Source: Escherichia coli (GTDB lineage: Bacteria; Pseudomonadota; Gammaproteobacteria; Enterobacterales; Enterobacteriaceae). Taken from it: a DNA stretch of 64,000 nt. The stretch lies in NCBI RefSeq assembly GCF_030013595.1, contig NZ_CP122768.1; one strand, given 5' to 3'. Made by a program: the position numbers and the translations under genes. The notes below the pieces were generated by a model. That model saw only the letters and a list, made by a program, of their open reading frames with translations. It was not told the origin of the DNA and did not search any database. Below, piece by piece: positions 1 to 64,000 of this stretch (positions are counted from its first letter, which is position 1; the number at the start of each line of letters is the position of its first letter).

Positions 1-186
1 GAAGGGAGCCCGTCTTCAGGAATGGATGCCTGTCTTTTTCACTGTAAATATCCTGGCATTATTAATGTCAGGATATTTACAGAAGAGCAGCATAACCATG
101 ACGGAACGGGGTTAAGTCAGGTTGTCCTTAGCGCTATTCGCAACCTCGTGCCGCCTTCAGGTTTATGTCCAGACTTCATATCTCTC

Positions 187-882
187 TCAGCAATCCTCAA
201 TAATCAGATACACCGCTTTCACCGGACCATGAACCCCGACGACTTTGATAAGCTCAATATCCGCCGTTGAACTAGGGCCGCTAATGATGTTAATGCAGGA
301 CGGCATTCGTTCACCGGCCTGCGCTTTCTGATGCAATTTTTCTGCGAGTTGCGCTACACGCGGCAGGATTGTGCTTTTACGCAGGATAAAAAGAGAAGAT
401 TCCGGGAGCAGGCTCAATGAACGCCCGCGCTCGGCGGCGGAAAAAAGAACCACGCCTCCCGATTCGGTTAAACCATATTCAGCATACACGACACCCACTT
501 TAGCCTGCTCTGCCTGCGAGATATTCTCGGCACCTTTCGCCAGATCCCAAACAACGGCATTGCATTCCTGCTGCAAACGTTCGCTAATCCCCAATTCCTC
601 CAGCCTCGTGTCACCGCTAATCACGACCGACTGATCTCCCAGCTCTTTACACAGACGTATTGCAGCTTCTGCCGCCTTCGCCTCGCTGGTCAGCTCACAG
701 CGCGTCAACATAACATCGCTGGCAAACTGAATAAACGCGTCACAGCGCTGCTGTTGGTTAAGTGCGGTAAGCCGCTCGTTAGCATAGTTGTTAAGCGGCG
801 CATCTTCTGCTTGCGGTTCAAGTCGCAACGGGCGACCCAGTGCCTGAGCAACGTTATTCAAAAATTCGCTCCGATTATCCAT
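187..882 (-). CDS. ykgG: LutC-like protein YkgG (231 aa; ORF track extends to 1029 but conserved start is MDNRSEF)
   Basis: Translation matches remembered YkgG; 8-bp overlap with upstream ykgF suggests operon. Confidence 0.8.
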   Translation of the reverse strand: MDNRSEFLNNVAQALGRPLRLEPQAEDAPLNNYANERLTALNQQQRCDAFIQFASDVMLTRCELTSEAKAAEAAIRLCKELGDQSVVISGDTRLEELGISERLQQECNAVVWDLAKGAENISQAEQAKVGVVYAEYGLTESGGVVLFSAAERGRSLSLLPESSLFILRKSTILPRVAQLAEKLHQKAQAGERMPSCINIISGPSSTADIELIKVVGVHGPVKAVYLIIEDC

Positions 883-2302
883 TCTTTTTCTCCTGCGCCT
901 GATGTTTCTTAAACCAACTACGGAAACTCTCTCCGTCAGCTTCAGGAAGATCGCGTGCTTCCATCCAGTCGCTAATCGCGCCAAATTTGAGTGGTGTTTT
1001 GCCGCCATTGATAAACCAGCTTGCCGCATGAGCGCCGGCCATCATCCCGACTTTCCACAATCCTGGATGACTATTGGCATAAGCGAACATTTTTATCGCC
1101 CGTTGCTCTGCTTTTGCGGTGATCCCTTTTTCAGCCATCACCCGACGATGACGCAAAATCAGTTTTGACAGCGGAATACGCACCGGACACACGTTGTCAC
1201 AAGCAGTGCATAAAGAGCAGGCGTAGGGTAAATCTTTAAAATCTTTATAGCCGCCAAGTAGCGGAGAAATCACCGCACCAATTGGCCCTGGATAAATAGA
1301 GCCATATCCATGACCGCCAATATGGCGATATGCCGGACAAGTATTCATACAAGCCCCGCAGCGAATACAGCGCAGCACATCCCGAAATTCAGAGGCCAGC
1401 ACCTCAGAACGCCCGTTATCGACAATAACCAGATGAAACTCTTCAGGACCATCAACGTGCCCAGCTTCGCGCGGTCCTGTCAGCCAGGTGTTGTATCCCG
1501 TCAAACGTGCACCAACGGCACTGCGCGCCAGCATGGTGATCAATACATCTACCTCGGCAAACGTGGGAGCAATACGCTCCATTCCCATCACTGCAATATG
1601 CGTTTTAGGCAGCGTGGTACACATTCGCGCATTACCTTCATTGGTCACCAGGCATACCGAACCGGTCTCTGCCACCGCGAAATTACAGCCGGTAATACCT
1701 ATTTCAGCACTGAGGAAATCTTCGCGGATTTTTTGCCGAATGAATAAGGTCATTGCTTCAGGCGTTTCCGGCCCCTCATAGCCCAGACGTTCATGTAGCA
1801 CTCGACGGATCTGATGGCGATCTTTATGAATTGCCGGGACCACAACATGAGAGGGCGGATCTTGATCCAGCTGGAGAATGTATTCACCCAGATCGGTTTC
1901 AATCACCTGAATCCCAGCATCCTGCAACACATGATTGACACCAATCTCTTCGGTCACCATCGATTTAGATTTCACCACCTTCCGGGCATTTTTGCGTTGG
2001 GCAACCTGTAAAATATAGCGGGTGGCGTCTTCTTTGGTTTTTGCAAAATAGACGTGACCGCCGTTTTGCGTCACTTTTTCTGAGAGCTGGTACAGATAAG
2101 CGTCGAGATTACTCAGAACATGATCACGTATCTGGGCGGCCCGATCGCGCCACTCCTCCCAGTGCCCCAATTCATCGACCATTTTTTGCCGATTTGCCCC
2201 AATACGCTGCTGCGCGTTTGCCACCGCTTTGCGCATGATCGGATCTTCAATTTGCTGACGGATGCGTGTCTTAAAATCTGTATTACTGGTTTTGATCGAC
2301 AT
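875..2302 (-). CDS. ykgF: LutB-like iron-sulfur oxidoreductase YkgF (475 aa)
   Basis: Cys-rich 4Fe-4S ferredoxin-like motifs (CIRCGACMNTCP, CSLCTACDNVCP); operon context ykgEFG. Confidence 0.85.
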   Translation of the reverse strand: MSIKTSNTDFKTRIRQQIEDPIMRKAVANAQQRIGANRQKMVDELGHWEEWRDRAAQIRDHVLSNLDAYLYQLSEKVTQNGGHVYFAKTKEDATRYILQVAQRKNARKVVKSKSMVTEEIGVNHVLQDAGIQVIETDLGEYILQLDQDPPSHVVVPAIHKDRHQIRRVLHERLGYEGPETPEAMTLFIRQKIREDFLSAEIGITGCNFAVAETGSVCLVTNEGNARMCTTLPKTHIAVMGMERIAPTFAEVDVLITMLARSAVGARLTGYNTWLTGPREAGHVDGPEEFHLVIVDNGRSEVLASEFRDVLRCIRCGACMNTCPAYRHIGGHGYGSIYPGPIGAVISPLLGGYKDFKDLPYACSLCTACDNVCPVRIPLSKLILRHRRVMAEKGITAKAEQRAIKMFAYANSHPGLWKVGMMAGAHAASWFINGGKTPLKFGAISDWMEARDLPEADGESFRSWFKKHQAQEKKNG

Positions 2303-2312
2303 CTTTATATCC

Positions 2313-3032
2313 TCAGCGGCTCATCAACACTTCAGCAATATGCATCACTTTGACTTTCTGCCCTTCCCGTTGTAATCGCCCACTGATGTTCAGCAGGCAA
2401 CTCACGTCAGCACCAATTAAATACTCAGGGCGGACTTCCATCAGGTGCGCAACCTTTTCTTTCACCATCTCGCCGGATATTTCGGCCATTTTGACCGAGA
2501 ACGTGCCGCCAAATCCGCAGCAGGTATCCTGTTCAGCAAAGGTCAACAGCTCCAGTCCACGCACATTTTTCAGTAACGTAAGTGGCTCGTCCTTCACCCC
2601 CAGCTTACGGGCCAGGCTACAAGATGGGTGATACACCGCTCTCCCTTGCAAACTGGCACCTACATCGACTACCCCTAATGTATTAACAATAAAAGAGGTG
2701 AGATCCTGCATACGCGCGGCAACCTTTTCGGCACGTGATACCCATTCAGGTTCATCCGCCAGATACGTCGGGTAACTTTTTACGGCATAGGTGCAAGAGC
2801 CAGCCGGTGAAATAATGGGATCGTCGTTATCCTCCAGTGCGGCGATCAGATTTTTCATCCCTGGAATCGCTTCTTTGATATAACCACTATTGATCGCAGG
2901 CTGACCGCAGCATCCCTGTTTCTCCGGGAAATTTACGCGACAGCCGAGTTTTTCCAGTAGCAGCACGGAGTCTCGTGCCATTCTTGATTTCAGGGCGTCA
3001 CCAATACAGGTGACAAAGAAATTGACATTCAC
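2313..3032 (-). CDS. ykgE: LutA-like Fe-S oxidoreductase subunit YkgE (239 aa)
   Basis: CCG-domain cysteine pairs (GCCGQP, CCGFGG); first gene of ykgEFG operon. Confidence 0.85.
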   Translation of the reverse strand: MNVNFFVTCIGDALKSRMARDSVLLLEKLGCRVNFPEKQGCCGQPAINSGYIKEAIPGMKNLIAALEDNDDPIISPAGSCTYAVKSYPTYLADEPEWVSRAEKVAARMQDLTSFIVNTLGVVDVGASLQGRAVYHPSCSLARKLGVKDEPLTLLKNVRGLELLTFAEQDTCCGFGGTFSVKMAEISGEMVKEKVAHLMEVRPEYLIGADVSCLLNISGRLQREGQKVKVMHIAEVLMSR

Positions 3033-3560
3033 AACTAATACTCCATTACTTCATGCCCATTTATGCCCGATGGTTCCCCCCTTCCGGGGGATCAATCATC
3101 AATAAATATGGCGTTCTTTTTTAATTGGCTAGCAACATACCACCCCTCATTTGTATGACAAATGATAATCTTTCATCCAAACTTCAAATGCAATAACTAA
3201 TTTTATTTCTTTCGGCATCGCTCACATTTTATAGGGAAATCGACGATCATTTTTGGCATAAGAAATCCATTTAAAAAGGCTACATCCCTTATACCTATTC
3301 AGTGCTACTTATTCAGGGGTTATTGAGATATACACTGATGGTGTACAAACAAAATCACCAACAATAATTACGTATCAAGTAATAATCGGCATTTTATTTA
3401 ATTGAAGCAATTTAGTTTGCATTTTTATTTAAAAACTGAGCTAGAGTCCATCAGAAAAAAAATATATAAAGCCCAAACCACCGTTGGAAATAGAAATAGT
3501 TGAAAGGCTCACAACTCCCGGAATGCGGATTATCTTTGCCCTGATTTCTGGCGGTTTTAT

Positions 3561-4415
3561 TCAGGGTGCAAGCTGTCTGACCCTTTCCCGATATTCTCCC
3601 GGAGTACAACCAAACTCGCGGACAAACGCCTTGTGAAAAGATGATTCACTGGCATAGCCTACTGACTCAGCGATCACCACAACAGGGAGCGTTTCCCGGG
3701 AAAACATCTGGGCCGCTATTTGTAGACGCAACTTTGTTAATACAGCTAGCGGCGTGGTTCCGGAAACATCACGGAAAAGCTGGGCAAAACTTGCCCGGGA
3801 CATGTGGGCGATGCTGGCCAGCGATTCGACGGTCCAGGCATGTCCTGGCATTTCCAGCATTTGCTGTATTACCGCACCAAGACGTGGATGCAGAAGCAAA
3901 CTGAGAATGTTTTTCTCTGTATTAACCTGTGCAATCCACTCACGCACCGCGAGGGTAAAGAATGTAGCGCAGATCTGGCTACACAGAGCATCCACTCCCG
4001 GCATTGCCGATCTGGATTCCTGTTGTAAAAACGGGATCGCCTCCCTCAGCCAGTTATATTCCACGCTATGGTTCACTGGTGCTACAAACAGCGTTTCCGG
4101 CAAAGACGTTAAAAAATAACGCGCCGAATGTTGCAGCCGAAGAGTGCCACAGACAATACAGGTCGATTCATTATCGACATGACTCAGGCGATGAGCTGAA
4201 TTTTGTGGTAGCAGGACCACATTTCCCGGGCGTAATGTAAAAATCTCTCCCGTCGGCATTTCCAGCTTCGCCGCTCCTTGCGTTAACGCATGCCAACGAA
4301 TAACCGACAATTCCCCGGCACCATGTGGAAGTTGCCAGTCACTTCCTAACACGCAATTCTTATCGATCGTTCCTTGTGGAGCGTTAAGCATCAACAAACG
4401 GCTAAGAGCATCCAT
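3561..4415 (-). CDS. rclR: AraC-family reactive-chlorine regulator RclR (284 aa)
   Basis: C-terminal AraC HTH; divergent from rclA; length matches RclR. Confidence 0.8.
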   Translation of the reverse strand: MDALSRLLMLNAPQGTIDKNCVLGSDWQLPHGAGELSVIRWHALTQGAAKLEMPTGEIFTLRPGNVVLLPQNSAHRLSHVDNESTCIVCGTLRLQHSARYFLTSLPETLFVAPVNHSVEYNWLREAIPFLQQESRSAMPGVDALCSQICATFFTLAVREWIAQVNTEKNILSLLLHPRLGAVIQQMLEMPGHAWTVESLASIAHMSRASFAQLFRDVSGTTPLAVLTKLRLQIAAQMFSRETLPVVVIAESVGYASESSFHKAFVREFGCTPGEYRERVRQLAP

Positions 4416-4641
4416 ATCAGACTCCTGAGTAGTTTTTTAATTACAAACACCAACAATCTTAGTCAATAATTAATCTAATACCATCAAATAGTTAATCATG
4501 ATTTTTGTTTTGTGATTCTGATTAAGAAAAAGAAAATACCAGACGATAAGACAAAATATCAAGCGTTGTGAAGAAATGTTATGTGCTCTTTTGCGTCTAT
4601 AGTCATGATGTCAAATGAACGCGTTTCGACAGGAAATCATC

Positions 4642-5862
4642 ATGAATAAATATCAGGCAGTGATTATTGGTTTTGGCAAGGCTGGAAAAACATTAGCCGT
4701 CACGCTGGCAAAAGCAGGTTGGCGTGTGGCTCTCATCGAACAATCAAATGCAATGTATGGCGGGACCTGTATTAATATCGGCTGTATCCCAACCAAAACA
4801 TTGGTTCATGACGCACAGCAGCACACAGATTTTGTCCGTGCCATACAGCGTAAAAATGAAGTGGTTAATTTTTTACGTAATAAGAATTTTCATAATCTTG
4901 CGGATATGCCCAATATCGACGTGATCGACGGCCAGGCGGAGTTTATCAATAATCATAGCCTGCGTGTTCATCGGCCTGAGGGAAATCTGGAGATTCATGG
5001 CGAGAAAATTTTTATTAATACCGGTGCACAAACCGTGGTTCCGCCAATTCCTGGAATTACCACCACGCCTGGTGTATATGACAGCACCGGATTACTTAAT
5101 CTAAAAGAATTGCCTGGGCATTTAGGTATTTTGGGCGGCGGATATATTGGCGTTGAGTTCGCCTCTATGTTCGCTAATTTTGGCAGCAAGGTAACCATTT
5201 TAGAAGCAGCTTCGCTGTTTTTGCCTCGGGAAGATCGGGATATTGCTGATAATATCGCGACGATTTTACGCGATCAGGGCGTCGATATTATCCTCAATGC
5301 CCATGTGGAGCGAATCAGTCACCATGAAAATCAAGTGCAAGTGCATAGCGAGCACGCCCAACTGGCGGTGGATGCACTGTTAATAGCTTCCGGTCGTCAA
5401 CCAGCTACCGCTTCGTTACATCCAGAAAATGCCGGTATCGCAGTAAACGAGCGCGGGGCAATTGTCGTTGACAAGCGATTACATACCACCGCAGACAATA
5501 TTTGGGCGATGGGAGATGTTACCGGCGGGCTGCAATTTACTTACATATCACTAGATGATTACCGCATTGTACGTGATGAGTTACTGGGTGAAGGCAAACG
5601 TAGTACTGATGATCGGAAAAATGTGCCTTATTCCGTATTTATGACACCGCCCCTGTCCAGGGTTGGTATGACAGAAGAACAAGCCAGAGAGAGTGGTGCT
5701 GATATTCAGGTGGTGACATTGCCTGTAGCTGCAATTCCGCGCGCCAGAGTGATGAACGATACCCGTGGGGTATTAAAAGCGATTGTTGATAATAAAACCC
5801 AACGTATATTAGGGGCATCACTGCTGTGTGTTGACACGAGAGTATTCAAAACACGCCAATAA
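4642..5862 (+). pseudogene. rclA: rclA (pyridine nucleotide-disulfide oxidoreductase), 5' portion; reading frame leaves native sequence after ...LLCVD (about 5835) and ends in element-derived codons TRVFKTRQ*
   Basis: GFGKAG Rossmann motif, CINIGCIPTK redox-active disulfide; K-12 RclA is 441 aa, here first 398 aa then insertion. Confidence 0.8.
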
Positions 5863-5903
5863 CCTCTTGATTCAATTGAAGTCGAAAATTTTAAGTCAAA
5901 AAT

Positions 5904-5929
5904 CGTATAGCTTAACGTGTAGCTAAAAA
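5904..5929. repeat. Sub-terminal repeat cgtatagctTaacgtgtagctaaaaa (left copy), probable integrase-binding/att-associated site
   Basis: Near-identical copy at 16432-16457 (1 mismatch). Confidence 0.55.
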
Positions 5930-6479
5930 TGTTTGCTGCAAAAGTATACAATTTTAACCGTTATGACTCCCTGTTATCCGTTATCAAGCTGGTGGATGAT
6001 CATGGATAACCCGTTATGGGAATCCCCATATCGGCATCAGGCCCATGCCATAACAAAAACCCCATATTCGTGGGTTTTCTGTGTTGTGGCTATTCTGCCG
6101 TTGCCGTGCTGGTGGATATTTCCGGTATGTGGCTCACCATATCGGCATCACGCCCACCAGCGCGACGCATTTTTTTAATTTCGCGGGTGTAAAAATTTGA
6201 CGGGGCGGGCGGTCCTATAAGCAATGGGGGGTAGGGATTTCGATCCCCCCTCCTGAATGCAATTTTCCGTATGTGGCTGTGCGGCAATCATACTCGTCAC
6301 ATGTTTTTGACAATAAAAGGCCCGACCGTGAGACTCACAAACAAAAAAGTTACGGAGAAACAGGGGATCGGGCTCGGTTGCCGCTAAATCTATTCAATTA
6401 AAAGAAGATGTCAATAGGGAAAACGAAAAAAAACAATGCTGATATTGTCATAATTTGAACAAAACCACTATATGTAGTT

Positions 6480-6710
6480 TTAGTTCATGAGGTTAGTCGC
6501 TACCAGATGCGTCAATAGTTTTTTGCTATTAATAATCCCTCTTTTTCCATCGGGAGCTTTGCACTTGTCACTACCTGGTAACTCCTGGTGGCGTTCCTGT
6601 TGCAGCACAACGGAAACAGGCGCTGAACACCTGTTAATTTTGCTTGCAGGTTGTTTGATTTCGGCAATGCTGCGGATCATCTCCAGCATATCGGCTTCGG
6701 TGATGGTCAT
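6480..6710 (-). CDS. Hypothetical small protein (76 aa) in satellite
   Basis: ORF only; lies just beyond the cos-like repeat block. Confidence 0.25.
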   Translation of the reverse strand: MTITEADMLEMIRSIAEIKQPASKINRCSAPVSVVLQQERHQELPGSDKCKAPDGKRGIINSKKLLTHLVATNLMN

Positions 6711-6718
6711 GATTTACA

Positions 6719-6995
6719 CCTTAGGAAATCTTAGGGGCTGGTTGACACTTTCCGGCTTAAGACCTTAACAAATCTTAACATCGCAGGTTGACACACTTGA
6801 CACTTTTTCGCGAAAAACCTTATCAAACCTTAGCATTTCTAAGCATGGCAACTTGACACTTTTCGCGATTTTTTCGGCTTTTTGACGTGGTAAATCTGGC
6901 GCAAAGCCAGTAACGGCGGGGTTTACAGCGAGGTTGACACTTTTTCGCGTTCAGAGTGTAAAGTGTCAACCTGGCAAGCTGCTCAACTTGACACT
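6719..6995. repeat. Cos/pac-like repeat block: at least 6 direct copies of TTGACAC(TTTT) (6742, 6788, 6797, 6853, 6934, 6988) plus one inverted copy (6963) interleaved with CTTAnnAAAnCTTA repeats
   Basis: Repeats counted directly; adjacent to TerS-like gene. Confidence 0.5.
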
Positions 6996-7003
6996 TTTTG
7001 AGG

Positions 7004-7531
7004 TCATTGATGGCCTGATTTTTCCCACTCAGCCAGGGCGTTTAGTCCGGCTTCACTCCAGTTATCCAGCTCATCGGGACAATCACCTGCAACATAGCAG
7101 AGCTCACAACGCAGCATACGAATTGCCAGCCTGGCATTTTCCCGAAAATCATACTGCTCAAAGTAATATTGCCCAGCATAATCCTCAAGGCAGATAGCAC
7201 CATCATCAAGAAATTGCACTTCACAGCATAGTTCCCCGGCTGCATCCTGTACACGCTGCTGTATGTCATTGTCCGTTACTGGTGCAGGGATTTTACCGTC
7301 TCTGGCCTTAACTGCTTTCCAGAACTCGCCCCACGTCATTTCCAGCGTTCTCTCTGGCCACATTTCAGAAACGGTATCTTTTCCCTGTGCTGGTGGGCTG
7401 TTCCGCTGCTCTGTCGCTTCCACATCGATTTTTTTACCGGACATGACCACTTCGCCTTTCTCGATCCAGTCGTAAACTGTCTGGCGGCTTACGCCTTTGT
7501 GTTTGGCATATTCTGCCTTGCTCATAAACAT
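7004..7531 (-). CDS. Terminase small subunit-like protein (Nu1-type N-terminal HTH); candidate packaging-redirection protein (Rpp-like)
   Basis: N-terminus KAEYAKHKGVSRQTVYDWIEKG resembles lambda Nu1 HTH; no large terminase or capsid gene in element. Confidence 0.55.
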   Translation of the reverse strand: MFMSKAEYAKHKGVSRQTVYDWIEKGEVVMSGKKIDVEATEQRNSPPAQGKDTVSEMWPERTLEMTWGEFWKAVKARDGKIPAPVTDNDIQQRVQDAAGELCCEVQFLDDGAICLEDYAGQYYFEQYDFRENARLAIRMLRCELCYVAGDCPDELDNWSEAGLNALAEWEKSGHQ

Positions 7532-7701
7532 GACACTTCCCCTCAGACTGTATTAATGCGCCGGAAAGCGCGTGTATTTAAATCATCCCAGGAACCGTTG
7601 AGCACCAATTAGTTGCGCGAAGTAATCGGCACCAGCGTTCCGAACAATTTCCAACTTAACGTTCTGATCATTGTTTCCTGCTGCAGGGACAATCCCACGA
7701 T

Positions 7702-8355
7702 TCATAGCCAGCGCCCGGATATTTCTTCCAGTTTTTCCAGAGCTGGCTTGCAGGCCGCATCAATAACTTCACGGACCATTCCGGCGAGCTGTTCTTCTTC
7801 TGTCGGCGTTGTTACTTCCACACCTGATGGTTTCCCGCCCTTATCCCATACGCCCAACGGTACGAGCGCAACGTGATCGATAAGAAATGGCGTACCCTCA
7901 ATGAAAAAATTGTCCTCGCCCATTACATCAGGAACTTCTGCCCCACCGGACGCACCACAAAACACAACCGACGGGCTGGTGGATACCTCCCCCCGTGCTT
8001 TCTGGATGTAATCGATGATTTCCTGCCCGTAAATCCGGCATACGCCCCACACCTCGTCACCGCGAATATACGGCAACATGACGGTGCCAATAATGCGCGA
8101 CCGTTCGCCCACGTCTTCAAGGGTTTTGCTTTCGGGATGGTCGATAATGACGGGTACTCCGGCGCAACGTTCCAGGAACTGCGGATTGAGATAAGTTTGC
8201 GGTGAACGCCAGACAAATTCTTTTTCTTCGGCGCGATAGGCCATTCCGGTTCCTGTGATACGCAGGTTAATCAGCCACATGTTGGAAAACTGATAAGGCG
8301 ACGGTAGCTGACCGTCCCGAATCTGCTTTGCCGCCTCAATTTCTGTTAAAAGCAT
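7702..8355 (-). CDS. Hypothetical protein (217 aa), satellite morphogenesis/packaging region
   Basis: ORF with coding-like composition; no motif recognised. Confidence 0.45.
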   Translation of the reverse strand: MLLTEIEAAKQIRDGQLPSPYQFSNMWLINLRITGTGMAYRAEEKEFVWRSPQTYLNPQFLERCAGVPVIIDHPESKTLEDVGERSRIIGTVMLPYIRGDEVWGVCRIYGQEIIDYIQKARGEVSTSPSVVFCGASGGAEVPDVMGEDNFFIEGTPFLIDHVALVPLGVWDKGGKPSGVEVTTPTEEEQLAGMVREVIDAACKPALEKLEEISGRWL

Positions 8356-8419
8356 AATGTCCCCCGGTTATAAGCAATAAGCCCCACCAAATCCGGCAGG
8401 GCTGAAATCAGCACGTTTT

Positions 8420-9013
8420 TCATGCCCCCGCGAGGCTTGCAACGTTAATTTTAACCAGGCGACGGGGAGGGATTTTGAAAGCACTAAGCCAGTTATTCGG
8501 ATCCCCCTGATATTCAGTAATCCGCCGTCCGGCTTCATCCATTCTTACGGTTTTACGCAAATAGCCCGGCGTATTTTCCACAGCCCACTGAACACTGTCT
8601 TTTGCAGCCTGGTAAATCTGATCTTCCAGCACCGCCAGCGTTGCAGAATCTGAAACGGAACGAATATCCACATCACTGAATTTTTTAGCCAGCTTCTGTG
8701 CACCAATTAATGCACGCTTGCGGTAATCCATCGACTTTTCACCAGCAAACGGGGCTGGAGCGCGACGGCCCATATTGCTGTATGCGGAATCCGCTTTAGC
8801 CTGGGCTTCTGCCAGTGAGGATTCATCTTCGACTGACGCGACGATGTTTTTATTCGCGTCATCCTCGTCCGCTTTTGTGAAATCCTGTGCGGGGATCGCA
8901 TTCAGAATTTCGATAATCTCCTGCGGAGTGCTGCCCTGCGACTCTGACAGAGCGTTAACCACCTCCATCAGTTTTAATCGCAAATCTTCTTTGCTTGCTG
9001 GCATTTTTACCAC
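8420..9013 (-). CDS. Hypothetical protein (197 aa), acidic and Ala/Glu-rich, scaffold-like
   Basis: ORF; composition resembles phage scaffolding proteins (inference only). Confidence 0.4.
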   Translation of the reverse strand: MVKMPASKEDLRLKLMEVVNALSESQGSTPQEIIEILNAIPAQDFTKADEDDANKNIVASVEDESSLAEAQAKADSAYSNMGRRAPAPFAGEKSMDYRKRALIGAQKLAKKFSDVDIRSVSDSATLAVLEDQIYQAAKDSVQWAVENTPGYLRKTVRMDEAGRRITEYQGDPNNWLSAFKIPPRRLVKINVASLAGA

Positions 9014-9043
9014 CTCTCTTTTTTCACCAAAAAATCACGACCA

Positions 9044-9241
9044 TCAGGCCGGACGTTCTACGGGATAAAGCGCCCGCTGCATTAAACGCCGGGCGACCTC
9101 ATGAATGCTCGGAGCAATCCCCAGCGGAGAATTGCGGCGTTCCTCGTCCTGGATGCGCTGTAATGCTTCAATCTGATCACGAGCGAGTAAAACGGGTTTC
9201 ACGCTGGCTTTTCTCATAGTCATATCTCCTGAACAAAACAA
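9044..9241 (-). CDS. Hypothetical small protein (59-65 aa)
   Basis: ORF between PerC-like gene and the 197-aa gene. Confidence 0.3.
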   Translation of the reverse strand: MFCSGDMTMRKASVKPVLLARDQIEALQRIQDEERRNSPLGIAPSIHEVARRLMQRALYPVERPA

Positions 9242-9418
9242 TGATTATGATTGCACAAACTGAAATAACGATCTACATCATTGCAATTTATGAAACAATA
9301 ACGCATGATGATCGCGTTCTTCCCATTGACTTCAATCACCTGAAAAACAAAGCCCGCAACACTTCTGGCTGCGGGTTTTTTACTGGCACAAAAAAGCCGG
9401 GAAAAATCCCGGCCTCCG

Positions 9419-9706
9419 TCACTGACTGCAATTTTTCGATCCAGGGTATTTCCTGAATGCCTTACCATTGGGCTGATGTAATCCCATCCCGGCATGTGCC
9501 CGGCTGATGGTTTCGCGCATTTCCCCGAAATTATCCTGCCTTGCTGGTGGGCGTGCTGCCTTGCGGATACATTCCGCGCGACGTTTTGCCGCCTGTTCCC
9601 GTGCCTTGTCATCATTCGCCAGCATGATGACCTCAGCCCACCGCGCCGCCGCTCTCCGGTACAGACCACGCGCTTCCAGTGCTTCCGCTTTGCTGTCGTG
9701 AATCAT
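9419..9706 (-). CDS. PerC-family-like transcriptional activator (95 aa)
   Basis: Small basic protein with N-terminus MIHDSKAEALEARGLYRRAAARWAEV typical of prophage PerC homologs (from memory). Confidence 0.45.
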   Translation of the reverse strand: MIHDSKAEALEARGLYRRAAARWAEVIMLANDDKAREQAAKRRAECIRKAARPPARQDNFGEMRETISRAHAGMGLHQPNGKAFRKYPGSKNCSQ

Positions 9707-10245
9707 GCGCCTGTTTTCTCCTTTGCTGCCCGGCGCTGACGTTTGCGCTTCTCATTCAGCGCCACCAGCCGCGTTTCTGCGTCCTGTTGTTCCTGTGGTG
9801 TCACCTCGCCGCACGGCTGGCCTTTCAGGTCGTAGCGTACCCCACCAGCCATTAAGGCGCGGTAATAGCGCGGACACTGCGCATAAGATGCCAGCGTCGC
9901 ACGCAATGCCCCTGGACCGAATGCCAGCCCCCTGACGGCGAGATCCTGCATCAGGTCGTCGAATATCCCCACCTTAAGCGGCTTCGGTGCTTCCCGGCTG
10001 AATAATTCAGGCCACAACTCAGTGAGGCGGTTAACGCGCCTGCGGTTTTTGCGCTGGCGTTTGGTCATATGCCGCCACGGTGTCGCCCCTGTGGGCTTCT
10101 GCTGCGCTTTCTGGTTACCGGGCATCACTTTATGCGCCGATGTGGTTTTATCCTGCTCCTGCGCCGCCTGCGTCGTTTTCTGCGGCGTGCCGTAAATGCC
10201 TTTCGGTTTTCTGTTAATGGTCAGCTTAGTCATGCTTTGCCCCAT
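9703..10245 (-). CDS. ProQ/FinO-domain RNA-binding protein (180 aa)
   Basis: PKPLKVGIFDDL ... YAQCPRYYRAL ... RYDLKGQPCGEVT matches ProQ/FinO N-terminal domain pattern; K/R-rich tail. Confidence 0.6.
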   Translation of the reverse strand: MGQSMTKLTINRKPKGIYGTPQKTTQAAQEQDKTTSAHKVMPGNQKAQQKPTGATPWRHMTKRQRKNRRRVNRLTELWPELFSREAPKPLKVGIFDDLMQDLAVRGLAFGPGALRATLASYAQCPRYYRALMAGGVRYDLKGQPCGEVTPQEQQDAETRLVALNEKRKRQRRAAKEKTGA

Positions 10246-10392
10246 CGTTTTTACTGGTTGCTACGTTGCCCAACGGCACTGACACAACATTCTGTTTTCA
10301 TTTTTAACATTCCTGATTTTTTAATTCCTCACCTGCTGCACAGTGAAAATTTATGAAGTTAATAACAATATGATTTTAAATGTATTTTTAAG

Positions 10393-10713
10393 TACTCACT
10401 TTTTAATCCTTATATATACGCAAAAGTGAGGTAAATAGTTAAGTTTTAGTTAATATCTTGCATGGTGTGTTTTTTAACCTACCTGTTATTTTTATTACCT
10501 CATTTCTATTAACTCACCATTCCTCACTTTTGTTCCTCACTTTTTATTATTCTTGTTCTGCTCCTCAGTCGTTTTCTTTATTGTTGTAATCTGTTGTTTT
10601 GCAATGTGTTTTTAACTCCTCACTTTTTGACCTATATACAGGTGAGAAAGTGAGGAGTGGCGTTGATTTTTTGTTAAATTACCCGCCATCCTCACTTTTG
10701 CTCCTCACTTTTT
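10393..10713. repeat. Iteron-type replication origin: at least 7 copies of CCTCACTTTT (direct and inverted) in AT-rich DNA immediately 3' of rep
   Basis: Copies at about 10395, 10421 (inv), 10522, 10534, 10617, 10645 (inv), 10691, 10703. Confidence 0.6.
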
Positions 10714-12127
10714 ACAGTGGGCGCACATAATCACCGTCAATAGCGATTACGCCGTCGCTTTCCAGCTTGTACAGCCAGCGCCGGAAGTTTTTCATTTCAT
10801 ACCCCAGCTTTTTCATATCATCGCGGAGAAGGGCGATAGTGCACGCCTCCCCGTGTGCTGTTCGCGTTCTGATGCACTGCCATAGCGCAGCGTGATTTTC
10901 CGTCTTGTTCCCGGCCTCCTCGATGCGTTCCAGTTCAACAGGTGGGCGCGGCTTATCCACAACCACCAGCGACGTGATTAACTCCCCGTCAGTGTCGGTA
11001 AAAAGCTCCACCACGCGTAAATCATATGCAGCCTCTTTCAGTTCCTCCGCGTCCTTCATTTTGGTGCAGGAGATAACCAGGGCTTCACTGTCCGCACCTT
11101 CACGGCGAATACGGTATTCAGCGTCCAGAGATGCACGAAATGCACTGGAACCACGCGCCCCTTTTGTTTCATCCTTGCCGGAATGGTGAACCACCAGTAC
11201 CGTGGCCCCTGTGCGTCGTTTCAGTTCGTCACATCCACGGATAAACGCCCCCATATCCCGCGCGTCATTTTCATCATTACCGCCAAAGCAACGCGCCAGC
11301 GTATCCAGAATAATCATGCGTACCGGTTTACCCGTTTCCCGTTCAACCTGACGGGAAGCGATGACCATTTCATCAACATCAAGCGGGACCGCCGGAAAAA
11401 TCGGGCGGTTTACCAGGTACAGATTTTTCACCCGTTCATCATTAACGATTTCCCATGCTTTGATACGACGAGGAACACCGATCCCGCCCTCACCAACGAC
11501 ATACATAACCGCACCATGTACAACCCTGCGACCTCCCCAGTGGCGACCAGTGGCAACATGACACGCCCAGGAACACGCGAGGAACGATTTATAGGAACCG
11601 CTCGCGCCGTATGTGCTGCACAACGAATTAGCCGGAATCACGCCCTTAACGACATAATCAAGCTGTGTGTCGTATCCTGCAGATCCAATACTCATTGGTA
11701 GCGTGGTTTTTCGCTGGCTGTATTGCTCGTCAGTAAGTATTTCCCCGCGCTCTGCCTGTTCGCGGATCCGTTGCAGGTAGTCGTGCCAGTTCTCCAGCTT
11801 CTGGCTGTGCATTCCCTCAGGGTAATAATTCGCATCCCGTACACCTGCCGCCGCCAGTTTTTGCCCGATGGCATTAATATTTGACGGCTTGATGTGGCCT
11901 GCCTTGTACAGCCGGACACAATAGCGACCATCGTCGATAATTTTCAGGTCTGCCAGTTCGTCAAGCTGGCTGTCTCCCAGCCATACAGGCGGAACATTGT
12001 CGCCAGCAAGTCGCCCGTCCTGTTCCTGCCATTGTTTCGCGTGCGCCCAGGCATCACTACCCGCAAAAATAATGACTTCGGTCATTTTGTCGTGTGGCTG
12101 TTTTTTTAAGTTCGGTGCCAGTTTCAT
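10712..12127 (-). CDS. RepA-like replicative helicase / AAA_25-type ATPase (471 aa)
   Basis: Walker A GASGSYKS, Walker B MIILDTL, VVHHSGK; adjacent iterons. Confidence 0.7.
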   Translation of the reverse strand: MKLAPNLKKQPHDKMTEVIIFAGSDAWAHAKQWQEQDGRLAGDNVPPVWLGDSQLDELADLKIIDDGRYCVRLYKAGHIKPSNINAIGQKLAAAGVRDANYYPEGMHSQKLENWHDYLQRIREQAERGEILTDEQYSQRKTTLPMSIGSAGYDTQLDYVVKGVIPANSLCSTYGASGSYKSFLACSWACHVATGRHWGGRRVVHGAVMYVVGEGGIGVPRRIKAWEIVNDERVKNLYLVNRPIFPAVPLDVDEMVIASRQVERETGKPVRMIILDTLARCFGGNDENDARDMGAFIRGCDELKRRTGATVLVVHHSGKDETKGARGSSAFRASLDAEYRIRREGADSEALVISCTKMKDAEELKEAAYDLRVVELFTDTDGELITSLVVVDKPRPPVELERIEEAGNKTENHAALWQCIRTRTAHGEACTIALLRDDMKKLGYEMKNFRRWLYKLESDGVIAIDGDYVRPL

Positions 12128-12423
12128 TTTGTGCCCCTGAATGCGTTAATCATGTTTTTCATTTTCTGAATATTTGCCCGTGCCTTTGCGTTGCTGGTGG
12201 GCTGTTTGCGTGGTGTGGCCTGTATCAGTGAAAAATCACGCCGGAACTGATAAACAGGCATCACGCAGTCGTAGCTGTACCCATCACGGCGGTAAGTAAC
12301 GCACCGTCCGGCAATACTTTTAATCGTTACCGTGCCGCCGTAGTTATCCCGGAAAATATCGCCGGGGCGGATTTCAGGCCGAGGGAGACCACTGGCAGTA
12401 AAGCCAGAATTTTTCTTTTTCAT
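12124..12423 (-). CDS. Hypothetical protein (99 aa), translationally coupled to rep (4-bp overlap)
   Basis: ORF; operon packing. Confidence 0.45.
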   Translation of the reverse strand: MKKKNSGFTASGLPRPEIRPGDIFRDNYGGTVTIKSIAGRCVTYRRDGYSYDCVMPVYQFRRDFSLIQATPRKQPTSNAKARANIQKMKNMINAFRGTK

Positions 12424-12427
12424 GGTT

Positions 12428-12628
12428 TTATTTTCCTGTCAGCAGTTCCGGTTTTATTTCCGCACGAATACAGAGTTCAGAAAAAAATTCAGGAGAACCA
12501 ACAATCTCATTACTTTTCAGTCGGCATTGTGATTTCACTTTCCCTTTATCCAGGTAAACCAGTATGCGTCCGGTGAAATCATCTGGCACACTCAGGGTAA
12601 TTGTCATTGTTGCTTGCTGATTATCCAT
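12428..12628 (-). CDS. Hypothetical protein (66 aa) with one FTG-x-LV repeat unit
   Basis: Shares about 50-aa repeat with upstream 121-aa protein. Confidence 0.4.
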   Translation of the reverse strand: MDNQQATMTITLSVPDDFTGRILVYLDKGKVKSQCRLKSNEIVGSPEFFSELCIRAEIKPELLTGK

Positions 12629-12986
12629 GATTCACCCCCTGAATAACCTGATAACCGCAACTGGTCAGCAATTCGATAAATTCCGGCAGTGTTCCGAAAC
12701 AGCAATCATCTCGCAGCCGTTCTCGGGATACTTCAACGCCGTTTTCGTAGTGACTCACCATGCGTCCGGTAAAATGCAGATCATCATCGTGATGGCTCGT
12801 TAACGGCTTAATCAGTCGCGCACGTTCTGCCAGCTCCAGCAATGCTTCAACGCTTCCGGCAATTGCACCATCCGGCAGGTGATAATTACTTGCCACGCGT
12901 CCATTCTCCACGTTAACCAGTAGCTGCCCGGTGAATTTCTCATCAAACTGAATGCTGTTAAGGTCAGAAATTGACAGGTTAATCAT
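12621..12986 (-). CDS. Hypothetical protein (121 aa) with two internal FTG-x-LV repeat units
   Basis: Internal duplication visible in translation; 8-bp overlaps with neighbours. Confidence 0.45.
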   Translation of the reverse strand: MINLSISDLNSIQFDEKFTGQLLVNVENGRVASNYHLPDGAIAGSVEALLELAERARLIKPLTSHHDDDLHFTGRMVSHYENGVEVSRERLRDDCCFGTLPEFIELLTSCGYQVIQGVNHG

Positions 12987-13344
12987 GGCGTACCTCCTGG
13001 CGAATACGGGCAGCGAATACCATCACGCAGCCATCAGGAGATTGCTGGCGTGCTTCCTGTTCGCTGGTGGCCACGATGTGAATCACGCGCGGTTGTGCGG
13101 TGCTCAGGGCGATAAAACGCCAGATAAAATTGTTTTCGCATTTCTGAATAAACAGCGTGTTTTCTTCGCGCCCTTTCCATGTTGCCGAGATATAGCCCAT
13201 GCCATTGAGCATCTCGCAGGCATCAACCAGCGTATCAGCGGCTACGTGTACAGTGTTTTTACCGTCAGCTATGCAATCACGGTGCACCGCCAGGAAGGTG
13301 TATATAAATTTAGGGTGAGTTTGGGTATGCTGTGTTCCAGCCAT
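12979..13344 (-). CDS. Hypothetical protein (121 aa); first gene of alpA-distal operon
   Basis: ATG at 13344 with AGGT RBS; the 478-aa ORF-track extension to 14415 is judged spurious. Confidence 0.45.
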   Translation of the reverse strand: MAGTQHTQTHPKFIYTFLAVHRDCIADGKNTVHVAADTLVDACEMLNGMGYISATWKGREENTLFIQKCENNFIWRFIALSTAQPRVIHIVATSEQEARQQSPDGCVMVFAARIRQEVRHD

Positions 13345-13545
13345 AATCGTTACCTCATTTAACGGTTTGGTTAGAAGCCCCGTTACTGCTCCAACAGTGC
13401 GGGGCTTCGTCGTTTCAATTGCTGAATTGCATGTATCAGCCCTTGTGGTATTCAGATTACATTTTGGTGAATACCATTTCAAGTCTTTTTTGGTATTCAC
13501 TTTTGTATTACACTGCATCCCGTTATTAATCGGAGGTGCAAACAT

Positions 13546-13849
13546 GTCCACGAGTTCTGTTAACAATAAGTCACAGCAACTGAATGCCAGATTTCCACAT
13601 GAAGTAGTGAGTGGCATTGAGGCATCCCTACAGCCAGGGGAAACTAAAGCGAATTTTATAGTTACGGCTGTACGCGGTGAGATCGCCCGCCGCCAGGCAG
13701 AAGGAAGCGGAGAAAACCCCCTGGTTTCTTCGCTCGATGCGCTGGCGCAGGTGGAAAAAATCGGAGTCAAAGCTGCCGAGGAGATCGGGCAGCTCGTCAC
13801 CGTCGCACGTGAAGAACTCCAGCGCCGCAAGGCCAAAGAATCAGAATAA
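13546..13849 (+). CDS. Putative ribbon-helix-helix-like DNA-binding protein (101 aa), divergent from the rep operon
   Basis: GGAGG RBS; inverted repeats TGGTATTCA / TGAATACCA at about 13445-13500 upstream. Confidence 0.4.
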
Positions 13850-13906
13850 TAACTATCATCGCCGTGGTGTGAGGAACTCCGGCGCATTGCTTTACAGGTA
13901 CACAGA

Positions 13907-14107
13907 ATGACCAACAAAGAATCAACCAAAACACCATCACCAACCCGGAAGAGACGTCGCAAAAATATGACGCACGAGCATGAATCAGACAGATTCGCGC
14001 CGTGTGCGTTTGTCCTTGAGACGTTCCTTAAAGAGTACAGGCGCACAAAATTAGGGCCACATACCTGGAAAACATCGCGACATAGCGATATTAAAGAGCA
14101 GGAATAG
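13907..14107 (+). CDS. Hypothetical small basic protein (66 aa)
   Basis: ORF downstream of RHH-like gene; R/K-rich N-terminus. Confidence 0.3.
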   Translation: MTNKESTKTPSPTRKRRRKNMTHEHESDRFAPCAFVLETFLKEYRRTKLGPHTWKTSRHSDIKEQE

Positions 14108-14240
14108 CCCACCAGCAAGTCAGCATATTCACCATAATGACCCTCGGTTAAACCTAGAGTCATTGGTGCAAACCTGACACATTGCCCACCAGCCAGCAAA
14201 TCGCTATGATATTTGGGCTTATGTTTAGTGTTTTCCCATT

Positions 14241-14268
14241 GGCGACCGCCCCCGGTCGCCTTTGTTTT
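14241..14268 (+). terminator. Rho-independent terminator (GGCGACCG-cccc-CGGTCGCC + T-run)
   Basis: Perfect 8-bp stem followed by TTTGTTTTG. Confidence 0.55.
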
Positions 14269-14321
14269 GCCCGTTATCCGGCAATTGTGGCGCTTCGCCA
14301 CACGGTTGATATAATTCCCCT

Positions 14322-14392
14322 GCACTGATCCATTTTTTTCGCAGCAGGTTAATTGTTCGCAAGGGCGCTCCGGCAACGGGGCGCTTTTTGTT
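14322..14392 (+). ncRNA. Candidate ~70-nt small RNA: extended -10 (TGaTATAAT, 14307-14315) to terminator hairpin 14361-14389 with GNRA-like loop and T-run
   Basis: Promoter-like element and terminator ~70 nt apart in a 310-bp non-coding gap, convergent with alpA 3' end. Confidence 0.3.
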
Positions 14393-14419
14393 ATGTTCAT
14401 CGCGTTACGCCTCACACCA

Positions 14420-14626
14420 TTACGCAGCCGTTCCGCGCGCTTCTTCCTCGCGCTCTTTCAGCCAGGCCAGCACTTCATCTTCATACCAGCCAACACGACG
14501 CAGACCGATTTTGAAGCCTTTCGGGAATTTTCCGGCGTTGATCATGTCCTGTAGCGAACTGTCTGCCTTGATGCGCAGAATATTTTTTACTTCCTGACGG
14601 GTAAGTATTTTTCTGATTGTTTCCAC
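14420..14626 (-). CDS. alpA: AlpA-family transcriptional regulator (68 aa)
   Basis: Typical AlpA/Vis-like size and HTH (LRIKADSSLQDMINAGKFPKGFKIG) next to integrase. Confidence 0.75.
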   Translation of the reverse strand: METIRKILTRQEVKNILRIKADSSLQDMINAGKFPKGFKIGLRRVGWYEDEVLAWLKEREEEARGTAA

Positions 14627-14690
14627 TATGTTTTACCTCGTTAATCCGGCGTATTCCGGTGATAAATACGGTAAAACAGGGCAGGGCGGG

Positions 14691-14732
14691 AAAAACAGTA
14701 CCCACCGTTTTAAAACGGTACCCACTGTTTTT
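14691..14732. promoter_or_regulatory. Tandem operator-like sites AAAAC(A/G)GTACCCAC(C/T)GTTTT x2 upstream of alpA
   Basis: Two 20-bp near-identical units in the alpA promoter region. Confidence 0.4.
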
Positions 14733-14795
14733 ATCTCATTGATTACGCTTTTCTTTCTGCAAAAAAATAGCGACCGCAAAGGGCCGCTATTGTGA

Positions 14796-15026
14796 TTACC
14801 GTTTCCACTTCTTAGGTCGCCCACCGCATTTAAGGCTGGTGGGCCTCAGCACCTTGTCGATGCTTTCAGCCAGATTTTTCGATGCACCACGCGAGCGCAA
14901 AAAACTGACTACCTCGTGTTTTGTGGGGGCTGTTGATTTGTCTTCCGGATCGTATGTTGACCAGAATTCACGATTTGCCATTAACGCCAGTTGCAGCCCT
15001 TCGCCGTAGGCGGTGGTATTTTGCAT
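14796..15026 (-). CDS. Hypothetical small protein (76 aa) between int and alpA
   Basis: ORF only. Confidence 0.25.
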   Translation of the reverse strand: MQNTTAYGEGLQLALMANREFWSTYDPEDKSTAPTKHEVVSFLRSRGASKNLAESIDKVLRPTSLKCGGRPKKWKR

Positions 15027-15124
15027 AATAGAATTTTCATATACTCCGGCCTTGTCGTTAAATTTGTGGCAATTATACGATGGTTTGGCATGGTTTGCAT
15101 CGCTTTTACTGGCTTTTTGTACAG

Positions 15125-16366
15125 CTACACGGCACGGATACCCCTTTTACCGCTGGCTATGGTCACTCCGGTAGCTGCAGCCTCCACAAATTCACCCCAC
15201 CAGCGCATAAGCACCACGCGCTTTTCCAGGTAGTTACTTCGGTTATATGCCCGCCTTACCTCGTTCGTGTCCACGTGTGCGAGTGCGGCCTCGATTACGT
15301 CCGGTTCGAATCCTTCCTCGTTCGCTGCTGTGCTGAATATGGCGCGTAATCCGTGAGACACCAGCACACCAGCGTAACCCATCCGGCGTAATGCAGCGTT
15401 AGCGGTCTGGCTGCTCATTGGCAGCATCGGATTTTTAAGGCTGGGAAAAACGTGTTCCCTGTGTGCGCTGATTGGCTTCATGGTTTCCAGTACAGCCATA
15501 GCCTGACCGCAAAGGGGGATCACATGGTCACGGCGCATCTTCATGCGTCCGGCTGGAATCGTCCAGGTTTCGGCATCGAGATCTATTTCTTCCCAGCGTG
15601 CGGCGGCTGCTTCGGCTGGGCGTGCTACGGTCAGCAGTTGCCACTCAATCAGCAATCTGGTTTGCCGTTCTATGCTGGCGACCGATAAATCGTGCATTAG
15701 CTGCGGTAGCTGTTCCGGTCGGATGGTTGGCATGTGCTTTTTGGTGGGTGAGGGGAATGCCTTGCGGACGTTCGCGGCGGTGTTGATGTCAATCAGCCCA
15801 CTGTTGGCGGCAAAATCCATCACTTCATTGATGCGCTGCAAAACGCGTTTCAGAGTTTCCAGGTTGCCGCGTGCTTTAATGGGGGTGAGTATCTCAACAA
15901 AGCGGCGAGCGGTGAGGGTATCTATTGGCGTGTTTCCGATGTACGGGAATACGTATTTTTCCAGGGATCGCCAGATATCCTTAATCGTGTTGTAAGCCAG
16001 ATTCTGGCCTTTTTTCATCTCGTACCAGTCCGAGGCAACTTTTTCGAACGTGTTGCCCTTTTTCCGGCTCTCTGCTTCACGTTTCCGGCGTTCATGGTCC
16101 TGTGGGTCAGTTCCCTTTGCTATTAGTGACCTGTATTCATTCCGTCGCTCTCTGGCATCAGACAGGGAAACATCATTCAGCGATCCAAGGCTGATAATAG
16201 TCCGTTTTTTATCTGCCGGGCGGTAGTACGTAAAACGCCATATTTTTGATCCGGAGGGCTTCACCAGAAGAAATAATCCTCCGCCATCCTGCAGGGTGTA
16301 TTCCTTTTCCCCTGGTCGTGCGTTTTTGATCTCCGTAATGGTTAGTGGGGTGGTTTTTCGTGCCAT
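15125..16366 (-). CDS. Tyrosine site-specific integrase (P4-type, 413 aa)
   Basis: N-terminal arm-binding-like region and C-terminal catalytic domain (HGLRAIFST ... R..Y); adjacent repeat cluster. Confidence 0.85.
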   Translation of the reverse strand: MARKTTPLTITEIKNARPGEKEYTLQDGGGLFLLVKPSGSKIWRFTYYRPADKKRTIISLGSLNDVSLSDARERRNEYRSLIAKGTDPQDHERRKREAESRKKGNTFEKVASDWYEMKKGQNLAYNTIKDIWRSLEKYVFPYIGNTPIDTLTARRFVEILTPIKARGNLETLKRVLQRINEVMDFAANSGLIDINTAANVRKAFPSPTKKHMPTIRPEQLPQLMHDLSVASIERQTRLLIEWQLLTVARPAEAAAARWEEIDLDAETWTIPAGRMKMRRDHVIPLCGQAMAVLETMKPISAHREHVFPSLKNPMLPMSSQTANAALRRMGYAGVLVSHGLRAIFSTAANEEGFEPDVIEAALAHVDTNEVRRAYNRSNYLEKRVVLMRWWGEFVEAAATGVTIASGKRGIRAV

Positions 16367-16380
16367 GTTTTTTTACCCAT

Positions 16381-16457
16381 CGGTAGCTATATGCCTGGTC
16401 GTAGCTATACGGCTTTAGCTACACGCTGGACCGTATAGCTAAACGTGTAGCTAAAAA
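16381..16457. repeat. Integrase-proximal repeat cluster (GTAGCTATAC / CGTATAGCTA / CGTGTAGCTA inverted and direct units) including right copy of sub-terminal repeat (16432-16457)
   Basis: Matches left copy at 5904-5929. Confidence 0.55.
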
Positions 16458-16509
16458 ATCCGGTTATAACCCTATCTTACCGATTCAATCCGGCGACTGA
16501 AAACAACAA

Positions 16510-16543
16510 AAAAGCCCGTTAATCAGTAAATTAACGGGCTTTC
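16510..16543 (-). terminator. Hairpin AGCCCGTTAAT-loop-ATTAACGGGCT with T-run on minus strand
   Basis: 11-bp stem; on the minus strand followed by TTTTTTGTTGTTTT. Confidence 0.4.
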
Positions 16544-16555
16544 AATAGGTTACCG

Positions 16556-16710
16556 ATGCTGTCCGATATTCAATTTGGTCGGCACGAGATGATCAATATA
16601 GTGAAAATGGTGATGGATGCCGGGCTGCCTTATAGCATATTACGCGATCAGATATTTACTCATCCGTCGATGAGCGAATCACTCAATGATCTATTTTCAT
16701 TAGTCAAATA
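16556..16710 (+). pseudogene. rclA: rclA 3' remnant encoding ...HEMINIVKMVMDAGLPYSILRDQIFTHPSMSESLNDLFSLVK*
   Basis: Matches remembered RclA C-terminal dimerisation region; in-frame ATG at 16556 is element-derived. Confidence 0.7.
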
Positions 16711-16819
16711 AACTCAAAATCAGACGCCAGAACAAATATTCTGGCGTCTCAGAGAAAAGAATCTTATTAATTCCCTGTTACTTTATAACTTCTTAATCAC
16801 TTCATTGATGGTATTTTAT

Positions 16820-17056
16820 ATGTTTAAAAAACCTGTTTTATTTGCAACACTATTATCTGGCGTTATGGCATTTTCCACCAATGCAGATGATAAAATAATT
16901 CTGAAACATATCAGCGTCTCGTCAGTATCAGCATCACCGACAGTTCTTGAGGATGCCATTGCTGATATGGCCAGAAAATATAATGCTTCATCCTGGAAAG
17001 TTACATCGATGCGAATTGATAATAATTCAACCGCAACAGCAGTATTGTATAAATAA
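16820..17056 (+). CDS. rclB: Small periplasmic DUF1471 protein RclB (78 aa)
   Basis: Signal peptide then YdgH/BhsA-like domain; position between rclA and rclC. Confidence 0.8.
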   Translation: MFKKPVLFATLLSGVMAFSTNADDKIILKHISVSSVSASPTVLEDAIADMARKYNASSWKVTSMRIDNNSTATAVLYK

Positions 17057-17058
17057 GG

Positions 17059-17661
17059 ATGTTCACAATGGAAAAATACCTGCACCTGTTAAGTCAGGGA
17101 GATAAAATTGGCCTGACATTGATTCGTCTGAGTATTGCGATTGTTTTTATGTGGATTGGGTTATTAAAGTTTGTCCCTTACGAGGCAGACAGCATTACAC
17201 CATTCGTCGCAAACAGTCCACTAATGTCGTTCTTTTATGAACACCCGGAAGACTATAAACAGTATCTGACTCACGAAGGCGAATACAAACCAGAAGCAAG
17301 GGCATGGCAAACGGCCAATAATACCTATGGTTTTTCCAACGGTCTTGGCGTCGTGGAGGTGATTATTGCTCTGCTGGTTTTGGCTAATCCTGTCAATCGC
17401 TGGTTAGGTTTATTGGGAGGGCTGATGGCATTTACCACACCGTTGGTAACACTCTCATTTTTAATCACCACCCCGGAGGCATGGGTACCCGCATTGGGTG
17501 ACGCTCATCATGGTTTCCCTTATTTATCCGGTGCTGGTCGCCTGGTATTGAAAGATACTCTGATGCTGGCAGGTGCTGTCATGATAATGGCAGATTCGGC
17601 GCGGGACATTCTTAAACAACGCAGTAATGAATCCAGTTCAACGTTAAAAACTGAATATTGA
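17059..17661 (+). CDS. rclC: DoxX-like inner membrane protein RclC (about 197-200 aa)
   Basis: Multiple hydrophobic helices; operon position. Confidence 0.8.
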   Translation: MFTMEKYLHLLSQGDKIGLTLIRLSIAIVFMWIGLLKFVPYEADSITPFVANSPLMSFFYEHPEDYKQYLTHEGEYKPEARAWQTANNTYGFSNGLGVVEVIIALLVLANPVNRWLGLLGGLMAFTTPLVTLSFLITTPEAWVPALGDAHHGFPYLSGAGRLVLKDTLMLAGAVMIMADSARDILKQRSNESSSTLKTEY

Positions 17662-17820
17662 TAATCCGAACACTGTCTGTTGTTCACTTTTTCAGGCGTC
17701 AGGCCCCCTTTCTGATGATGAAGCCTGACGCCATATTACCGGAGATATGACAGAGTGAAGATCAATATCACTCCCCTGTTAAAAGATTCTTGTCGTCTCA
17801 GGTAAAATACATGATTAATA

Positions 17821-18705
17821 TCAATCATGTATTTTTACAGCAAGACAACCACGAACAAACTCAGGATTAAAATGTTTTACCGATTCCCCAACATAACCCA
17901 AATCAAGCGAACTAATTTGCGCCATTTCTTTCTCTGTCAGTGAGAAATCCCAAATAGCAAAATTTTCTTCGATACGCTGTTGATGTGTCGATTTCGGAAT
18001 AACGACCACTCCCCGTTGAATATTCCAACGCAGAATGACTTGAGAAATCGATTTTTGATGGGCATCTGCAATACTCTGAAGCAGATTATTTTCAAAGGGT
18101 TTATGTCGTCCACCACCTAACGGAGCCCATGCTTCAGGCTGCACGATATAATACTTCATGGTTGCCAGCGCCTCTGGTTGGGCAAAATAGGGATGCAACT
18201 CGACCTGGTTGACCATCGGTTTAACTCTTACCGTTTCACAAAAGTTCGCCAGAACATGAGGATAGAAATTGGAAACCCCAATCGCTTTTAATTTGCCCTC
18301 TTCATAGGCATCTTCGAGTGCACGCCACGCACTGAAATAATCGCGCATAGCCTGGTGCAATAAATAGAGGTCGAAGTATTCTAGTCCCGATTTTTTTAAT
18401 GACGCTTCAATACCTGCTTTTGCCGTATCCTGATTCAACATATCCTGCACCCACAATTTAGACGTTATAAATAACTCTTCTCGGGTACATAAACCTTCAG
18501 ATATGGCTTCACGAACGGCTTCACCGACGGCATCTTCATTACCGTATACCGCTGCAGTGTCGATGAGTCGATAACCCGTGCGGATAGCATTCAGCACTGA
18601 CTGTTTGCACACGTCTTTATCGGTAACCTGAAAAACACCAAATCCCATCATCGGCATTTTCAGATTGTTACTTAATACGGAAAATTCCACTGTCAGTCCC
18701 TCCAT
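17821..18705 (-). CDS. Aldo-keto reductase (294 aa)
   Basis: AKR signatures ([27 protein letters not shown]). Confidence 0.8.
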   Translation of the reverse strand: MEGLTVEFSVLSNNLKMPMMGFGVFQVTDKDVCKQSVLNAIRTGYRLIDTAAVYGNEDAVGEAVREAISEGLCTREELFITSKLWVQDMLNQDTAKAGIEASLKKSGLEYFDLYLLHQAMRDYFSAWRALEDAYEEGKLKAIGVSNFYPHVLANFCETVRVKPMVNQVELHPYFAQPEALATMKYYIVQPEAWAPLGGGRHKPFENNLLQSIADAHQKSISQVILRWNIQRGVVVIPKSTHQQRIEENFAIWDFSLTEKEMAQISSLDLGYVGESVKHFNPEFVRGCLAVKIHD

Positions 18706-18904
18706 TAGGCATGAACAATGAGTCTACGTTAAAACGTAACCTCAAATTAGTATGTGGATTTTGATATCACTTATGCAAAAAATTCATTAATAATGTAGGA
18801 CTGAAACCTCTCTATTTTTGGGGCAATGAAGCAGACGCTATCAGTGCTTTTGCCTTGGGCCTTGCTGTTTTTGATACACTTAGGGCCCAGGGCATAACGA
18901 AAAT

Positions 18905-19795
18905 GTGCGATATGACAAAGAATTAATGGAGAATGTGATGATCAGGCAGAAGATTCTACAGCAGCTCCTGGAGTGGATTGAGTGCAATCTCGAGCACCCT
19001 ATTTCAATCGAAGATATCGCACAGAAATCTGGCTACAGCAGACGCAACATCCAGCTTCTTTTCCGAAATTTCATGCATGTGCCTTTGGGAGAATACATTC
19101 GCAAACGAAGGCTTTGTCGTGCCGCCATTCTTGTCCGGCTCACCGCGAAATCTATGCTTGATATTGCACTCTCTTTGCATTTTGATTCACAGCAGTCATT
19201 CAGCCGCGAATTTAAAAAGTTATTCGGCTGCTCTCCCCGTGAATACCGCCACCGTGATTATTGGGATCTCGCAAATATCTTCCCTTCTTTTTTAATACGT
19301 CAACAGCAAAAGACGGAGTGTAAATTAGTCAACTTTCCTGAGACACCTATTTTTGGCGATTCATTTAAATATGACATTGAAGTGTCGAATAAATCACCGG
19401 ATGAAGAAGTCAAACTGCGACGTCATCATTTAGCCAGATGTATGAAGAGTTTTAAGACGGATATCTATTTCGTCTCCACATTCGAACCGTCAACAAAATC
19501 GGTCGATTTGCTCACAGTTGAAACTTTTGCCGGTACGGTATGTAAACAAACCGATTCAGAGATGCCGAAAGAGTGGATAATTAACCGAGGACTGTATGCC
19601 TCTTTCCGCTATGAAGGTGAGTGGGAGCACTACTCTGAATGGGTGCGAAACCTCTATCTGATGGAATTACCTGCCAGGGGGTTAGCCAGAGTGAACGGCA
19701 GTGATATTGAGCGGTTTTATTACAATGAAAACTTCGTCGAAATCGATAGCAATAACATTGTTTGCGAAATTTTTATCCCCGTTCGTCCGGTTTAG
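18905..19795 (+). CDS. ykgA: AraC-family regulator with GyrI-like effector domain (296 aa), YkgA-like
   Basis: N-terminal AraC HTH (IEDIAQKSGYSRRNIQLLF); position next to eaeH. Confidence 0.65.
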   Translation: MRYDKELMENVMIRQKILQQLLEWIECNLEHPISIEDIAQKSGYSRRNIQLLFRNFMHVPLGEYIRKRRLCRAAILVRLTAKSMLDIALSLHFDSQQSFSREFKKLFGCSPREYRHRDYWDLANIFPSFLIRQQQKTECKLVNFPETPIFGDSFKYDIEVSNKSPDEEVKLRRHHLARCMKSFKTDIYFVSTFEPSTKSVDLLTVETFAGTVCKQTDSEMPKEWIINRGLYASFRYEGEWEHYSEWVRNLYLMELPARGLARVNGSDIERFYYNENFVEIDSNNIVCEIFIPVRPV

Positions 19796-19845
19796 CTGTA
19801 GCGATGTTTACATGAATTTATAACGAGACTACTGTCAGGCAATTC

Positions 19846-19890
19846 AATAAATAATGGCGTTGAAGATGTCAACGCCATTATTGTTTATTA
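19846..19890. terminator. Bidirectional terminator hairpin (TAATGGCGTTGA / TCAACGCCATTA) between convergent ykgA and eaeH
   Basis: 12-bp perfect stem with T-run. Confidence 0.6.
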
Positions 19891-19915
19891 GAATGTTACT
19901 TTCATATTCTCAATA

Positions 19916-22900
19916 TTATTTCATCGCCTCCTCGCCCTTTGCCGTATCGGCATCCACCGCGGTAATGGTCACCGTCACTGGCTTCATTTCGTACCCGCCA
20001 TACGTCAGGGCGTTAAATGTAAACGTATAGACACCTGGCTTGTTGGTACTAAATGTACGCGTGATTTTTCCGCTCACGAAATGGTCATTTTTCGACGGCA
20101 GGAATTGATAATCCTTCTCCGTCACTCCTTCCGGCGTCTGAATGTCGACCCACACATTCCCCCCAACAGGGTTATTTGCCGAGAACAGGGTCACCTCCAG
20201 CTTCGCAGTCGATTTCCCATCCGCCACCAGCGATTGCACATCAGATGATGCGGTGAGCTCCGCGTTTTTATCATCCGCGACGAATTTAGATTCGGCAGTT
20301 TTCGTTGATACCTGACCGTTGGTCTGACTCACTTGCGCCTTGAGTGTGTATGTCGCCGCAACAGTAGTGGTAGCGGTGAAAATAGCCTGCCCTTGCTCAT
20401 TCGTTGTCGCAGTGCCATTCGGTTCCAGGTTTAACGAAGCCGGGCTGGCAGTCAGCGTCACTTCGCTATCTTTCACCAAATTCTTATTGGCATCAGTCAC
20501 CGTAACTTTATACGTTTGTTTGGCTTTGCCGTCCGCCAGTGCATAGTTGCCAATCACCTCAATACCGGAGACGGTTGCGGTAGCCTTATCGGCTACAAAC
20601 GTTATAGTCTGCGTATTCGAAGGCTGGCTATTCCCTGCCGATGCCGTGATCTCATACGTTCCGGCAGTCACTGAAACCACCTGCAACTCTGCTTTCCCCT
20701 CATCGTTGGCTTTCACCCAGACATTATCGCCTGTAAGCGGCTTGACACCCCGAGGCAGATTAAAGGTCACCAGAGTTCCTGGAACAGGGTTACCGTTTTT
20801 ATCCTCAACGGTCGCCGTCAGCGTAAAGGCATCTTTGCCGTTTGCCACTTTTTGAACGGCGGTGTCTACCTGCAGGTTTGCCTGACCGGTGCTGGCATCC
20901 GCGTTGAATTTCACCGTGACCGTCTTCTGAGAGTTTTTCACCGCGGCCGCGATTTCAAGTTCCCCTGCAACGGTTGATATCAATTCAATATCCGCTTTAC
21001 CTGCCGCATTGGTTGTTACTGTATTCCCCGTCTTGCTAGTCACACCCTGCGGTAAAGTCAGCGTAACTTCTTGCCCCTGCAACGGGTTACCATAGCTGTC
21101 CACGACGGTCAGGGTTACCTGGTTAGCAGACTGTCCATTTGCCAGTTGGTTATTCACCTTCACCGCCATATCACTGATCACTGCCCGGGAAGCGTCGCCT
21201 GCAACATTCAGCACCAGTGGCTGAGCAACGGCATTTTGGCCGTTCACTCGCGGCATCACAGACAACTGACCCGCGGCAGATCCCAGCGTTAAGGTCGCCA
21301 CGTAGACCCCATTACCTTTCTCTGTCCAGTTTCCTGCTGAAGGACGCTCACTCCCCGTGCTGGCGGCACCGCTAAACACTGGTGCATCTGGCTTCAGCCC
21401 GGTGACCGGGTTCCCGTACGCATCCTTCACGGTGAAGGTGAGTTCCGTCGTCGTTTTAACCGTTGGAGTCTTATTGTCCGCAACAAGCGTAGAGTTCGCT
21501 GATGACATCTCCCCGGCGATGACCGTCAACTGCGCGGCTTCGGTGGCTGCTGGCTGGCCGTTGAAGAGAGGCATGACACGAAGCTCGCCCGTCTTTCCGC
21601 CTGTGGTCAACGTAGCAACATAGGAACCGTCACCTTTTTCGGTCCAACTGGAAATAGTCGCCCCTTCAGAGGCGGTCCCCGTCAAACTTGCCGACAACGA
21701 AAGACCACTGATAGCGTTGCCATGCGCATCTTTCGCCACCAGCGTCACGGTTGTGCTTTCGCCGGCTTTTACGCGATCTGCGGCTACAGACACTGTCGAC
21801 TGGCCTGAAGATAACGCATCAGCCACCACGGTTACTTTTGCCGCGTTTGCTGCCGCATCCTGTCCATTTAGCTTCGGCATAACTTCTAATTCACCCGCCG
21901 TAGAGCCGAGAGTAATCTGCGCAGTCCACGTCCCATCACCATTATTTGTCCAGCCAGATGCCGTAGAACCTACAGCAGCGGCACCCGCTAATGACGGCGC
22001 TTCCGGCGTGAGGCTGGTCACAGGGTTGTCATTGGCATCTTTTGTCGACCAGATTGCCGTAAGCGTACCGCCGACCACCGGTTTATCAGGATTCAGTGTG
22101 ATGGACGAATGTGCTGCATCAAGCGGCCCGGCAACAAACTTCAGCGTTTGTTGTAATGTGCCCAGCTGATACTGCTCGCTGAAGGCACGCACAACAACGT
22201 TTCCGGCACGGGTCGAAGAAACCGTGGCGCTGTAAACCCCTAGTTTTATTTCCGAAATGGCACCAACGGTTACACCATTAGTGTCTTGCGGAACAAGTCG
22301 CAGGCGGCTGGCTTCTCCCGTCACCGGATTACCCTCGGAGTCCACCGCTGTCAGTGTCAGCGTGTAGGCTTGCTGACCATCAGCAACCACATCACCTGAC
22401 TGCTCGTTAGCGCTCAGGGTGGAGTTTGCCACATCCATCATCGTGGCCCGCAGTTCTGCAGTGACAGTTTTGCTCATGTCATCAACGCTAACAGTAATCG
22501 TTGCCTCACCTGACTGCGTTCCGGTAGTAAAGACAGACTGATACACCCCTGCTTCAGTTTCGGTGAACTCACCCAGTGTTGGCTTTGCCTGTGATTTAGT
22601 GGCCTTCAGGGTACGAGTCACAATATTTCCAGCCGGTTTGAAGGTTAGTTCAGTCTTGATCTGATCTTTCATGCCCGTGACTGGCTGGCCCTCGGCGTCG
22701 CGCAGAGACAGCACCAGCGGCTTTTGCTCATTACCGTTAGCAAGCATTTGAATACGGCTCTGACCGTCAAGCGTTAACACCGTACGATCGGCGCTCATAC
22801 CAGCTCCGCTAATAACCACTTCTGTCTGCACACGTTTCGAGGCATTGCCTTTGTTATCGTAGGCAATCGCTGAAATCGCATAATAATTGTCTTTGCCTGC

Positions 22901-24169
22901 CTGATAAGCCGGGAGCGTCACTTGCCACTGATTGCCCTGTCCCGTAATTTTTCCGCCTGCGGCCAGCAAAGACGGCGCTTCCCATTGCACATTTTTCAGA
23001 CCGTGTGTTGCTTTGCTGACCACAAGCCCCAGGGAAACCGTCTGACCGCCCTTACCTTCAATCCGCTCAGGCAGAGCAATACGGATCACTTCAGATTTGC
23101 GGTACTCAAGAACGATGTTGTTATTACGCTCAACCAGGTCATAGCGGCTGCCTGCCAGCATTCGACGCTCGCGAATGCGGTCTGTATCGAGTTGTTTTTC
23201 CAGAGGTTCGCCAATCCGATAATTAACTTCCAGGCCAAAGCGAGTGTCATTCTCACCACTCTTGCCCTGCTTATGCCCGGCACTCAGGGTCAGAAGAGGC
23301 ACTGGCGTGTAATTCACTTCAGCGGTAATCGCATGTGGATCTTTCTGGCGTTTATCTTTACCAAACAGCCCGACTTCATCGCCATAATACTGTTCATACA
23401 TCAGGCTTGCGCCAAGCTGCGGCCAGGCAGGTAAATAGCCCTCAGCACGAATATCCCAGCCATTCGCCGGGCGTTCCTGATAATCCTCAACATCCGGCGA
23501 TTTTTTCCAGCCAGAAGCCCGGATATAACCATTGGCGCTCAATTTCAAATAATCACGCCAGTATTCCGCACCAACACCAATGCGGGTATGACTACGGGAT
23601 AAATCATGATCGATAAAAGTATTCACCCCCGCCATCCAGTCATTTCCTGAAAAATGACGCCAGCCAAAACCAATATTTGACTGAGTACGATCGTCGGTAC
23701 GATGTATTGCTCCCTGAGTGAACAACATATTTGTCGGCGTATCATAAATCGGATAAAGCATTTCCAGCGAAGAATCCTTCAGCGAGAAATCTTTATCGAC
23801 ATTCAGTTTGACGCGCGCAGTACCATATTTCCCGAGCCACTCCTGTATTTCCTGGTTAGCTTTAGCGGTGGCCATTCCGGTAATAAAGTTACGTGTCGCA
23901 TCGCTATCTGGCTGACTGCTTAAAAATGTCCCGGCATTTGCGGCAAACGACGCGACATTTTGCTCCACGTTATTATCAGCAGTTACCGTAGTATTTCCCA
24001 TGCTCAACCGTGGCTGAACCGCATGCTGCGCATGTGCCGCCATTACTGGGGTAAAGGTGACAGCGAGTGGGAAAAGAACCTGAACAGAGATATTTGCCCA
24101 CGCCACGCAGCGGGCCAGAACTGAATAACGAAATCGTGGTTGTTTATGACCTGTTTTATAACGTGACAT
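19916..24169 (-). CDS. eaeH: Intimin-like inverse autotransporter adhesin EaeH/FdeC (1417 aa)
   Basis: N-terminal beta-barrel region followed by many Big-like repeats. Confidence 0.85.
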   Translation of the reverse strand: MSRYKTGHKQPRFRYSVLARCVAWANISVQVLFPLAVTFTPVMAAHAQHAVQPRLSMGNTTVTADNNVEQNVASFAANAGTFLSSQPDSDATRNFITGMATAKANQEIQEWLGKYGTARVKLNVDKDFSLKDSSLEMLYPIYDTPTNMLFTQGAIHRTDDRTQSNIGFGWRHFSGNDWMAGVNTFIDHDLSRSHTRIGVGAEYWRDYLKLSANGYIRASGWKKSPDVEDYQERPANGWDIRAEGYLPAWPQLGASLMYEQYYGDEVGLFGKDKRQKDPHAITAEVNYTPVPLLTLSAGHKQGKSGENDTRFGLEVNYRIGEPLEKQLDTDRIRERRMLAGSRYDLVERNNNIVLEYRKSEVIRIALPERIEGKGGQTVSLGLVVSKATHGLKNVQWEAPSLLAAGGKITGQGNQWQVTLPAYQAGKDNYYAISAIAYDNKGNASKRVQTEVVISGAGMSADRTVLTLDGQSRIQMLANGNEQKPLVLSLRDAEGQPVTGMKDQIKTELTFKPAGNIVTRTLKATKSQAKPTLGEFTETEAGVYQSVFTTGTQSGEATITVSVDDMSKTVTAELRATMMDVANSTLSANEQSGDVVADGQQAYTLTLTAVDSEGNPVTGEASRLRLVPQDTNGVTVGAISEIKLGVYSATVSSTRAGNVVVRAFSEQYQLGTLQQTLKFVAGPLDAAHSSITLNPDKPVVGGTLTAIWSTKDANDNPVTSLTPEAPSLAGAAAVGSTASGWTNNGDGTWTAQITLGSTAGELEVMPKLNGQDAAANAAKVTVVADALSSGQSTVSVAADRVKAGESTTVTLVAKDAHGNAISGLSLSASLTGTASEGATISSWTEKGDGSYVATLTTGGKTGELRVMPLFNGQPAATEAAQLTVIAGEMSSANSTLVADNKTPTVKTTTELTFTVKDAYGNPVTGLKPDAPVFSGAASTGSERPSAGNWTEKGNGVYVATLTLGSAAGQLSVMPRVNGQNAVAQPLVLNVAGDASRAVISDMAVKVNNQLANGQSANQVTLTVVDSYGNPLQGQEVTLTLPQGVTSKTGNTVTTNAAGKADIELISTVAGELEIAAAVKNSQKTVTVKFNADASTGQANLQVDTAVQKVANGKDAFTLTATVEDKNGNPVPGTLVTFNLPRGVKPLTGDNVWVKANDEGKAELQVVSVTAGTYEITASAGNSQPSNTQTITFVADKATATVSGIEVIGNYALADGKAKQTYKVTVTDANKNLVKDSEVTLTASPASLNLEPNGTATTNEQGQAIFTATTTVAATYTLKAQVSQTNGQVSTKTAESKFVADDKNAELTASSDVQSLVADGKSTAKLEVTLFSANNPVGGNVWVDIQTPEGVTEKDYQFLPSKNDHFVSGKITRTFSTNKPGVYTFTFNALTYGGYEMKPVTVTITAVDADTAKGEEAMK

Positions 24170-24720
24170 TGAGATAATTTCCTGATGAACGAATTAACGA
24201 ACATAGGCAGACACAAATAGTGGCGTCTGCTTGTCAGAAAAACCGGGGATTTCCCGGTTTCCTTTTCCGCAGAAAAGGAAATACCTTTATGTAAGAAAGT
24301 ACACCGCCACCTAATATATCCAGTGTCTGTAGCCACTCATCAGGTGGTTGGGCGCGGGATTATATTTTTATTTATGGGTTAAAAATTTAGCTTTTTGTGC
24401 AAGTTATTAAATAGATACTTAAGTTATATTTCTTACTCTGCGGGCAGTGAATAATTCATTATTAAGAGTGAATAATAATGACCTGTCTTTAATTAATCGC
24501 TATTGGGAATACGTCGAAGTAGGTATATACACCAGGATAAACCAATATATTTTTTATGGATATTCATTTTCCTTCATCAGACTGTGAATTGCAGGGATAT
24601 CGAACTTGCACGACTCATCGCAACACTTAAGCAGATTTATGAATTTCGTTCATAACCCCTGACAAATCCTGCCGTCTAATCGAGCTTTTCCCTTTACGTT
24701 ATGCTTCTCATGAACGATAA

Positions 24721-27644
<2,924 letters not shown>

Positions 27645-27887
27645 CTAAACTTTCAGGAGATTTATTATGAATAAACGTATCCTCACGATTGCGCCATTCT
27701 TCTTACCGATATTCTGACACACATCATTAACTTTCTATTTTTACTCTTTTCTCCACCATAAATTCAATAAAAGCACTAACAGTAATTATAAATAAAAACA
27801 AAGCCAAAAATCCTGGTTCCAAAGCTGGTAACAACTAACCAGTTAAAATATACGCATCAAAATCAGATAAACATTTGAGGTATTGTC

Positions 27888-28135
27888 ATGACAAATAAAC
27901 ACCTATCACTGTTTTCTCCTTTTATGCTGACAGAAAAAAAATAAAGCCATGTAATCGTATCGTTATGGCTCCTATGACGACCTGGTCAGCTAATCCTGAT
28001 GGAACCATCTCTGAGCAAGAACTCGAATATTATAAACGTCGCTCACAAAATATTGGTTTAGTAATTACAGGATATACCTATGTCACGCCAAGGAAATTCA
28101 GGCATCGAAAGGAACTGGCTGGTTTCCGTTAATGG
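27888..28135 (+). pseudogene. Decayed fragment of Old Yellow Enzyme-type NADH:flavin oxidoreductase
   Basis: Frameshifted ORF with OYE N-terminal pattern (LFSPFML ... NRIVMAPMTTWSANPDGTISEQELEYYKRRSQN); stops and frameshifts. Confidence 0.4.
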
Positions 28136-28611
28136 ATTAAATATCTATTACTCTCCCGAGTGTAAAACTATCAAACCAATGAGTAACCGATACAGCCTCG
28201 CAAATTCTTTCAGATAATTAACCCGTCACTGCGGCACGTTCTCTCATAAGGCGTGCCTGCTGTGTAATCCAGTATGGATCCAGCATAGTTGACGGCTTAA
28301 TAGACTCAATTCCTTTCCCAGGTTACCAACAACGATATCTTGTATAACACCCCAGAAGATACGACATTATGATGAGATGAGGTATGCTCCTCAGCGCCAA
28401 TCAACGCCAGGGCTGGGCCAGTTTTGAGATCAGACTCATTCCCGGACTGACTTCAGGCGACATATATCAATGACGTTGGGGCAATAAAAGATAGCCGATG
28501 TAATACATCTATTCAAATTTGTGATACATGTCAAAAAATTGGTTGACCAAACTCGTTATTTATATAAGGGCACTTACGAAGTGCACTCTTTTTTAAAGCG
28601 AGGAAGTACCA

Positions 28612-28713
28612 ATGAAAGAGAATAAAGTACAACAAATCAGTCATAAACTGATTAATATCGTTGTTTTTGTCGCAATTGTAGAATACGCCTATTTATTTCT
28701 CCATTTCTATTAA
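28612..28713 (+). CDS. ykgR: Small hydrophobic protein (33 aa), YkgR-like
   Basis: ATG with RBS; position upstream of ykgM; name recalled from memory. Confidence 0.45.
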   Translation: MKENKVQQISHKLINIVVFVAIVEYAYLFLHFY

Positions 28714-29042
28714 TAACGGCAATAAACTGTTCACTTCAGTGATATTAAAAAATATGCATCCTCTCCCTTTTTTGTAAGTAATTATTATATCCGTGGGAGA
28801 GGAATACACGCTGTCCGGCAATCAATCAAACTGCGATAAATCATCGGCCAGTAAAATGGAGATAGCCTCCATTCTCGAAAAATTCATACTCTCAGCGAAA
28901 CCATCACTCATCAAGGCGTTTATGGGAGCGTCGCCAATGGCTGCTAACAATGCCAGACTTCCCCGTTGCCGAAATTCCACATACCACAAATGGTCACAGG
29001 GATTGGGTGTTGAAATGATCCGGATGAGCATGTATCTTTATG

Positions 29043-29062
29043 GTTATGTTATAACATAACAG
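29043..29062. promoter_or_regulatory. Zur box (TGTTATAACATAACA palindrome) upstream of ykgM
   Basis: Palindrome resembling the Zur consensus, about 10 bp before ykgM start. Confidence 0.55.
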
Positions 29063-29068
29063 GTAAAA

Positions 29069-29335
29069 ATGATGAAGCCCAATATCCATCCTGAGTATCG
29101 TACTGTGGTGTTCCACGACACCAGTGTTGATGAGTACTTTAAAATCGGCTCGACTATCAAAACAGACCGTGAGATTGAGCTGGATGGCGTAACGTATCCG
29201 TACGTGACAATTGATGTCTCCTCTAAATCGCACCCGTTCTATACAGGGAAGCTGAGAACAGTGGCATCAGAAGGAAATGTTGCACGATTCACCCAACGTT
29301 TTGGTCGTTTTGTTAGCACGAAAAAGGGGGCATGA
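29069..29335 (+). CDS. ykgM: Ribosomal protein L31 paralog (type B, zinc-independent)
   Basis: [17 protein letters not shown] ... L31 signature. Confidence 0.85.
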
Positions 29336-29475
29336 TGAAAGTCCTTAACTCTCTGCGTACCGCAAAAGAACGCCATCCAGACTGTCAGATTGTGAAGCGA
29401 AAAGGACGGCTATATGTGATTTGTAAATCTAATCCACGTTTTAAGGCCGTTCAGGGTCGTAAGAAAAAACGTTGA
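29335..29475 (+). CDS. ykgO: Ribosomal protein L36 paralog (46 aa), start overlaps ykgM stop
   Basis: [46 protein letters not shown]; not in ORF track because short. Confidence 0.8.
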
Positions 29476-29525
29476 TTCAAAATTCGACGAATTAACGATA
29501 TTTGTCTGATTAATAATCAGACCGG

Positions 29526-29565
29526 ATTAATGTTGGTGTATTTATTACACCAGCATTAATTTTCC
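29526..29565 (+). terminator. Rho-independent terminator after ykgMO
   Basis: Stem TTAATGTTGGTGTA / TACACCAGCATTAA followed by TTTTCC. Confidence 0.55.
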
Positions 29566-30489
29566 TGAGGATGTATCTTCCTGTTCATTTAAGGTCAACT
29601 GCCTGACGTTTCTCTCCGAATATTCCATTATATTAATGTTGACTTGTTGACCAGGTGCGCCCTGTATGCTGGCATCAACTCTCTTTTAGACTGAACACGC
29701 CACTCAGTTTCCTCCCTTTGCGACGCAGCCTGCATTTACACTCAAACGGTTAAGATGATAAATGTGGTAAATCTGTTGGTACTGACATAAAAACGTTTAC
29801 GCCACAGGAACGGCCTGATCCACCGGTAACCCCATCGCCGACGTTCGAGTGCCAGTTAGAGTAACGCGCACAGATGACTGAATGCAGTGCCCTGGCAAAG
29901 AGGCCATCGTTCCTGTGACAACTGGCAGTCTTCGTTTAACTTCACTTAATTTGGCTCTTAGGGGGCTTACCGGACAGATGACGTACTTACACCTGTTTAA
30001 TTTTTCATCACTTATTGGGATGAACACCCATAACCATTTTGTGCGGCATGTTAATCCATTAAAACACCTTACTGATTGGCAAATCATCTTTAATTATGAC
30101 TCATGATAGTTTTATATTCTATTTCTTATCATTTAAACTTGTTTTTTTACTAGTCCATTACACAACACATTAAGACTATTCCTAACACCTCAGGGCAAAG
30201 TTCCTGGCTAATATAAAATGCAAGTAAGAATTGAACGTTATATTGCCAATAACCTTATGAAACTGAATGTCTTTTTCTTCTTATCAAAAAAGCAATATTT
30301 TCATTTTTTGTAAATATTGACTTAACCATGGAATTCCTTTTCTGTTCACATATTGACACTCATCAGGAAAAAAACATAAATTTAAACCTAATCGAAATAA
30401 TTAAAACTTAATCTCGTTTAACCTATATTGATATGTGCTACGTATCTTATTTACTTCCGATTTACTAAAGAAACTGAATGTACCTGTAA

Positions 30490-31101
<612 letters not shown>

Positions 31102-31175
31102 ACTCCAGGCAAGTTAGTTTTAAAAAATGACTCACAGGGACATCACGTCCTCAATTCAACTCGGGAAGAAAAGCA

Positions 31176-31763
31176 ATGAAAAAAAAGGTTCTGGCAATAG
31201 CTCTGGTAACGGTGTTTACCGGCATGGGTGTGGCGCAGGCTGCTGACGTAACAGCTCAGGCTGTAGCGACCTGGTCAGCAACAGCCAAAAAAGACACCAC
31301 CAGTAAGCTGGTTGTGACGCCACTCGGTAGCCTGGCGTTCCAGTATGCCGAAGGCATTAAAGGTTTTAACTCACAGAAAGGTCTATTTGACGTAGCTATC
31401 GAGGGTGACTCAACGGCTACCGCCTTTAAACTGACCTCACGTCTTATCACCAACACCTTAACCCAGTTGGATACCTCAGGTTCCACACTGAATGTGGGCG
31501 TTGATTATAACGGCGCGGCAGTCGAAAAAACTGGCGATACCGTGATGATCGATACCGCCAACGGCGTACTGGGCGGCAACCTTAGCCCACTGGCTAACGG
31601 TTACAATGCCAGCAATCGTACCACCGCACAGGATGGTTTCACTTTCTCCATCATCAGCGGCACCACCAATGGTACCACCGCAGTAACCGATTACAGCACT
31701 CTACCGGAAGGCATCTGGAGCGGCGACGTTAGCGTACAGTTCGACGCTACCTGGACCAGTTAA
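31176..31763 (+). CDS. ecpA: E. coli common pilus major subunit EcpA/MatB (195 aa)
   Basis: Signal peptide; sequence matches remembered EcpA. Confidence 0.9.
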
Positions 31764-31818
31764 TCTCTCTGATGTACCAGCAGGGGTCCCCCCTGCTTTA
31801 TTCCTGGACGGAATTGTT

Positions 31819-32487
31819 ATGAAAAAGCACCTTCTGCCTCTCGCTCTGCTGTTTTCCGGAATATCTCCGGCCCAGGCGCTGGATGTCGGCGATATATCAT
31901 CGTTTATGAACAGTGACAGCAGCACGCTGAGCAAAACGATCCAAAACAGTACCGACAGTGGCCGCCTCATCAATATCCGTCTCGAACGGCTCTCTTCACC
32001 GCTTGACGACGGGCAGGTTATCGCAATGGACAAGCCGGATGAGTTGCTACTCACTCCCGCCAGCTTGCTGCTACCCGCCCAAGCCAGCGAAGTGATCCGC
32101 TTCTTCTATAAGGGACCAGCAGATGAAAAAGAGCGCTACTACCGCATTGTCTGGTTTGATCAGGCCCTCAGTGATGCGCAGCGCGATAATGCCAACCGTA
32201 GCGCTGTGGCCACTGCTTCCGCCCGCATCGGCACCATTCTGGTCGTCGCCCCCCGCCAGGCGAACTACCACTTTCAGTACGCCAACGGCTCCCTGACAAA
32301 TACAGGAAATGCGACGCTGCGGATCCTCGCCTACGGCCCCTGCCTGAAAGCCGCCAATGGTAAAGAGTGTAAAGAGAATTACTACCTGATGCCGGGCAAG
32401 TCGCGTCGTTTTACCCGCGTGGACACGGCGGATAACAAAGGACGGGTTGCACTTTGGCAGGGTGATAAGTTCATTCCCGTGAAATAG
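31819..32487 (+). CDS. ecpB: ECP chaperone EcpB (222 aa)
   Basis: Operon position, signal peptide. Confidence 0.85.
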
Positions 32488-32506
32488 ATAGCTGTGCAGA
32501 TGGATA

Positions 32507-35038
32507 ATGACAATGCCTTTACGACGGTTCTCCCCAGGACTGAAAGCCCAGTTTGCCTTCGGCATGGTCTTTTTGTTCGTTCAGCCCGATGCCAGCGCTG
32601 CTGACATAAGTGCGCAGCAAATAGGTGGGGTGATTATTCCGCAGGCCTTCAGTCAGGCGCTTCAGGACGGCATGAGCGTCCCACTTTATATTCATCTCGC
32701 CGGTAGCCAGGGGCGCCAGGACGATCAGCGAATCGGCAGCGCTTTTATCTGGCTGGATGATGGACAGCTACGCATCCGGAAAATACAGCTGGAAGAGAGT
32801 GAAGATAACGCCAGTGTCAGCGAACAAACTCGACAGCAGCTGATGGCTCTGGCGAACGCCCCGTTCAATGAGGCCCTTACCATCCCCCTGACTGACAACG
32901 CGCAGCTGGATCTCAGCTTGCGCCAACTGCTGCTGCAGCTAGTGGTCAAGCGCGAAGCGCTGGGCACCGTACTACGCTCACGTAGCGAAGACATCGGGCA
33001 GTCCAGTGTTAACACCCTCAGCAGTAATCTGAGCTATAACTTCGGCGTCTATAACAACCAGTTGCGTAACGGCGGGAGCAACACATCCAGCTATCTGTCG
33101 CTGAATAACGTTACTGCACTGCGCGAACATCACGTGGTGCTCGACGGCTCGCTGTACGGGATCGGTAGCGGTCAACAGGACAGTGAATTATATAAAGCGA
33201 TGTATGAACGCGATTTTGCCGGTCACCGATTTGCCGGTGGAATGCTCGATACCTGGAACTTGCAGTCCTTAGGGCCGATGACCGCCATTTCAGCAGGGAA
33301 GATTTACGGCCTTTCCTGGGGAAACCAGGCCAGCTCCACCATCTTCGACAGCAGCCAGTCAGCCACGCCAGTGATCGCCTTTTTACCGGCGGCGGGCGAA
33401 GTACATCTCACCCGTGATGGGCGGCTACTAAGCGTTCAGAACTTCACCATGGGCAATCATGAAGTGGATACCCGGGGTCTACCGTACGGTATTTACGATG
33501 TGGAAGTTGAGGTAATCGTTAACGGTCGCGTGATCAGCAAACGCACTCAACGGGTCAATAAGCTGTTTAGCCGGGGGCGCGGCGTCGGTGCACCACTGGC
33601 GTGGCAGATATGGGGCGGTAGCTTTCATATGGATCGCTGGTCGGAAAACGGGAAAAAGACGCGACCAGCTAAAGAGAGTTGGCTGGCAGGTGCCTCGACC
33701 TCCGGCTCACTGAGTACGCTTAGCTGGGCGGCAACGGGATATGGATACGATAATCAGGCGGTGGGCGAAACCCGTCTGACGCTGCCGCTTGGGGGGGCGA
33801 TCAACGTTAACCTGCAAAATATGCTGGCCAGTGACAGCTCATGGAGCAACATCGCCAGCATCAGCGCCACTCTACCGGGAGGCTTTAGTTCGCTGTGGGT
33901 TAATCAGGAAAAAACCCGCATTGGCAATCAATTGCGACGTAGCGATGCCGACAACCGTGCAATCGGCGGCACACTCAACCTGAACTCACTGTGGTCGAAG
34001 CTGGGCACATTCAGCATCAGCTACAATGATGACCGCCGTTACAACAGCCATTATTACACGGCAGATTACTATCAAAATGTCTACAGCGGTCCCTTTGGTT
34101 CGCTTGGCCTGCGGGCCGGTATTCAGCGCTATAACAACGGCGACAGCAACGCCAATACAGGGAAATATATCGCTCTCGATCTCTCGCTACCACTGGGCAA
34201 CTGGTTTAGCGCAGGGATGACCCATCAAAACGGCTACACCATGGCAAACCTGTCAGCACGCAAACAGTTTGATGAAGGAACCATTCGCACTGTTGGTGCC
34301 AATCTGTCACGAGCCATCTCCGGCGATACCGGTGATGACAAAACCCTCAGCGGTGGGGCGTATGCACAGTTCGACGCTCGTTACGCCAGCGGAACGCTGA
34401 ACGTTAATAGCGCGGCGGACGGCTACATCAATACCAATTTGACCGCCAACGGCAGCGTCGGCTGGCAGGGTAAAAACATCGCTGCCAGCGGGCGGACCGA
34501 TGGCAACGCTGGGGTGATATTCGACACTGGCCTGGAGAACGATGGTCAGATCAGCGCCAAAATCAACGGGCGGATTTTCCCGCTTAACGGCAAGCGTAAC
34601 TATCTCCCGCTCTCTCCCTATGGAAGATATGAGGTGGAGTTGCAGAACAGCAAAAACTCACTCGACAGTTACGATATCGTCAGCGGTCGCAAAAGTCATC
34701 TGACTCTCTATCCAGGCAATGTCGCTGTCATTGAGCCAGAGGTGAAGCAGATGGTTACCGTCTCCGGTCGTATCCGTGCGGAAGACGGCACACTGCTGGC
34801 TAACGCACGGATTAACAACCATATCGGCCGAACCCGAACCGATGAAAACGGCGAGTTTGTCATGGACGTGGATAAGAAATACCCCACTATCGATTTTCGC
34901 TACAGTGGCAATAAAACCTGCGAAGTGGCACTGGAACTCAACCAGGCGCGCGGTGCCGTCTGGGTCGGTGATGTGGTCTGCAGCGGCCTCTCATCGTGGG
35001 CGGCGGTGACGCAGACAGGAGAAGAGAATGAGAGTTAA
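32507..35038 (+). CDS. ecpC: ECP outer-membrane usher EcpC (843 aa)
   Basis: Size and position in ecp operon. Confidence 0.85.
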
Positions 35039-36671
35039 CCTACTGATAGCGATGATAATCTTTGCGCTAATCTGGCCTGCAACCGCGCTCAGAGCGGCAG
35101 TGAGCAAAACAACCTGGGCGGATGCTCCGGCACGCGAGTTTGTGTTTGTCGAAAACAACTCAGACGACAACTTTTTCGTCACGCCTGGCGGGGCGCTGGA
35201 TCCGCGCCTGACCGGTGCCAACCGCTGGACCGGTTTAAAATACACTGGCTCAGGAACCATCTATCAGCAAAGCCTCGGCTACATTGATAACGGTTACAAC
35301 ACCGGCCTTTATACCAACTGGAAGTTTGATATGTGGCTGGAAAATTCACCAGTTTCATCTCCTTTAACTGGCTTGCGCTGCATCAACTGGTACGCAGGGT
35401 GTAATATGACCACCAGTCTTATCCTGCCGCAAACCACCGACGCCAGTGGATTTTATGGCGCGACGGTGACCAGCGGCGGCGCGAAGTGGATGCACGGCAT
35501 GTTGTCAGACGCGTTTTACCAGTATCTGCAACAAATGCCCGTCGGCAGCAGCTTTACAATGACCATCAATGCCTGCCAGACCTCTGTGAACTATGACGCC
35601 AGTAGCGGCGCACGCTGTAAGGATCAGGCCTCCGGCAACTGGTATGTTCGCAACGTCACCCATACGAAAGCAGCAAATCTGCGGTTGATAAATACCCACT
35701 CGCTGGCGGAAGTATTTATCAACAGCGACGGAGTACCGACTCTGGGCGAAGGGAACGCCGACTGCCGGACGCAAACCATCGGCAGCCGTTCAGGATTAAG
35801 TTGTAAGATGGTTAACTATACCCTGCAAACAAACGGACTCAGCAACACCTCAATCCATATCTTCCCGGCGATCGCCAACTCGTCGTTAGCCTCGGCCGTC
35901 GGGGCGTACGATATGCAGTTCAGTCTGAATGGCAGTTCATGGAAACCGGTGAGCAATACTGCCTATTACTACACCTTCAACGAGATGAAGAGCGCAGACT
36001 CGATCTATGTTTTCTTCTCGAGCAACTTCTTTAAGCAGATGGTGAACCTCGGGATCAGCGATATCAACACCAAAGATCTATTCAACTTTCGCTTTCAGAA
36101 CACCACATCACCGGAGTCTGGCTGGTATGAATTTTCTACCTCCAACACGCTGATTATCAAACCCCGTGATTTCAGCATCAGTATTATCTCCGATGAATAT
36201 ACTCAGACACCGTCGCGGGAGGGATATGTTGGCAGCGGCGAGTCGGCACTCGATTTCGGCTATATCGTAACCACCAGCGGTAAAACAGCTGCCGACGAAG
36301 TGCTGATCAAGGTGACCGGACCCGCGCAGGTGATTGGCGGGCGCTCCTATTGTGTCTTCAGCTCCGATGACGGTAAGGCGAAAGTACCGTTCCCGGCGAC
36401 ACTTTCCTTTATTACCCGCAACGGAGCTACAAAAACCTACGATGCCGGGTGCGATGATAGCTGGCGGGATATGACCGATGCGCTGTGGTTGACCACACCG
36501 TGGACTGATATCTCTGGCGAAGTGGGGCAGATGGATAAGACCACAGTCAAATTTTCGATTCCAATGGATAACGCCATTTCGCTGCGTACGGTAGATGATA
36601 ACGGCTGGTTTGGCGAAGTCAGCGCTTCAGGAGAAATTCATGTTCAGGCGACGTGGCGTAACATTAACTAA
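35028..36671 (+). CDS. ecpD: ECP tip adhesin EcpD (547 aa)
   Basis: Operon position; overlaps ecpC stop. Confidence 0.85.
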
Positions 36672-37350
36672 GGCCCTGCTGACAGCGGTCTGTATGCTGG
36701 CGGCACCTTTGACACAGGCGATTTCGGTCGGCAATCTGACATTTTCGCTGCCGTCCGAGACTGACTTTGTCAGCAAACGTGTAGTGAATAACAACAAAAG
36801 CGCACGGATATACCGTATTGCCATCAGTGCTATCGATAGCCCGGGCAGCAGTGAATTGCGCACCCGACCGGTGGATGGTGAACTGCTTTTCGCCCCCCGC
36901 CAGCTGGCGTTGCAGGCTGGTGAGAGCGAGTATTTTAAATTTTACTATCATGGTCCACGGGATAACCGCGAGCGCTACTACCGGGTCTCATTTCGCGAGG
37001 TCCCCACTCGCAACCAGACAAGACGCAGCCCAACCGGCGGCGAGGTCAGCACGGAGCCGGTGGTGGTGATGGATACCATTCTGGTAGTACGACCTCGTCA
37101 GGTTCAGTTTAAATGGTCCTTCGACAAGGTGACAGGAACGGTAAGTAACACTGGCAACACGTGGTTTAAGCTACTGATTAAGCCAGGATGTGATTCGACC
37201 GAAGAGGAAGGCGATGCCTGGTATCTACGTCCGGGAGACGTAGTTCATCAGCCTGAGTTACGTCAGCCGGGGAATCATTATCTGGTCTATAACGACAAAT
37301 TCATTAAGATTAGCGATTCCTGTCCTGCTAAGCCCCCTTCGGCGGACTAA
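36640..37350 (+). CDS. ecpE: ECP chaperone EcpE (236 aa; ORF track starts at 36595)
   Basis: Homologous to EcpB (shared PLKIGIF..RYYRV-like pattern); signal peptide after [14 protein letters not shown]. Confidence 0.8.
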
Positions 37351-37663
37351 GACTTATCCATCGGACGAGGGAAGAACTCCACCTCAGAGACTCAAATAAT
37401 CGTTTAAATGATGTGGAAGCGATCGTCAATGTCACCTGTAATGATGGGCTTTCTCATATGTACACCATAGTGTTCAGGAGACACGGAAAGGTACCAGGCA
37501 GCCTGCTAACGAGTGGTTTATTCACGAATTAGTACGTAAAATCGGTAACGGCTGGAAATCATTCAATACTCACACTATCGAAAGTACACCAGCCAACCGC
37601 GGTACGTTCTTACATACGATGTACCGCTGTTCTCTTTACGATTTATAGCTGTACTGGTGAATT

Positions 37664-37993
37664 ATGAGCAATCTGAATCCATGCATGACGTGTGGTGCCT
37701 GTTGTGCATTTTTCCGCGTCTCTTTTTACTGGGCCGAAGCCGACGATGCTGGCGGTACCATTCCCGCCAGGCTCACTGAACAAATATCCCCTTTTCACCG
37801 ATGCATGAGCGGTACCAATCAGAAAAACCCCCGATGTATTGCCCTTGCAGGAACACCGGGCAAAAATGCCTGCTGCACGATATATAAAAATCGATCGTCC
37901 ACGTGCAGAGAATTCGCCATGTCTGGTGAGAACGGAGTCGTCAATGAGGCTTGCAATCGTGCAAGAGCTAAATACGGGCTGACACCGTTATAA
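37664..37993 (+). CDS. ykgJ: YkgJ-family putative zinc/iron-chelating protein (109 aa)
   Basis: Cys-rich N-terminus [11 protein letters not shown]. Confidence 0.8.
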
Positions 37994-38025
37994 ATATGCA
38001 ATAATTAATTGCACTGCCCCGCCAG

Positions 38026-38059
38026 CTATAATCGCGGGGCTTCGTTTTTCAGGGATAAC
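38026..38059 (+). terminator. Terminator after ykgJ (GCCCCGC ... GCGGGGC + T-run)
   Basis: Stem-loop with TTCGTTTTT. Confidence 0.55.
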
Positions 38060-38241
38060 AAAACCCGAAACTTCTTCCATCTGCCAGCAACAATGCCTCT
38101 TCCTCTATAGTGTTCTCCGGATCTACAGCATCCTGAAGTAGCGCGATGTACTCATTGGCTATCTGCATCAGAAAGTTAAAAACAATGTTTTTAACCTATA
38201 AAAATGGCGCTTTATTTGCGCCATTTTTATCATTCAATGCA

Positions 38242-38856
38242 TTATCTGTTTGAGCCTAAAGGGATCTCAGGGTCTGGCTCATGAGTAATTCTGTTTCGTA
38301 AATCTCTGCGAATAATTTCAATGGACCAGAACCAGACTAAATGTCCAAAAATTTCAGAAACATTCTCATACCAAGGGAGATCAAACAGAGGTGGCGTCAG
38401 TCCCATGAGAGGGAATGAAATCATATGAACAAAAAGTTGGGCTAAAGCACCTGCCAGTAAGCCCTGCCAGAGTTTAATTTTTGGAAATACTTCAGCGACC
38501 ACACAATAACCGACAGCAAACACTATCGAAAAGATAATGTGCGTAACACCAACCCAGTTAAAGACATGCCCGGCAAAGGTATAAACAGCCGCATTGGGAT
38601 CTGTCAGCCCCAACCAGTCTCGAAGAAAAATATACGGAGGATTGAGAAAATTACGGGAGCAATCAATTTGCCCAGCAGCCCTGATTAATGATTCCGGGCC
38701 ACACGCTGCATTAAACATATCCACCGGGCTACGTGGCGGCAATGGAACTTCAGCCCCCCACTTCACAAATGCGGAAACAACGCCAGCAATCAGCCCAATG
38801 AATGCAGCAAGACCATAACGTCTGCGGTTCGGTGGAGTTTGTTCAAATATATTCAT
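38242..38856 (-). CDS. yagU: DUF1440 inner membrane protein YagU (204 aa)
   Basis: Sequence and length match remembered YagU. Confidence 0.8.
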
Positions 38857-39261
38857 ATCTACCCTGCTTGTACCATTATGTTATACACCTCTTCAGGAGT
38901 ATTCATAAAACAAGACAAATGTAAAGAACCGTATTGTTTTGTATAATGCAATGGTGCCTAATCGCCAATTAATATAAGCACCATCATTTCTCCCTATTTT
39001 TATATTAGAAGTGACAACGATTTGCAGGGTAATGCAGAGCTGACAATCACAGGTTTCCTTATCGGTTTTTGCATCGCACAACTAAAGCAATAAACTAGCT
39101 CCCGTCATCGGCGAATATGAATTAATTAGCCGGGCTCATAGCTGCATTCGCGTTTTAAGAATAATCCTCCTGCTCTCACCGACTATGCTTAACGTTTAAA
39201 AAAGCATCAGCACTCTCGCAACGCACTCTTATTTTCCCCTTTAGAATACCGGAGGCCTGGT

Positions 39262-39951
39262 ATGAGCAACCAAGGCGAATACCCCGAAGATAATCGGGTT
39301 GGGAAGCACGAGCCGCACGATTTTAGTTTGACCCGTCGCGATCTGATTAAAGTCAGCGCCGCAACGGCGGCGACCGCCGTGGTTTATCCTCATTCTACGC
39401 TTGCAGCAAGCGTTCCGGCAGCTACACCCGCGCCAGAGATAATGCCCCTGACACTTAAGGTGAGCGGCAAAACCGAGCAGCTTGAGGTGGATACCCGAAC
39501 CACGCTACTGGACGCTTTGCGTGAAAATCTGCATCTGATCGGTACCAAGAAAGGTTGCGATCACGGGCAGTGCGGAGCCTGTACCGTGCTGGTCAATGGT
39601 CGCAGGCTTAATGCCTGCCTGACGCTTGCAGTCATGCATCAGGGGGCCGAGATCACCACCATTGAAGGCCTGGGTTCACCAGATAATCTTCACCCCATGC
39701 AGGCGGCCTTTATCAAGCATGATGGCTTCCAGTGCGGCTACTGCACCTCCGGGCAAATTTGCTCATCAGTAGCGGTGCTAAAAGAGATTCAGGACGGCAT
39801 TCCCAGTCACGTCACGGTCGATTTGGTTTCCGCTCCAGAAACAACTGCCGATGAGATCCGTGAACGTATGAGCGGCAACATCTGTCGCTGTGGTGCATAC
39901 GCTAACATCCTTGCCGCCATTGAAGATGCTGCGGGGGAGATAAAATCATGA
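39262..39951 (+). CDS. paoA: Aldehyde oxidoreductase 2Fe-2S subunit PaoA (Tat signal)
   Basis: Tat motif RRDLIKV; two 2Fe-2S Cys clusters ([11 protein letters not shown]; [10 protein letters not shown]). Confidence 0.85.
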
Positions 39952-40904
39952 AGGCGTTTACCTATGAACGAGTGAACACCCCGGCCGAGGCGGCACTTAG
40001 CGCTCAGCGCGTACCCGGCGCAAAATTTATCGCTGGCGGGACCAATCTGCTGGACCTGATGAAGCTGGAAATTGAAACGCCAACCCACCTTATCGATGTG
40101 AACGGGCTCGGGCTCGATAAGATTGAAGTGACCGACGCGGGTGGGCTGCGCATCGGCGCACTGGTACGGAACACCGACCTGGCAGCTCACGAGCGCGTGC
40201 GTCGTGATTATGCGGTACTCTCCCGCGCCCTGCTCGCTGGCGCGTCTGGTCAGTTACGCAATCAGGCAACCACCGCAGGTAATCTGCTCCAGCGCACGCG
40301 CTGCCCCTATTTTTACGACACCAATCAGCCCTGCAATAAGCGCCTGCCCGGAAGCGGCTGCGCGGCACTTGAAGGCTTTAGCCGTCAGCACGCGGTGGTA
40401 GGCGTAAGCGAAGCCTGCATTGCCACCCATCCGAGCGATATGGCGGTCGCAATGCGGTTGCTGGATGCGGTGGTGGAAACCATCACGCCGGAGGGAAAGA
40501 CTCGCAGTATCACACTGGCTGATTTTTATCACCCTCCGGGAAAAACGCCGCACATTGAAACCGCCCTGCTTCCCGGTGAGCTTATCGTTGCGGTGACGTT
40601 ACCTCCGCCGCTCGGCGGAAAACATATCTACCGCAAGGTGCGCGATCGCGCCTCCTACGCCTTTGCCCTTGTATCGGTCGCGGCGATTATTAAGCCTGAC
40701 GGCAGCGGGCGCGTCGCGCTGGGCGGAGTAGCACATAAGCCCTGGCGCATTGAGGCTGCGGATGCTCAGCTATCCCAGGGGGCGCAGGCCGTGTATGACG
40801 CGCTGTTCGCCAGCGCCCATCCCACCGCTGAAAATACCTTTAAACTCCTGTTGGCGAAGCGAACGCTTGCCTCCGTACTGGCTGAAGCGAGGGCACTGGC
40901 ATGA
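39948..40904 (+). CDS. paoB: Aldehyde oxidoreductase FAD-binding subunit PaoB
   Basis: FAD-binding CO-dehydrogenase-like medium subunit pattern; operon position. Confidence 0.85.
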
Positions 40905-43099
40905 AATTTGATAAACCCGCAGGGGAAAACCCGATCGATCAGCTGAAGGTTGTCGGTCGTCCCCATGACCGCATCGACGGACCGCTGAAAACTACCGGCA
41001 CGGCACGCTACGCCTACGAATGGTATGAAGAAGCTCCCAACGCCGCCTATGGTTATATCGTCGGTTCCGCCATTGCCAAAGGATGCCTCACCGCCCTCGA
41101 TACGGACGCCGCGCAAAAAGCGCCGGGCGTACTGGCTGTCATTACCGCCAGTAACGCCGGGGCACTCGGCAAAGGCGACAAAAACACCGCCAGGCTGTTA
41201 GGCGGCCCGACTATTGAGCACTATCATCAGGCCATTGCGCTGGTAGTGGCCGAGACCTTCGAACAGGCGCGAGCGGCGGCCTCGCTGGTGCAGGCGCACT
41301 ATCGCCGTAATAAAGGAGCTTACTCCCTGGCGGACGAGAAACAGGCCGTCAGTCAGCCGCCGGAAGACACGCCCGATAAAAATGTTGGTGACTTTGACGG
41401 GGCTTTCACCTCCGCTGCGGTGAAGATTGATGCTACCTACACGACCCCGGACCAGAGCCATATGGCGATGGAGCCGCATGCCTCGATGGCCGTCTGGGAT
41501 GGGAATAAGCTTACCCTCTGGACCTCAAATCAGATGATTGACTGGTGCCGCACCGATCTGGCAAAAACGCTGAAAGTGCCCGTGGAGAATGTGCGTATTA
41601 TCTCCCCGTATATCGGTGGAGGGTTTGGCGGCAAGCTGTTCCTGAGAAGCGATGCGCTGCTGGCGGCCCTCGCCGCCCGTGCGGTGAAACGTCCGGTTAA
41701 AGTGATGCTCCCCCGCCCCACTATTCCCAATAACACAACGCACCGCCCCGCCACCCTTCAGCACCTGCGTATCGGTGCCGACCAGAGCGGGAAAATCACT
41801 GCTATCTCACATGAAAGCTGGTCCGGAAACCTGCCCGGCGGCACGCCGGAAACGGCGGTACAGCAAAGCGAATTTCTTTACGCAGGGGCGAATCGTCATA
41901 CCGGCCTGCGGCTCGCCACGCTTGATTTGCCGGAAGGGAACGCCATGCGTGCGCCCGGCGAAGCCCCCGGTCTGATGGCGCTCGAAATCGCGATCGATGA
42001 ACTGGCGGAAAAAGCAGGCATCGATCCCGTCGAGTTTCGCATCCTGAATGACACTCAGGTTGACCCCGCCGACCCGACGCGCCGCTTCTCTCGCCGTCAG
42101 CTTATTGAGTGCTTGCGCACCGGAGCGGATAAATTTGGCTGGAAGCAGCGCAACGCCACACCCGGACAGGTACGCGACGGGGAGTGGCTAGTCGGCCACG
42201 GTGTTGCGGCGGGCTTTCGCAATAATCTGCTGGAAAAATCGGGTGCTCGGGTTCACCTAGAACAAAACGGCACCGTTACCGTGGAAACGGACATGACCGA
42301 TATTGGCACCGGCAGCTACACAATTCTGGCTCAGACGGCAGCGGAAATGCTTGGCGTACCGCTGGAGCAGGTTGCGGTTCACCTCGGCGATTCCAGTTTC
42401 CCGGTTTCTGCGGGTTCTGGTGGACAATGGGGCGCGAATACCTCCACCTCCGGCGTTTACGCCGCCTGTGTGAAACTTCGCGAAATGATTGCCTCGGCAG
42501 TCGGGTTTGATCCTGGGCAGTCGCAGTTTGCCGACGGCAAGATTACCAACGGTACCCGAAGCGCCACGCTACATGAGGCCACCGCAGGCGGCAGGCTGAC
42601 AGCGGAAGAGAGCATTGAATTCGGAACACTGAGCAAGGAGTACCAGCAATCGACCTTTGCCGGGCATTTTGTGGAGGTCGGCGTGCATAGCGCGACGGGA
42701 GAAGTTCGGGTCCGGCGTATGCTCGCTGTGTGTGCTGCAGGACGCATCCTGAATCCGAAAACCGCACGCAGCCAGGTCATTGGCGCAATGACTATGGGCA
42801 TGGGCGCGGCACTGATGGAGGAGCTGGCGGTGGATGACCGTTTGGGCTACTTCGTTAATCACGATATGGCGGGGTATGAGGTGCCGGTTCATGCGGATAT
42901 CCCAAAACAGGAGGTGATTTTCCTGGATGATACCGACCCCATATCCTCCCCGATGAAGGCCAAAGGTGTCGGTGAGCTGGGCCTGTGCGGCGTGAGCGCG
43001 GCTATCGCCAACGCGGTGTATAACGCCACCGGTATTCGGGTACGGGATTATCCCATCACTCTGGATAAGCTGCTCGATAAGCTGCCGGATGTGGTTTAA
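40901..43099 (+). CDS. paoC: Aldehyde oxidoreductase molybdopterin subunit PaoC (732 aa)
   Basis: Xanthine dehydrogenase-family large subunit; operon position. Confidence 0.85.
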
Positions 43100-43108
43100 G
43101 GAGGAACA

Positions 43109-44062
43109 ATGTCATACCCACTTTTTGACAAAGACGAGCACTGGCATAAGCCAGAGCAGGCGTTTCTCACCGATGACCACCGGACCATTCTGCGCTTCGC
43201 CGTAGAGGCGCTAATGTCCGGTAAAGGAGCGGTGCTGGTGACGCTGGTGGAAATACGCGGCGGCGCGGCGCGCCCGCTCGGGGCTCAGATGGTGGTGCGC
43301 GAAGATGGTCGTTACTGCGGTTTTGTCTCTGGCGGCTGCGTGGAGGCCGCTGCCGCTTTTGAAGCGCTGGAGATGATGGGCTCAGGCCGCGATCGCGAAA
43401 TTCGCTATGGCGAAGGTTCGCCGTGGTTTGACATCGTTCTGCCCTGCGGCGGTGGGATCACGCTGACGCTCCATAAACTACGCTCGGCACAGCCTCTGCT
43501 CGCCGTGCTGAACCGCCTGGAACAGAGAAAACCGGCGGGTCTGCGCTACGATCCGCAAGCACAATCGCTGGTGTGCCTGCCCACGCAAACCCGGACAGGC
43601 TGGAATCTCAATGGCTTTGAGGTGGGGTTCAGGCCATGCGTCAGGCTGATGATTTACGGACGTTCTCTTGAGGCGCAGGCAACCGCGAGTCTTGCAGCAG
43701 CCACAGGCTATGACAGCCATATCTTCGATCTTTTTCCGGCCTCAGCCAGCGCTCAGATCGATACCGATACGGCGGTCATTTTGCTGTGCCATGATCTCAA
43801 CCGGGAGCTGCCAGTGTTGCAGGCCGCGCGAGAAGCAAAACCCTTTTATCTCGGCGCATTGGGCAGCTATCGAACCCACACTTTACGTCTGCAAAAGCTC
43901 CACGAGCTGGGATGGTCCAGGGAGGAGACAGCGCAAATCCGGGCACCCGTCGGGATATTCCCCAAAGCCCGGGATGCGCATACTCTGGCACTCTCCGTGC
44001 TGGCAGAAGTCGCCGCTGTACGTCTCCGTCAGGAGGATTCATGCCTGCCCCCATCGTCCTGA
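43109..44062 (+). CDS. paoD: XdhC-like molybdenum cofactor insertion chaperone PaoD
   Basis: XdhC/CoxI family pattern; operon position. Confidence 0.8.
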   Translation: MSYPLFDKDEHWHKPEQAFLTDDHRTILRFAVEALMSGKGAVLVTLVEIRGGAARPLGAQMVVREDGRYCGFVSGGCVEAAAAFEALEMMGSGRDREIRYGEGSPWFDIVLPCGGGITLTLHKLRSAQPLLAVLNRLEQRKPAGLRYDPQAQSLVCLPTQTRTGWNLNGFEVGFRPCVRLMIYGRSLEAQATASLAAATGYDSHIFDLFPASASAQIDTDTAVILLCHDLNRELPVLQAAREAKPFYLGALGSYRTHTLRLQKLHELGWSREETAQIRAPVGIFPKARDAHTLALSVLAEVAAVRLRQEDSCLPPSS

Positions 44063-44148
44063 TCCTCGCGGCGGGGCGTGGGGAGCGCTTCCTCACCTCC
44101 GGGGGAAATACCCATAAATTAAGAGAAAAATCTGCAGTAGCCGTTTAA
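44041..44148 (+). pseudogene. Truncated MobA/MocA-like nucleotidyltransferase start (35 codons, MPAPIVLILAAGRGERF...), overlapping paoD stop
   Basis: GGAGGA RBS and classic LAAGxGxRF N-terminal motif, then premature stop. Confidence 0.4.
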
Positions 44149-44173
44149 GAAAATCACCTAAATCGTTTAAAAG

Positions 44174-44197
44174 AGCGCCCAACCCATAGTGGGCGCT
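44174..44197. terminator. Bidirectional terminator hairpin AGCGCCCA / TGGGCGCT
   Basis: 8-bp stem between convergent genes. Confidence 0.45.
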
Positions 44198-44240
44198 TAT
44201 CGCCTTGTGTAACTTATTCAGCAACGCGCGCCTCGCCGGA

Positions 44241-45434
44241 CTAAAGCGCACCGGCCTTCTGGCGTGCGGTAACAAAGGTCAGTACGCCAGCGCAAAGGAG
44301 CAGCACGCTACTCATAGCAAACGTGCTCTGCCAGCCAAGGCGGTCAAACACAATGCCTCCTGCCGTTGATCCAAGGGCGATGGCGAGCTGAATCACCGCG
44401 ACCATGAGCCCGCCTCCGGCTTCGGCGTTGTCAGGCAACGTACGCGCAATCCATGTCCACCATCCGGTTGGCGCGGCGGTGGCCAGCATGCCCCAGAGTC
44501 CTAACAGCAGCGAGACCGTCCAGACGTGATGCCCGGTAAGCATCAGACCGATGGCAATGACGGCCATCAGTCCGGGTATGGCCATCAGCGTGGGGTAGAA
44601 TTTTCTGTTGAGAAATGCCGAAACAACCAGCGTGCCAATAAAACCGGCCACGCCGATAATCAGCAAAATCGACGACAAGCCTAAGGAATTAACCCGTGTC
44701 ACCGACTCCAGAAACGGGCGCACATAGGTGAATAGCGCAAACTGCCCCATGAAAAACAGGCCACAAGCTATCATGCCGACCACAACCATGCGGCGGCTAA
44801 ATAAGCGGAATACCGCGCCACATGAAGTGTGGCTTTTATTCGCATCCATGCTTGGCAGGCTGATGCACTGCCAGATAAAGGCGACAACCGCGATGGGCAC
44901 CAGGCACAAGAAAGCGCCTCGCCATCCGACCGTAGCCCCCAGATAGCTTCCCAGCGGTGCGGCCACGACCGTCGCCAGCGCATTACCGGCGTTGAAAATT
45001 GCCAGCGCACGCGTGACCTGATGCTGCGGCACCAGACGAATCGCCGTTGCCGCTGACATCGACCAGAATCCGCCAATAGCCACACCAATCATCGCACGAC
45101 CGACCATATACATCAGATAACTGGAAGCCAGCGCAATAATAAGCCCCGATACGGCCATCAGAACCGTCATCCCCAGCAGCAGGAACTTACGATTCATCTT
45201 TCCAGCTAGCGTTGAAAGCGTCAGGCTGGTCAGAACCGCCAGCGCGCCGGAGATAGCAATCCCCTGCCCTGCCAGCCCCTCCGTCACGCCTAAATCGCGG
45301 GTAATCGGCGTGAGCAGGCTGACGGGCATAAATTCAGAAGCAATCAGCACAAACACGCACAGGGTCATGGCAAAAATACCGCCCCAGTATGCGCGCTGAT
45401 GATGAGGTGATAGTGTTTGGCTTAGTGTCGACAT
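44241..45434 (-). CDS. MFS transporter (397 aa)
   Basis: About 12 hydrophobic segments, MFS-like motifs. Confidence 0.8.
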   Translation of the reverse strand: MSTLSQTLSPHHQRAYWGGIFAMTLCVFVLIASEFMPVSLLTPITRDLGVTEGLAGQGIAISGALAVLTSLTLSTLAGKMNRKFLLLGMTVLMAVSGLIIALASSYLMYMVGRAMIGVAIGGFWSMSAATAIRLVPQHQVTRALAIFNAGNALATVVAAPLGSYLGATVGWRGAFLCLVPIAVVAFIWQCISLPSMDANKSHTSCGAVFRLFSRRMVVVGMIACGLFFMGQFALFTYVRPFLESVTRVNSLGLSSILLIIGVAGFIGTLVVSAFLNRKFYPTLMAIPGLMAVIAIGLMLTGHHVWTVSLLLGLWGMLATAAPTGWWTWIARTLPDNAEAGGGLMVAVIQLAIALGSTAGGIVFDRLGWQSTFAMSSVLLLCAGVLTFVTARQKAGAL

Positions 45435-45509
45435 AGTGAAATTTCACAAAGATCAGGATAAAAGCCACCAGCCTATGGCCGATGGCTTTGCATCAATTCA
45501 GGAGAGGTT

Positions 45510-46646
45510 TTATTTCAGTTTGGTCTGGAAAAATTGTTCGAACTTCGCGAAAGGTATTTTTCCGGCCACGTTATCGTACAGGTCCACGTGATTTGCCCCT
45601 GGTACCACCACCAACTCTTTGTCGTTACTGCCAACCGCCTTGTAAGCATCTTCAGCAAAATAACGTGAATGCGCTTTCTCACCGGTCACAATCAGCGTCG
45701 GAATGGTGATTTCACTGGCGTAGCTCAACAGCGGCATATTCATAAATGACAGCGGCATCGTTGCCGTCCACGCCCCGGTAGAGTTAACGGAACGTTCGTG
45801 GAAGCCGCGCGGCATGCGATAGTAGTCAAAGAACTCTTTCAGTACCGGATGAGGATTTGCCGGCAGCGTTTCTGGCAGAATGCGCTCGCCCGCACTGACC
45901 TTGCCGTTGCTGTCGACATTAATATCATGACCACCGTGAGCGAACGTTCCGCTCTTCGCATCCTTCCAGCGCTGTTCATTCAGATATTGCAGAACAGCAC
46001 GACGGTCGGCGGTAGAATAACGGTCTTTGCCATCCCCCACACCATGACCCATCGCCCGGCTCATGTCATACATCACGCTGGTAGCTACCGCTTTAACGCG
46101 GGTATCCATCGCTACGTCGTTCAGCGCCATGCCGCCCCAGCCACAAATACCGAGCAGCCCGATACGGTTGCGATCTACCTCTTTTTGCAGCCCTAAGAAA
46201 TCCACCGCCGCGCTGAAATCTTCAGTGTTGATATCCGGTGAGGCGACGTTTCGCGGATAGCCGCCGCTTTCCCCGGTGTAAGAAGGATCGAACGCCAAGG
46301 TAACAAACCCTCGTTCCGCCAGCGTCTGCGCATACAGGCCGCTGGATTGCTCTTTCACCGCGCCAAATGGCCCACTGACCGCAATCGCCGCCAGCTTGCG
46401 ATCGCCACGGTCTTTAGGCAGGTAAAGATCGCCCACTAAGGTGATGCCATATCGGTTCGGGAACGAGACTTTACGGTGATCGACTTTCTGGCTCTCGGCG
46501 AACGTTTTATCCCATTTATCTGTCATGGACACAGGGGCATTAGGATTGGTTGAATCAGCATAACTCATTGTCGTGACTCCACTTAATGATGCGAAAAGCA
46601 GCATGGTCGGCATCGCGGTTTTTAGCGTGCGGGTGAAGGCTTTCAT
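45510..46646 (-). CDS. Secreted alpha/beta hydrolase, dienelactone hydrolase-like with Cys nucleophile (ORF track start 46667)
   Basis: Signal peptide; GICGWGG nucleophile-elbow variant. Confidence 0.65.
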   Translation of the reverse strand: MKAFTRTLKTAMPTMLLFASLSGVTTMSYADSTNPNAPVSMTDKWDKTFAESQKVDHRKVSFPNRYGITLVGDLYLPKDRGDRKLAAIAVSGPFGAVKEQSSGLYAQTLAERGFVTLAFDPSYTGESGGYPRNVASPDINTEDFSAAVDFLGLQKEVDRNRIGLLGICGWGGMALNDVAMDTRVKAVATSVMYDMSRAMGHGVGDGKDRYSTADRRAVLQYLNEQRWKDAKSGTFAHGGHDINVDSNGKVSAGERILPETLPANPHPVLKEFFDYYRMPRGFHERSVNSTGAWTATMPLSFMNMPLLSYASEITIPTLIVTGEKAHSRYFAEDAYKAVGSNDKELVVVPGANHVDLYDNVAGKIPFAKFEQFFQTKLK

Positions 46647-46832
46647 AAAAATCCCCATAAAAAACAACAGAGAGATACAGGTTTCCGACGGACAACGCTG
46701 CGGTGCTTTGCTTTGATGGGGTCATTATAGTGAGCAGAATTAGTGCTGATTAGGGGGCGATTAATGCTAAGATTAATACCATATTGTTATAAATTAATGT
46801 GGAGATTGCCGGCATGAAGGGGGGATGTTTCA

Positions 46833-47717
46833 ATGGCGAAAAGGGAGAACTACAACGAGCTGTACCTGTTTATGCAGGTGGTGCGAGAAGGCAGCTTTAC
46901 CGCAGCGGCTCAGCGGCTGGGTCTTGCTCAGTCAGGAGTCAGCCGTTCTGTTCGCGAGCTTGAAGAAAGGCTGGGCGTCCAGCTGCTAGTGCGCACCACG
47001 CGTAAACTGTCGCTGACACAAGCAGGCGAGCAGCTCTACCAGAAGACGGCATCTGGATTTGAAATGTTAGATCTTGGGCTTGCCACGCTGGCGCACTATC
47101 GAGAGACGCCCTCCGGCACGGTGCGTATCAATGCCAGCCAGCACGCGATTGATAAATGCCTGCTGCCAAAGCTGGCGGTATTTAAACAGAGATATCCTGA
47201 TATCCGGCTTGAACTGATAAATGAGAGCCGGTTCGTCGATATCATCGAGGAAAGATTCGATGCAGGTGTCCGCCTGGGGCCTGAAGTCGGCCAGGGTATG
47301 GTCGCGGTACGCATCACGCCCGATATGGAGATGGCAATTGTGGGGACTCCGGAACATTTTCGTCGCTATGGTTTTCCGCAAACCCCGGCGGATTTAAAGG
47401 CGCATCCCTGTATCGCCTATCAGTTTGCCGACGGCAGCGTATACCAGTGGGAACTCAATCAGGATGATAAAAAAATCACTCATCGCCCTGAAGGGCAATG
47501 GGCCCTATCCGACAGCTATATGGAAGCAGAAGCCGCCCGGCTGGGCCTCGGATTGGCCTATGTTCCTGTTGAACTGGTCGCGGATGATTTAGAACACGGT
47601 AAGCTTATCAGGGTGTTGCAGCGTTACAGCCTGCGAATGGAGGGATTGTTTCTCTATTACCCTCATCGCAACGTCTCCCCCGCCCTGCGGATGGTCATTG
47701 ATACATTGAAAATCTGA
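46833..47717 (+). CDS. LysR-family transcriptional regulator (294 aa)
   Basis: N-terminal HTH LYLFMQVVREGSFTAAAQRLGLAQSGVSRSVRELEERL. Confidence 0.8.
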   Translation: MAKRENYNELYLFMQVVREGSFTAAAQRLGLAQSGVSRSVRELEERLGVQLLVRTTRKLSLTQAGEQLYQKTASGFEMLDLGLATLAHYRETPSGTVRINASQHAIDKCLLPKLAVFKQRYPDIRLELINESRFVDIIEERFDAGVRLGPEVGQGMVAVRITPDMEMAIVGTPEHFRRYGFPQTPADLKAHPCIAYQFADGSVYQWELNQDDKKITHRPEGQWALSDSYMEAEAARLGLGLAYVPVELVADDLEHGKLIRVLQRYSLRMEGLFLYYPHRNVSPALRMVIDTLKI

Positions 47718-47930
47718 ACGTTAACAACGACCGACTCTTCACTGTGCAAAATTGTGTCAGGTAGTCCCTCTGCGTTCAATTCCAGGGTCTGTACAGTCTG
47801 CTTTGAGCGAGAAAGAGGGGACTATCCAGCAATGGAGATCACCCAAAAGAAAAAACCACCTGGCTCCCTCGACAACCTTCATCCAGGCATTTAGCCTCAA
47901 TCAACATTTTTATATCTGTCAGGTTACTTC

Positions 47931-48215
47931 ATGATGAAAACTGATCATTATCGTTGTTTTTGTTGCAATAGTAGAATACGCGTATTTATTCCTCCATCTC
48001 TATTAATAACGGCAATAAACTGTTCACTTCACTGATATTTAAAATATGTATCCTTTTCAAGCTGTTCAGCGGCGTAAGAAAAAGTATTAATTATGAATTC
48101 GATGATTTAACCATATCTGTCTGATTGGTAATCATCCGTGATTAATGCTGGTCTATTGATTACGCCAGCATTAACCGCTTAGGGATGTATTCTTCCTGTT
48201 CATATAGCCCTCGAA
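47931..48215. repeat. Degenerate paralogous copy of the ykgR - ykgO-downstream flank (copy 1 at 28612-29600) with ykgM/ykgO coding part deleted
   Basis: Aligned by eye: shared ...attaataacggcaataaactgttcacttca... and terminator-like ccagcattaa segments. Confidence 0.55.
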
Positions 48216-48301
48216 AAAGAGAGAAAATAAAACTGTGTCCAATATTAATTTACCACTCCAGACCGAAGCATCGGTGGGATTAGCAGAATGATCTGCGTCT
48301 G

Positions 48302-48517
48302 ATGTTGAGGCTGGCTCTTGCCGGCGCAGGCATAACAATTGCCACTCAGGAAACTTTCAGGCCATATATTGAAAGCGGTAAGCTTGTATCGCTGCTTGAT
48401 GACTTTCTTCCACAATTTCCGGGCTTCTATCTGTATTTCCCACAGCGTCGCAATATTGCACCAAAGCTCCGCGCCCTGATTGACCACGTCAAGGAATGGC
48501 GGCAGCAATTGGCTTAA
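48302..48517 (+). pseudogene. yagP: LysR-family C-terminal fragment (yagP-like remnant)
   Basis: 71-aa ORF matching LysR substrate-binding C-terminus only. Confidence 0.5.
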
Positions 48518-48644
48518 ATGTCTGCACCTGCACTGCCTGATGTCAGAACAGTATTTTGATGAATTGCCAGGGTTACAATGGCACAAATACGGCACAGGAG
48601 GAAAATGTGGTGTAATTGAATGTGAGGTAACTACTTGATTTAAA

Positions 48645-48692
48645 TGGTGCCGATAAGAGGAGTCGAACCTCCGACCTTCGCATTACGAATTA
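48645..48692 (-). other. tRNA-Thr(CGU) 3' fragment (anticodon loop through CCA); att-site remnant at island boundary
   Basis: Reverse complement reads ...ctaattCGTaatgcgaaggtcggaggttcgactcctcttatcggcacca; 5' half lacks D-arm and acceptor pairing. Confidence 0.6.
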
Positions 48693-48855
48693 GCGAGACC
48701 AGTGATTCAAGATGTTCACATCCGTTTCAGCATACAATAAAAAATATATAAAAATCAACAAAATAGACATAAATGCAGTATCAAGATGTTTCGCCTTGTT
48801 TCTGATGATATCATGTTAAATGTGTACCCCACTGTGTACCCAAAAGGCTGAAGAT

Positions 48856-50175
48856 ATGACTTTTACTATTACACAAGACAGACAATTGGCTTCATTGACC
48901 GTTACTAAAGAAGAAAAAGAAATCTTATTTGCTGTAAAATCTAAAGCTGGGGGAGGACTCTTTATACGCGTTCGTTATGGTAGCGACAATAAAAGCTGGA
49001 TTTATCGTTATCGAATAGCTCAAAAGCCAGCTAAATTAACACTAGGTAGTTACCCTGCCATGGGATTAGCTCAAGCTCGTAAAGCTCATGCGGATGCAAT
49101 TGAATTAGTAAGAAAAGGTATAGATCCTCGTCATATTAGAAAAAATGAAAAACAAAAAAATGAACAAATGATTATTTACTCTGAATTATGGAAAGATTGG
49201 ATAGAATTCAGAAAGACAAGTAAACCAATTAGCACCAGACCCCTTGCAGATTATGAAGGGACTTATCACCGCCACCTTGAAAAAGCATTAGGAAACCTTC
49301 GCATTGACGAACTTACCAAAAGCGTTATTTTTGAACATCTCAGTAATGTAAGAAAAACCAGTTCTGAAGCAGTTCGTAAAGGATTAATTATTCTAAATAT
49401 GACTCTTGATCATGCCAACTTACAGGGTATGCTTGAGCATAACCCAGCACGACTGCTCAAACCAGCAATGTTTGGTGCATCGATGAATAAACCTCGCGAG
49501 CGATGGCTTCCTGAGAATGAACTCCGGATGCTATGGAAGGCTTTGGATGATGCTACTGTTGGAGGAGGCTCCATTGCATCTGGTGGCTATGGAATTTCCT
49601 CTAGTGTGGTATTATCTCATTCTGTCGCAAATGCACTCCGTTTGATTATTTTCACAGGAGTGCGCCGCTCTGAAGCGGCACAAATGCGCTGGGATCAAAT
49701 TAATGGAGAGCGTTGGACCATACCAGCCACTAAAAATGGGAAAAGCCATATTGTTACTTTACATCCGTATATGCTTTCTTTAATAAAAACACAACGTGAA
49801 TTCACTGAAGGTGCATATGTTTTTGGTTCTACTAGCAAACCTGGCTTTCCCATCACAAATGACGCTCTGACTCGCGCGTTAGAAAGGGTTCGCTCTAAGT
49901 ATCTAGCCGAACTTACTCCATTTTCTCCTCATGATCTGCGTAGAAGTGTTGCGACTGGATGCGCTGAATACCTTGATGCTCCAGAGCGCCTAATAGAGTT
50001 ACTGTTAAATCATGTACCCAAAGACCGTTTAATACGAACATATCAAGTCGGACAACAAGCTGAAAAATTAAAAAATTTATTTATAGAATGGGGGAATTTT
50101 ATTATGAATAACGTCATTACTGTGCAGCAGAATGCTCCGGATAATGTTATTCATATAAAATTTGGGAACAGATGA
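48856..50175 (+). CDS. Tyrosine integrase of CP4-type island (IntF-like; alternative start 48820)
   Basis: Integrase domain (R...HDLRRS...Y); adjacent to tRNA fragment. Confidence 0.8.
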   Translation: MTFTITQDRQLASLTVTKEEKEILFAVKSKAGGGLFIRVRYGSDNKSWIYRYRIAQKPAKLTLGSYPAMGLAQARKAHADAIELVRKGIDPRHIRKNEKQKNEQMIIYSELWKDWIEFRKTSKPISTRPLADYEGTYHRHLEKALGNLRIDELTKSVIFEHLSNVRKTSSEAVRKGLIILNMTLDHANLQGMLEHNPARLLKPAMFGASMNKPRERWLPENELRMLWKALDDATVGGGSIASGGYGISSSVVLSHSVANALRLIIFTGVRRSEAAQMRWDQINGERWTIPATKNGKSHIVTLHPYMLSLIKTQREFTEGAYVFGSTSKPGFPITNDALTRALERVRSKYLAELTPFSPHDLRRSVATGCAEYLDAPERLIELLLNHVPKDRLIRTYQVGQQAEKLKNLFIEWGNFIMNNVITVQQNAPDNVIHIKFGNR

Positions 50176-50267
50176 TAAAAATACATGCATGGTCTGAGAT
50201 ACCCTGTCTACTCGACCATGCAGTATGGTTCAACTAAATCAGTCACAACAAGAAATGATTAGTTTTA

Positions 50268-51116
50268 TTAGATATTGTATGGGATTATTTCTGGATAATA
50301 CTTCGCAATGATGTCATTTAGCCGATCAACCAGTTCTGGTTTTCTGAACGTGATATGCGCGGAGCCCTTCTTAAAGTATCTGATGCTGAACATCTCATCT
50401 TCATAGCAGGCTTTGCCCTGAACGGAGCGGATGTGATCATCCAGCCGAATAATGATATTTTCCCGGCTGTCGGGGATCGGTTTGCCGCTGAACAGGTGCA
50501 GCATTCTTTCCAGGTCGGCAAGTCGATCTGCCTGTTGCCCGGTGATAAGATGCAATCCCCACCGGTCCCACCTCACCAGATTGTTGACGATAATTTTACT
50601 GCCAAATTTACAGGGGCAATTGGTTTTGTAATCCCAGCTCAGTCCCCTGAAGACGTTGATGCCCCCACGCTCAAACACTTCATCCTTATTCTGGTGTAGT
50701 TGCTCAAACGTACTCAGTATATTCTCTTCACTGATTTCCGGAAAATTATCGTACTCCAGTGACCGGTACCATGTATCACGGGCCTGTGCATCCATTAAGG
50801 AAAGCATCCCTGAACGTTGCATCAGGTCACGCCAGATTTCACGGTCAAGGTTGCGGGTGATGGCTTTCATTGCCGTTTCAGGTTTCTCCATCAGCCAGCA
50901 ACCGCAGCGAAAATCCTGTTTCATGGCCCAGTCCGGAGCAGTTTTACCTCCAATACTTTCTGTCATTGCTGATATTTCAGCCAGTTGCCGGATAAGTGTG
51001 TCGATTTGCAGCAGTGTGCTCTTTCGTACAGCCAAAATGTGGCGGATACTGGTTGAGCAGATAACGTCCGTATGCCCGTTGACCACTTCCGGACGGGAGA
51101 TTGTGATGTCTGACAT
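50268..51116 (-). CDS. Hypothetical protein (282 aa), possibly DUF4942-like
   Basis: ORF downstream of yeeW-like gene; family assignment from memory only. Confidence 0.45.
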   Translation of the reverse strand: MSDITISRPEVVNGHTDVICSTSIRHILAVRKSTLLQIDTLIRQLAEISAMTESIGGKTAPDWAMKQDFRCGCWLMEKPETAMKAITRNLDREIWRDLMQRSGMLSLMDAQARDTWYRSLEYDNFPEISEENILSTFEQLHQNKDEVFERGGINVFRGLSWDYKTNCPCKFGSKIIVNNLVRWDRWGLHLITGQQADRLADLERMLHLFSGKPIPDSRENIIIRLDDHIRSVQGKACYEDEMFSIRYFKKGSAHITFRKPELVDRLNDIIAKYYPEIIPYNI

Positions 51117-51200
51117 TATCGGTTTCCCTTTTGGTTTATAAACGAAAACGCCAGCCCTGTTCAGGCTGACGTCAGTGGAATGAAGTATGGTGAGTGATAT

Positions 51201-51623
51201 TTACCGCTTCTGGTGCAGAAGCTGCAGATGACGAAGAGTACGGACATCCTCCCGGGCCTGTTCGATACAGGGCAACAGTGCTACCGAATCCGTTTTATCC
51301 TCATCGTTGTCAAAGATAATTCCCGATTCGCAGTCGATATTGTCCTGCAGCCACGCAATGAGGATATCCAGCGCTGTTTCAGTGGTTAATGGCATCACGC
51401 TCTGTATCACTGTATTGTCTTCCGGCAACTGATGAGGGCTGGCAGAAGTCGCCGGTGTTTCGGTAGCGTCACGTTCATTCACCACGCGGAGTGAATAACC
51501 GTTTTCAGCGACTTTGTTAATCAGTTCAGCGAGCTCAATACCATCGACGTCAACGACAATGCGCCCCATGTTCAGCGCCTGCGCATTAATGCTGTCGGCT
51601 TCCAGCGTCAGGGCCAGTTTCAT
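51201..51623 (-). CDS. YeeW-like protein (140 aa)
   Basis: Position immediately downstream of CbtA-like toxin; acidic. Confidence 0.5.
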   Translation of the reverse strand: MKLALTLEADSINAQALNMGRIVVDVDGIELAELINKVAENGYSLRVVNERDATETPATSASPHQLPEDNTVIQSVMPLTTETALDILIAWLQDNIDCESGIIFDNDEDKTDSVALLPCIEQAREDVRTLRHLQLLHQKR

Positions 51624-52000
51624 TGTTTCGCCCCCGGATGTTTACCCAGGGTAATGTTATTTACCGTTCTGTAGTTGTCGCGTGTCATCAGGCCGGTTGC
51701 CCGGCGTGCCCGGAGGATATCAATACTGTTTATTAACTGAGAACGGGTACAGGCGCTGAATCCCGGCTGGTCGGTACGTACCAGTGCGTATTTTTCAACG
51801 AGAAAGTTCACCGCATCGCACAGTGAAATGCCTGCCTCAATATGCTGCTCAATCACACGTTCATCAGCGAACGGTGTGTCATTCAGCGTAAGGCCGTAGT
51901 GCTGATCCAGCAGTCGGGTGAGCAGTGTCTGCCAGATTTCAACCGGAGACGGGCGTGAACTGGCCGCCTGCCCGGGTAATACAGGTAATGTTTTCATACT
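51620..52000 (-). CDS. CbtA/YkfI/YeeV-family type IV toxin (about 126 aa; ORF track extends to 52138)
   Basis: MKTLPVLPGQAASSRPSPVEIWQTLLTRLLDQHYGLTLNDTPF matches CbtA family N-terminus. Confidence 0.75.
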   Translation of the reverse strand, partial: SMKTLPVLPGQAASSRPSPVEIWQTLLTRLLDQHYGLTLNDTPFADERVIEQHIEAGISLCDAVNFLVEKYALVRTDQPGFSACTRSQLINSIDILRARRATGLMTRDNYRTVNNITLGKHPGAKQ

Positions 52001-52086
52001 GAAGATTTTCCTGAAATGCAGAGATGAAAAATGGAAAAGTGGCGTGGTGAAAGCACCAGGCCGGAGCAGAAGGTTATTCTGGAGAG

Positions 52087-52455
52087 TTACTTTTTCGTTT
52101 CGGGCGTCGGATAAACAGCCATATAAACGTAGCCACAACTGCCGAGGGTGTCGGCTTCGCAGGTCAGCCCTTTTGCATACAGCGTGACGGTATGCTGATG
52201 GCGGGGATTCAGTTCACCGCTGGTGAGCATGAGCTCCAGTTGTTTCATCAGCAGCGGAAAGGCCTGGTCTAGGTGGTACGAATCCGCGTCGCTGAACCGC
52301 CCTCTGATACCGGCGCGGTCGGCAAGGTAATGCAACCGGTTGCCTTCCTGTACCAGACGGGCACCAAAACAGGGCGTCACGGTGCAGGGCAGTCCCCACC
52401 AGGTGCGGTCGTTATTGTCGTCGGGAAGCGTTGTCCCGGGGAGTGTGTCTGACAC
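52087..52455 (-). CDS. CbeA/YafW/YeeU-family type IV antitoxin (122 aa)
   Basis: Family pattern; immediately upstream of toxin. Confidence 0.75.
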   Translation of the reverse strand: MSDTLPGTTLPDDNNDRTWWGLPCTVTPCFGARLVQEGNRLHYLADRAGIRGRFSDADSYHLDQAFPLLMKQLELMLTSGELNPRHQHTVTLYAKGLTCEADTLGSCGYVYMAVYPTPETKK

Positions 52456-52534
52456 GATAAAATCCTCACAGAAAATTGGTTAAGAATGGTCCGGTGGTGG
52501 CGATAATTCTGCTCTTCTGAATGCCCTTCCAGAC

Positions 52535-52756
52535 TCAGTTCAGGGTGACGCTCATCAGCCGGACATACGGACCAAAACTGTCCTTCCGGCGTTCTGCAAA
52601 CACAGCCAGCACACCGGGAATATCCTGTACTTCACGGCCGGTATATGTATCCGTGCTACCGTGCCAGCGGTATTTACCGGTACAGAACGGAAAAAGACGG
52701 GATGCAGGATGCTGACGGTGAATACGCATGGCTTCACCACGGGTGATGATTTTCAT
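52535..52756 (-). CDS. DUF987 protein (YkfH/YeeT-like, 73 aa)
   Basis: Position and size in CP4 module. Confidence 0.6.
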   Translation of the reverse strand: MKIITRGEAMRIHRQHPASRLFPFCTGKYRWHGSTDTYTGREVQDIPGVLAVFAERRKDSFGPYVRLMSVTLN

Positions 52757-52842
52757 GAGAATAGTCCTCCTGAATGTGAAAGTAAGAAACAGCTGAGAAA
52801 GAGAAACTGAAGTGATATGAAGGTGATTGTGACGGTGACGGG

Positions 52843-53334
52843 TTAAAGCAGACCGTGTTCCGCAAAGGAGAAAACCTGGCTGCCACCGATTATCAGATGG
52901 TCCGGTACCCGGATATCCACCAGGGCCAGTGCCTGTACCAGACGCTCAGTGATAAGGCGGTCTGCCTTGCTGGGGGTGACTTCACCGGACGGGTGATTGT
53001 GCGCCAGCACCACGGCAGCGGCATTGTGGTACAGGGCGCGTTTAATCACCTCCCGGGGATGGACTTCTGTGCGGTTGATGGTGCCAGTGAAGAGGGTTTC
53101 ACCGGCAATCAGCTGATTCTGGTTGTTCAGATACAGCACCCGGAACTCTTCCCGCTCCAGTCCCGCCATGTTCAGTATCAGCCATTCCCGTGCCGCATGC
53201 GTGGAGGTGAAGGCCACGCCGGGTTCATGAAGATGGCGGTCCAGGGTTTTCAGGGCCCGTTGAATGAGGCTGCGCTCGCCGGGCGTCATCTCTCCGGGCA
53301 GAAAGGAAAGCTGTTGCATTGTGCTTCTCTCCAT
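52843..53334 (-). CDS. RadC-like JAB-domain protein (YkfG/YeeS-like)
   Basis: JAMM motif HNHPSGEVTPSKAD. Confidence 0.8.
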   Translation of the reverse strand: MERSTMQQLSFLPGEMTPGERSLIQRALKTLDRHLHEPGVAFTSTHAAREWLILNMAGLEREEFRVLYLNNQNQLIAGETLFTGTINRTEVHPREVIKRALYHNAAAVVLAHNHPSGEVTPSKADRLITERLVQALALVDIRVPDHLIIGGSQVFSFAEHGLL

Positions 53335-53820
53335 TCAGTCGATGATGCGCATAATGGCGCTGCATTCCGGATGCTGCAGGGCGTAATCCCGCAGCCGGTA
53401 ATAATGGACCGTCATGGCATAACACTCCGTACGACAGGCATGATGACTGTACGTCATCAGACAGGCAGCAATGCCGGCGGCTTCCGGGCTCATTTCAGCG
53501 CGGTTGCCGTTCATGACATTGAACAGTACCCATATTTCGTCATCATCGTCATCCGGTTCGGGTGCCATAAATGCCCCGCCGTTGTTCAGAGTGTACAGAT
53601 TCCAGATACCACCGCAGTAGTCTTCGCTCAGACGGTCCATCCAGCCGAAAACACGGGGCTCCAGGGTCACCCACTGTGGAATGAGACCAAAGTGCTGCGG
53701 CCAGAAGCTGATGCGCTGTTCATCAGGGACTATGGTGGCAACCAGCTGAGGCTGGTCATTCCCTGATGCAGCGGTTACGGAAACAGAAGGAGTGGTGGAA
53801 TTATGCGAGACGGTTGTCAT
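53335..53820 (-). CDS. Anti-restriction protein (YafX/YfjX-like, 161 aa)
   Basis: Position in CP4 module; acidic stretch PEPDDDDDE. Confidence 0.6.
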   Translation of the reverse strand: MTTVSHNSTTPSVSVTAASGNDQPQLVATIVPDEQRISFWPQHFGLIPQWVTLEPRVFGWMDRLSEDYCGGIWNLYTLNNGGAFMAPEPDDDDDEIWVLFNVMNGNRAEMSPEAAGIAACLMTYSHHACRTECYAMTVHYYRLRDYALQHPECSAIMRIID

Positions 53821-53911
53821 GAGATTATTCCTTATAAAAAGTAAATGAATGGAAGAAACCCCGGGGGAAGGGACAAACGTGAGTCAGAACTGCGCTTTCA
53901 GGGAAAAGGCA

Positions 53912-54730
53912 TCAGCACATGCTCTCCAGCAGCGTTTCAGCCATTACCCACAATGCGCGATTGAGCTTAATGTCGGTGTCGATGCTGTGAATGGCACGGG
54001 TATGGATACGTTTCCCTCTGGCACTGCGACCGGAAATTCCGCCTTTCAGCATATTCTCCTGAATGGTCTGATAAGCACTCCACAGGTCCTTACCGTAATC
54101 CTCCCGGCGTCGTGGTGTCAGAATGTCGGCGGTGGTGACGGGCTGATGTTCGTCACCATAACGGTAAGTCAGTGCCGCCTGTGCCAGCGCCTGGCGTGCC
54201 GGTGGCGGCAGAATCAGCGACTGCATGGCATCACGCTTTTCCTCAATCCGCTCAAACACGCCCACCACCTCGTAAGCCCCTTCAATAACTTTCTCCACCA
54301 CATTTCCCCGGTGTGGAACACGCAATTCTCCCAGAGACTGACCGCAGACCAGTCCATTGGTACAAATGGCACGAAAATATCCGGGTAACATCTGGTAGCT
54401 GGATGAACCGTCATGGGAGTTGAGCAGAATAATTTCAGGGACATGCTGACCGGTTATCTGCCCGGCCCGCCGCAGACGCAGCATGTGTTTTGTGTATTCC
54501 CGGCGGCTCTGGTCGCGCACGCGGGTCTGGCAGGCAAAGAACGGCTGAAAGCCTTCCTGCTGCAGATTTTCCAGGACGGTGATAGTGGGAATGTACGCAT
54601 AGTGTTCACTTCGGGAGGTATGTCGGTTTTCCCCAAAAATACTCGGTACATGGCGCATCAGTTCTTCGTGTGTCAGCGGACGGTCACGGCGTATCTGGTT
54701 TACATGACCAAAACGACTCGCTAATCGCAT
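53912..54730 (-). CDS. YafZ/YfjQ-family protein (DUF932-like, 272 aa)
   Basis: Family pattern from memory; CP4 module position. Confidence 0.6.
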   Translation of the reverse strand: MRLASRFGHVNQIRRDRPLTHEELMRHVPSIFGENRHTSRSEHYAYIPTITVLENLQQEGFQPFFACQTRVRDQSRREYTKHMLRLRRAGQITGQHVPEIILLNSHDGSSSYQMLPGYFRAICTNGLVCGQSLGELRVPHRGNVVEKVIEGAYEVVGVFERIEEKRDAMQSLILPPPARQALAQAALTYRYGDEHQPVTTADILTPRRREDYGKDLWSAYQTIQENMLKGGISGRSARGKRIHTRAIHSIDTDIKLNRALWVMAETLLESMC

Positions 54731-54849
54731 TATTTGCTCCTTATGAATGAGTTAGCGGTATAAATGAATAAATATCCTCCGGCATAGCCGGAGGTTTTTC
54801 AAATGCGCCTGTAAGGCTCTGTTACCAGCCGCGCCCTAACAGGCGCATA

Positions 54850-55525
54850 CGATCTGACATTTGCATTCAACTTCGTTACTTACGGCCCGTAAACGGGCTG
54901 CCCGGATATGGAATCGATAACTGCTCCCCCATTTTATCCTCTTCAAGCTGGTGCTTTATGTAGTCCTGTATCTTCGCCGTGTTCTTACCCACCGTATCGA
55001 CATAGTACCCTCGGCACCAGAACTCCCTGTTTCTGTATTTGAATTTCAAATCCCCAAACTGCTCGTAAAGCATCAGACTGCTTTTCCCTTTCAGATATCC
55101 CATAAAGCCGGATACGCTCATTTTGGGTGGGATTTCCACAAGCATATGGATATGATCTGCGCAGCACTCTGCTTCCAGAATCCGTACGCTTTTCCACTCA
55201 CACAGCTTTCTCAAAATACTGCCTATCGCCCTACGCTTCTCTCCGTAAAACGCCAGTCTTCGGTATTTCGGCGCAAAAACTATGTGATATTTACAGTTCC
55301 AGCGGGTGTGCGCTAAGCTCTTTTCGTCCCCCATTGGGACCCCCTTTTGATTTCTTGTTTGACACTTGCAGTTGCCAGACCGCAAGGTGTTTTAACAAAT
55401 CAAAAGGGGTTTTAATAACTGGCTCAAAGCTGAAAGCTTTCCGGAACCCCCAGCCTAGCTGGGGGTTTTCTGTGCACAAAAAGCCGCGTCTCCCGGAGAA
55501 GACGCGGCCTGATGGGTGAAATGAA
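54850..55525. mobile_element. IS200/IS605-family insertion sequence (approximate ends)
   Basis: Y1/HUH transposase ORF flanked by structured ends; hairpins at 55340-55520. Confidence 0.65.
54876..55334 (-). CDS. tnpA: IS200-type transposase TnpA (about 152 aa)
   Basis: HUH motif HIHMLVEIPP and catalytic Tyr region YYVDTVG. Confidence 0.8.
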   Translation of the reverse strand: MGDEKSLAHTRWNCKYHIVFAPKYRRLAFYGEKRRAIGSILRKLCEWKSVRILEAECCADHIHMLVEIPPKMSVSGFMGYLKGKSSLMLYEQFGDLKFKYRNREFWCRGYYVDTVGKNTAKIQDYIKHQLEEDKMGEQLSIPYPGSPFTGRK

Positions 55526-55530
55526 GACGT

Positions 55531-55800
55531 TTATTGCCTGAGAATTCCCTCACTGGCGAGATACGGATTTAGCTGTTTTCCGGCATCAGGTTCAAAATTC
55601 CAGTACCGCCAGCGCAACTGACCTTCAGCATTACGGATAACCAGCCGGAAATGCGTTCCCTGGTCATCTTCAATAAGCACATTGCGGTAAGCTGTTGTGA
55701 CGGCAACCGCCTGTTCGCGTGAGAAAGGGCCTTCGGGTAATAAACGTGATGTACAACCCGGCATATCTGTTGCTCCCTGAAAGTAAAAGGCCCCGGTCAT
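55531..55800 (-). CDS. Hypothetical small protein (89 aa) downstream of Ag43
   Basis: ORF only. Confidence 0.4.
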
Positions 55801-55834
55801 GATGACCGGGGCCTGAAGGGGAGTGACCTGATTA

Positions 55835-58681
55835 TCAGAAAGTCACATTCAGCGTGGCCTGACCGTTATAACCTTCAGCGCTGCTGCCGCTGACGCTGTG
55901 GGCATAACCGGCCTGAACGCCCAGGGTGATATTTTCCCGGACACGGGCTTCCAGTCCGGCCTGCAGGTCCAGTGACGTGCCATTCTGGGATGGTGAGAAC
56001 GTCATGTTACTGCCGGCTGCGGCTGTACCCATGCTCATGTCACCCCGGGAGCTGAAGGTGCGGATAACAGAAGGCTGTACCCACCAGTTCACCGGCAGTT
56101 CACGCACACTGTGTTTTGCACTGTCGCGCAGGGTGTCACGGGATGAGGTGCCTTCACCAAAGGTCATATCGTTGTGGCTGCCCAGACGGAAACCGGCACG
56201 CACATGTTGTGCACTGCCATGCCCGAACTTCACATAACCGGCGTTATCCTGGCCGTCATCCAGGGAAAGTCCCTGCCAGGTATACTGCAGTTGTGGCTCC
56301 AGCATCAGGTTGTCAGTGATACTGAAGGGCAGACCGGTTTCCAGTGAGCCCAGCCAGCCCCAGCCCCGGGCGCGGAAGTCGTTATTGTCCGATGACGCTT
56401 TCATGCTGTGGCGGGTTCCCTGTGCCACAATGTCAGCCCACAGGCCGGAGGACGTGTGTGTCAGATTCAGGTATCCGCCCAGGCTGCCGGCATCATCCCG
56501 GACCGTGCCGGCACGGGAGCCGTCATCATCCTTAACATCAACGGAAGAATGGCCTGCAGCGCCATATACCCCCGTGGTCACAGACATACCGGCAACCTCT
56601 GTTCTCAGCAGGTCACCCTCCAGACGGACGAAGCCATAGCTGCCGCTGCTTTCCGGCGTGGCCCCACGGGCAATACCGCCGTTGTTATCGTGACCGAGAT
56701 GACCGCCCTGAATGCTGAGACGGACGCTGTTATTTTCACCGTTTACACCGGTCTGATGGCTGCGGGAGCCTGCCAGAATCCGGTCATAGTCCATTGCCTG
56801 TGTCAGCATGGAGGCATACAGGGGGACTTCAGCACGATAAGCATTTTCACTGCGCAGGTACCAGTCTTCATCGCTGTCACGGTTCAGGGTGTAGTTAAAG
56901 ACACCGGCCTGAAGCGGGCGACTCAGGGCAAACGCACCTTCTTCTGTGGTGGCACCATTCTGTGCATCCACAACCCGGATACCCTGTCCGGAGGTTGCCA
57001 CCCCGAGGTTACTGTTTCCGACATTTGTGAACGCAAGCCAGGTTTTGCCGGTTGCCTGACCACCATTAATCACCAGCTGGTCAGGGGCATTGCTGCCATC
57101 AAGGCGAACACGCATATTGATGGTGCCACCCTGACCGGTGAGGTTACTGGTGGTCAGTTTATGGAACGTTACCGGGGCGTCGCCTTTTGCAACAGCACGG
57201 CTCAGGACGGCATCCTGTGTCGTCTGATTATCAAAGCGAATCTCCCCTGCGTTAACAATATCGCCGGTACTGACCACATCACCATTCAGTACCATGCTGG
57301 CGCCTTTACTGAGCTGTGTTCTGCCACTCAGACTTCCCCCGGCAGCCAGCATCAGTGTCCCACGATGTCCGACAGTGGTGTTGCTGGCCTGTCCCCCGGC
57401 ATTAACCGTAAAGCTACCGCCATTTTCCAGCAGCAGGCCGCTGGCCTGACCGGATATACCATCAATACTGAACTTACCGCTGGCATTGGTCCCCTCAACA
57501 GTGGCACCACTGTCTGCAATCAGGGCACCACCGGATGTCATGGTGACACCTGTTGCCTTACCACCGGCAGACACTGCCAGGGTACCGCCGTCATCCACCC
57601 GTGTTTTCTGCGCTGAATGGCCCTCCAGTACATCCAGGCGACCGCCGGACTCCAGAACAAGGCCGTCAGCCTTACCGTTTTCCACCGTGAAATTGCCCAG
57701 ACGGTTGCTGCCGGTGACGGTTGCCGCCGTACTGGTGACCAGTGCGCCCCCCTGCTTCAGGGTGACATTCGTGGCTGTACCACCGGCGTTCACCTGCAGC
57801 TTGCCTTTCTGGTTAACGGTGGTGAAATCCGCCAGACCACCTTCCTTGATAATCTGCCAGCCGTCACTGTTTACAACAGTGCCAGACGCCGTACCGCCGT
57901 TGTGCACATACTGGTACCCCCCATTCAGCGTGGTATCCAGTGCGTGACCATGTACAGTCTGGTCGCCGCCGGCATAAACCACAGTGGTATTTACCGTTCC
58001 TTCAGCAGCCACAATCTGACGACCATTTTTATTGATGGTGGTGCGTACGGCATCTCCGTAGACGGTCTGCCCGGTATCACCATTTTCTGCATCCGGTCCC
58101 CCTTCCGCGCCGGTATTCACAACCGTGTCGGTTGCCACTGCGCCGGATTTGACGGCCTGCCAGCCCTTCTCATTAATGACAGTACCCGTTGCAATCCCGC
58201 CTTCATGTACCCACTGCTCACCGCCGTTCAGAGTGGTGTTCACTGCCTGCCCCTGAAGGCTCTGTCCGCCTCCGGCACTGATAACCGTGTCTGAAACGCT
58301 TCCTCCGGCATTCACTCTCTGAAGACCACCACCGGTGACAGTAGTGTTGTTGGCGATACCGCCATTTTGTATCCATTGTCCGCCGGTATTGGCCTCGTTA
58401 TCCGGCCCATACTCCAGACCGGTACTGATGGTCATTCCGTTGGCCGTACCGAAGACAATCTGGTTGTCATGATTTTCCAGTGTTCCGCCGCTCACGGTTT
58501 CTCCCGTCTGTACAACCGTGTCAGCAGCCAGTGCCGGGACTGATGTGACAGCAGCAAGAGACAGCGCAACCGCCACACCGGCGCGTTTTCCCCGTGAGCG
58601 GGCCAGTTCGGAGGTCACCACCAGGGTGCCCGTAATGTGATTCCATACCAGCCTGTAGCTGGTGTTCAGATGTCGTTTCAT
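55835..58681 (-). CDS. flu: Antigen 43 self-associating autotransporter adhesin (about 948 aa; ORF track start 58756)
   Basis: [35 protein letters not shown]... extended signal peptide; repetitive beta-helix passenger; C-terminal beta-barrel. Confidence 0.85.
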
Positions 58682-58898
58682 CAGCTTTTCCTTACAGAGG
58701 GTGAATAAAAAAGCCGGTACCCACAAATATGGGTACCGGCAGGTACAAAACAGCATGGTCAGATAAAGTGGTTTTTCCCGGACATAAATGCTTCTCCTCT
58801 CTCATCCGCCAGAGAAGTATCAGTCCGTTGTGTGCAATTCCGTTCTGCATGATGAAGAGATTCAGCTGCCTTTTCGCAGACCATTAACCACTATAAAC

Positions 58899-58934
58899 GA
58901 TCGATGGTAACGATCGATACATGTTTTATCGATC
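58899..58934. promoter_or_regulatory. Three GATC (Dam) sites at 58899, 58912, 58931 in Ag43 upstream region: OxyR/Dam phase-variation switch
   Basis: cGATCGATggtaacGATCGATacatgttttatcGATCGtttt, 220-250 bp upstream of flu start. Confidence 0.65.
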
Positions 58935-59052
58935 GTTTTATTCTATTAACAGCAAGGCAGTCACGCAAGAGAAAGAGGTGGGTATGAGGTGTTTGTGTCA
59001 TGTTTTCAGTTGGTTAACGCAATGTAATCAGGCATTTCCCCTGGCAGAGTGT

Positions 59053-59925
59053 TCAGAAGAAAATCCAGTTCCATACAGCGCGGGCAACAGAGACCACCGT
59101 GTCACGGACGACACGCAGAACCGTACGAGCCACAGAGGCAATACAGACGCTCTCCGCCGTGTCAAATATCCGGTCCACCGCACCGGTAAACTGTTCACGG
59201 GCCTGCCCCCGGACAGATTCCGTGCACAACTCGTCCTGCAGGCGGGTCATCAGGGGACTGGCGGCATGGTCGGGAAGTGCTGTCATGAGCGCACTGACCA
59301 GCGTATCCAGTTCCCAGCCGGTGCGGGCCGATACGGCCACAACCGGATGTACGGGCCGGAACAGCCGGAATACCGCATCTGTTTTCTCACGAATGTTCTG
59401 TTCCTGTGCGGGAGAAGGCTGAATACCTGCCATATCCCATTCATGGCAGGGCTCCGTTTTGTCGGCCTGCGTCACCACAAACAGCACCTGCTGATGTCCC
59501 CGGTGCAGGATGTGTCGCCAGAAATACTCATCCACAGACAGGGCACGGTCATCGGCTTTAATCAGCCACAGTACCAGGTCAAGTTCAGGCAGAATGTCAC
59601 GGTACAGGGCTTCATACTCTGCATCCCTGTCCCGGCTCTCGCCCACCCCGGGTAGGTCAGTGATAACCATGCTGTGACCATGGCCACTCAGACGGAAGCG
59701 CTGCGCTTCCCGGGTGCCGGCGTGAACATCACTGACCGGGGTGACCTCCCCCTGAAACAGTGCATTACAGAGTGAGGATTTACCGGCCCCGCTTTTCCCC
59801 ATAATGCCAATCACGGGTTCGTGGCTGGTGAGTTTGCGCAGATGTTCCAGGATGTGACGGGAAAGTGAGTAAGGAAGAGAAGAAAGTGGTTTTTCAATTG
59901 CCTCAATGGCATCAGACGGATTCAT
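59053..59925 (-). CDS. YeeP/YkfA-family GTPase (about 290 aa; ORF track start 59964)
   Basis: P-loop GKSGAGKSSLCNALF; DLPG G3 motif. Confidence 0.75.
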   Translation of the reverse strand: MNPSDAIEAIEKPLSSLPYSLSRHILEHLRKLTSHEPVIGIMGKSGAGKSSLCNALFQGEVTPVSDVHAGTREAQRFRLSGHGHSMVITDLPGVGESRDRDAEYEALYRDILPELDLVLWLIKADDRALSVDEYFWRHILHRGHQQVLFVVTQADKTEPCHEWDMAGIQPSPAQEQNIREKTDAVFRLFRPVHPVVAVSARTGWELDTLVSALMTALPDHAASPLMTRLQDELCTESVRGQAREQFTGAVDRIFDTAESVCIASVARTVLRVVRDTVVSVARAVWNWIFF

Positions 59926-59954
59926 ACATGTATTCCCGGTGAAAAAAGACAAAA

Positions 59955-59980
59955 CCCCGCGCACCGGAAAGGTGGCGGGG
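59955..59980. other. GC-rich hairpin CCCCGCGCACC-ggaaa-GGTGGCGGGG; on minus strand followed by T-run
   Basis: Perfect inverted repeat seen directly. Confidence 0.4.
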
Positions 59981-60255
59981 GATTCACGGAGATAATATCT
60001 GTCTGAAATTATTTAGGATGCAGGTATCTTCAGATAATCGCACCCCCAGAATTTTATTCTTAATAGTTGAATAGTGGTATTTGGTTTCCCTGAGAGAATA
60101 TAAAGATGAATCATGCTGTATTGAGTTTGATTCTATTTGTACTGAGACAGGTATCTTCATGATTATAATCAAAAGCCGGGTGGATTGGTCTGGCGCTAAT
60201 TATTTTCTCGAATAAACTCACTAATTATTGTAACCATCCCAAAGGAGATGATTTT

Positions 60256-62400
60256 ATGTATAATTGTGGTGAATCATATTCAGAATACGACATATCATTA
60301 TCTGACGATGAAAACTATAACGATGACTATTATCGTGAGCGCCCGTGCCCGGGAGAAGTTTTCGGCTATGATAATGATGTACCACGGTTTAGTAAGATTG
60401 CACGGTCTTATTTGCTCCACGTGGGTAGCCTTGACTGGACCAAGATAAATCCGGATATCTTTGGCTCCATGATTCAGGCAATTGCCGAAGATGAAGAGCG
60501 CGGAGAGCTGGGTATGCATTACACCAGCGTACCCAACATCTTAAAAGTTTTGAATCCACTATTTCTTGACGACCTGCGTGCACAGCTGGACGAGGCTGGT
60601 GACAATCCACGTATGTTGCTGAACCTGCGCAAACGCATTTCCCACATTCGTGTGTTCGACCCAGCGTGCGGTTCTGGGAACTTTTTGGTTATCGCGTATA
60701 AGGAAATGCGTGCCATTGAGGCCGAAATCAACAAGAGGCGCAGTGAGCCGGATCGTGCCTCGGATATTCCACTTACCAACTTTCGCGGGATTGAACTACG
60801 AGATTTCCCGGCAGAAATCGCCCGCCTTGCGCTTGTTATCGCTGAGTACCAATGTGATGTGCTGTACCGTGGGCTGCGGCTGGCCTTGGCTGAGCTTCTT
60901 CCTTTACGCAACGAAAATTGGATTACTTGTGGCAATGCACTGCGGCTCGACTGGTTAAGAATTTGTCCGCCAACGGGAACCAGTGTGAAATTACATGGTG
61001 ACGACTTGTTTGGATCACCGCTTGATCAGGCAGAGATTGACTTTGAAAATGAAGGAGGAGAGACATATATTTGTGGAAATCCTCCATACAAGGGTAGCCA
61101 AACCCAAACTGATGACCAAAAAAATGATCTAAAAGCCATATTCGAGAAACGCACAACTAATTGGAAGTCATTGGATTATGTTGCAGGTTGGTTTATGAAG
61201 GCTGTCGACTACGGTAGTCAAACTAACTCGTCTGCTGCGTTCGTCTCAACTAATTCCATTTGTCAAGGTAGACAGGTCGAAACCCTTTGGTCGTTGATTT
61301 TTGCAGCCAAGCATGAAATATCCTTTGCTTATACGTCCTTCAAATGGGCAAATCTTGCTAGCCACAATGCGGGAGTGAGTGTCATTGTTGTGGGAATTTC
61401 TAATCATGTTAAGGGCCCCCGGAAAATATTTTCCACAACTGAGGATTTGGGGACCATCATAAAAGAAGTAGACAACATCAATGCGTATCTTGTCGCGGGT
61501 AAAAGCACAATTGTTGCACAGCGAAGTTTTCCTTTATCCGAAGTAAGTGTAATGGATTTTGGTTCAATGGCGAACGATGGTGGTGGCCTTCTTTTTGACA
61601 GTTCAGAATCAAGTCGTGCAGTTAATGATTATGGTGCTGATATTTGTTATTTTCGAAAGGCTTGGGGAGCTAAGGAGTTTATTTCTGGAACTCCTAGAGC
61701 TTGCCTGTGGTTAAATAAAGACAGTGCTAAAAAAGCAATTCTGAACTCTTGGATTTCAGACCGAATTGAGATCACACGTAAGGCCAGAGCAAATAGTCCT
61801 CGGGCAGCGACAAAAAAACTAGCAGATATTGCTTACAGATTTGGTGAAGTGAGGCAAGACGGCAGCGAGCGAATCATTATTGTTCCCAGTGTCAGTTCTG
61901 AACGTAGGGAGTATCTTCCATGTGGTTATCTCGATGTTGGTTCAATCGTTATCGCTCCGAATCTTGCTTTCTATGATTCCCCGCTTTGGAATATGGCGCT
62001 TATTGCTTCTAGGTTGCATTTGGTATGGGTGGCGACAGTCTGCGGGCGTATCAAAACTGACTATCGCTACTCTAATACCCTTGGCTGGAATACTTTCCCT
62101 GTCCCACCACTCACTGAGAAAAACAAGGCCGACCTTACGCGTTGCGCAGAGGATATCCTACTGGCGCGGGAACACCACTTCCCTGCGACTATTGCGGATT
62201 TGTATGATCCCGCGAACATGCCCCCTGACCTGCGTGCTGCCCATGAACGAAACGACGAAGTGCTGGAACGCATCTATATAGGGCGACGATTCAAGAACGA
62301 CACTGAGCGGCTGGAAAAGTTGTTCGACCTCTACACGAAAATGATTGCTTCGACTGCACCGGTCAAAGGTAAGAAGCGCAAAGCAGGAAATAACGAATGA
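60256..62400 (+). CDS. Gamma-class N6-adenine DNA methyltransferase with large C-terminal putative target-recognition region (714 aa)
   Basis: SAM motif I VFDPACGSGNFLV (about aa 135) and catalytic motif IV ICGNPPYKG (about aa 270); GGAG RBS. Confidence 0.75.
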   Translation: MYNCGESYSEYDISLSDDENYNDDYYRERPCPGEVFGYDNDVPRFSKIARSYLLHVGSLDWTKINPDIFGSMIQAIAEDEERGELGMHYTSVPNILKVLNPLFLDDLRAQLDEAGDNPRMLLNLRKRISHIRVFDPACGSGNFLVIAYKEMRAIEAEINKRRSEPDRASDIPLTNFRGIELRDFPAEIARLALVIAEYQCDVLYRGLRLALAELLPLRNENWITCGNALRLDWLRICPPTGTSVKLHGDDLFGSPLDQAEIDFENEGGETYICGNPPYKGSQTQTDDQKNDLKAIFEKRTTNWKSLDYVAGWFMKAVDYGSQTNSSAAFVSTNSICQGRQVETLWSLIFAAKHEISFAYTSFKWANLASHNAGVSVIVVGISNHVKGPRKIFSTTEDLGTIIKEVDNINAYLVAGKSTIVAQRSFPLSEVSVMDFGSMANDGGGLLFDSSESSRAVNDYGADICYFRKAWGAKEFISGTPRACLWLNKDSAKKAILNSWISDRIEITRKARANSPRAATKKLADIAYRFGEVRQDGSERIIIVPSVSSERREYLPCGYLDVGSIVIAPNLAFYDSPLWNMALIASRLHLVWVATVCGRIKTDYRYSNTLGWNTFPVPPLTEKNKADLTRCAEDILLAREHHFPATIADLYDPANMPPDLRAAHERNDEVLERIYIGRRFKNDTERLEKLFDLYTKMIASTAPVKGKKRKAGNNE

Positions 62401-64000
62401 ACAATAAAATCAAGAATGTACCTTCCGTTTCCGTTACTTATGCACGTAATGGCGCATCAACCAAAGCTAATGTGCTTGGGATGCGTCCTATGCAGGAGAG
62501 AGCTTATGAAAAGCGCGGCGAGCAGTACTTGCTTATCAAATCACCACCGGCATCAGGTAAAAGCCGCGCACTGATGTTCATAGCACTCGACAAACTCGAA
62601 AACCAAGGGATTAAACAGGCAATCATCGTTGTGCCGGAAAAATCTATCGGCGCGAGTTTCAACGATGAACCGCTATCGCAGTTTGGATTCTGGGCTGATT
62701 GGCATGTCGAACCTAAGTGGAACCTATGCAACGCGCCCGGTAACGACAACGGGGGCAAGGTAAGATCTTTTGGCTCTTTTCTTGAAAGTAGCGACAAGGT
62801 GCTTGTTTGCACACACGCAACCTTTCGCTTCGCGGTCGATGCCTATGGCGTAGAAGCGTTTGACGATCGCCTGATCGCCGTCGATGAATTCCACCATGTG
62901 TCAGCTAACCCGGATAACAAGCTTGGTCAGCATCTGGGGCAGTTCATCGCGCGTGATAAGACACACATCGTTGCCATGACCGGCTCCTACTTCCGTGGTG
63001 ATGCGGAGGCCGTTTTGGCTCCTCAGGATGAGTCCAGGTTCGATACCGTCACCTATACCTACTACGAACAACTCAACGGTTACGAATACCTCAAGCAACT
63101 CGATATCGGCTACTTCTTTTACAGTGGCTCCTACGTCGATGACATCCTTAATGTCCTCGATCCTGACAAAAAGACCATTATCCATATACCCAACGTCAAT
63201 TCGCGCGAGAGCACGAAGGATAAAATCAAGGAAGTGGAGCATATTCTTAGCGAGCTTGGCGATTGGCAAGGTGCGGATCCTGCGACTGGTTTCCAGCTAG
63301 TCAAATGCCTCGATGGCCGAATGTTGCGTATAGCTGATCTGGTGGACCCAACTAGTCAAGGCAAGATTCAGGAAAGCCTTCGTGCTGCAGAAATGAAGAC
63401 AGACCGTGACTATGTAGACATCATTATTGCACTTGGTATGGCGAAGGAAGGTTTTGACTGGATTTGGTGCGAACATGCGCTGACCGTTGGCTACCGTGCC
63501 AGCCTGACTGAGATCGTGCAGATTATCGGTCGCGCTACTCGCGACGCGCCGGGTAAAAACCGCGCAAGGTTTACTAACCTGATCGCCGAGCCGGATGCTG
63601 TTGAGGGGGCTGTCACCGAGGCAGTCAACGATACCTTGAAAGCCATCGCGGCAAGCCTGCTGATGGAGCAAGTATTAGCTCCGCGCTTCGAGTTCAAGCC
63701 TAAGAACCCAGAAAGTGGTCCGGCCCCAGGCTTTGATTATGGTGATGGTGGATATGACCCGGATAGCTGTAATTTTGGTGTTAATGAGCAGACAGGGACG
63801 TATCAAATCGAGATTAAGGGACTTGCCGAGCCCAGGAGCAAAGAGGCGGCACGCATCTGCCAGGAAGATTTAAACGAAGTGATCGCGGCCTTTGTGCAGG
63901 ATAAGCCCGCCATCGAACGAGGCCTGTTCGATGAAGAGCTGATTCCTGAAGAGTTAACTCAGGTTCGTATGGGTAAGATCATCAAAGAAAAGTATCCTGA
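62397..64000 (+). CDS. SF2 helicase/translocase, 5' partial (first about 534 codons, continues past window end); translationally coupled to the methyltransferase (ATGA overlap)
   Basis: Motif I SPPASGKSRAL, motif II VDEFHH, motif III MTGSY, motif VI QIIGRATRD; not in ORF track because no stop in window. Confidence 0.7.
   Translation, partial: MNNKIKNVPSVSVTYARNGASTKANVLGMRPMQERAYEKRGEQYLLIKSPPASGKSRALMFIALDKLENQGIKQAIIVVPEKSIGASFNDEPLSQFGFWADWHVEPKWNLCNAPGNDNGGKVRSFGSFLESSDKVLVCTHATFRFAVDAYGVEAFDDRLIAVDEFHHVSANPDNKLGQHLGQFIARDKTHIVAMTGSYFRGDAEAVLAPQDESRFDTVTYTYYEQLNGYEYLKQLDIGYFFYSGSYVDDILNVLDPDKKTIIHIPNVNSRESTKDKIKEVEHILSELGDWQGADPATGFQLVKCLDGRMLRIADLVDPTSQGKIQESLRAAEMKTDRDYVDIIIALGMAKEGFDWIWCEHALTVGYRASLTEIVQIIGRATRDAPGKNRARFTNLIAEPDAVEGAVTEAVNDTLKAIAASLLMEQVLAPRFEFKPKNPESGPAPGFDYGDGGYDPDSCNFGVNEQTGTYQIEIKGLAEPRSKEAARICQEDLNEVIAAFVQDKPAIERGLFDEELIPEELTQVRMGKIIKEKYP

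Follow-up and report, generated by a model that had tools for sequence, protein, structure and literature searches.

A Probable Relic of a Second ykgR–ykgM–ykgO Module in the thrW-Proximal Region of Escherichia coli

Introduction

The closest described counterpart of the locus reported here is the ykgR–ykgM–ykgO locus of Escherichia coli K-12 (b4671, b0296, and b4506), which consists of a small membrane protein gene and Zur-repressed, zinc-free paralogues of the ribosomal proteins L31 and L36. The same locus is present in the window, i.e., the whole 64-kb stretch of E. coli DNA analyzed in this study, where it is referred to as copy A. About 19 kb away lies a second, degenerate stretch (copy B), which is derived from this locus and, compared with it, lacks ykgM, the Zur-box region, the promoter, and the start codon.

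Gene relics near tRNA hot spots, such as ptwF, yagP, and ykgP around CP4-6 in K-12, provide a further comparison. Like these relics, copy B is short, promoterless, and affected by lineage-specific deletions, and it adjoins thrW and an integrase island; unlike them, it is composed of two non-adjacent parts of a module that are joined by an internal deletion, and it is kept in ~17% of genomes. A ykgM-only paralogue of the O157/O145 type, located next to ure genes, resembles copy B in being an extra partial copy of the module in island DNA. However, this paralogue has an intact ykgM coding sequence (80.7% identity), contains neither ykgR nor ykgO nor homology to the two segments of copy B described below, and is unrelated to copy B.

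Part of copy B has already been annotated. The RefSeq/PGAP pipeline calls a 69-bp ykgR′ [quoted passage not shown] as with K7X31_RS23085 of E. coli VCSW7, E4U70_RS28325 of O157:H7 F7349, and a further call in strain AR_0372, so that the ykgR′ part is already known as a RefSeq pseudogene. This 69-bp feature corresponds to 47938–48006 of the window and covers the ykgR′ codons only, whereas the ykgR 3′ flank, the ykgO′ codons, the hairpin, and the tie to the whole module are unannotated. No duplicate of ykgR was found among the matches listed for literature containing "ykgR," as represented by their titles and abstracts. K-12 has no copy B, which is probably the reason that the literature centered on this strain is silent on it.

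Results

Homology Between the Two Copies

Copy A is the intact locus, with the following features:

28612..28713, + strand: ykgR, intact, 33 codons (ORF; full-length match to NCBIfam NF041474 membrane_YkgR, positions 1–33, 78.1 bits; RefSeq annotation of the collinear VCSW7 locus agrees)
28645..28762, + strand: segment 1 of copy A, comprising ykgR codons 12–33 and 49 nt downstream (91% identical to 47938–48054)
28763..29438, + strand: 676 bp present in A and not in B, comprising the post-ykgR hairpin, the palindrome, ykgM, and most of ykgO (alignment gap, ORFs)
28759–28803: hairpin after ykgR (-21.1 kcal/mol)
29043–29060: palindrome upstream of ykgM (inverted self-match), described in the literature as the Zur box of ykgM
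29072–29335, + strand: ykgM of copy A (ORF)
29335..29475, + strand: ykgO (type B L36) of copy A, 47 codons (ORF and annotation)
29439..29591, + strand: segment 2 of copy A, comprising the last 12 ykgO codons, intergenic DNA, the hairpin at 29524–29562, and ~30 nt beyond (78% identical to 48054–48206)

Two segments of copy A recur in copy B, collinear and in direct orientation. In blastn searches with DUST masking on, segment 1 (A 28645–28762 vs. B 47938–48054) was identical at 107 of 118 columns (90.7%, ~91%; E = 6e-41), and segment 2 (A 29439–29591 vs. B 48054–48206) at 123 of 157 columns (77–78%; 8 gap columns; E = 8e-27). A and B agree exactly over at most 33 consecutive nt in segment 1 and at most 13 in segment 2, and no further comparable match to either segment was found in the whole 64-kb window by blastn with low-complexity masking. 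The first-pass annotation had proposed that the flanks of ykgR and ykgO are present as a degenerate duplicate ~19 kb apart; both stretches were recovered, and with low-complexity sequence masked, which was the check named beforehand as the refutation, identity remained far beyond chance. Alignment and gene order also agree with its view that the two copies bracket the ecp–ykgJ–yagU–pao–MFS–hydrolase–LysR block.

Anatomy and Coding Capacity of Copy B

Copy B and its neighbors have the following features:

46833..47717, + strand: LysR1, left neighbor of B and last gene of the MFS–hydrolase–LysR cassette (ORF)
47938..48054, + strand: segment 1 of copy B, comprising the ykgR′ pseudogene and 48 nt downstream (alignment; PGAP pseudogene label)
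47938–48006, + strand: ykgR′, codons 12–33 and stop, without start codon (NF041474 positions 12–33)
48054..48206, + strand: segment 2 of copy B, comprising ykgO′, intergenic DNA, and the hairpin at 48142–48174, with the T-run lost (unannotated in RefSeq records)
48055–48090, + strand: ykgO′, last 12 codons with K>Q, G>R, and R>Y (alignment)
48302..48517, + strand: C-terminal fragment of LysR2 (yagP equivalent), right neighbor of B (98.6% identical to the intact O157 protein)

Segments 1 and 2 meet at 48054 in copy B, from which A 28763–29438 (676 bp) is missing; the junction reads ATCC-TTTT-CAAGC and fits 1 nt of microhomology. What is left is a stretch of ~270 bp, in which the end of ykgR is fused straight to the end of ykgO and followed by the hairpin and ~30 nt more, and from which the first 11 ykgR codons, the Zur-box region, ykgM, and 35 of the 47 ykgO codons are absent. 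The coding part of ykgM and ykgO had been described as missing from this copy, which holds for ykgM and most of ykgO but not for the last 12 ykgO codons, kept at 48055–48090. The sequence from 47931 had likewise been described as a copy of the ykgR start region; homology begins only at codon 12 (28645/47938), and the ATGATG at 47931 lies in another frame and is not homologous to the ykgR start. Neither the 220-bp spacer to the left of copy B nor the 95 bp to its right has a homologue elsewhere in the window, and when the left spacer was compared with the Kluyvera, Klebsiella, and other-Escherichia loci, no match extended past the end of the LysR1 gene.

Copy B does not qualify as a ykgR gene, since it has no full-length match to NF041474 and no in-frame start codon with a ribosome-binding site. 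Only positions 12–33 of this model (cutoff 40 bits) are matched, with 36.1 bits for the allele of the window and 43.1 bits for the O157 allele. In the ykgR frame, TGA TGA directly precedes copy B, and the nearby ATGs are out of frame in all three alleles. Nor does copy B represent a type B L31/L36 operon of the Zur regulon, because intact ykgM and ykgO and the Zur-box palindrome are absent. The substitutions K>Q, G>R, and R>Y in ykgO′ are non-conservative and affect positions that do not vary among the intact YkgO proteins retrieved. A search for an intact B-type ykgO, using a YkgO query with the C-terminus of copy B (…FQAVQRRKKKY), returned no protein with that ending, which indicates that these residues reflect decay. 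No sigma-70-like promoter was found by a promoter scan of 47700–48400. A 34-aa ORF in an alternative frame (47931–48035) is open in two B alleles.

The terminator-like hairpin noted downstream of ykgO (A 29524–29562) is indeed also present in copy B (48142–48174). Its predicted fold is stable in both copies, with energies of -24.6 kcal/mol (z -5.4) in A and -23.3 kcal/mol (z -4.2) in B; neither hairpin passes a terminator scan. In copy A the hairpin is followed only by UUUU and in copy B by CCGCUUAG, so that the short U-run of A is lost in B. Searches against Rfam 15 gave no match at the gathering score; the sole match in A was to the folP RNA (20.8 bits vs. 99), and there was none in B. A search against Pfam found nothing.

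Distribution in E. coli

A junction-spanning query (47938–48206) was covered at least 80% in 912 of 5,426 complete E. coli genomes (~17%), and all carriers of copy B among the rows sampled from this search also have copy A. The B region of the window matches that of VCSW7 at 100% identity, and in VCSW7 the interval from ykgR to LysR1 has the same gene order, small indels aside. In K-12, paoD abuts yagP, and the MFS–hydrolase–LysR1 cassette and copy B are deleted.

Three divergent B alleles have identical left truncations and internal junctions. To the right of copy B, the window and VCSW7 carry the LysR2 fragment followed by thrW; O157 carries a YdgH-like gene, an SDR gene, and an intact LysR2; and AR_0372 carries AbiEii/AbiEi and a reverse transcriptase. 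The identical truncation and junction in three alleles with three different right flanks indicate that the relic formed once, before these lineages diverged. Compared with O157:H7, the window has lost the YdgH-like gene, the SDR gene, and the 5′ part of LysR2. A small hypothetical gene to the right of copy B in O157 was considered as a ykgL paralogue and gave no blastp match.

Neither an intact B-type module nor a second B-type ykgM–ykgO was found in the 5,426 E. coli genomes. Additional ykgM matches in O157/O145 genomes were considered as an intact copy B; the homologue on plasmid pB39_V is the ykgM-only paralogue next to ure genes, and the additional matches are taken to be the same ykgM-only paralogue. 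Sixteen full-length matches (96–99%) that might have represented a plasmid-borne module are located, judging from record sizes and sources only, on F-prime-like or chromosome-sized records filed as plasmids. The 20-mer AACGGCAATAAACTGTTCAC, which was scanned over genome contigs to gather other species, gave two chance matches only, both in Bacteroidota; it had no E. coli match because K-12, which we assume to be the E. coli representative in the scanned contig collection, has a SNP in it.

Comparison with Other Species

In Salmonella and Citrobacter, ykgM–ykgO is located between an EAL-domain (ylaB-like) gene and ylaC–maa–hha–tomB–acrB, and the ~200 bp that separate the EAL gene from ykgM contain no called gene. 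In E. marmotae, LysR_A is followed by NmrA, a BhsA-like gene, ykgR, ykgM, ykgO, and, further on, yagU, and the ecp operon is absent. The E. marmotae LysR–NmrA–BhsA trio was considered as an inverted form of the O157 YdgH-like–SDR–LysR2 trio and showed only general LysR family similarity (38%). E. fergusonii has LysR_A, a fragment of a flavin-oxidoreductase gene, and ykgR; past the equivalent of 28807, an integrase fragment and att-like DNA follow, and ykgM–ykgO is absent from this locus. Thus the upstream LysR_A context of copy A is common to E. coli, E. fergusonii, and E. marmotae, which indicates that A occupies the older position and that B is the derived copy.

In E. albertii, ykgR–ykgM–ykgO occurs in another context, adjoining tRNA(CAT) and csiD–gab, a site that is presumably the ileY neighborhood. 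Homology between E. albertii and copy A of E. coli extends from ~28497 to ~29596, and the right end of copy B is equivalent to 29591; these matching limits define a discrete module of ~1.1 kb. Within Escherichia, ykgR–ykgM–ykgO appears as a compact module in differing, often tRNA-adjacent, contexts.

Copy B is 90–91.5% identical to E. coli copy A in segment 1 and 72–78% in segment 2, compared with 82–85% and 68–74%, respectively, between E. coli copy A and the other Escherichia species. When derived states were polarized by parsimony against the outgroups, 12 were shared by A and B in segment 1, 3 were found in A only, and 4 in B only; the corresponding numbers in segment 2 were 5, 11, and 11. 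Together, the identities and shared derived states, from the comparison with E. albertii, E. fergusonii, and E. marmotae, place copy B as a putative paralogue that originated on the E. coli stem, as opposed to an import from another genus. The stem vs. tip contrast in divergence between the two segments has a Fisher p of 0.0008, or of 0.11 when a 21-nt patch of clustered changes is scored as a single event. Purifying selection on the ykgR codons or later gene conversion could account for this unequal divergence; separate histories of segments 1 and 2, or a later gene conversion affecting segment 1, are possible.

The cassettes on either side of copy B are also found outside E. coli. Kluyvera and Klebsiella carry the three-gene MFS–hydrolase–LysR1 cassette in unrelated contexts with no ykgR nearby, and the YdgH-like–SDR–LysR2 cassette occurs in Enterobacter (E. 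cloacae; 85% DNA identity); overall, both cassettes have 85–91% homologues in Kluyvera, Klebsiella, Raoultella, and Enterobacter. In the Kluyvera, Klebsiella, and Enterobacter genomes sampled, none of ykgR, ykgM, and ykgO lies beside either cassette.

Discussion

Origin and Decay of Copy B

Copy B shows no sign of present function and is an ordinary remnant of a gene cluster, decaying in the variable region close to thrW. We consider it likely that this stretch is the non-functional remnant of a second, complete ykgR–ykgM–ykgO module of ~1.1 kb that later decayed. The module would span ~28.49 to 29.59 kb on the copy A side, taking in the ykgR promoter, ykgR, the Zur-regulated ykgM–ykgO, and the terminator-like hairpin. 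Its second copy, which lies in variable DNA adjoining thrW, would date from the E. coli stem, being younger than the separation from E. marmotae, E. fergusonii, and E. albertii but older than the diversification of E. coli itself. The Zur-box region, ykgM, and the greater part of ykgO would then have been lost through an illegitimate internal deletion (676 bp, 1 nt of microhomology), and the promoter and the first 11 ykgR codons through a separate event. Subsequent changes differ among lineages and include deletion of the YdgH-like gene, the SDR gene, and the 5′ part of LysR2 in the lineage of this window, insertion of AbiE and reverse-transcriptase genes in other strains, and loss of the whole relic in K-12.

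The substitutions in ykgR′ bear on whether the second copy was once complete. Changes common to all B alleles are three synonymous ones (ATT>ATC, ATT>ATA, and GCC>GCG) and no non-synonymous one, and the allele-specific changes are six non-synonymous and no synonymous ones; the argument rests on nine substitutions in total. This pattern, synonymous in the stem and non-synonymous at the tips, favors a complete module that was duplicated and then decayed, and suggests that ykgR of copy B may have been under selection for a time before losing its 5′ end. From these codon changes we infer that the duplicate was probably once complete and its ykgR briefly functional. Today, copy B does nothing beyond supplying weak homology 19 kb from copy A.

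The main rival that we keep for the origin of copy B, which we nevertheless regard as unlikely, is a tandem duplication of 19.3 kb, from the middle of ykgR to just past LysR1, in which the join truncated ykgR′ from birth and most of the second unit was then deleted. Bacteria commonly undergo tandem duplication with later collapse, and the two copies are direct and adjacent, with B beginning in the middle of a gene right behind the gene that closes the bracketed block. However, a ykgR′ truncated from birth fits poorly with the stem changes, three of three being synonymous, for which the chance is ~0.02 if synonymous changes make up about one quarter of random ones. To the right of 48206 no DNA traceable to a second unit is present, and a tandem origin further needs a second deletion that ends exactly at the natural right boundary of the module, as well as an MFS–hydrolase–LysR1 cassette that was already in place.

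It is also quite doubtful that the ~1.1-kb ykgR–ykgM–ykgO unit, which adjoins thrW-proximal DNA in E. coli and tRNA(CAT) in E. albertii and of which ykgM–ykgO alone occupies the ylaB-like/ylaC site in Salmonella and Citrobacter, behaves in Escherichia as a discrete zinc-sparing cassette that is relocated repeatedly, with copy B being a fossil of one such relocation whose ykgR was once functional, and with a possible remaining role for the hairpin or the 34-aa ORF.

Testing of the Repeats as Boundaries of a Mobile Block

The first-pass annotation had further suggested that the bracketed block could have been mobilized or rearranged as a unit, which would make the A/B repeats functional boundaries along which the ecp–pao–MFS–hydrolase–LysR genes are excised, duplicated, or transferred as one piece. 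We consider this highly improbable. The repeats are direct and bracket the block, the 33-nt exact run in segment 1 slightly exceeds the ~25 nt that is the minimum for RecA-dependent exchange, and thrW beside copy B is an integration hot spot with an integrase at 48820–50175. However, this integrase is part of the thrW island outside the repeats, and no transposase, integrase, target-site duplication, or att site was found at the repeat edges. The repeats are short and only 78–91% identical, and a divergence of 9–22% is strongly anti-recombinogenic. Synthetic junction queries were built for both expected products, joining A-left to B-right for the 19.3-kb deletion and B-left to A-right for the tandem duplication, and a joined match to either A × B recombinant junction was found in none of the 5,426 complete E. 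coli genomes.

The loss of ykgM through thrW in E. fergusonii breaks after 28807, beyond the junction of copy B, and is therefore not an A × B exchange. The bracketed block is itself mosaic, its parts having been acquired separately: E. marmotae has yagU without ecp, MFS–hydrolase–LysR occurs alone elsewhere, and K-12 has ecp–pao without the cassette or copy B. These differing histories leave movement of the block as a unit unsupported. An excisable unit would be expected to show recombinants in the population, a block present as one unit, and near-identical ends or mobility genes, and copies A and B show none of these. Of the earlier reading, a degenerate direct duplicate bracketing the block thus stands, whereas its mobilization as a unit does not.

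Import of copy B from another genus, along with the MFS–hydrolase–LysR1 or the YdgH-like–SDR–LysR2 cassette, can be largely dismissed: the homologues of both cassettes in other genera would suit it, and segment 2 of copy B is as diverged from E. coli copy A as are the A orthologues of other Escherichia, but neither cassette adjoins ykgR, ykgM, or ykgO in the donor-like genomes sampled, Salmonella and Citrobacter keep ykgM–ykgO between ylaB-like and ylaC genes with no called gene in the ~200 bp upstream, and A and B share the E. coli-specific derived states (12 in segment 1 and 5 in segment 2).

Conclusion

Nothing about the two repeats indicates that they have served to mobilize the ecp fimbrial operon or the pao aldehyde oxidoreductase genes. 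Copy B explains the "partial YkgR" called by PGAP and extends it by ~200 bp to include the ykgR 3′ flank, ykgO′, and the hairpin. Present in ~17% of complete genomes and with three distinct right flanks, it is usable as a lineage marker, and it probably records a time when the thrW-proximal region, which has been decaying by deletion ever since, contained two copies of ykgR–ykgM–ykgO.

Genes flanking the decayed second copy

The decayed second copy of the ykgR-ykgM-ykgO region (copy B, 47938-48206) lies between LysR1, a LysR-type gene on its left, and a fragment of a second one, LysR2, on its right. Features in and around this copy are as follows.

~44200-47717: conserved triad of MFS transporter, alpha/beta hydrolase and LysR1
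47931-48035, + strand: 34-aa ORF with an ATGATG start inside copy B, in a frame other than that of ykgR
48302-48517: LysR2 C-terminal fragment, 71 aa, counterpart of K-12 yagP
48645-50175: partial thrW and integrase island
48820-50175: integrase, 451 aa, in the island beyond the thrW part

Proteins of the MFS-hydrolase-LysR1 triad share 85-90% identity with those of Kluyvera, Raoultella, Enterobacter and Klebsiella, where the genomic surroundings are unrelated, and the triad is absent from K-12. In O157:H7 (4562-6727 of the retrieved locus, L002), the LysR2 gene is intact and, together with the YdgH-like and SDR genes ahead of it, makes up a three-gene cassette with 85% DNA identity to Enterobacter cloacae. 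The 34-aa ORF is likewise open in the O157 allele of copy B and is annotated as a "hypothetical protein" at this position in some RefSeq records; it had no match in Pfam or NCBIfam.

Identity to strain VCSW7 is 100% up to 48690, which is 46 nt inside thrW, counted from its 3′ end; beyond this point the window departs from VCSW7 and enters the island with the integrase gene. Because ARAGORN found no complete tRNA in the entire 64-kb window, the thrW piece at 48645-48690 is a partial tRNA copy of the att type, located at an element integrated into thrW.

Surroundings of the intact copy

Three features adjoin the intact ykgR-ykgM-ykgO (copy A).

27965-28132, + strand: flavin (OYE-type) oxidoreductase remnant, 55-aa ORF, upstream of ykgR
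28570-28594, + strand: terminator-like hairpin GCACTTACGAAGTGC with a T-run, directly 5′ of the ykgR ribosome-binding site
29545-29735, - strand: ykgL, broken into two ORFs, downstream of ykgO

The oxidoreductase gene is intact in VCSW7 and cut down to the 55-aa ORF in the window, and ykgL of VCSW7 is annotated as frameshifted. The upstream hairpin is kept in E. fergusonii and E. albertii. Between the window and K-12, identity is 98% in segment 1 of the duplication (28645-28762 in copy A) and 94.8% in segment 2 (29439-29591); the latter, which spans the 3′ end of ykgO and the hairpin that follows it, is unusually polymorphic within E. coli.

ykgM-ykgO in relatives and a ykgM-only paralogue

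The location of ykgM-ykgO varies among relatives (loci L011, L012, L017, L014-L016 and L019-L021). In Salmonella and Citrobacter these genes are flanked by a ylaB-like gene and ylaC, and the ~200 bp upstream contain no called gene; in E. albertii they adjoin a tRNA(CAT) and csiD-gab. No ykgM-ykgO follows ykgR in E. fergusonii, and E. marmotae has ykgM-ykgO and lacks the ecp operon. A ykgM-only paralogue (80.7% identity) is located at 4000-4263 of the retrieved locus from plasmid pB39_V (L022), adjoining ureC-ureG and a hok/gef gene. Several O157/O145 strains also contain a second ykgM match, which in such chromosomes we take to represent a putative ykgM-only paralogue of the pB39_V type.

Follow-up and report, generated by a model that had tools for sequence, protein, structure and literature searches.

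A short reading frame at the end of the Escherichia coli paoABCD operon is very probably the relic of a fifth, MobA/MocA-like gene and the source of the N-terminus of yagP

PaoC carries the molybdopterin cytosine dinucleotide (MCD) cofactor, and PaoD is needed for its insertion (PMC2997495, PMC3909100), in line with the premise of the original prediction that the pao enzyme needs a cytidylylated cofactor. MCD is formed by MocA (YgfJ), which interacts with PaoD and passes the cofactor on to it, and paoD has been described as the last gene of the E. coli operon (PMC2997495, PMC3909100). In several bacteria, genes for XdhC-type chaperones are paired with mocA-like genes (PMC2997495). Our literature search found no description of a pao remnant or of a chimeric origin of yagP. 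Here we characterize a 35-codon open reading frame (the stub) that begins inside the end of paoD. With high confidence, we interpret it as a relic without function that preserves the first 27 codons of a fifth pao gene; the E. coli lineage lost the rest of this gene through a deletion of about 7 kb, and the same relic supplied the N-terminus of yagP. This reading draws on the homology, synteny, junctions, distribution and decay of the stub, all of which were directly observed in the genomes compared.

The window is the whole stretch of E. coli chromosome that was analysed (64,000 nucleotides of NZ_CP122768.1, GCF_030013595.1), and it has the gene order bet, hyx, ykgEFG, rcl, fdeC, ecp, ykgJ, yagU, paoABCD, an MFS/hydrolase/LysR block and a Mu-like prophage. 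The ORF list places paoA at 39262-39951, paoB at 39948-40904 and paoC at 40901-43099, all on the plus strand. The last intact gene of the operon, paoD (43109-44062, plus strand, TGA at 44060-44062), encodes an XdhC-family Moco insertion chaperone, as indicated by the ORF list, its Pfam domains XdhC_CoxI and XdhC_C, and the RefSeq annotation. Downstream, RefSeq annotates an MFS transporter (44241-45368, minus strand), an alpha/beta hydrolase (45510-46568, minus strand) and a LysR regulator, LysR1 (46833-47717, plus strand), and this block of 44241-47717 now adjoins the stub. Folding revealed a GC-rich hairpin at 44173-44198 (-16.6 kcal/mol and z = -3.3 on the plus strand), with a U-run after it on the minus strand. 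A simple terminator scan called no terminator at this site. The hairpin is probably the terminator of the convergent MFS gene, and as such would probably end pao transcripts too.

Further to the right, tblastn of the C-terminal part of YagP detected the 3' fragment of a second LysR gene, LysR2, at 48287-48517 on the plus strand (residues 35-110, 97% identical). At 47938-48295, between LysR1 and this fragment, sequence resembling the ykgR 3' region (91% identity) is combined with sequence resembling the ykgO/ykgL region (77%) in a small mosaic copy; the regions compared are 28645-28762 and 29439-29591. Positions 51300-64000 hold the tail and baseplate module of the Mu-like prophage with its invertible tail-fibre region (pinE), and an IS3-family element sits inside a YmfQ-family gene of this prophage part at about 54233-55461.

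The stub occupies 44041-44148 on the plus strand, comprises 35 codons and a TAA, and translates as MPAPIVLILAAGRGERFLTSGGNTHKLREKSAVAV*. Its ATG at 44041 lies 22 nt inside paoD, the last 22 nt of which overlap the stub, and it is preceded at a distance of 4 nt by the Shine-Dalgarno sequence AGGAGG (44031-44036, plus strand), which falls in paoD codons (Q-E-D). This sequence would be that of the former fifth gene, since the same arrangement, CAGGAGGA..TTCATG, also precedes the intact fifth genes of two relatives, L003 and L037, described below. The features on which the original prediction was built, namely a well-placed ribosome-binding site with an ATG overlapping the paoD stop, a LAAGxGxRF signature (here LAAGRGERF, residues 9-17) and a frame that stops after 35 codons, were therefore all confirmed. 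The overlap of paoD with the fifth gene suggests translational coupling, and the stub peptide may well be translated, the start signals being intact in all variants seen. A Pfam search with the 35-aa peptide alone gave no match to NTP_transf_3 (PF12804) at E<=10, and none to HTH_1 or to a LysR substrate-binding domain. The motif alone thus proves nothing about family, and it is orthology, rather than a profile, that at the level of sequence establishes the PF12804 origin of the stub.

As the intact orthologue for these comparisons we used the fifth gene of L003 (184 aa, start MPASIVLILAAGRGGRFLTSGGSTHKLAALLNGK). Searched by tblastn against the whole 64-kb window, it matched at a single site, 44041-44121, where its residues 1-27 align with 24 of 27 identical (E=1e-9); all other matches in the window had E>1, and none represented a 3' remnant of the fifth gene. 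At the DNA level, homology to L003 (90% identity) extends without interruption past the end of paoD and up to 44121, where it ends. It ends at the same nucleotide in L036 (88.7% identity) and in L037, whose positions 4819-5674 align with 43266-44121 at 93.9% identity. We therefore place the left-hand breakpoint of the ancestral deletion (about 7 kb) at 44121/44122, where homology to L003, L034/L037 and L036 all ends. With the L003 gene as protein query, 492 relatives were retrieved at E<=1e-10; the most similar intact proteins among them, P0032 and P0039, start MPAPIVLILAAGRGERFLTSGGSTHKL and are identical to the stub at 26 of 27 residues. In a family alignment of 27 sequences, G12, R16 and K26 are invariant and a further five residues (L9, A10, A11, F17 and L27) reach 90% conservation or more; the stub has every one of them. 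It thereby carries both the nucleotide-binding loop of PF12804, L-A-[AG]-G-x-[GS]-x-R-[FM], in the form LAAGRGERF, and the conserved Lys (K26).

These data bear directly on whether the frame is a chance ORF with a glycine-rich motif and no evolutionary link to nucleotidyltransferases. The region is rich in short ORFs and the peptide alone lacks an NTP_transf_3 match, as a chance frame would, but the 26/27 identity to the N-terminus of intact 184-aa proteins, the collinear nucleotide homology with its sharp end, the same position relative to paoD in 24 loci, and the isolated tblastn hit in the window make such a coincidence almost inconceivable, and by sequence comparison this explanation is already refuted. 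Collinear homology, a sharp junction at 44121/44122 and intact orthologues at the same position instead identify the stub as a gene remnant. The true remnant is confined to 44041-44121 (plus strand), codons 1-27 of a MobA/MocA-like (PF12804) nucleotidyltransferase gene, as supported by the nucleotide identity to L003 and L037, the peptide identity and the invariant residues. The ORF tail at 44122-44148 (plus strand), REKSAVAV and the TAA, has no counterpart in intact genes; codons 28-35 come from unrelated sequence that flanks the 3' end of the convergent MFS gene. The proposed MobA/MocA-like ancestry consequently holds for the first 27 codons and fails for the last eight. A complete PF12804 alpha/beta domain spans about 160-190 residues and includes central GMG-S and P-x-D-x-P segments, and of the 184 residues the stub keeps only 1-27. 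It derives from the family but cannot be a working member, as no enzyme can be made from 27 codons.

To define the distribution of the fifth gene, a PaoD scan with one genome per species yielded 26 pao loci, with sources including Pluralibacter, Leclercia, Enterobacter, Silvania, Siccibacter, Cedecea, Kosakonia, Citrobacter sedlakii, Pseudocitrobacter, Pseudescherichia, Erwinia and Asaia, among others. The condition under which the original prediction would have fallen, a coincidental motif match and no genome with a full-length gene at this position, did not hold. In 24 of the 26 loci, an ORF of 178-221 aa begins at or just inside the paoD stop, in a frame other than that of paoD, and aligns over its full length to the L003 gene. 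The two exceptions are L009 and L028. Two loci look like independent losses or damage of the gene: Erwinia sp. 198 (L009) has no trace of it and carries a divergent LysR gene after paoD, and in Asaia platycodi (L022), which is counted among the 24, it appears split between two frames by a frameshift or a sequencing error. In L028, the contig of about 4.4 kb contains only 51 PaoD codons. This contig (USLW01000226.1), labelled uncultured Clostridium sp., holds a 5' fragment of paoD that is 98% identical to that of E. coli, and is probably a binning or contamination artefact.

The fifth-gene ORFs are MobA-like NTP transferases of PF12804 (E 2e-24 to 3.5e-27). Among NCBIfam models, MocA_YgfJ (TIGR03310) is their best or second-best match, with scores of 66-95 bits for the intact orthologues, under the equivalog cutoff of 186.45 bits, and MobA models match them weakly (E 1e-3 to 1e-4). 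P0039 and E. coli MocA share 22% identity over 120 aa (E=0.001), and the nearest solved structure to the intact fifth gene is the M. tuberculosis MobA/MocA-related protein 2WE9 (E=3e-4). The family is a separate PaoD-linked clade and not MocA proper. Based on genomic context and linkage to paoABCD, the intact fifth gene most likely encodes a cytidylyltransferase that makes MCD for PaoD. The idea of a lost dedicated cofactor-maturation gene is accordingly upheld in that relatives have an intact PF12804 gene at this position, with the qualification that its cytidylyltransferase activity is read from context and that the protein is distant from MocA (22%).

The entire pao operon (39077-44121) shares 89-91% DNA identity with L003 956-5900 and L036 2094-7081, which are labelled Pluralibacter or metagenomic, and paoD is 94% identical to a Salmonella-labelled contig. 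Such identity is closer than expected from the divergence between these genera. Within E. coli, about 3,598 of 5,426 complete genomes carry the pao 3' end, which is undetectable in the other 1,828 (about one third). High cross-genus identity and patchy presence in E. coli together hint that the pao locus moves horizontally.

None of the 5,426 complete E. coli genomes contains a full or longer copy of the fifth gene; alignment to the L003 gene covered at most the first 81 nt of that gene. How the rest was lost is best seen in L037 (Logan SRR11245250_195; also GCA_011508625.1), a contig labelled Salmonella enterica that encodes P0039 and has the intact fifth gene at 5594-6148. The gene is followed by 6.7 kb that encode a hydrolase, a two-component system, a cupin, a CMD protein, a flavodoxin and an abhydrolase, and beyond these come an MFS gene (minus strand), an alpha/beta hydrolase gene (minus strand) and a LysR gene (plus strand), in the same order and orientation as beside the E. 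coli stub. L037 12881-16148 is collinear with 44253-47533 at 84.7% nucleotide identity, and the MFS, hydrolase and LysR proteins are 82%, 95% and 98% identical, respectively. Because L037 combines the intact gene, the 6.7 kb and the same block, a single deletion of about 7 kb suffices to produce the E. coli state. The comparison supports one such event as having taken codons 28-184 and the next 6.7 kb, and the loss by deletion that was originally proposed agrees with it. Over positions 1-5615 of the same contig, genes characteristic of an integrative element (TraI_2, a UvrD-like helicase, UmuD/UmuC fragments and an integrase-like ORF) stand in place of paoABC and the 5' part of paoD. What is kept is the 3' end of paoD and, intact, the fifth gene.

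Alternatively, the gene may have been truncated by insertion or replacement, with recombination or a mobile element bringing in the MFS/hydrolase/LysR block in place of the 3' portion of the gene. In most other relatives (L003, L036 and others) the genes downstream of the fifth gene are unrelated, the region is a rearrangement hot spot beside thrW and prophage insertion sites, and the first 131 nt beyond the junction (44122-44252) lack an alignment to L037, homology resuming only at 44253. For this reason the right-hand breakpoint can be placed only approximately; the sequence may have changed again after the first deletion, or the rearrangement may have been less simple than a single deletion. 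We nevertheless consider replacement unlikely, though it is the alternative to which we give the most weight, as the window sequence and its annotation contain no IS element, integrase or repeat at the junction, and L037 has the intact gene and the same three-gene block 6.7 kb apart, a configuration from which one deletion is sufficient.

The deletion scar itself exists in several forms within E. coli. The junction type of the window is found in 912 of the 5,426 genomes, and a second type, that of K-12 and BL21, in 2,685; in the latter, the sequence departs from that of the window at about 44117 and continues into a LysR fragment. In BL21 (L002 6445-6855), the ORF that starts at the same ATG has 136 codons and reads MPAPVVLILAAGRGKRFLTSGGNTHK and then CIGWRQSPEV..., and in K-12 MG1655 the same ORF is yagP (b0282; NC_000913.3 297381-297791; L033 3382-3792, minus strand). 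Thus, yagP starts at the ATG of the stub and overlaps paoD by 22 nt. It is annotated as a putative LysR family substrate binding domain-containing protein, which describes the LysR part only.

The full-length source gene of the LysR part, LysR2, is intact in O157:H7 (L031 10442-11341), where the order is paoD, stub, MFS, hydrolase, LysR1, ykgR fragment, a hypothetical gene, an SDR oxidoreductase and LysR2. About 400 genomes have LysR2 intact, a figure obtained by subtracting the 2,685 genomes that have the K-12 junction from the 3,093 that contain the whole fragment. The second junction can be read from three sequences: the stub side has ..ACCCATAAATTA.., that is ...AATACC(C)ATAAATTA, the LysR2 side in O157:H7 has ..AATCATAAGTGTATC.., that is ...GAATCATAAGTGTATCGG, and the BL21 junction has ..ACCCATAAGTGTATC.., that is ...AATACCCATAAGTGTATCGG. 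The second deletion removed 6,133 bp across a CATAA microhomology and happened to be in frame. By this alignment, yagP is an in-frame chimera, with codons 1-26 assigned to the lost MobA/MocA-like gene and codons 27-136 to the C-terminal effector-binding part of LysR. The stub is the counterpart of the 5' end of yagP in genomes without the second deletion.

Two other routes to these junctions were considered and rejected. The K-12-type and window-type breakpoints, 44117 and 44121, are 4 bp apart, as might result from independent truncations, but the long form of O157:H7 shows otherwise: the K-12 junction arose secondarily, by a CATAA-mediated deletion in DNA where the older junction was already in place, so the closeness of the two breakpoints does not require two independent truncations. 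Nor does the LysR part of yagP stem from a gene located after the fifth gene in relatives, as no such gene is present in L003-L027; its source is LysR2. The window has undergone a change of its own: compared with O157:H7 (L031 9063-11110), a further deletion of about 2 kb has taken the SDR gene and left LysR2 without its 5' two-thirds; the overlap at the junction (48287-48295) is about 9 bp.

The annotation of the stub reflects this history. RefSeq leaves it unannotated in the genome type of the window, and some GenBank records name the 35-aa ORF 'transcriptional regulator LysR-type'. This name is plausibly a transfer from yagP, whose LysR-derived residues 27-136 are absent here.

Among E. coli genomes, the stub shows signs of relaxed constraint. 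In O157:H7 the loss of one C, a 1-nt deletion, changes the frame to ..GGNTIN*, in K-12 the substitution R16C removes the invariant Arg, and many single-residue variants occur, as does a stop-loss variant of 109 aa (P0020). The tail is REKSAVAV* in one variant, IN* in O157:H7, a LysR fusion in K-12 and BL21, and different again in the 109-aa stop-loss form.

Could the stub nevertheless have been kept as a functional small ORF, whose coupled translation tunes or stabilises the 3' end of the pao mRNA or the termination of paoD, or whose peptide binds PaoD? The strong Shine-Dalgarno sequence and ATG are conserved in all E. coli variants examined, and the 35-aa ORF was found in more than 1,000 contigs. 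However, the Shine-Dalgarno sequence, the ATG and codons 1-7 are already held by paoD coding, so their conservation needs no separate explanation. The frameshift in O157:H7, the absence of the invariant Arg from K-12 and a tail that is wholly different between variants all speak against selection on the peptide, and there is no same-strand downstream gene to couple to. Partner recognition in MobA/MocA proteins is set by the C-terminal part and not by the N-terminal loop, which counts against binding of the stub to PaoD. An interaction of MocA with PaoD has been reported (PMC3909100), and an N-terminal fragment could in principle keep a contact. Taken together, we regard retention for a function as improbable, and the stub peptide as most likely without function. 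We give equally little credence to a related proposal, in which the intact gene represents an uncharacterised PaoD-coupled clade, 'PaoE', distinct from MocA, and in which the stub and yagP are still translated via paoD coupling with a role in paoD expression or PaoD binding. If this were true, the relic would be better described as a domesticated micro-ORF than as junk.

Under the favoured interpretation of a functionless relic, the events can be arranged as follows. The ancestral enterobacterial operon would have comprised paoABCD and a gene for an NTP transferase of about 184 aa, MobA-like, with its start codon inside the end of paoD, and the product of this fifth gene would have made molybdopterin cytosine dinucleotide for insertion into PaoC by PaoD. 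In the E. coli lineage, the deletion of about 7 kb brought codon 27 up against the 3' flank of the convergent MFS gene, after which the frame runs through 8 unrelated codons to a TAA. The loss was presumably tolerated because the unlinked mocA (ygfJ) would supply PaoD with the cytosine dinucleotide cofactor. From then on, paoD coding has preserved the ribosome-binding site, the ATG and the first 7 codons, while the other stub codons drifted. Finally, in K-12-type genomes the 6,133-bp CATAA deletion placed the stub in frame with the C-terminal 110 codons of a LysR gene, giving rise to yagP.

The stub is an ordinary gene relic, real, and with a small annotation consequence: K-12 yagP is listed as a LysR-domain protein though its first 26 codons come from a nucleotidyltransferase gene. 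The ancestral pao operon most likely had five genes including its own transferase, and the reliance of E. coli on the distant mocA for the PaoABC cofactor would be a derived state. The fifth gene is a putative second, chaperone-coupled MCD synthase, and expression of Pao-type enzymes from other enterobacteria should include it. The locus also offers a clean two-step example of deletion scars, including an in-frame chimera across 5 bp of microhomology. The finding alters no larger picture.

Within E. coli, yagP is the direct relative of the stub. The two share the ATG, the Shine-Dalgarno sequence and the first 26 codons, and they differ in that the K-12/BL21-type frame is fused to 110 LysR effector-binding codons whereas the window frame ends after 8 unrelated ones. 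At the level of protein family, MobA (GTP:molybdopterin guanylyltransferase) has the same fold and the same N-terminal nucleotide-binding loop, LAGG/LAAG-x-x-x-R-[MF], as the stub family, but the context of the fifth gene points to a xanthine-oxidase-family enzyme that uses MCD and not MGD. MocA (YgfJ, b2877) belongs to the same Pfam family, PF12804, and serves PaoABC via PaoD (PMC3909100, PMC2997495); it differs in being unlinked to pao and only 22% identical to the intact orthologue P0039. In XdhC-like and MocA-like pairs, such as pucA-pucB of B. subtilis and those of Arthrobacter nicotinovorans pAO1 and Oligotropha carboxidovorans, the chaperone gene is followed by, or co-transcribed with, that of the dinucleotide-forming transferase (PMC2997495). 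The intact pao loci of relatives have exactly this arrangement; the E. coli pair is disrupted, with no more than the first 27 codons of the transferase left.

Follow-up and report, generated by a model that had tools for sequence, protein, structure and literature searches.

What does a truncated tRNA-Thr gene beside a tyrosine integrase gene tell us about the island that it borders, and does the side on which the integrase stands betray a rearrangement? The window analysed here is a 64,000-nt stretch of the Escherichia coli chromosome, and its gene order runs ykgR, ecp, ykgJ, yagU, paoABCD, an MFS transporter, a hydrolase, a LysR regulator, a partial ykgR and a partial LysR gene, after which come the tRNA piece, the integrase gene (int) and the island. 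The first-pass annotation of this DNA had seen in the piece a tRNA-Thr 3' fragment marking an island boundary, had placed int on the unexpected side of it, and had suggested a mosaic or tandem island that had undergone a rearrangement. We compared the junction with unoccupied sites, with near-identical islands in other strains and with more distant relatives of the integrase. The features around the junction are the following:

48302-48517, plus strand: yagP-like, truncated LysR-type gene of the native flank; strain C4 and the empty-site strains have a partial LysR substrate-binding protein annotated at this position.
48518-48644, no strand assigned: native chromosome (backbone) downstream of thrW, collinear with and identical to the empty-site loci L004 and L005.
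48645-48690, minus strand: displaced native 3' part of thrW, tRNA-Thr(CGU) positions 31-76, very probably the attR core; assigned by identity with the empty site.

A displaced thrW 3' half at the island boundary

On the minus strand, positions 48645-48690 read ATTCGTAATGCGAAGGTCGGAGGTTCGACTCCTCTTATCGGCACCA, with the anticodon CGT at 48685-48687, the CCA end at 48645-48647 and the T-stem pair G50:C64 at 48671/48657. The piece starts at tRNA position 31, the base with which the 5' strand of the anticodon stem ends. What had been described as a fragment of about 48 nt, from the anticodon CGU to CCA, is indeed the 3' part of a tRNA-Thr on the minus strand, but its length is 46 nt, and positions 48691-48692 are not derived from the tRNA. 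The 46-mer is present as a single copy in the window with up to three mismatches allowed, and none is expected by chance (100 shuffles). Where the missing 5' half belongs, 21 of 31 nt differ from thrW, in keeping with the earlier statement that this half had been replaced by unrelated sequence. Re-inspection of the site for an intact tRNA left the truncation standing: ARAGORN finds no tRNA in the whole 64-kb window, and Rfam has no tRNA at the gathering threshold in the window and none at E<=10 around 48645-48690.

The origin of the piece emerges from strains in which the site is unoccupied. In UPEC69 and M7424 the order is paoD-MFS-hydrolase-LysR-(partial ykgR, partial LysR)-thrW-proA, and window positions 48600-48690 are 100% identical to the 3' half of thrW and 45 nt downstream of it in these two genomes. 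Since the empty site holds an intact thrW with an identical 3' half and flank, the fragment is the chromosomal 3' half, still on its native flank, and all DNA rightward from 48691 is inserted; the fragment does mark the island boundary, as had been proposed. Islander-type evidence for an integrated island is thus at hand in the form of an unoccupied site with joined flanks (UPEC69, M7424), a displaced 3' fragment identical at 46 of 46 positions to thrW of the empty-site strains, and a tyrosine integrase gene within the island (48856-50175). From these sequence comparisons, the 46-nt piece is very probably attR, the outer, tRNA-distal junction of a genomic island integrated at thrW, and the outer boundary of the island is fixed to the base, at 48690/48691. 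The fragment would be an inert scar and, by prediction, also one half of the excision substrate. As a feature it is known and ordinary: the attR scar of a known type of thrW island.

Everything to the left of 48690/48691 is native backbone, the LysR and ykgR remnants included. These remnants, a partial copy of ykgR and a partial LysR gene at about 47750-48520, have the full LysR gene on one side and the tRNA piece on the other; as they are found in the empty-site strains too, they are old native scars downstream of thrW and stand outside the island. The backbone downstream of thrW comes in two variants (window about 44240-48290 compared with L002 4670-5060 and K-12 yagP). One, shared by the window with C4 and the empty-site strains, carries an MFS transporter, an alpha/beta hydrolase and a full LysR regulator over about 4.2 kb; in the other, seen in K-12 and VTB97022v, a truncated yagP follows directly after paoD. 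The G+C content, 0.51-0.59 in the flank, drops to 0.36-0.46 across int.

The other end of the island and the crossover interval

The window stops at 64000, 15 kb into the island, so that its own thrW and attL were deduced from near-identical relatives (99% identity over int and att). Strain C4 shares the window's backbone, with 99.6% identity over int and att, and its intact thrW stands 80 kb on, beside proA; in VTB97022v the intact thrW lies 75 kb from the fragment. Both strains have thrW and the fragment on the same strand. The first-pass annotation was therefore right to place int at the tRNA-distal end, the intact thrW being 75-80 kb further to the right in these relatives. Between fragment and thrW there are no extra copies of the 45-nt core in C4 or VTB97022v, and the window holds no second att copy within 48691-64000.

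The two tRNA copies of C4 differ at exactly two bases, which are paired in the T stem. Its attR has G50:C64, the empty-site allele, and its intact thrW has U50:A64, with island sequence from about ten bases past CCA; it follows that the 3' half of the working tRNA comes from the island. The attR of VTB97022v, by comparison, has U50:A64 and adjoins the flank variant that lacks the 4.2-kb MFS-hydrolase-LysR segment. By these alleles, which 3' half stands at attR depends on the backbone and not on the island (G50:C64 in the window and C4, U50:A64 in VTB97022v). The first difference between attL and attR is at tRNA position 50, which confines the crossover to the 19 nt of positions 31-49:

48672-48690, minus strand: strand-exchange interval, 19 nt, tRNA positions 31-49 including the anticodon loop; attL, attR and attB are identical here.

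Within this interval the exchange point may well be the anticodon loop, by analogy with the anticodon-centred att sites of the Islander collection, where this class comprises 2083 islands (PMC4383910).

Compensated T-stem changes distinguish native from island-borne tRNA-Thr 3' halves (window 48657 and 48671; L030 7912-7987; the Aeromonas att regions). In Aeromonas three T-stem variants occur, GCAGG/CCTGT, GTAGG/CCTAT and AGGAG/CCCCT (L018/L019/L026-L028), and the chimeric tRNA of L019 has gained a G5-U68 wobble in the acceptor stem. As the T-stem differences are compensated, integration exchanges the T stem of the host tRNA for a different, still paired version.

The integrase and the island-side arm of attR

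Between the tRNA piece and the island genes lie the following elements:

48691-48855, no strand assigned: island-side arm of attR (P arm), AT-rich, from the core to int; delimited by alignments and by the 21/31 mismatches to the 5' half of thrW.
48833-48841 and 48821-48829, minus strand: two direct GGGTACACA repeats, candidate arm-type Int sites, 15-35 bp upstream of the int start.
48856-50175, plus strand: tyrosine integrase of 439 aa that reads away from attR; PF13356 (67.5 bits) and PF00589 (60.5 bits) in Pfam.

The open reading frame at 48856-50175, earlier assigned as an integrase on the 5' side of the fragment, is confirmed in that role: its Arm-DNA-bind_3 and Phage_integrase domains score above the curated cut-offs of Pfam, and the catalytic residues R270, H359, R362, H386 and Y396 are invariant in the alignment. 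Judging by its sequence, the integrase is apparently intact.

The repeat pair upstream of the int start reads GGGTACACAgtgGGGTACACA (48821-48841), and in C4 and VTB97022v a matching pair, GGGTACACAcaGGGGACACA, follows the intact thrW at a distance of about 56-75 nt. The 68% E. coli paralogue of the integrase has GCGTACTT twice at both island ends (L015), CP4-6 has TGTAAC...TGGTGTAAGTAAAT at each end, and the Aeromonas islands have GTACCCCTC/ATACCCCTC beside int. The motif pairs shared by the P and P' arms thus vary with the integrase type. Their shared 10-mers were reached in 5/500, 0/500 and 0/500 shuffles, and arms of different types have at most one 10-mer in common and in most comparisons none; the window-type arm pair is the weakest case, with one shared 12-mer that is reached in 7/500 shuffles. 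The sharing of motifs suggests that the repeat pairs are candidate arm-binding sites of Int. It can further be argued that, because both ends of the 75-80 kb region carry the motif of the distal integrase, the region is bounded by the attL and attR of a single element. In a consensus scan, promoter-like sites were not in excess and the P arm had none that could serve int; terminator-like sites were absent.

A motif resembling GATGAAACAnnnTGAAA recurs about 15-40 bp to the island side of the core (window about 48695-48730) throughout the family, from E. coli to Aeromonas. Its position suggests that it may be a core-proximal protein-binding site, for Int (core-type), IHF or an excision factor.

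The position of int across the integrase family

The integrase family is well populated. A scan of genome contigs with the single protein returned no relatives, and a rescan with a 16-sequence alignment returned seven loci. The survey as a whole comprises 23 loci with a complete family integrase, in seven genera (Escherichia, Salmonella, Citrobacter, Pectobacterium, Brenneria, Dickeya and Aeromonas). They are the window type of E. coli (the window, C4, VTB97022v and 536), the 68% E. coli paralogue (L008-L011, with L015 being the L011 genome with annotation), and the loci of Salmonella (L012-L014), Pectobacterium (L016, L020, L021 and L025), Brenneria (L022), Dickeya (L023), Citrobacter (L024) and Aeromonas (L018, L019 and L026-L028).

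All 23 have a tRNA-Thr 3' piece about 110-240 bp upstream of int and on the opposite strand, with unrelated sequence where the tRNA 5' half belongs, and in none of the 23 does int stand beside an intact tRNA. The tRNA breaks at a position common to the K-12 CP4-6 boundary and to every family member examined. Complete single islands have the same plan: the 26-kb island of E. coli 2018-11-3CC (L015) runs fragment, int, UvrD, a type I restriction-modification (R-M) system, Zorya, YfjJ, an HTH gene and thrW, and the 7-kb island of Aeromonas (L018/L019) runs fragment, int, AlpA, primase and thrW. Contrary to what had been thought, the side on which int stands is therefore to be expected: a fragment followed by an outward-reading int is found in 23/23 relatives, and intF of K-12 CP4-6 is likewise distal. 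Nor does the layout call for a rearranged or a tandem, mosaic island, given that single islands of 7 and 26 kb are among those that share it. For annotation, this means that an int gene beside a tRNA fragment is to be expected for the family of the window integrase and for IntF, and is no sign of rearrangement.

The opposite, P4-like layout is found at the same tRNA, in tandem, for int404 in Pectobacterium L016 and for an Arm-domain remnant before vat in 536. Since both layouts occur at one tRNA, the difference belongs to the integrase/attP unit and not to the site.

One tRNA call among the relatives was rejected. At the attR of the 68% paralogue ARAGORN reports an 80-nt "tRNA-Thr" (L008-L011 9791-9870), for which Rfam gives only tRNA-Sec at 16.4 bits (E=1.4) and no match to the tRNA model, and which RefSeq leaves unannotated. 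Its anticodon falls at position 38, and the island arm GTCGATG can pair with the 3' strand of the acceptor stem. It is probably a pseudo-tRNA artefact, able to mislead island mapping.

The anti-phage cargo of these islands varies by host. E. coli 2018-11-3CC has type I Zorya with type I R-M (L015 16349-24213), C4 has DarTG, type I R-M and a CDI system (L001 42590-44010 with L007 1-320), and Pectobacterium has DarTG (L020 11392-13102) and, in L016, a Thoeris-like SIR2/TIR pair.

The CbtA-type module next to int

The island genes next to int in the window read towards it:

50268-51116, minus strand: DUF4942 gene, convergent with int, last gene of a CbtA-type module; Pfam E=1.7e-68.
51201-59964, minus strand: DUF5983, CbtA toxin, CbeA antitoxin, DUF987, RadC/JAB, antirestriction, DUF932, Ag43-type autotransporter and YeeP-like GTPase; Pfam for each open reading frame.

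The order of the module is identical in C4, VTB97022v and 536, and the int/DUF4942 junction is found in 180 E. coli genomes. In Pectobacterium brasiliense, whose Int is 78% identical, int is followed by convergent DarG, DarT and DUF4942 genes. The 272-aa gene that is convergent with the int of the 68% paralogue was considered as a counterpart and is no DUF4942 homologue; the convergent partner is thus specific to the window-type lineage and not common to the whole family. Relative to K-12 CP4-6 the CbtA/CbeA...GTPase module is inverted, as the first reading of the sequence had stated: it lies on the minus strand and at the other end of the island from ykfI...ykfA. Relative to the tRNA, it reads outward toward attR in the window as it does in 536.

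The 92-bp gap between int and the DUF4942 gene (50176-50267) holds an inverted repeat, CATGCATGGTC...GACCATGCAG, by its sequence a possible bidirectional terminator, though one on which the consensus terminator scan made no call. Homology to the DUF4942 copies of other islands ends at the 3' end of the gene (about 50287-50326). Gathering-level Rfam matches on the minus strand are IS009 (38036-38236), the Hfq-binding sRNA STnc490 (55344-55467) and IS102 RNA (58700-58936); inside the island, STnc490 separates the DUF932 gene from the Ag43 gene, and IS102 falls in the region upstream of the latter.

Alternative explanations

It might be supposed that int was first adjacent to thrW, as in P4-like islands, and that int and the CbtA module reached the distal end when a mosaic island was inverted or otherwise rearranged. 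Such a history would fit the inverted module, which sits at the other end compared with K-12 CP4-6, as well as the mosaic cargo with many IS fragments in the relatives and the fact that P4-like integrases with a proximal layout do use the same tRNA (int404 in L016, the Arm-domain remnant in 536). It is nevertheless very improbable. The layout is shared by 23/23 complete family members in seven genera, by the single islands of 7 and 26 kb and by K-12 intF, and an inversion within the island cannot set the truncated end of the tRNA at the int-side arm while its CCA end lies on the native flank. The convergent arrangement of int and DUF4942 recurs in Pectobacterium at 78% Int identity, and CP4-6, whose IntF is 25% identical to the window integrase, is the wrong reference for orientation. 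A different matter is whether the source locus is a tandem array of at least two elements sharing thrW, with int and the fragment belonging to the outermost only. Real arrays do exist at thrW: 536 has a P22/SfX-like int beside thrW and a vat island after the island of the window type, a second element abuts the fragment in L008, L009 and L016, and the window covers only the first 15 kb of its island. Yet the 48691-64000 part of the window and the whole 75-80 kb islands of C4 and VTB97022v are free of a second att copy, and the thrW-proximal end in these two strains carries an arm motif that matches the window integrase, so that we regard an array as improbable, if less so than a rearrangement. 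Even if there were one, the identity of the fragment would not change; it is joined directly to the native flank, which makes it a terminal attR whatever lies further in.

The most sceptical view would be that no integration took place, and that the piece is a decayed tRNA gene that lost its 5' half by local deletion, or a chance similarity. That no intact tRNA is detectable would agree with this. Against it stand 46 consecutive identities and an identical flank at the empty-site thrW, the lack of any match in shuffled sequence, a break at the same tRNA position as in the CP4-6 boundary and every family member examined, and the intact thrW at the other island end in relatives. The three-way comparison of attB, attL and attR excludes decay and chance, to which we give practically no credence.

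Proposed mechanism of integration and mobility

We propose that the tRNA piece owes its position to the build of attP. In the circular form, int would read outward, with a P arm carrying two arm-type repeats just upstream of its start; next would come a core matching the thrW anticodon loop, the island's own tRNA 3' half, and a P' arm with the same repeats. Exchange catalysed by Int within tRNA positions 31-49 would join the 5' half of thrW, from the chromosome, to the 3' half brought by the island. A working tRNA would be restored at attL, beyond the window, and the native 3' half would be pushed to the far end, beside the P arm and int. For the source genome, attL is predicted to be thrW on the minus strand with U50:A64, followed by TTTAAATCAATAAGTTAGATAAG...GGGTACACAcaGGGGACACA. 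Because the tRNA-like segment of attP would point away from int, int would always end up tRNA-distal; a distal int is inherent to this integrase family, and to CP4-6 IntF. Relatives have an AlpA-like HTH gene at their thrW-proximal end, and its product may help excision. The predicted junction of the attP circle, in which ...GGTCTCGCTA is joined to ATTCGTAATGCG...CACCATTTAAATCAATAAGTTAG..., had no exact match in metagenome contigs.

The same island, 99% identical, occurs in both backbone variants downstream of thrW, which implies either independent integration or transfer by homologous recombination in the flanks. The island may be mobile today, but two observations speak against it: the predicted attP junction had no match in metagenome contigs, and IS debris is abundant in the large islands of relatives (C4, VTB97022v), which may be immobile. 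Only tentatively, and without giving it even chances, we put forward a broader reading in which the family would be an undescribed, tRNA-Thr(CGU)-specific lineage with an attP reversed relative to the P4 type, co-varying arm pairs and rewriting of the T stem, and would be mobile still, given the island's occurrence in two thrW backbone variants.

Comparison with known systems

Judged by C4 and VTB97022v, the window island agrees with the tRNA-gene islands of Islander in that a regenerated tRNA gene and a displaced 3' fragment of the same orientation bracket an island with a tyrosine integrase, and with its anticodon-centred class in that the att identity extends from the anticodon loop to the 3' end. 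There is no essential difference from that class; the intact copy would lie outside the window.

CP4-57 at ssrA is an island with a P4-like integrase. Islands of this P4-like (CP4-57) type share with the window the combination of Arm-DNA-bind_3 and a catalytic domain and an int that reads away from att, and their cargo, like that of window-type islands, includes AlpA/YfjI/Gp2 and CbtA modules. They differ in layout: in P4-like islands int comes after the tRNA 3' end, on the same strand, and is tRNA-proximal, whereas in the window the tRNA piece is on the strand opposite int and turns its truncated end toward it. The window integrase is 24% identical to int404, and it scores 78.9 bits with NCBIfam PRK09692 (CP4-57-type), below the cut-off of 434.

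CP4-6 of K-12 MG1655 is closer in plan. It is annotated at 262898-297205, starting inside thrW, and intF lies 109 bp from its far end, on the strand opposite thrW and next to yagP. Window island and CP4-6 have in common the target thrW, the break point in the anticodon region, a distal int reading away from attR, a yagP-like LysR remnant adjoining int and a motif pair common to both arms. They differ in that IntF is only 25% identical to the window integrase (E=1e-17), that the arm motifs are other ones, and that the toxin-antitoxin...GTPase module of CP4-6 is thrW-proximal and in the opposite orientation. With so little identity between the integrases, CP4-6 is a different element and the wrong reference for the orientation of the module. 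A literature search on CP4-6, intF and excision returned nothing relevant, and one for papers on the PAI III536 integrase found nothing.

Parreira and Gyles, in 2003, reportedly described a VAT-PAI at thrW. The nearest known island is the thrW island of uropathogenic E. coli 536, PAI III536, entered as PAI-536-thrW (PMC7545054). In our comparison its distal integrase is identical to that of the window at 437 of 439 aa, and the order Ag43-DUF932-antirestriction-RadC-DUF987-CbeA-CbtA-DUF5983-DUF957-DUF4942, convergent with int and followed by a 45-nt tRNA piece, is as in the window. The surroundings differ: in 536 the tRNA piece abuts another element (a P4-like int remnant with vat), a P22/SfX-like int stands beside thrW, the whole forms a tandem array and the pao genes are missing, whereas the piece in the window abuts the native flank. 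The S fimbriae (sfa) and salmochelin (iro) cargo of PAI III536 would, if present in the window's island, lie beyond 64000; C4 and VTB97022v carry different cargo. By integrase and module order, the window island is of the PAI III536 type and not of the CP4-6 type.

Follow-up and report, generated by a model that had tools for sequence, protein, structure and literature searches.

The toxin-antitoxin gene pair

The window analyzed here is a 64,000-nucleotide stretch of an Escherichia coli contig (NZ_CP122768.1), and on its minus strand, at 51620-52455, it carries two genes of the cbtA and cbeA families. The cbeA-type antitoxin gene (52087-52455, 122 aa) lies directly 5' of the cbtA-type toxin gene (51620-51997, 125 aa counted from an ATG), with the antitoxin ending at 52087 and the toxin starting at 51997. 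The 89-nt spacer between them (51998-52086) bears the ribosome-binding site of the toxin, whose ATG is preceded by AGGAAA. The antitoxin begins at a GTG, as does K-12 cbeA, with a GAGGA Shine-Dalgarno sequence 8 nt upstream. At the distal end of the pair, the toxin stop overlaps the start of a YeeW-like open reading frame as ATGA, an overlap that is also kept in K-12. A first-pass annotation had placed a CbtA/CbeA pair at this position with products of about 126 and 122 residues; the pair is real and the antitoxin was sized correctly, but the toxin is one of 125 residues. A 172-aa toxin frame opening at an upstream TTG (51620-52138) and overlapping the antitoxin was rejected as a mechanical artifact of ORF calling, because K-12 CbtA and the RefSeq proteins in related strains start at the ATG.

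Both products match their Pfam families over essentially the full profile and far beyond chance, the toxin as CbtA_toxin (PF06755; E = 4.2e-59; 197.9 bits against a cutoff of 25; profile positions 1-112 of 112) and the antitoxin as CbeA_antitoxin (PF06154; E = 5.4e-55; 184.6 bits against a cutoff of 27; positions 2-100 of 101). No NCBIfam model matches either protein. The antitoxin also aligns with the solved structures of YeeU (PDB 2H28, E = 7.4e-78; 2INW, E = 5.9e-78) and of YfjZ (2JN7 and 2EA9, E about 3e-43); a search for a solved structure of the toxin found none. The toxin opens with MKTLPVLPGQ, exactly as K-12 CbtA does, and is identical to the RefSeq protein WP_000854821.1, annotated as CbtA, while the antitoxin differs by a single residue (D56N) from WP_024214935.1 of strain DSM 103246. 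In CbtA, the R15C substitution abolishes the interaction with MreB and F65S that with FtsZ, and the protein is non-toxic only as the R15C + F65S double mutant (PMC5624674). Both R15 and F65 are conserved in the toxin of the window.

Alignment to the K-12 homologs, which the first-pass annotation had named as the check on its assignment, bears that assignment out. The toxin is 96.8% identical to CbtA/YeeV, 66.3% to YpjF and 58.9% to YkfI, and the antitoxin 92.6% identical to CbeA/YeeU, 69.0% to YfjZ, 66.0% to YafW and 65.3% to YagB. Relative to the K-12 CbtA/CbeA pair, the toxin differs at four residues and has one extra C-terminal residue, and the antitoxin differs at nine. Judged by these identities, the pair is of the YeeV/YeeU (CP4-44) type and not YkfI/YafW-like, though it is located at the CP4-6 site.

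The accessory module

Read from high to low coordinates along the minus strand, the genes surrounding the pair encode a GTPase, Ag43, DUF905, DUF932, antirestriction, RadC-like and DUF987 proteins, followed by cbeA and cbtA themselves and then by the YeeW-like and DUF4942 genes. The first gene of the module, for a YeeP/YkfA/YfjP-like GTPase (59053-59964; minus strand, as for all module features that follow; Pfam MMR_HSR1, 4e-15), shows 95.5% DNA identity to the K-12 yeeP fragment. It is followed by an IsrC/IS102-type RNA (58700-58936; Rfam RF00124, 72.6 bits against a gathering score of 46), which stands upstream of the gene for an autotransporter adhesin of the Ag43/Cah family (55835-58756; Pfam AIDA, Autotransporter, AC_1, and ESPR) just as isrC is placed before flu in K-12. 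The adhesin gene has 83-89% DNA identity to K-12 flu and is annotated alike in relatives.

The DUF905 gene (55531-55800; YkfF-like; Pfam DUF905, 8.7e-31) precedes a YafZ/YfjQ-like DUF932 gene (53912-54730; Pfam DUF932, 6.7e-48) that is about 70-72% identical at the DNA level to K-12 yafZ and yfjQ. Closer to the pair are the antirestriction gene (53335-53820; YafX/YfjX-like; Pfam Antirestrict, 1.8e-36), a YeeS-like gene for a RadC-like JAB domain protein (52843-53334; Pfam RadC, 5.1e-45; NCBIfam TIGR00608 at 150.7 bits, above cutoff) and a YeeT-like DUF987 gene of 73 codons (52535-52756; Pfam DUF987, 2.7e-39). Beyond the toxin, the YeeW-like ORF (51201-51623, 140 aa) matches Pfam DUF5983_N (6.8e-28) over residues 4-57, and the module ends with a DUF4942 gene (50268-51116; Pfam DUF4942, 1.7e-68) that bears the same annotation in relatives. 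The YeeW-like, DUF987, RadC-like, antirestriction and YafZ flanks listed in the first-pass annotation are thus all present with Pfam support and in the order given, and its judgment that this is a known module holds: the order is the conserved CP4-type order, and all ORFs are full length. The PADLOC defense-system library returned no match to the module genes apart from a weak one to the GTPase.

An IS200-family element of 705 bp (54773-55477, minus strand) occupies the spacer between the DUF905 and DUF932 genes. It encodes a 152-aa Y1 transposase (tnpA, 54876-55334; Pfam Y1_Tnp, 7.9e-37) and an STnc490 RNA (55344-55467; Rfam, 146 bits), and lies 42 bp from the DUF932 start, on its upstream side, in a spacer that measures 89 bp in relatives. 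The insertion is intergenic, and the module genes are all intact. The element is missing from otherwise 99.6-99.7% identical islands, and its junction was found in none of the 5426 complete E. coli genomes searched. IS200C copies do occur in the same spacer of more distant islands in other strains.

The island and its attachment site

A tyrosine integrase gene (48820-50175, plus strand; Pfam Arm-DNA-bind_3 and Phage_integrase) lies beyond the DUF4942 gene; its start as annotated by PGAP in relatives corresponds to 48856, and its product differs from WP_000144688.1 by one residue. It adjoins a displaced 3' fragment of tRNA-Thr (48627-48690, minus strand), with no intact tRNA there, and is transcribed into the island. 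The fragment, 64 nt long and ptwF-like, is 92% identical to the 3' part of K-12 thrW; ARAGORN found no complete tRNA at the island end, where only the 3' fragment is present. Both the fragment and the integrase fall within 3 kb of the toxin. To the left of the fragment stands a yagP-like fragment of a LysR gene, with paoABCD further left, and window positions 48287-48690 are 96% identical to the K-12 ptwF-yagP junction, which begins exactly at the right end of CP4-6. Since homology to K-12 resumes exactly at that end, the island occupies the thrW/ptwF site, is bounded on the left at about 48690 and extends past the window on its other side. On this mapping, the island is placed at thrW/ptwF, the CP4-6 position, while the module that it carries is CP4-44-like.

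The integrase was considered as an ortholog of K-12 IntF and rejected as such, with only 25% identity between the two. The geometry of intF in K-12 is the same, and this sameness of arrangement with integrases so divergent indicates that different P4-like islands with unrelated integrases use the thrW/ptwF site.

The left flank holds features of its own. Between paoD and the yagP-like LysR fragment (44241-48287) are genes for an MFS transporter, an alpha/beta hydrolase and a complete LysR regulator, which occur neither in K-12 nor in the strains with the most similar island, and the paoD-MFS-hydrolase-LysR arrangement is found in about 910 complete E. coli genomes. An AT-rich, non-coding stretch (47720-48290, about 40% GC) separates these genes from the LysR fragment. 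Further away, Rfam detected an IS009 RNA (38036-38236, minus strand, 191.5 bits) immediately upstream of the region with yagU and the pao operon; it is unrelated to the pair.

Distribution and closest relatives

The 1556-bp core of the module, from the YeeW-like ORF to the DUF987 gene, has matches in 4964 of 5426 complete E. coli genomes, at a median of three places per genome and at up to 16. The best match is at least 99% identical in 113 records, the top ones reaching 99.9%, and in the top matches PGAP annotates cbtA together with a "YeeU family antitoxin". The first-pass annotation would have the pair add an extra copy to this strain; a tblastn search with all seven K-12 family members located only this one pair within the window, and multiple copies are typical of the species. 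The locus is a further instance of a pair present in most E. coli, commonly in several copies, and it matters little alone. Its use is as a marker, identifying the window from 48690 on as a P4-like island at the thrW site with a CP4-44-type module.

The most similar islands are those of strains VTB97022v (NZ_CP178670.1) and DSM 103246 (NZ_CP019944.1). Both encode an identical toxin and show 99.6-99.9% DNA identity from the yagP fragment through the integrase, module, Ag43 gene and GTPase gene, and the VTB97022v island is 99.6-100% identical to window positions 48287-64000 apart from two structural differences. Neither copy has the IS200 element or the three additional genes of the left flank (MFS, hydrolase and LysR), and both keep 2.3 kb comprising IS66 remnants and the 5' end of a type IIG restriction-methylase gene.

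The corresponding region of the window (60256-62400, plus strand) shows a 2291-bp deletion relative to VTB97022v, with its junction at 60372-60375. The deletion removes the IS66 remnants together with some 253 codons from the 5' end of an MmeI-like type IIG restriction-methylase gene (928 aa when complete), leaving a 714-aa ORF that covers positions 260-910 of 912 in the PADLOC REase_MTase_IIG profile; the N-terminal part lost from the protein is presumably its nuclease domain. In relatives the type IIG gene is followed by genes for a DEAD/DEAH helicase and a GIY-YIG nuclease, and the helicase gene here runs off the window end. The deletion junction at 60372 occurs in none of the 5426 complete E. 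coli genomes.

Expression of the pair

The identity, gene order and location described above lead us to regard the pair, with a probability of about 93%, as an intact ortholog of K-12 cbeA-cbtA (yeeU-yeeV) that is part of a conserved accessory module, on a P4-like island integrated at the tRNA gene thrW. No feature of the sequence speaks against this.

A simple consensus promoter scan gave no convincing minus-strand site before cbeA, and promoter-like sites in total were fewer than expected from shuffles (3 against 5.6). Terminator-like sites were at chance level, the best one after the module lying at 51173-51147, downstream of the YeeW-like ORF. The predicted RNA fold of the 89-nt spacer was no better than that of shuffles (z = -0.68), and Rfam had no match within the pair. 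Because the spacing is tight and no convincing promoter was seen before cbeA, the pair probably shares a transcript with the RadC-like and DUF987 genes on its upstream side and the YeeW-like gene on its downstream side. The IS200 element, being upstream, could alter read-through transcription of the module.

These features might also be taken to mean that the pair is intact but silent in this strain, a passenger of a decaying island with no meaningful expression or physiological role. The island does show decay and rearrangement, in the IS200 insertion close to the DUF932 gene, the 2.3-kb deletion that truncates the neighboring type IIG restriction-methylase gene and the loss of the C-domain from the YeeW-like gene, to which may be added that no promoter-like site was found directly upstream of cbeA on the minus strand. 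Against this, the ORFs of the module all retain their full length, and copies in other strains encode the same toxin and an antitoxin that differs by one residue. Furthermore, deletions of the three homologous toxins or antitoxins in K-12 give oxidative-stress and biofilm phenotypes (PMC5371832), and these loci are therefore expressed in K-12. Silence of the pair is accordingly considered unlikely, and an intact cbeA-cbtA ortholog, probably co-transcribed with its neighbors, is the reading favored here.

The YeeW-like ORF

The 140-aa YeeW-like product is 75.8% identical to K-12 YeeW over 62 aa; its DUF5983 N-domain runs in frame into a DUF957-type C-terminus. At BL21-type loci these are separate, as a 162-aa DUF5983 protein and a 65-aa DUF957 protein whose genes are separated by 11 nt; about 275 nt are missing between the two domains in the window. 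From this alignment the fusion is best described as deletion-derived relative to the split form, and the 64-aa K-12 yeeW product as a further truncation. For an identical ORF in relatives, PGAP gives two features, "partial DUF5983" and "DUF957". A programmed frameshift has been proposed for fused and split DUF5983-DUF957 annotations (2026 preprint, 10.64898/2026.06.09.728211). That the fused form here is explained instead by a deletion of ~275 nt bears on this proposal, a minor point for annotators.

The position of this ORF raises the idea that the module is a three-part system, in which the DUF5983_N/DUF957 protein, coupled to toxin translation, acts as a regulator or second antitoxin. K-12 retains the ATGA in which the cbtA stop and the downstream start overlap; a survey across E. 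coli lineages found CbtA_toxin directly followed by DUF5983 in every case (PMC10790755); and the same 2026 preprint argues for confident folding of the small protein beside DUF5983 and for its consistent linkage to cbtA-cbeA (10.64898/2026.06.09.728211). If such a system existed, the ORF would be a working component and not debris, and toxin activity would be adjusted differently from one island to the next, depending on whether the ORF is split (162 + 65 aa), fused (140 aa) or truncated (64 aa). The same variability, from 64 aa in K-12 through the 140-aa fusion of the window to the 162 + 65 aa of BL21, nevertheless speaks against a third component, as do the absence of any match in the PADLOC defense-system library and the YkfI/YafW and YpjF/YfjZ loci, which lack a YeeW-like gene and yet are working two-gene pairs (PMC5371832). 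A third component of this kind is thus very unlikely.

Proposed mechanism of the pair

The K-12 proteins provide the model for how this pair would act. CbtA interacts with the H6/H7 loop of FtsZ and with the flat double-protofilament face of MreB, and blocks division and elongation independently (PMC5624674). CbeA does not interact with CbtA but binds and bundles FtsZ and MreB filaments, which is the defining type IV behavior (PMC5624674; PMC5371832), and it protects cells against unrelated FtsZ inhibitors as well (PMC5624674). We infer type IV (target-level) neutralization, toxicity and rescue for the present pair by homology to these proteins, and the same mechanism may be assigned to it with high confidence from 93-97% identity and the conserved key residues.

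The two genes, head to tail on the minus strand, each have a ribosome-binding site of their own. By homology, the toxin would bind the H6/H7 loop of FtsZ and the flat double-filament interface of MreB, and polymerization of both proteins would be blocked, such that division and elongation stop and cells become lemon-shaped. The antitoxin is expected not to bind the toxin but to bind and bundle FtsZ and MreB filaments, and so to offset the toxin at the level of the toxin's targets. That the antitoxin instead acts by another route, for instance by binding the toxin directly or controlling its expression, and that the pair is not truly type IV, could be argued from the few in vitro and over-expression studies of K-12 proteins on which the mechanism rests, but is highly improbable given that published work reports CbeA bundling of FtsZ and MreB without a CbtA-CbeA interaction, and CbeA rescue from unrelated FtsZ inhibitors.

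Comparison with known systems

The CbtA/CbeA pair is already known, and the copy described here is no departure from known systems; what can be compared is which of the three K-12 loci it resembles, and how closely. At CP4-57, the YpjF/YfjZ locus has a like order of genes for DUF932, antirestriction (LfgA), RadC-like protease (LfgB), DUF987, antitoxin and toxin, but it is located at ssrA, has no YeeW-like or DUF4942 gene downstream of the toxin, and its module DNA is about 70-75% identical to that of the window. The YkfI/YafW locus of CP4-6 occupies the same chromosomal site (thrW to ptwF/yagP/pao) and has the same families in the same module order; the spacer within its pair is 20 nt in K-12, and its module DNA is again only about 70-75% identical.

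In K-12, the spacer of cbeA-cbtA is reported as 88 bases and those of the other two pairs as 20 bases (PMC5371832), so that a long spacer sets cbeA-cbtA apart from the other two K-12 pairs. The spacer in the window, at 89 nt, aligns with the 88-nt spacer of CP4-44 with few changes.

The closest K-12 counterpart by these measures, CP4-44, nonetheless differs from the present island in several respects. It has no integrase, whereas the island here lies at thrW/ptwF with one; yeeR stands in K-12 CP4-44 in place of the DUF905, DUF932 and antirestriction genes; its YeeW-like ORF is of 64 aa as opposed to 140 aa; and the DUF4942 gene and IS200 are additional here. The two loci otherwise agree in the antitoxin-then-toxin order and the yeeW overlap, in 89.8% DNA identity from yeeS to yeeW, in neighboring products (YeeS 97.3% and YeeT 93.2% identical to their counterparts), and in the Ag43 (flu) and yeeP-type GTPase genes that lie upstream in both.

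Follow-up and report, generated by a model that had tools for sequence, protein, structure and literature searches.

IS200 of Salmonella enterica and E. coli (WP_000502112.1 type) has a published length of 707–709 bp, a single 152-aa tnpA gene with an HUH motif and Tyr Y125, and no inverted terminal repeats. The element was first found as a polar insertion, and a map of its left-end terminator, its stem-loop over the Shine–Dalgarno (SD) sequence and the positions of the STnc490 and art200 RNAs is available (PMC4513863). The left-end hairpin, a bidirectional Rho-independent terminator, halts about 85% of the transcripts that reach it, and IS200 has been called essentially dormant (PMC5435999). 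A survey has found that terminator-like sequences are overrepresented directly upstream of IS elements, with the strongest effect for IS200/IS605 (bioRxiv 10.1101/2025.07.22.666184). IS1541 of Yersinia, a sequence variant from a different host and likened to IS200 here by its description, is considered an IS200 orthologue with the same antisense RNA (PMC4513863). One IS1541 copy lies between pheL and pheA, a region with a transcription-attenuation mechanism (PMC3082878).

IS608 of Helicobacter pylori and ISDra2 share with IS200 the Y1/HUH TnpA fold family and subterminal hairpins at both ends, and likewise insert 3′ of a short specific target without duplicating it (PMC5027513). The IS200/IS605 family prefers the lagging-strand template (PMC5027513). 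Both IS608 and ISDra2 carry tnpB, in contrast to IS200, and their targets are TTAC and TTGAT, whereas the element described below stands after a T-run ending in TT directly behind a terminator hairpin. To our knowledge, there is no structural study of IS200 TnpA with DNA.

The window analysed here is a 64,000-nucleotide stretch of E. coli contig NZ_CP122768.1, in which the sequence was read over positions 54000–56500 and ORFs were listed over 52000–60000. The feature at 54767..55477 on the minus strand is almost certainly a complete IS200, a tnpA-only member of the IS200/IS605 family, and this copy appears intact (Table 1). None of the observations speaks against this assignment. An IS200-family element with an HUH/Y1 transposase gene had been proposed in a first-pass annotation, and the comparisons with Pfam, NCBIfam, Rfam and identical RefSeq-annotated copies bear out both proposals. 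The identical copies are annotated as "IS200/IS605 family transposase" in RefSeq/PGAP; judged by its sequence, the element is of an already known kind, a textbook IS200, the same as those copies. The interval first given for it, 54850–55525, was roughly right with both ends misplaced. Its start left out 83 bp at the right end, and with them the right subterminal hairpin; its end took in 48 bp of host DNA with the T-run and hairpin of the terminator of the neighbouring DUF905 gene. The left-end hairpin, searched with up to two mismatches, has a single exact match in the window and no second one, which means that the window holds one IS200 copy.

The ends were mapped by aligning the window with IS200 copies in six unrelated E. 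coli contexts (truC–yqcC, hcxB–ybiJ, a prophage, ppiD–hupB, rimL–opgD and yihF–dsbA). The sequence common to the aligned copies runs from TTGTGCACAG... to ...GGATATTTATT. Since GTGCACAG... and ...ATATTTATT, the two termini, do not form a reverse-complementary pair, the element has no terminal inverted repeats. With TT at both junctions, the placement of the ends can shift by as much as 2 nt, the alternative being 54769..55479. The junction TT probably constitutes the right terminus of the element rather than host DNA, because family members insert their left end 3′ of a short target without duplication (PMC5027513). The sequence itself is equally compatible with either origin of these two nucleotides, and a 2-nt duplication is formally possible; the T residues at a Salmonella IS200 site were read as a duplication of 1–3 bp by Wilson & Nickerson (PMC1360685). 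The 711-bp length, compared with the published 707–709 bp, represents no difference of substance: the published numbering begins 1 nt before the one used here, and a different assignment of the ambiguous terminal T residues changes the length.

Table 1. Features of the IS200 copy and its immediate surroundings. IS numbering takes the G at 55477 as nt 1; L009 is the island of E. coli DSM 103246.
Feature	Window position	IS nt	Strand	Basis
DUF905 family gene (ykfF-like), upstream neighbour, 77 aa	55531..55764		-	Pfam PF06006 8.7e-31; RefSeq CDS of 234 nt in L009
Host target, DUF905-gene intrinsic terminator: hairpin 55483-55508 and T-run 55478-55482	55478..55508		-	Unchanged in the L009 empty site; fold
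Complete IS200 element, 711 bp; left end 55477, right end 54767	54767..55477		-	Empty site in L009; ends common to copies in seven unrelated contexts
Left-end subterminal hairpin AACCCCCAGC-TAG-GCTGGGGGTT, whole AACCCCCAGCTAGGCTGGGGGTT	55445..55467	11-33	-	Unique exact match in the window; fold; published nt 12-34 (PMC4513863)
Rfam RF01405 STnc490 (IS200 left-end / 5′UTR RNA)	55344..55467		-	Full length, 1-124 of 124; 146.4 bits against a gathering score of 56; E=1.7e-31
Putative antisense sRNA art200, ~90 nt, start opposite tnpA codon 3	55325..55415 (approximate)		+	Homology only
SD-sequestering stem-loop	55341..55409	69-137	-	Fold z = -5.6; published nt 69-138 (PMC4513863)
SD AAGGGGGT	55339-55346	132-139	-	Position; without a number in PMC4513863
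tnpA ATG	55334	144	-	Position; without a number in PMC4513863
tnpA, Y1/HUH transposase, 152 aa and stop	54876..55334		-	Pfam PF01797; NCBIfam NF033573; PDB 2ec2 and 2a6m; translation
Long imperfect hairpin GCGCCTGT...ACAGGCGC, right end, downstream of the tnpA stop	54805..54846		-	Fold
Right-end subterminal hairpin CCTCCGGC-TAT-GCCGGAGG	54776..54794		-	Terminator-like on both strands; fold; conserved in all copies
DUF932 gene (yafZ-like), downstream neighbour, 272 aa	53912..54730		-	Pfam PF06067 6.7e-48

The TnpA protein translated from this ATG begins MGDEKSLAHTRWNCKYHIVFAPKYRR... and contains the HUH motif H61-I-H63 and the catalytic tyrosine Y125, with neither a stop nor a frameshift in the ORF. 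An allele with the Y125F replacement is catalytically dead (Ellis et al., PMC4513863). The protein matches Pfam Y1_Tnp with E=8.1e-37 (126.5 bits, cut-off 23) and the NCBIfam equivalog transpos_IS200 with 144.3 bits (cut-off 55). Solved IS200-family transposases are matched as well, namely 2ec2 (2.5e-23), 2f4f, 2a6m/2vhg (IS608) and 2xm3 (ISDra2). tnpA is the sole family-matching ORF within the 711 bp; the other ORFs lie inside or opposite it, and neither tnpB nor iscB is present. A longer ORF of 169 aa with a TTG start (54876..55385) was rejected as the gene, as the ATG has the published SD upstream and yields the canonical 152-aa TnpA.

The left-end terminator and the SD stem-loop are located within 1 nt of their positions on the published IS200 map (PMC4513863). 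The DNA fold z-scores were −5.1 for the left end, −4.4 for the right end and −5.6 for the 5′UTR, and none of 200 shuffled sequences folded as well, so the hairpin-rich ends noted in the first-pass annotation are real features of the fold. The two subterminal hairpins are alike in design, each with an 8-bp stem and a 3-nt loop, and GAAAA stands directly 5′ of both. The right one is preceded by GAAAAA and followed by the right terminus, ATATTTATT. By analogy with the family, the left-end hairpin is the predicted TnpA binding site. As is the case in Salmonella, the element probably expresses the small RNAs art200 and 5′tnpA but hardly any transposase.

On the minus strand, the genes of the island follow in the order GTPase, agn43, DUF905 gene, IS, DUF932 gene, antirestriction gene, RadC/JAB-like gene, DUF987 gene, CbeA/CbtA-type antitoxin and toxin, and DUF4942 gene. 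Beyond the last of these are an integrase gene in the plus orientation and then the pao operon. No tRNA gene was found in the window, and hence the attachment site of the island is not tied to a tRNA here. The IS is oriented as the island genes are. Its left end adjoins the last T of the TTTTT of the DUF905-gene terminator, and 36 bp lie between its right end and the ATG of the DUF932 gene. Without the insertion, these 36 bp (54731-54766; L009 8265-8300) are all that separates the DUF905 T-run from the DUF932 start, and no sigma-70-like promoter was found among them.

Two ORFs in this region have starts that differ from the mechanical listing. The DUF905 ORF was listed with 89 aa from a start at 55800, which overlaps the Ag43 terminator hairpin, and the RefSeq-equivalent start at 55764 gives 77 aa. 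The Ag43/Cah-family ORF at 55835-58756 (minus strand) has 973 aa from its listed ATG and 948 aa from the signal-peptide start MKRHLNT at 58681. The latter length equals that of the RefSeq CDS in L009 (2847 nt) and is smaller than that of the 1039-aa agn43 annotated in island L001. Two weak Rfam matches to host terminator hairpins were rejected as chance, namely mir-885 at 55468-55521 (minus strand, 20.8 against a gathering score of 66) and suhB/mmgR at 55775-55845 (minus strand, 19.3 against 41).

The IS had been described as separating yafZ from Ag43 and its regulatory region. On the yafZ side this holds. On the other side, the immediate neighbour is the DUF905 gene with its terminator, which lies between the IS and agn43, and the regulatory region is found beyond agn43, upstream of that gene and 3.4 kb from the IS, so that a separation of yafZ from this region carries no functional meaning. 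The agn43 gene (55835..58681, minus strand), its terminator (55788-55814) and the DUF905 gene are intact. Upstream of agn43, three GATC sites on the minus strand (58931-58934, 58912-58915 and 58899-58902) form an intact region, and we take this triple-GATC arrangement to be the Dam/OxyR phase-variation switch of Ag43. It is therefore extremely improbable that the IS rewires Ag43 expression by parting agn43 or its regulatory region from its island neighbours. The geometry alone would speak for such an effect, in that the IS belongs to the same island and lies downstream of agn43, whereas the position of the GATC region upstream of the gene, the intact gene and terminator, and the intervening DUF905 gene with a terminator of its own all argue against it. 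We infer that agn43 and its phase-variation switch are untouched by the IS.

The state of the site before insertion is represented by the island of E. coli DSM 103246 (L009), which is collinear with the window over 48287-54772 at 99.5% identity and over 55478-60375 at 97.9%. The only indel between these two blocks is the 711-bp IS. In the tnpA orientation, the empty site reads ...GACGCGGC TTTTT CATTTATACC... and the filled site ...GACGCGGC TTTTT (GTGCAC...ATTTATT) CATTTATACC..., where the brackets enclose the element. The two states differ by exactly 711 bp, with the left end against TTTTT, which fits insertion 3′ of a short target without duplication. The alignment with an uninterrupted island thus upholds the earlier proposal that the element was inserted into a conserved island module. 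As far as sequence comparison can tell, this presence/absence polymorphism shows past movement of the IS.

When the two flanks were joined and used as a query, 3,457 complete E. coli genomes had a match spanning 80% or more of the query. The best match was at least 99% identical in 28 records, and among the matches listed 25 of 25 were uninterrupted at 99.7%. The island allele with the IS in place was found in none of 5,426 complete E. coli genomes, the best full-length matches being 92–97% identical; with no filled genome in this collection, the insertion is specific to a strain or lineage. Copies of the element itself are common. IS200 relatives occur in 2,641 of the 5,426 genomes, at 10,268 matching places, many of them partial, with a median of 2 and a maximum of 35 places per genome. 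The copy in the window is 100% identical over 711 bp to those at truC–yqcC, hcxB–ybiJ and ppiD–hupB in other E. coli strains (L003, L004 and L006), and three further copies are 99.7–99.9% identical to it.

These data bear on the suggestion that the copy is effectively immobile and is kept by the host as a small-RNA locus producing art200 and the 5′tnpA sRNA. Such a role would agree with the intact STnc490 region and with reports that IS200 makes almost no TnpA and that its 5′UTR-derived RNA regulates Salmonella genes (PMC5435999; bioRxiv 10.1101/2024.06.26.600842). However, the transposase ORF and both ends are intact, identical copies stand at other loci, the polymorphism against 99.5%-identical flanks shows recent movement, and no RNA targets are known in E. 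coli. We consider the suggestion unlikely as an account of the locus; it is, in any case, compatible with the reading of the element as a recently inserted IS200.

The homologous junction between the DUF905 terminator and the DUF932 gene is also occupied in diverged islands. In two CP4-44-type islands near yeeA, it carries IS200C (L010 6177-6887 and L012 6177-6887). IS200C (RefSeq "IS200/IS605-like element IS200C family transposase", WP_000526135.1) resembles the window IS in architecture, in its 711-bp length and in this insertion site, and differs from it by 27 substitutions over 711 bp (96.2% identity). In another island (L001 6461-7171), IS200C is located after the Ag43 terminator instead. 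The copy at the DUF905/DUF932 junction of E. coli fS10a (L002 6168-6878) is a mosaic, with nt 1-515 of the window type and six IS200C-type variants within nt 551-667, a pattern suggestive of an exchange between two IS200 subtypes, by recombination or gene conversion. The IS200C copies are 98.3–99.7% identical to one another across sites (99.7% for L010 and L001).

The occupation of one homologous site in the diverged islands L002, L010 and L012 would be expected if the IS were an old resident, inserted before the island paralogues diverged, with the empty sites produced by precise excision. Excision in the family is indeed precise and leaves a seamless donor joint (PMC5027513). Nevertheless, the flanks of the window and of L010/L012 are only 79–83% identical, yet the IS copies are 96% identical, and for each IS there are copies of the same subtype at unrelated loci that match it at 99.7% or more. 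The 28 genomes with flanks at least 99% identical are empty, no genome among the 5,426 has this allele filled, and IS200 moves very rarely (PMC1360685, PMC5435999). Old residence is thus very unlikely, and independent recent insertions provide the simpler account. Because the IS copies are so much more similar than their flanks, and the IS200C copies are near-identical across sites, the comparison speaks for separate hits on one hot spot rather than for one ancient insertion.

The position of the IS behind a terminator was compared with that of other copies. Scanning one genome per species for exact matches to nt 1–31 of the left end gave 25 loci in 13 genomes of other Enterobacterales. When the E. 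coli loci are added to these, the left flank ends in TT directly before GTGCAC in all 35 readable cases, counting sites that recur in several loci, and 32 of the flanks are distinct. A GC-rich hairpin followed by a T-run was present in 29 of the 32 distinct left flanks from E. coli and the 13 genomes of other Enterobacterales (window 55478-55522 and L001-L037). Among random positions, 0.9% passed the same test; among those ending in TT, the share was 5.2%. The three failing flanks also have hairpins, with poorer T-runs. This association with terminators largely restates recent surveys and is in part already reported.

By analogy with the "peel and paste" transposition of the family (PMC5027513), TnpA would have cut the tnpA-sense ("top") strand out of a donor copy and released it in the form of a single-stranded circle. 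The circle would then have integrated into single-stranded target DNA at a replication fork, 3′ of a short T-rich target, with no true target duplication and with the TT of the right terminus being part of the element. The GAAAA runs 5′ of both hairpins are the likely guides, for which the T-run target and the right terminus, TTATT, would be the pairing partners. The plus strand of the window has a negative GC skew (from −0.08 to −0.01), though a weak one near the island; this would make the tnpA-sense strand the G-rich strand and the lagging-strand template. This orientation, the one preferred by the family, gives only mild support to the proposed mechanism.

The insertion may also affect the genes downstream. 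With the IS, we infer, the interval between the DUF905 gene and yafZ has gained a bidirectional terminator, which belongs to the element, and also a second hairpin of terminator-like form. A scan of both strands over 54500–55950 found no sigma-70 promoter-like site; consequently, neither an outward promoter of the IS nor a separate yafZ promoter can be proposed. Since the left-end hairpin terminates transcription, IS200 is polar and no such promoter was found, read-through into yafZ and the downstream antirestriction, RadC-like and CbeA-CbtA genes is probably reduced, as analogy with IS200 elsewhere suggests.

The analysis provides the exact ends of a mobile element of the island and corrects its annotation, and the strain-specific insertion could serve as a lineage marker. 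As to the family, we consider the chances roughly even that IS200 is a terminator-seeking element, whose target would be a single-stranded T-run 3′ of a terminator hairpin, read by an A-run guide. The DUF905-gene terminator of CP4-type islands would then represent a recurrent hot spot for at least two IS200 subtypes, where each hit stacks terminators before the yafZ, antirestriction and CbtA-CbeA module and may silence it. Landing after terminators could explain why IS200 insertions are rarely harmful.

Follow-up and report, generated by a model that had tools for sequence, protein, structure and literature searches.

The region described here is part of a stretch of 64,000 nucleotides of Escherichia coli DNA (contig NZ_CP122768.1), which we refer to as the window. 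Positions 58682-59052 of the window are exactly the intergenic region between an Ag43 gene and a co-oriented gene for a YeeP-like GTPase (Table 1). The ORF downstream of this region matched the NCBIfam model NF033177 with 1986.6 bits (cut-off 1200) over residues 1-948 of 948, and homologous genes in E. coli genomes also bear an Ag43-family annotation. The product of the upstream gene had weak matches to Era/MnmE-type GTPases, and at a locus in strain H8 that is 99.8% identical, the GTPase family protein gene is 873 nt long and ends 372 nt before the Ag43 ATG. A first reading of this DNA had overlooked that the gene and the RNA are on the minus strand, as well as the UUUUUUAUU that follows the leader hairpin and a second inverted repeat, of 11 bp, at 58909-58937.

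Table 1. Features in and around the agn43 control region, listed in the direction of transcription.
Feature	Position in window	Strand	Description
YeeP-like "GTPase family protein" gene	59053-59925	-	From the ORF list; the control region is delimited by its stop codon
Putative sigma-70 promoter of agn43	58940-58968	-	-35 TTGCGT (58968-58963), 17-nt spacer, -10 TAGAAT (58945-58940)
Perfect 11-bp inverted repeat	58909-58937	.	AACGATCGATA-N7-TATCGATCGTT; joins GATC-II and GATC-I
Three-GATC block	58899-58934	-	GATC-I 58931-58934, GATC-II 58912-58915, GATC-III 58899-58902; putative Dam target/OxyR operator by homology
Leader RNA, IsrC (Rfam IS102) homolog, 228 nt	58707-58934	-	From the inferred +1 through the T-run; boundaries mapped from K-12 isrC
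Terminator stem-loop (palindrome of the preliminary description)	58713-58740	-	GCCGGUACCCAU-AUUU-GUGGGUACCGGC; 12 bp, 8 G-C pairs, 4-nt loop
U-tract directly 3' of the stem	58704-58712	-	UUUUUUAUU; invariant in all alleles fetched
Shine-Dalgarno and start codon of Ag43	58679-58693	-	AAGGAA 58693-58688, ATG 58681-58679; from the sequence
Ag43/Cah family autotransporter adhesin gene, 948 aa	55835-58681	-	NCBIfam NF033177 equivalog

Two other elements were observed downstream of the Ag43 gene. The first, at 55788-55814 and approximately 20 nt past the stop codon (55835), is a perfect inverted repeat whose arms are 11 bp or longer, and it is probably the gene's own 3' terminator. Beyond this repeat and a small ORF (55531-55800), a full-length match to the Rfam Hfq-binding RNA STnc490 (146.4 bits; gathering score 56) is located at 55344-55467 on the minus strand, among DUF905/DUF932 island genes.

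The preliminary description of this DNA had reported three GATC sites upstream of Ag43, and reading of both strands from 58400 to 59400 confirmed them on the plus strand at exactly 58899, 58912, and 58931. This triple is the tightest in the 64-kb window, with a span of 32 bp. However, the density of the sites alone proves nothing, as random placement of the 174 GATC sites in 64 kb would be expected to give 0.64 such triples per window, with a probability of at least one of 0.46. The triple is meaningful because it is homologous to that of K-12 flu in its spacing, its CGATCG contexts, and its position right after the TAGAAT. Alignment showed that the spacing of 19 + 13 bp and the CGATCG contexts are equal to those of K-12 flu, and the same spacing is also found in the O157 and O103 alleles. 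A second dense cluster of GATC sites, at 1808-1861, includes a triple with a span of 33 (approximately 1826-1861) and is located in an apparent long open frame, which likewise indicates that GATC density by itself is no mark of a switch.

Upstream of the GATC block, the putative promoter aligns with the TTGTCC-17-TAGAAT of K-12, and the -10 box is invariant in 5 alleles. A consensus promoter scan of the region did not call the agn43 promoter, because the -35 box matches the consensus at only 3 of 6 positions. We infer that the transcription start is the G at 58934, based on the annotation of K-12 isrC, which starts at the G of GATC-I. The inverted repeat that joins GATC-II and GATC-I is imperfect in K-12 and gives the operator of the window a stronger dyad symmetry; in the fold of the leader RNA, it is predicted to form the 5'-terminal hairpin. 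When compared with the 37-nt OxyR consensus, the window operator agreed at 12 of 20 specified positions, a score that 110 other sites in the window match equally, and the K-12 operator agreed at 14 of 20. The putative OxyR site overlapping the GATC sites is proposed on homology to the K-12 operator only. In an allele of agn43 from SCU-101 that is otherwise K-12-like (NZ_CP048920.1, 236-270), GATC-II is replaced by CAATAG, which leaves two GATC sites 32 bp apart.

Dam and OxyR compete at the three GATC sites of agn43 (PMC13337833, PMC4872104, PMC2909390, PMC3764049), and the work on the K-12 switch is that of Henderson & Owen 1999, Haagmans & van der Woude 2000, Waldron 2002, and Wallecha 2002, as cited in PMC2909390 and PMC13337833. 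By homology with K-12, we would expect a similar switch of initiation in the window allele. The sigma-70 promoter (TTGCGT-17-TAGAAT) would start transcription at the G of the first GATC or close to it, and the three GATC sites, within the first 36 bp of the transcribed region, would overlap the OxyR operator. When these sites are unmethylated, OxyR would bind and repress transcription (OFF), and when they are Dam-methylated, OxyR would be excluded (ON); the predicted outcome of this competition is heritable phase variation. The three-GATC Dam/OxyR arrangement proposed previously for this agn43 control region is supported by the full-length Ag43/Cah ORF downstream of it and by the homology of the GATC block to that of K-12 flu.

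The leader of Ag43 belongs to a known RNA family. Rfam RF00124 (IS102) matched positions 58936-58700 on the minus strand over the whole of the model (1-206 of 206), with E = 2e-11 and a score of 72.6 bits, well past the gathering score of 46. This was the single Rfam family in the region, and the match was recovered again in a gathering-score scan of the whole window. Within the match, the leader hairpin aligns to the terminal stem of RF00124 and the U-tract aligns to the 3' tail of the model. In K-12 MG1655 (NC_000913.3), isrC (b4435) is annotated between yeeP and flu. Its first base is the G of GATC-I and its last is the sixth T past the homologous hairpin, with the flu ATG another 27 nt further. 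In the abstract of the 2014 study by Wallecha and colleagues, a Rho-independent terminator is reportedly placed about 28 bp ahead of the main start codon, with a mechanism of antitermination that is not known. This distance is consistent with the 27 nt that we measured in K-12. The synteny of the window is as in K-12, with the IsrC homolog situated between the YeeP-like GTPase gene and Ag43 and on the strand of Ag43. A discrete RNA of approximately 200 nt is known for K-12 isrC only (PMC3175480).

The palindrome that the preliminary description had placed at approximately 58716-58741, with a length of 10 bp, is real, although its coordinates were about 2 bp off and its true perfect length is 11 bp (58713-58740). 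The 10-bp arms lie at 58714-58723 and 58730-58739, and in the RNA form a closing U.G pair extends the stem to 12 bp around a loop of 4 nt. The base of the stem (58713) precedes the ATG (58681) by 31 nt, and not by some 40 bp as had been stated. The terminator scan identified the stem followed without a gap by the tail TTTTTTATT, and called it on the minus strand only; 8 of the 9 residues after the stem are U. The free energy of the hairpin is about -23 to -24.1 kcal/mol (z = -6.15), and none of 200 shuffles folded as well. Counted from the +1 inferred by homology, these elements occupy positions 195-228 of a 253-nt leader. Together, the palindrome and the U-tract are a canonical Rho-independent terminator.

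The window has about nine distinct places with a perfect hairpin whose arms reach 10 bp or more (22 nested counts), versus 0.8 counts in dinucleotide shuffles. One of these (38199-38229, arms of at least 11 bp) is at one end of a full-length match to Rfam IS009 at 38036-38236 on the minus strand (191.5 bits; gathering score 117). Five other perfect hairpins, whose arms measure 10-11 bp or more, are located at 16511-16542, 16722-16749, 17804-17835, 19851-19881, and 24258-24281, which is far above the expectation from shuffles, and these five may be terminators or REP-like elements.

To what extent the leader is shared among E. coli strains differs markedly between its parts. Of 5426 complete E. 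coli genomes, 4118 have a 50-nt terminator module, which occurs at 7262 places with up to 7 per genome, and it was just upstream of an Ag43/Cah gene in every locus fetched. The leader type of the window is also common, with at least 80% of the leader covered in 3445 of the 5426 complete genomes. K-12-type alleles have only the last 64 nt or so of the window leader in common with it. Between the window and K-12, the common elements are the TAGAAT -10 box, the AAAAC spacer, and the three CGATCG GATC sites with their 19/13 spacing, and the rest of the leader is strongly diverged. The Shine-Dalgarno and ATG segment is identical among the fetched alleles, with the exception of the SCU-101-type variants, and the segment from the terminator to the ATG of SCU-101 (L006) is identical in two other loci (L010 and L009).

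Five intact variants of the hairpin were found, which differ only in the loop and in two pairs of the stem, and 60 of 60 cells are paired. Pair 8:21 is C:G in the window, U.G in K-12, O157, and O103, and U:A in the SCU-101 type, and pair 12:17 is either U.G, as in the window, or C:G. Relative to the common variant, the change of U8 to C in the window stem makes a U.G into a C:G pair, and the change of C12 to U makes a C:G into a U.G pair. The exact hairpin of the window was the best match in 54 records only. A formal covariation test on the stem, with only five variants, did not rise above shuffles (405 of 500 reached the observed score).

An exact 21-mer scan for taxonomic spread, which covered one genome per species and would miss diverged copies, had a single match, in a 2.3-kb contig of a metagenome-assembled genome labeled Collinsella. 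This contig (L009) carries an agn43 leader of the SCU-101 type and is probably E. coli contamination, and the scan thus gave no evidence outside E. coli. A different kind of allele was observed in strain PigCaeca_2 (L007, NZ_CP038857.1, 356-445), where unrelated sequence takes the place of the terminator's 5' arm and of all that lies upstream of this arm. The hairpin cannot form there; the allele also has no GATC block, and its annotated Ag43 CDS starts 87 nt upstream, in frame.

Several devices by which read-through of the terminator could be regulated were sought in the leader. No match to the RfaH ops element GGCGGTAGNNTG with two or fewer mismatches was found in the leader (58682-58934), and antitermination by RfaH/ops was rejected on this basis. 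A mini-ORF that has a good Shine-Dalgarno (AGGAG-N8-ATG) and encodes MSGKNHFI followed by a stop was considered as a basis for leader-peptide attenuation and rejected, as the O157 cah leader has ACG in place of its start codon and K-12 lacks the segment. An in-frame upstream ATG at 58756 was not conserved across the leaders compared. A conserved antiterminator helix was also rejected, since folding of the nascent leader up to the terminator loop gave the 5' arm a different partner in each allele type. The element in the window works like an attenuator, and a regulated alternative in the form of an antiterminator helix, a leader peptide, or a factor site was not found in the leader. We consider it unlikely that the terminator is a regulated attenuator whose read-through is set by some factor or by an allele-specific property of the leader. 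In this reading, the widespread long leader of 228 nt, with a center unrelated to that of K-12, may carry a sensing element of its own, or the released IsrC may act in trans. If this were true, alleles would differ in how Ag43 output is tuned in ON-phase cells.

The preliminary description had proposed that the hairpin affects translation as a structure of the 5' UTR. A hairpin that modulates Ag43 translation, through ribosome access or stability, and does not terminate transcription is in our assessment quite improbable. Its position within the 5' leader, at a distance of 31 nt from the AUG, would suit such a role, as would the ability of a stable hairpin to protect processed 5' ends. In addition, in the minimum free energy fold of the read-through RNA, the U-tract pairs weakly with the Shine-Dalgarno region (UUUUUUAU with GUAAGGAA), so that the terminator region could indirectly lower the accessibility of the Shine-Dalgarno. 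However, this pairing is composed of A-U and G.U pairs only and is down to 3 bp in the centroid structure. The stem (58740-58713) pairs with neither the Shine-Dalgarno nor the AUG, both of which are outside it, and an effect on translation does not fit this anatomy, because the hairpin ends 19 unpaired nt before the Shine-Dalgarno. Moreover, a stem with a tail that is 8 of 9 U is the signature of an intrinsic terminator, and the U-tract is present on the sense strand only. The hairpin is also the terminal stem of IS102/IsrC and marks the 3' end of isrC in K-12; a discrete RNA with its 3' end at the hairpin is annotated in K-12 and modeled in Rfam. According to PMC5389530, stabilized flu mRNA was without the IsrC part, which means that the leader is processed off.

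Termination at the hairpin could also serve purposes other than attenuation of Ag43. It could chiefly be an insulator, or terminator, for the upstream YeeP-like GTPase gene that blocks read-through from upstream genes of the island and leaves agn43 to its own phase-variable promoter. The terminator scan found no other terminator-like site between the stop of the GTPase gene (59053) and the agn43 promoter, read-through from upstream would first meet the terminator at 58713-58740, and the two genes are co-oriented and syntenic in thousands of genomes. Yet approximately 340 nt lie between the GTPase stop and the terminator, the agn43 promoter is upstream of the terminator, and the RNA that ends at the terminator begins at the agn43 +1, according to the K-12 isrC annotation. 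An insulator role would add to attenuation of agn43 and not replace it, and as the chief function we regard it as very improbable indeed. We give the same very low credence to IsrC being mainly a trans-acting small RNA, with the hairpin merely its terminator and of no regulatory meaning for Ag43. Both the K-12 annotation and Rfam class IsrC as a small RNA, cyoD has been speculated to be a target based on an IntaRNA prediction (PMC13168525), and repression of IsrC by dCas13a altered lycopene yield (PMC10783499). Against this, IsrC has its promoter and strand in common with agn43, and there is no second promoter in the 25 nt between the terminator and the ATG, such that any expression of Ag43 requires read-through of the terminator. 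Between allele families, the GATC block and the terminator are the only parts retained and the middle of IsrC is poorly conserved, which is the opposite of the pattern of a seed-pairing small RNA. Furthermore, the levels of isrC and flu change together (PMC5811629, PMC13168525).

Based on these considerations, we conclude that positions 58682-59052 are very probably a standard agn43/cah control region that operates at two levels, initiation and elongation, both of which have been described for K-12 flu. The sequence holds nothing at odds with this reading. At the level of elongation, the leader of approximately 250 nt ends in a strong Rho-independent terminator, composed of the palindrome and UUUUUUAUU, 25-31 nt before the ATG. 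Transcripts that stop at the terminator would be the 228-nt IsrC/IS102 RNA, and the Shine-Dalgarno and the Ag43 ORF would be carried by read-through transcripts only, which implies that the hairpin would act on transcription, by attenuation, and not on ribosome access. In our analysis, this conclusion has its basis in the anatomy of the region, its Rfam membership, homology, and the conservation of the stem. That termination and read-through do take place and control flu expression is taken from the literature. Specifically, passages in PMC5389530 and PMC5811629 (citing Wallecha, Oreh, van der Woude, deHaseth 2014, J Bacteriol 196:2728) describe control of flu by termination/antitermination at IsrC, and an entry in a table of PMC5811629 reads "IsrC sRNA (flu gene attenuation)". 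The agn43 control region of the window is thus already known in kind, and the preliminary description was right on the switch and wrong on the role of the hairpin.

These findings have a bearing on annotation and on measurements of agn43 expression. In RefSeq (PGAP), 38 of the 40 genomes listed have no feature under the leader (58682-58945), and in the other two it overlaps only with an extended Ag43 CDS; among the genomes listed, K-12 MG1655 alone has an annotation of the isrC/IS102 RNA. Correct annotation of the window would place the isrC/IS102 ncRNA, the leader terminator, and the Dam/OxyR operator between the GTPase gene and Ag43. With regard to expression, a promoter in the ON phase is insufficient, and transcription also has to pass the strong terminator that lies 25 nt ahead of the ATG.

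The known systems closest to the window region are the K-12 flu switch, the IsrC/IS102 RNA, and classical leader attenuators. Of these, the attenuators of trp, pyrBI, and bgl differ from the window leader, which has no conserved leader peptide, conserved antiterminator helix, or ops/RfaH element, but resemble it in having a strong intrinsic terminator between the promoter and the start codon that has to be read through. The K-12 flu switch differs in its spacers between the GATC sites (AAACATG in the window vs TCTATTT in K-12, and ACC vs TAT) and in its -35 box (TTGCGT in the window, TTGTCC in K-12), and the 11-bp inverted repeat of GATC-I and GATC-II is perfect in the window and imperfect in K-12. 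The two are alike in their three GATC sites with CGATCG contexts, which begin at the inferred +1 directly behind the same TAGAAT, and in being flanked by an Ag43-family gene on the downstream side and a YeeP-like GTPase gene on the upstream side. The window RNA is 228 nt long, whereas IsrC/IS102 (RF00124, b4435) is 195 nt in K-12, and the central 130 nt or so are barely alignable. The two RNAs have in common the 5' start at GATC-I, the 12-bp terminator stem, the UUUUUUAUUCACC tail, and the short gap from the terminator to the Shine-Dalgarno and ATG.
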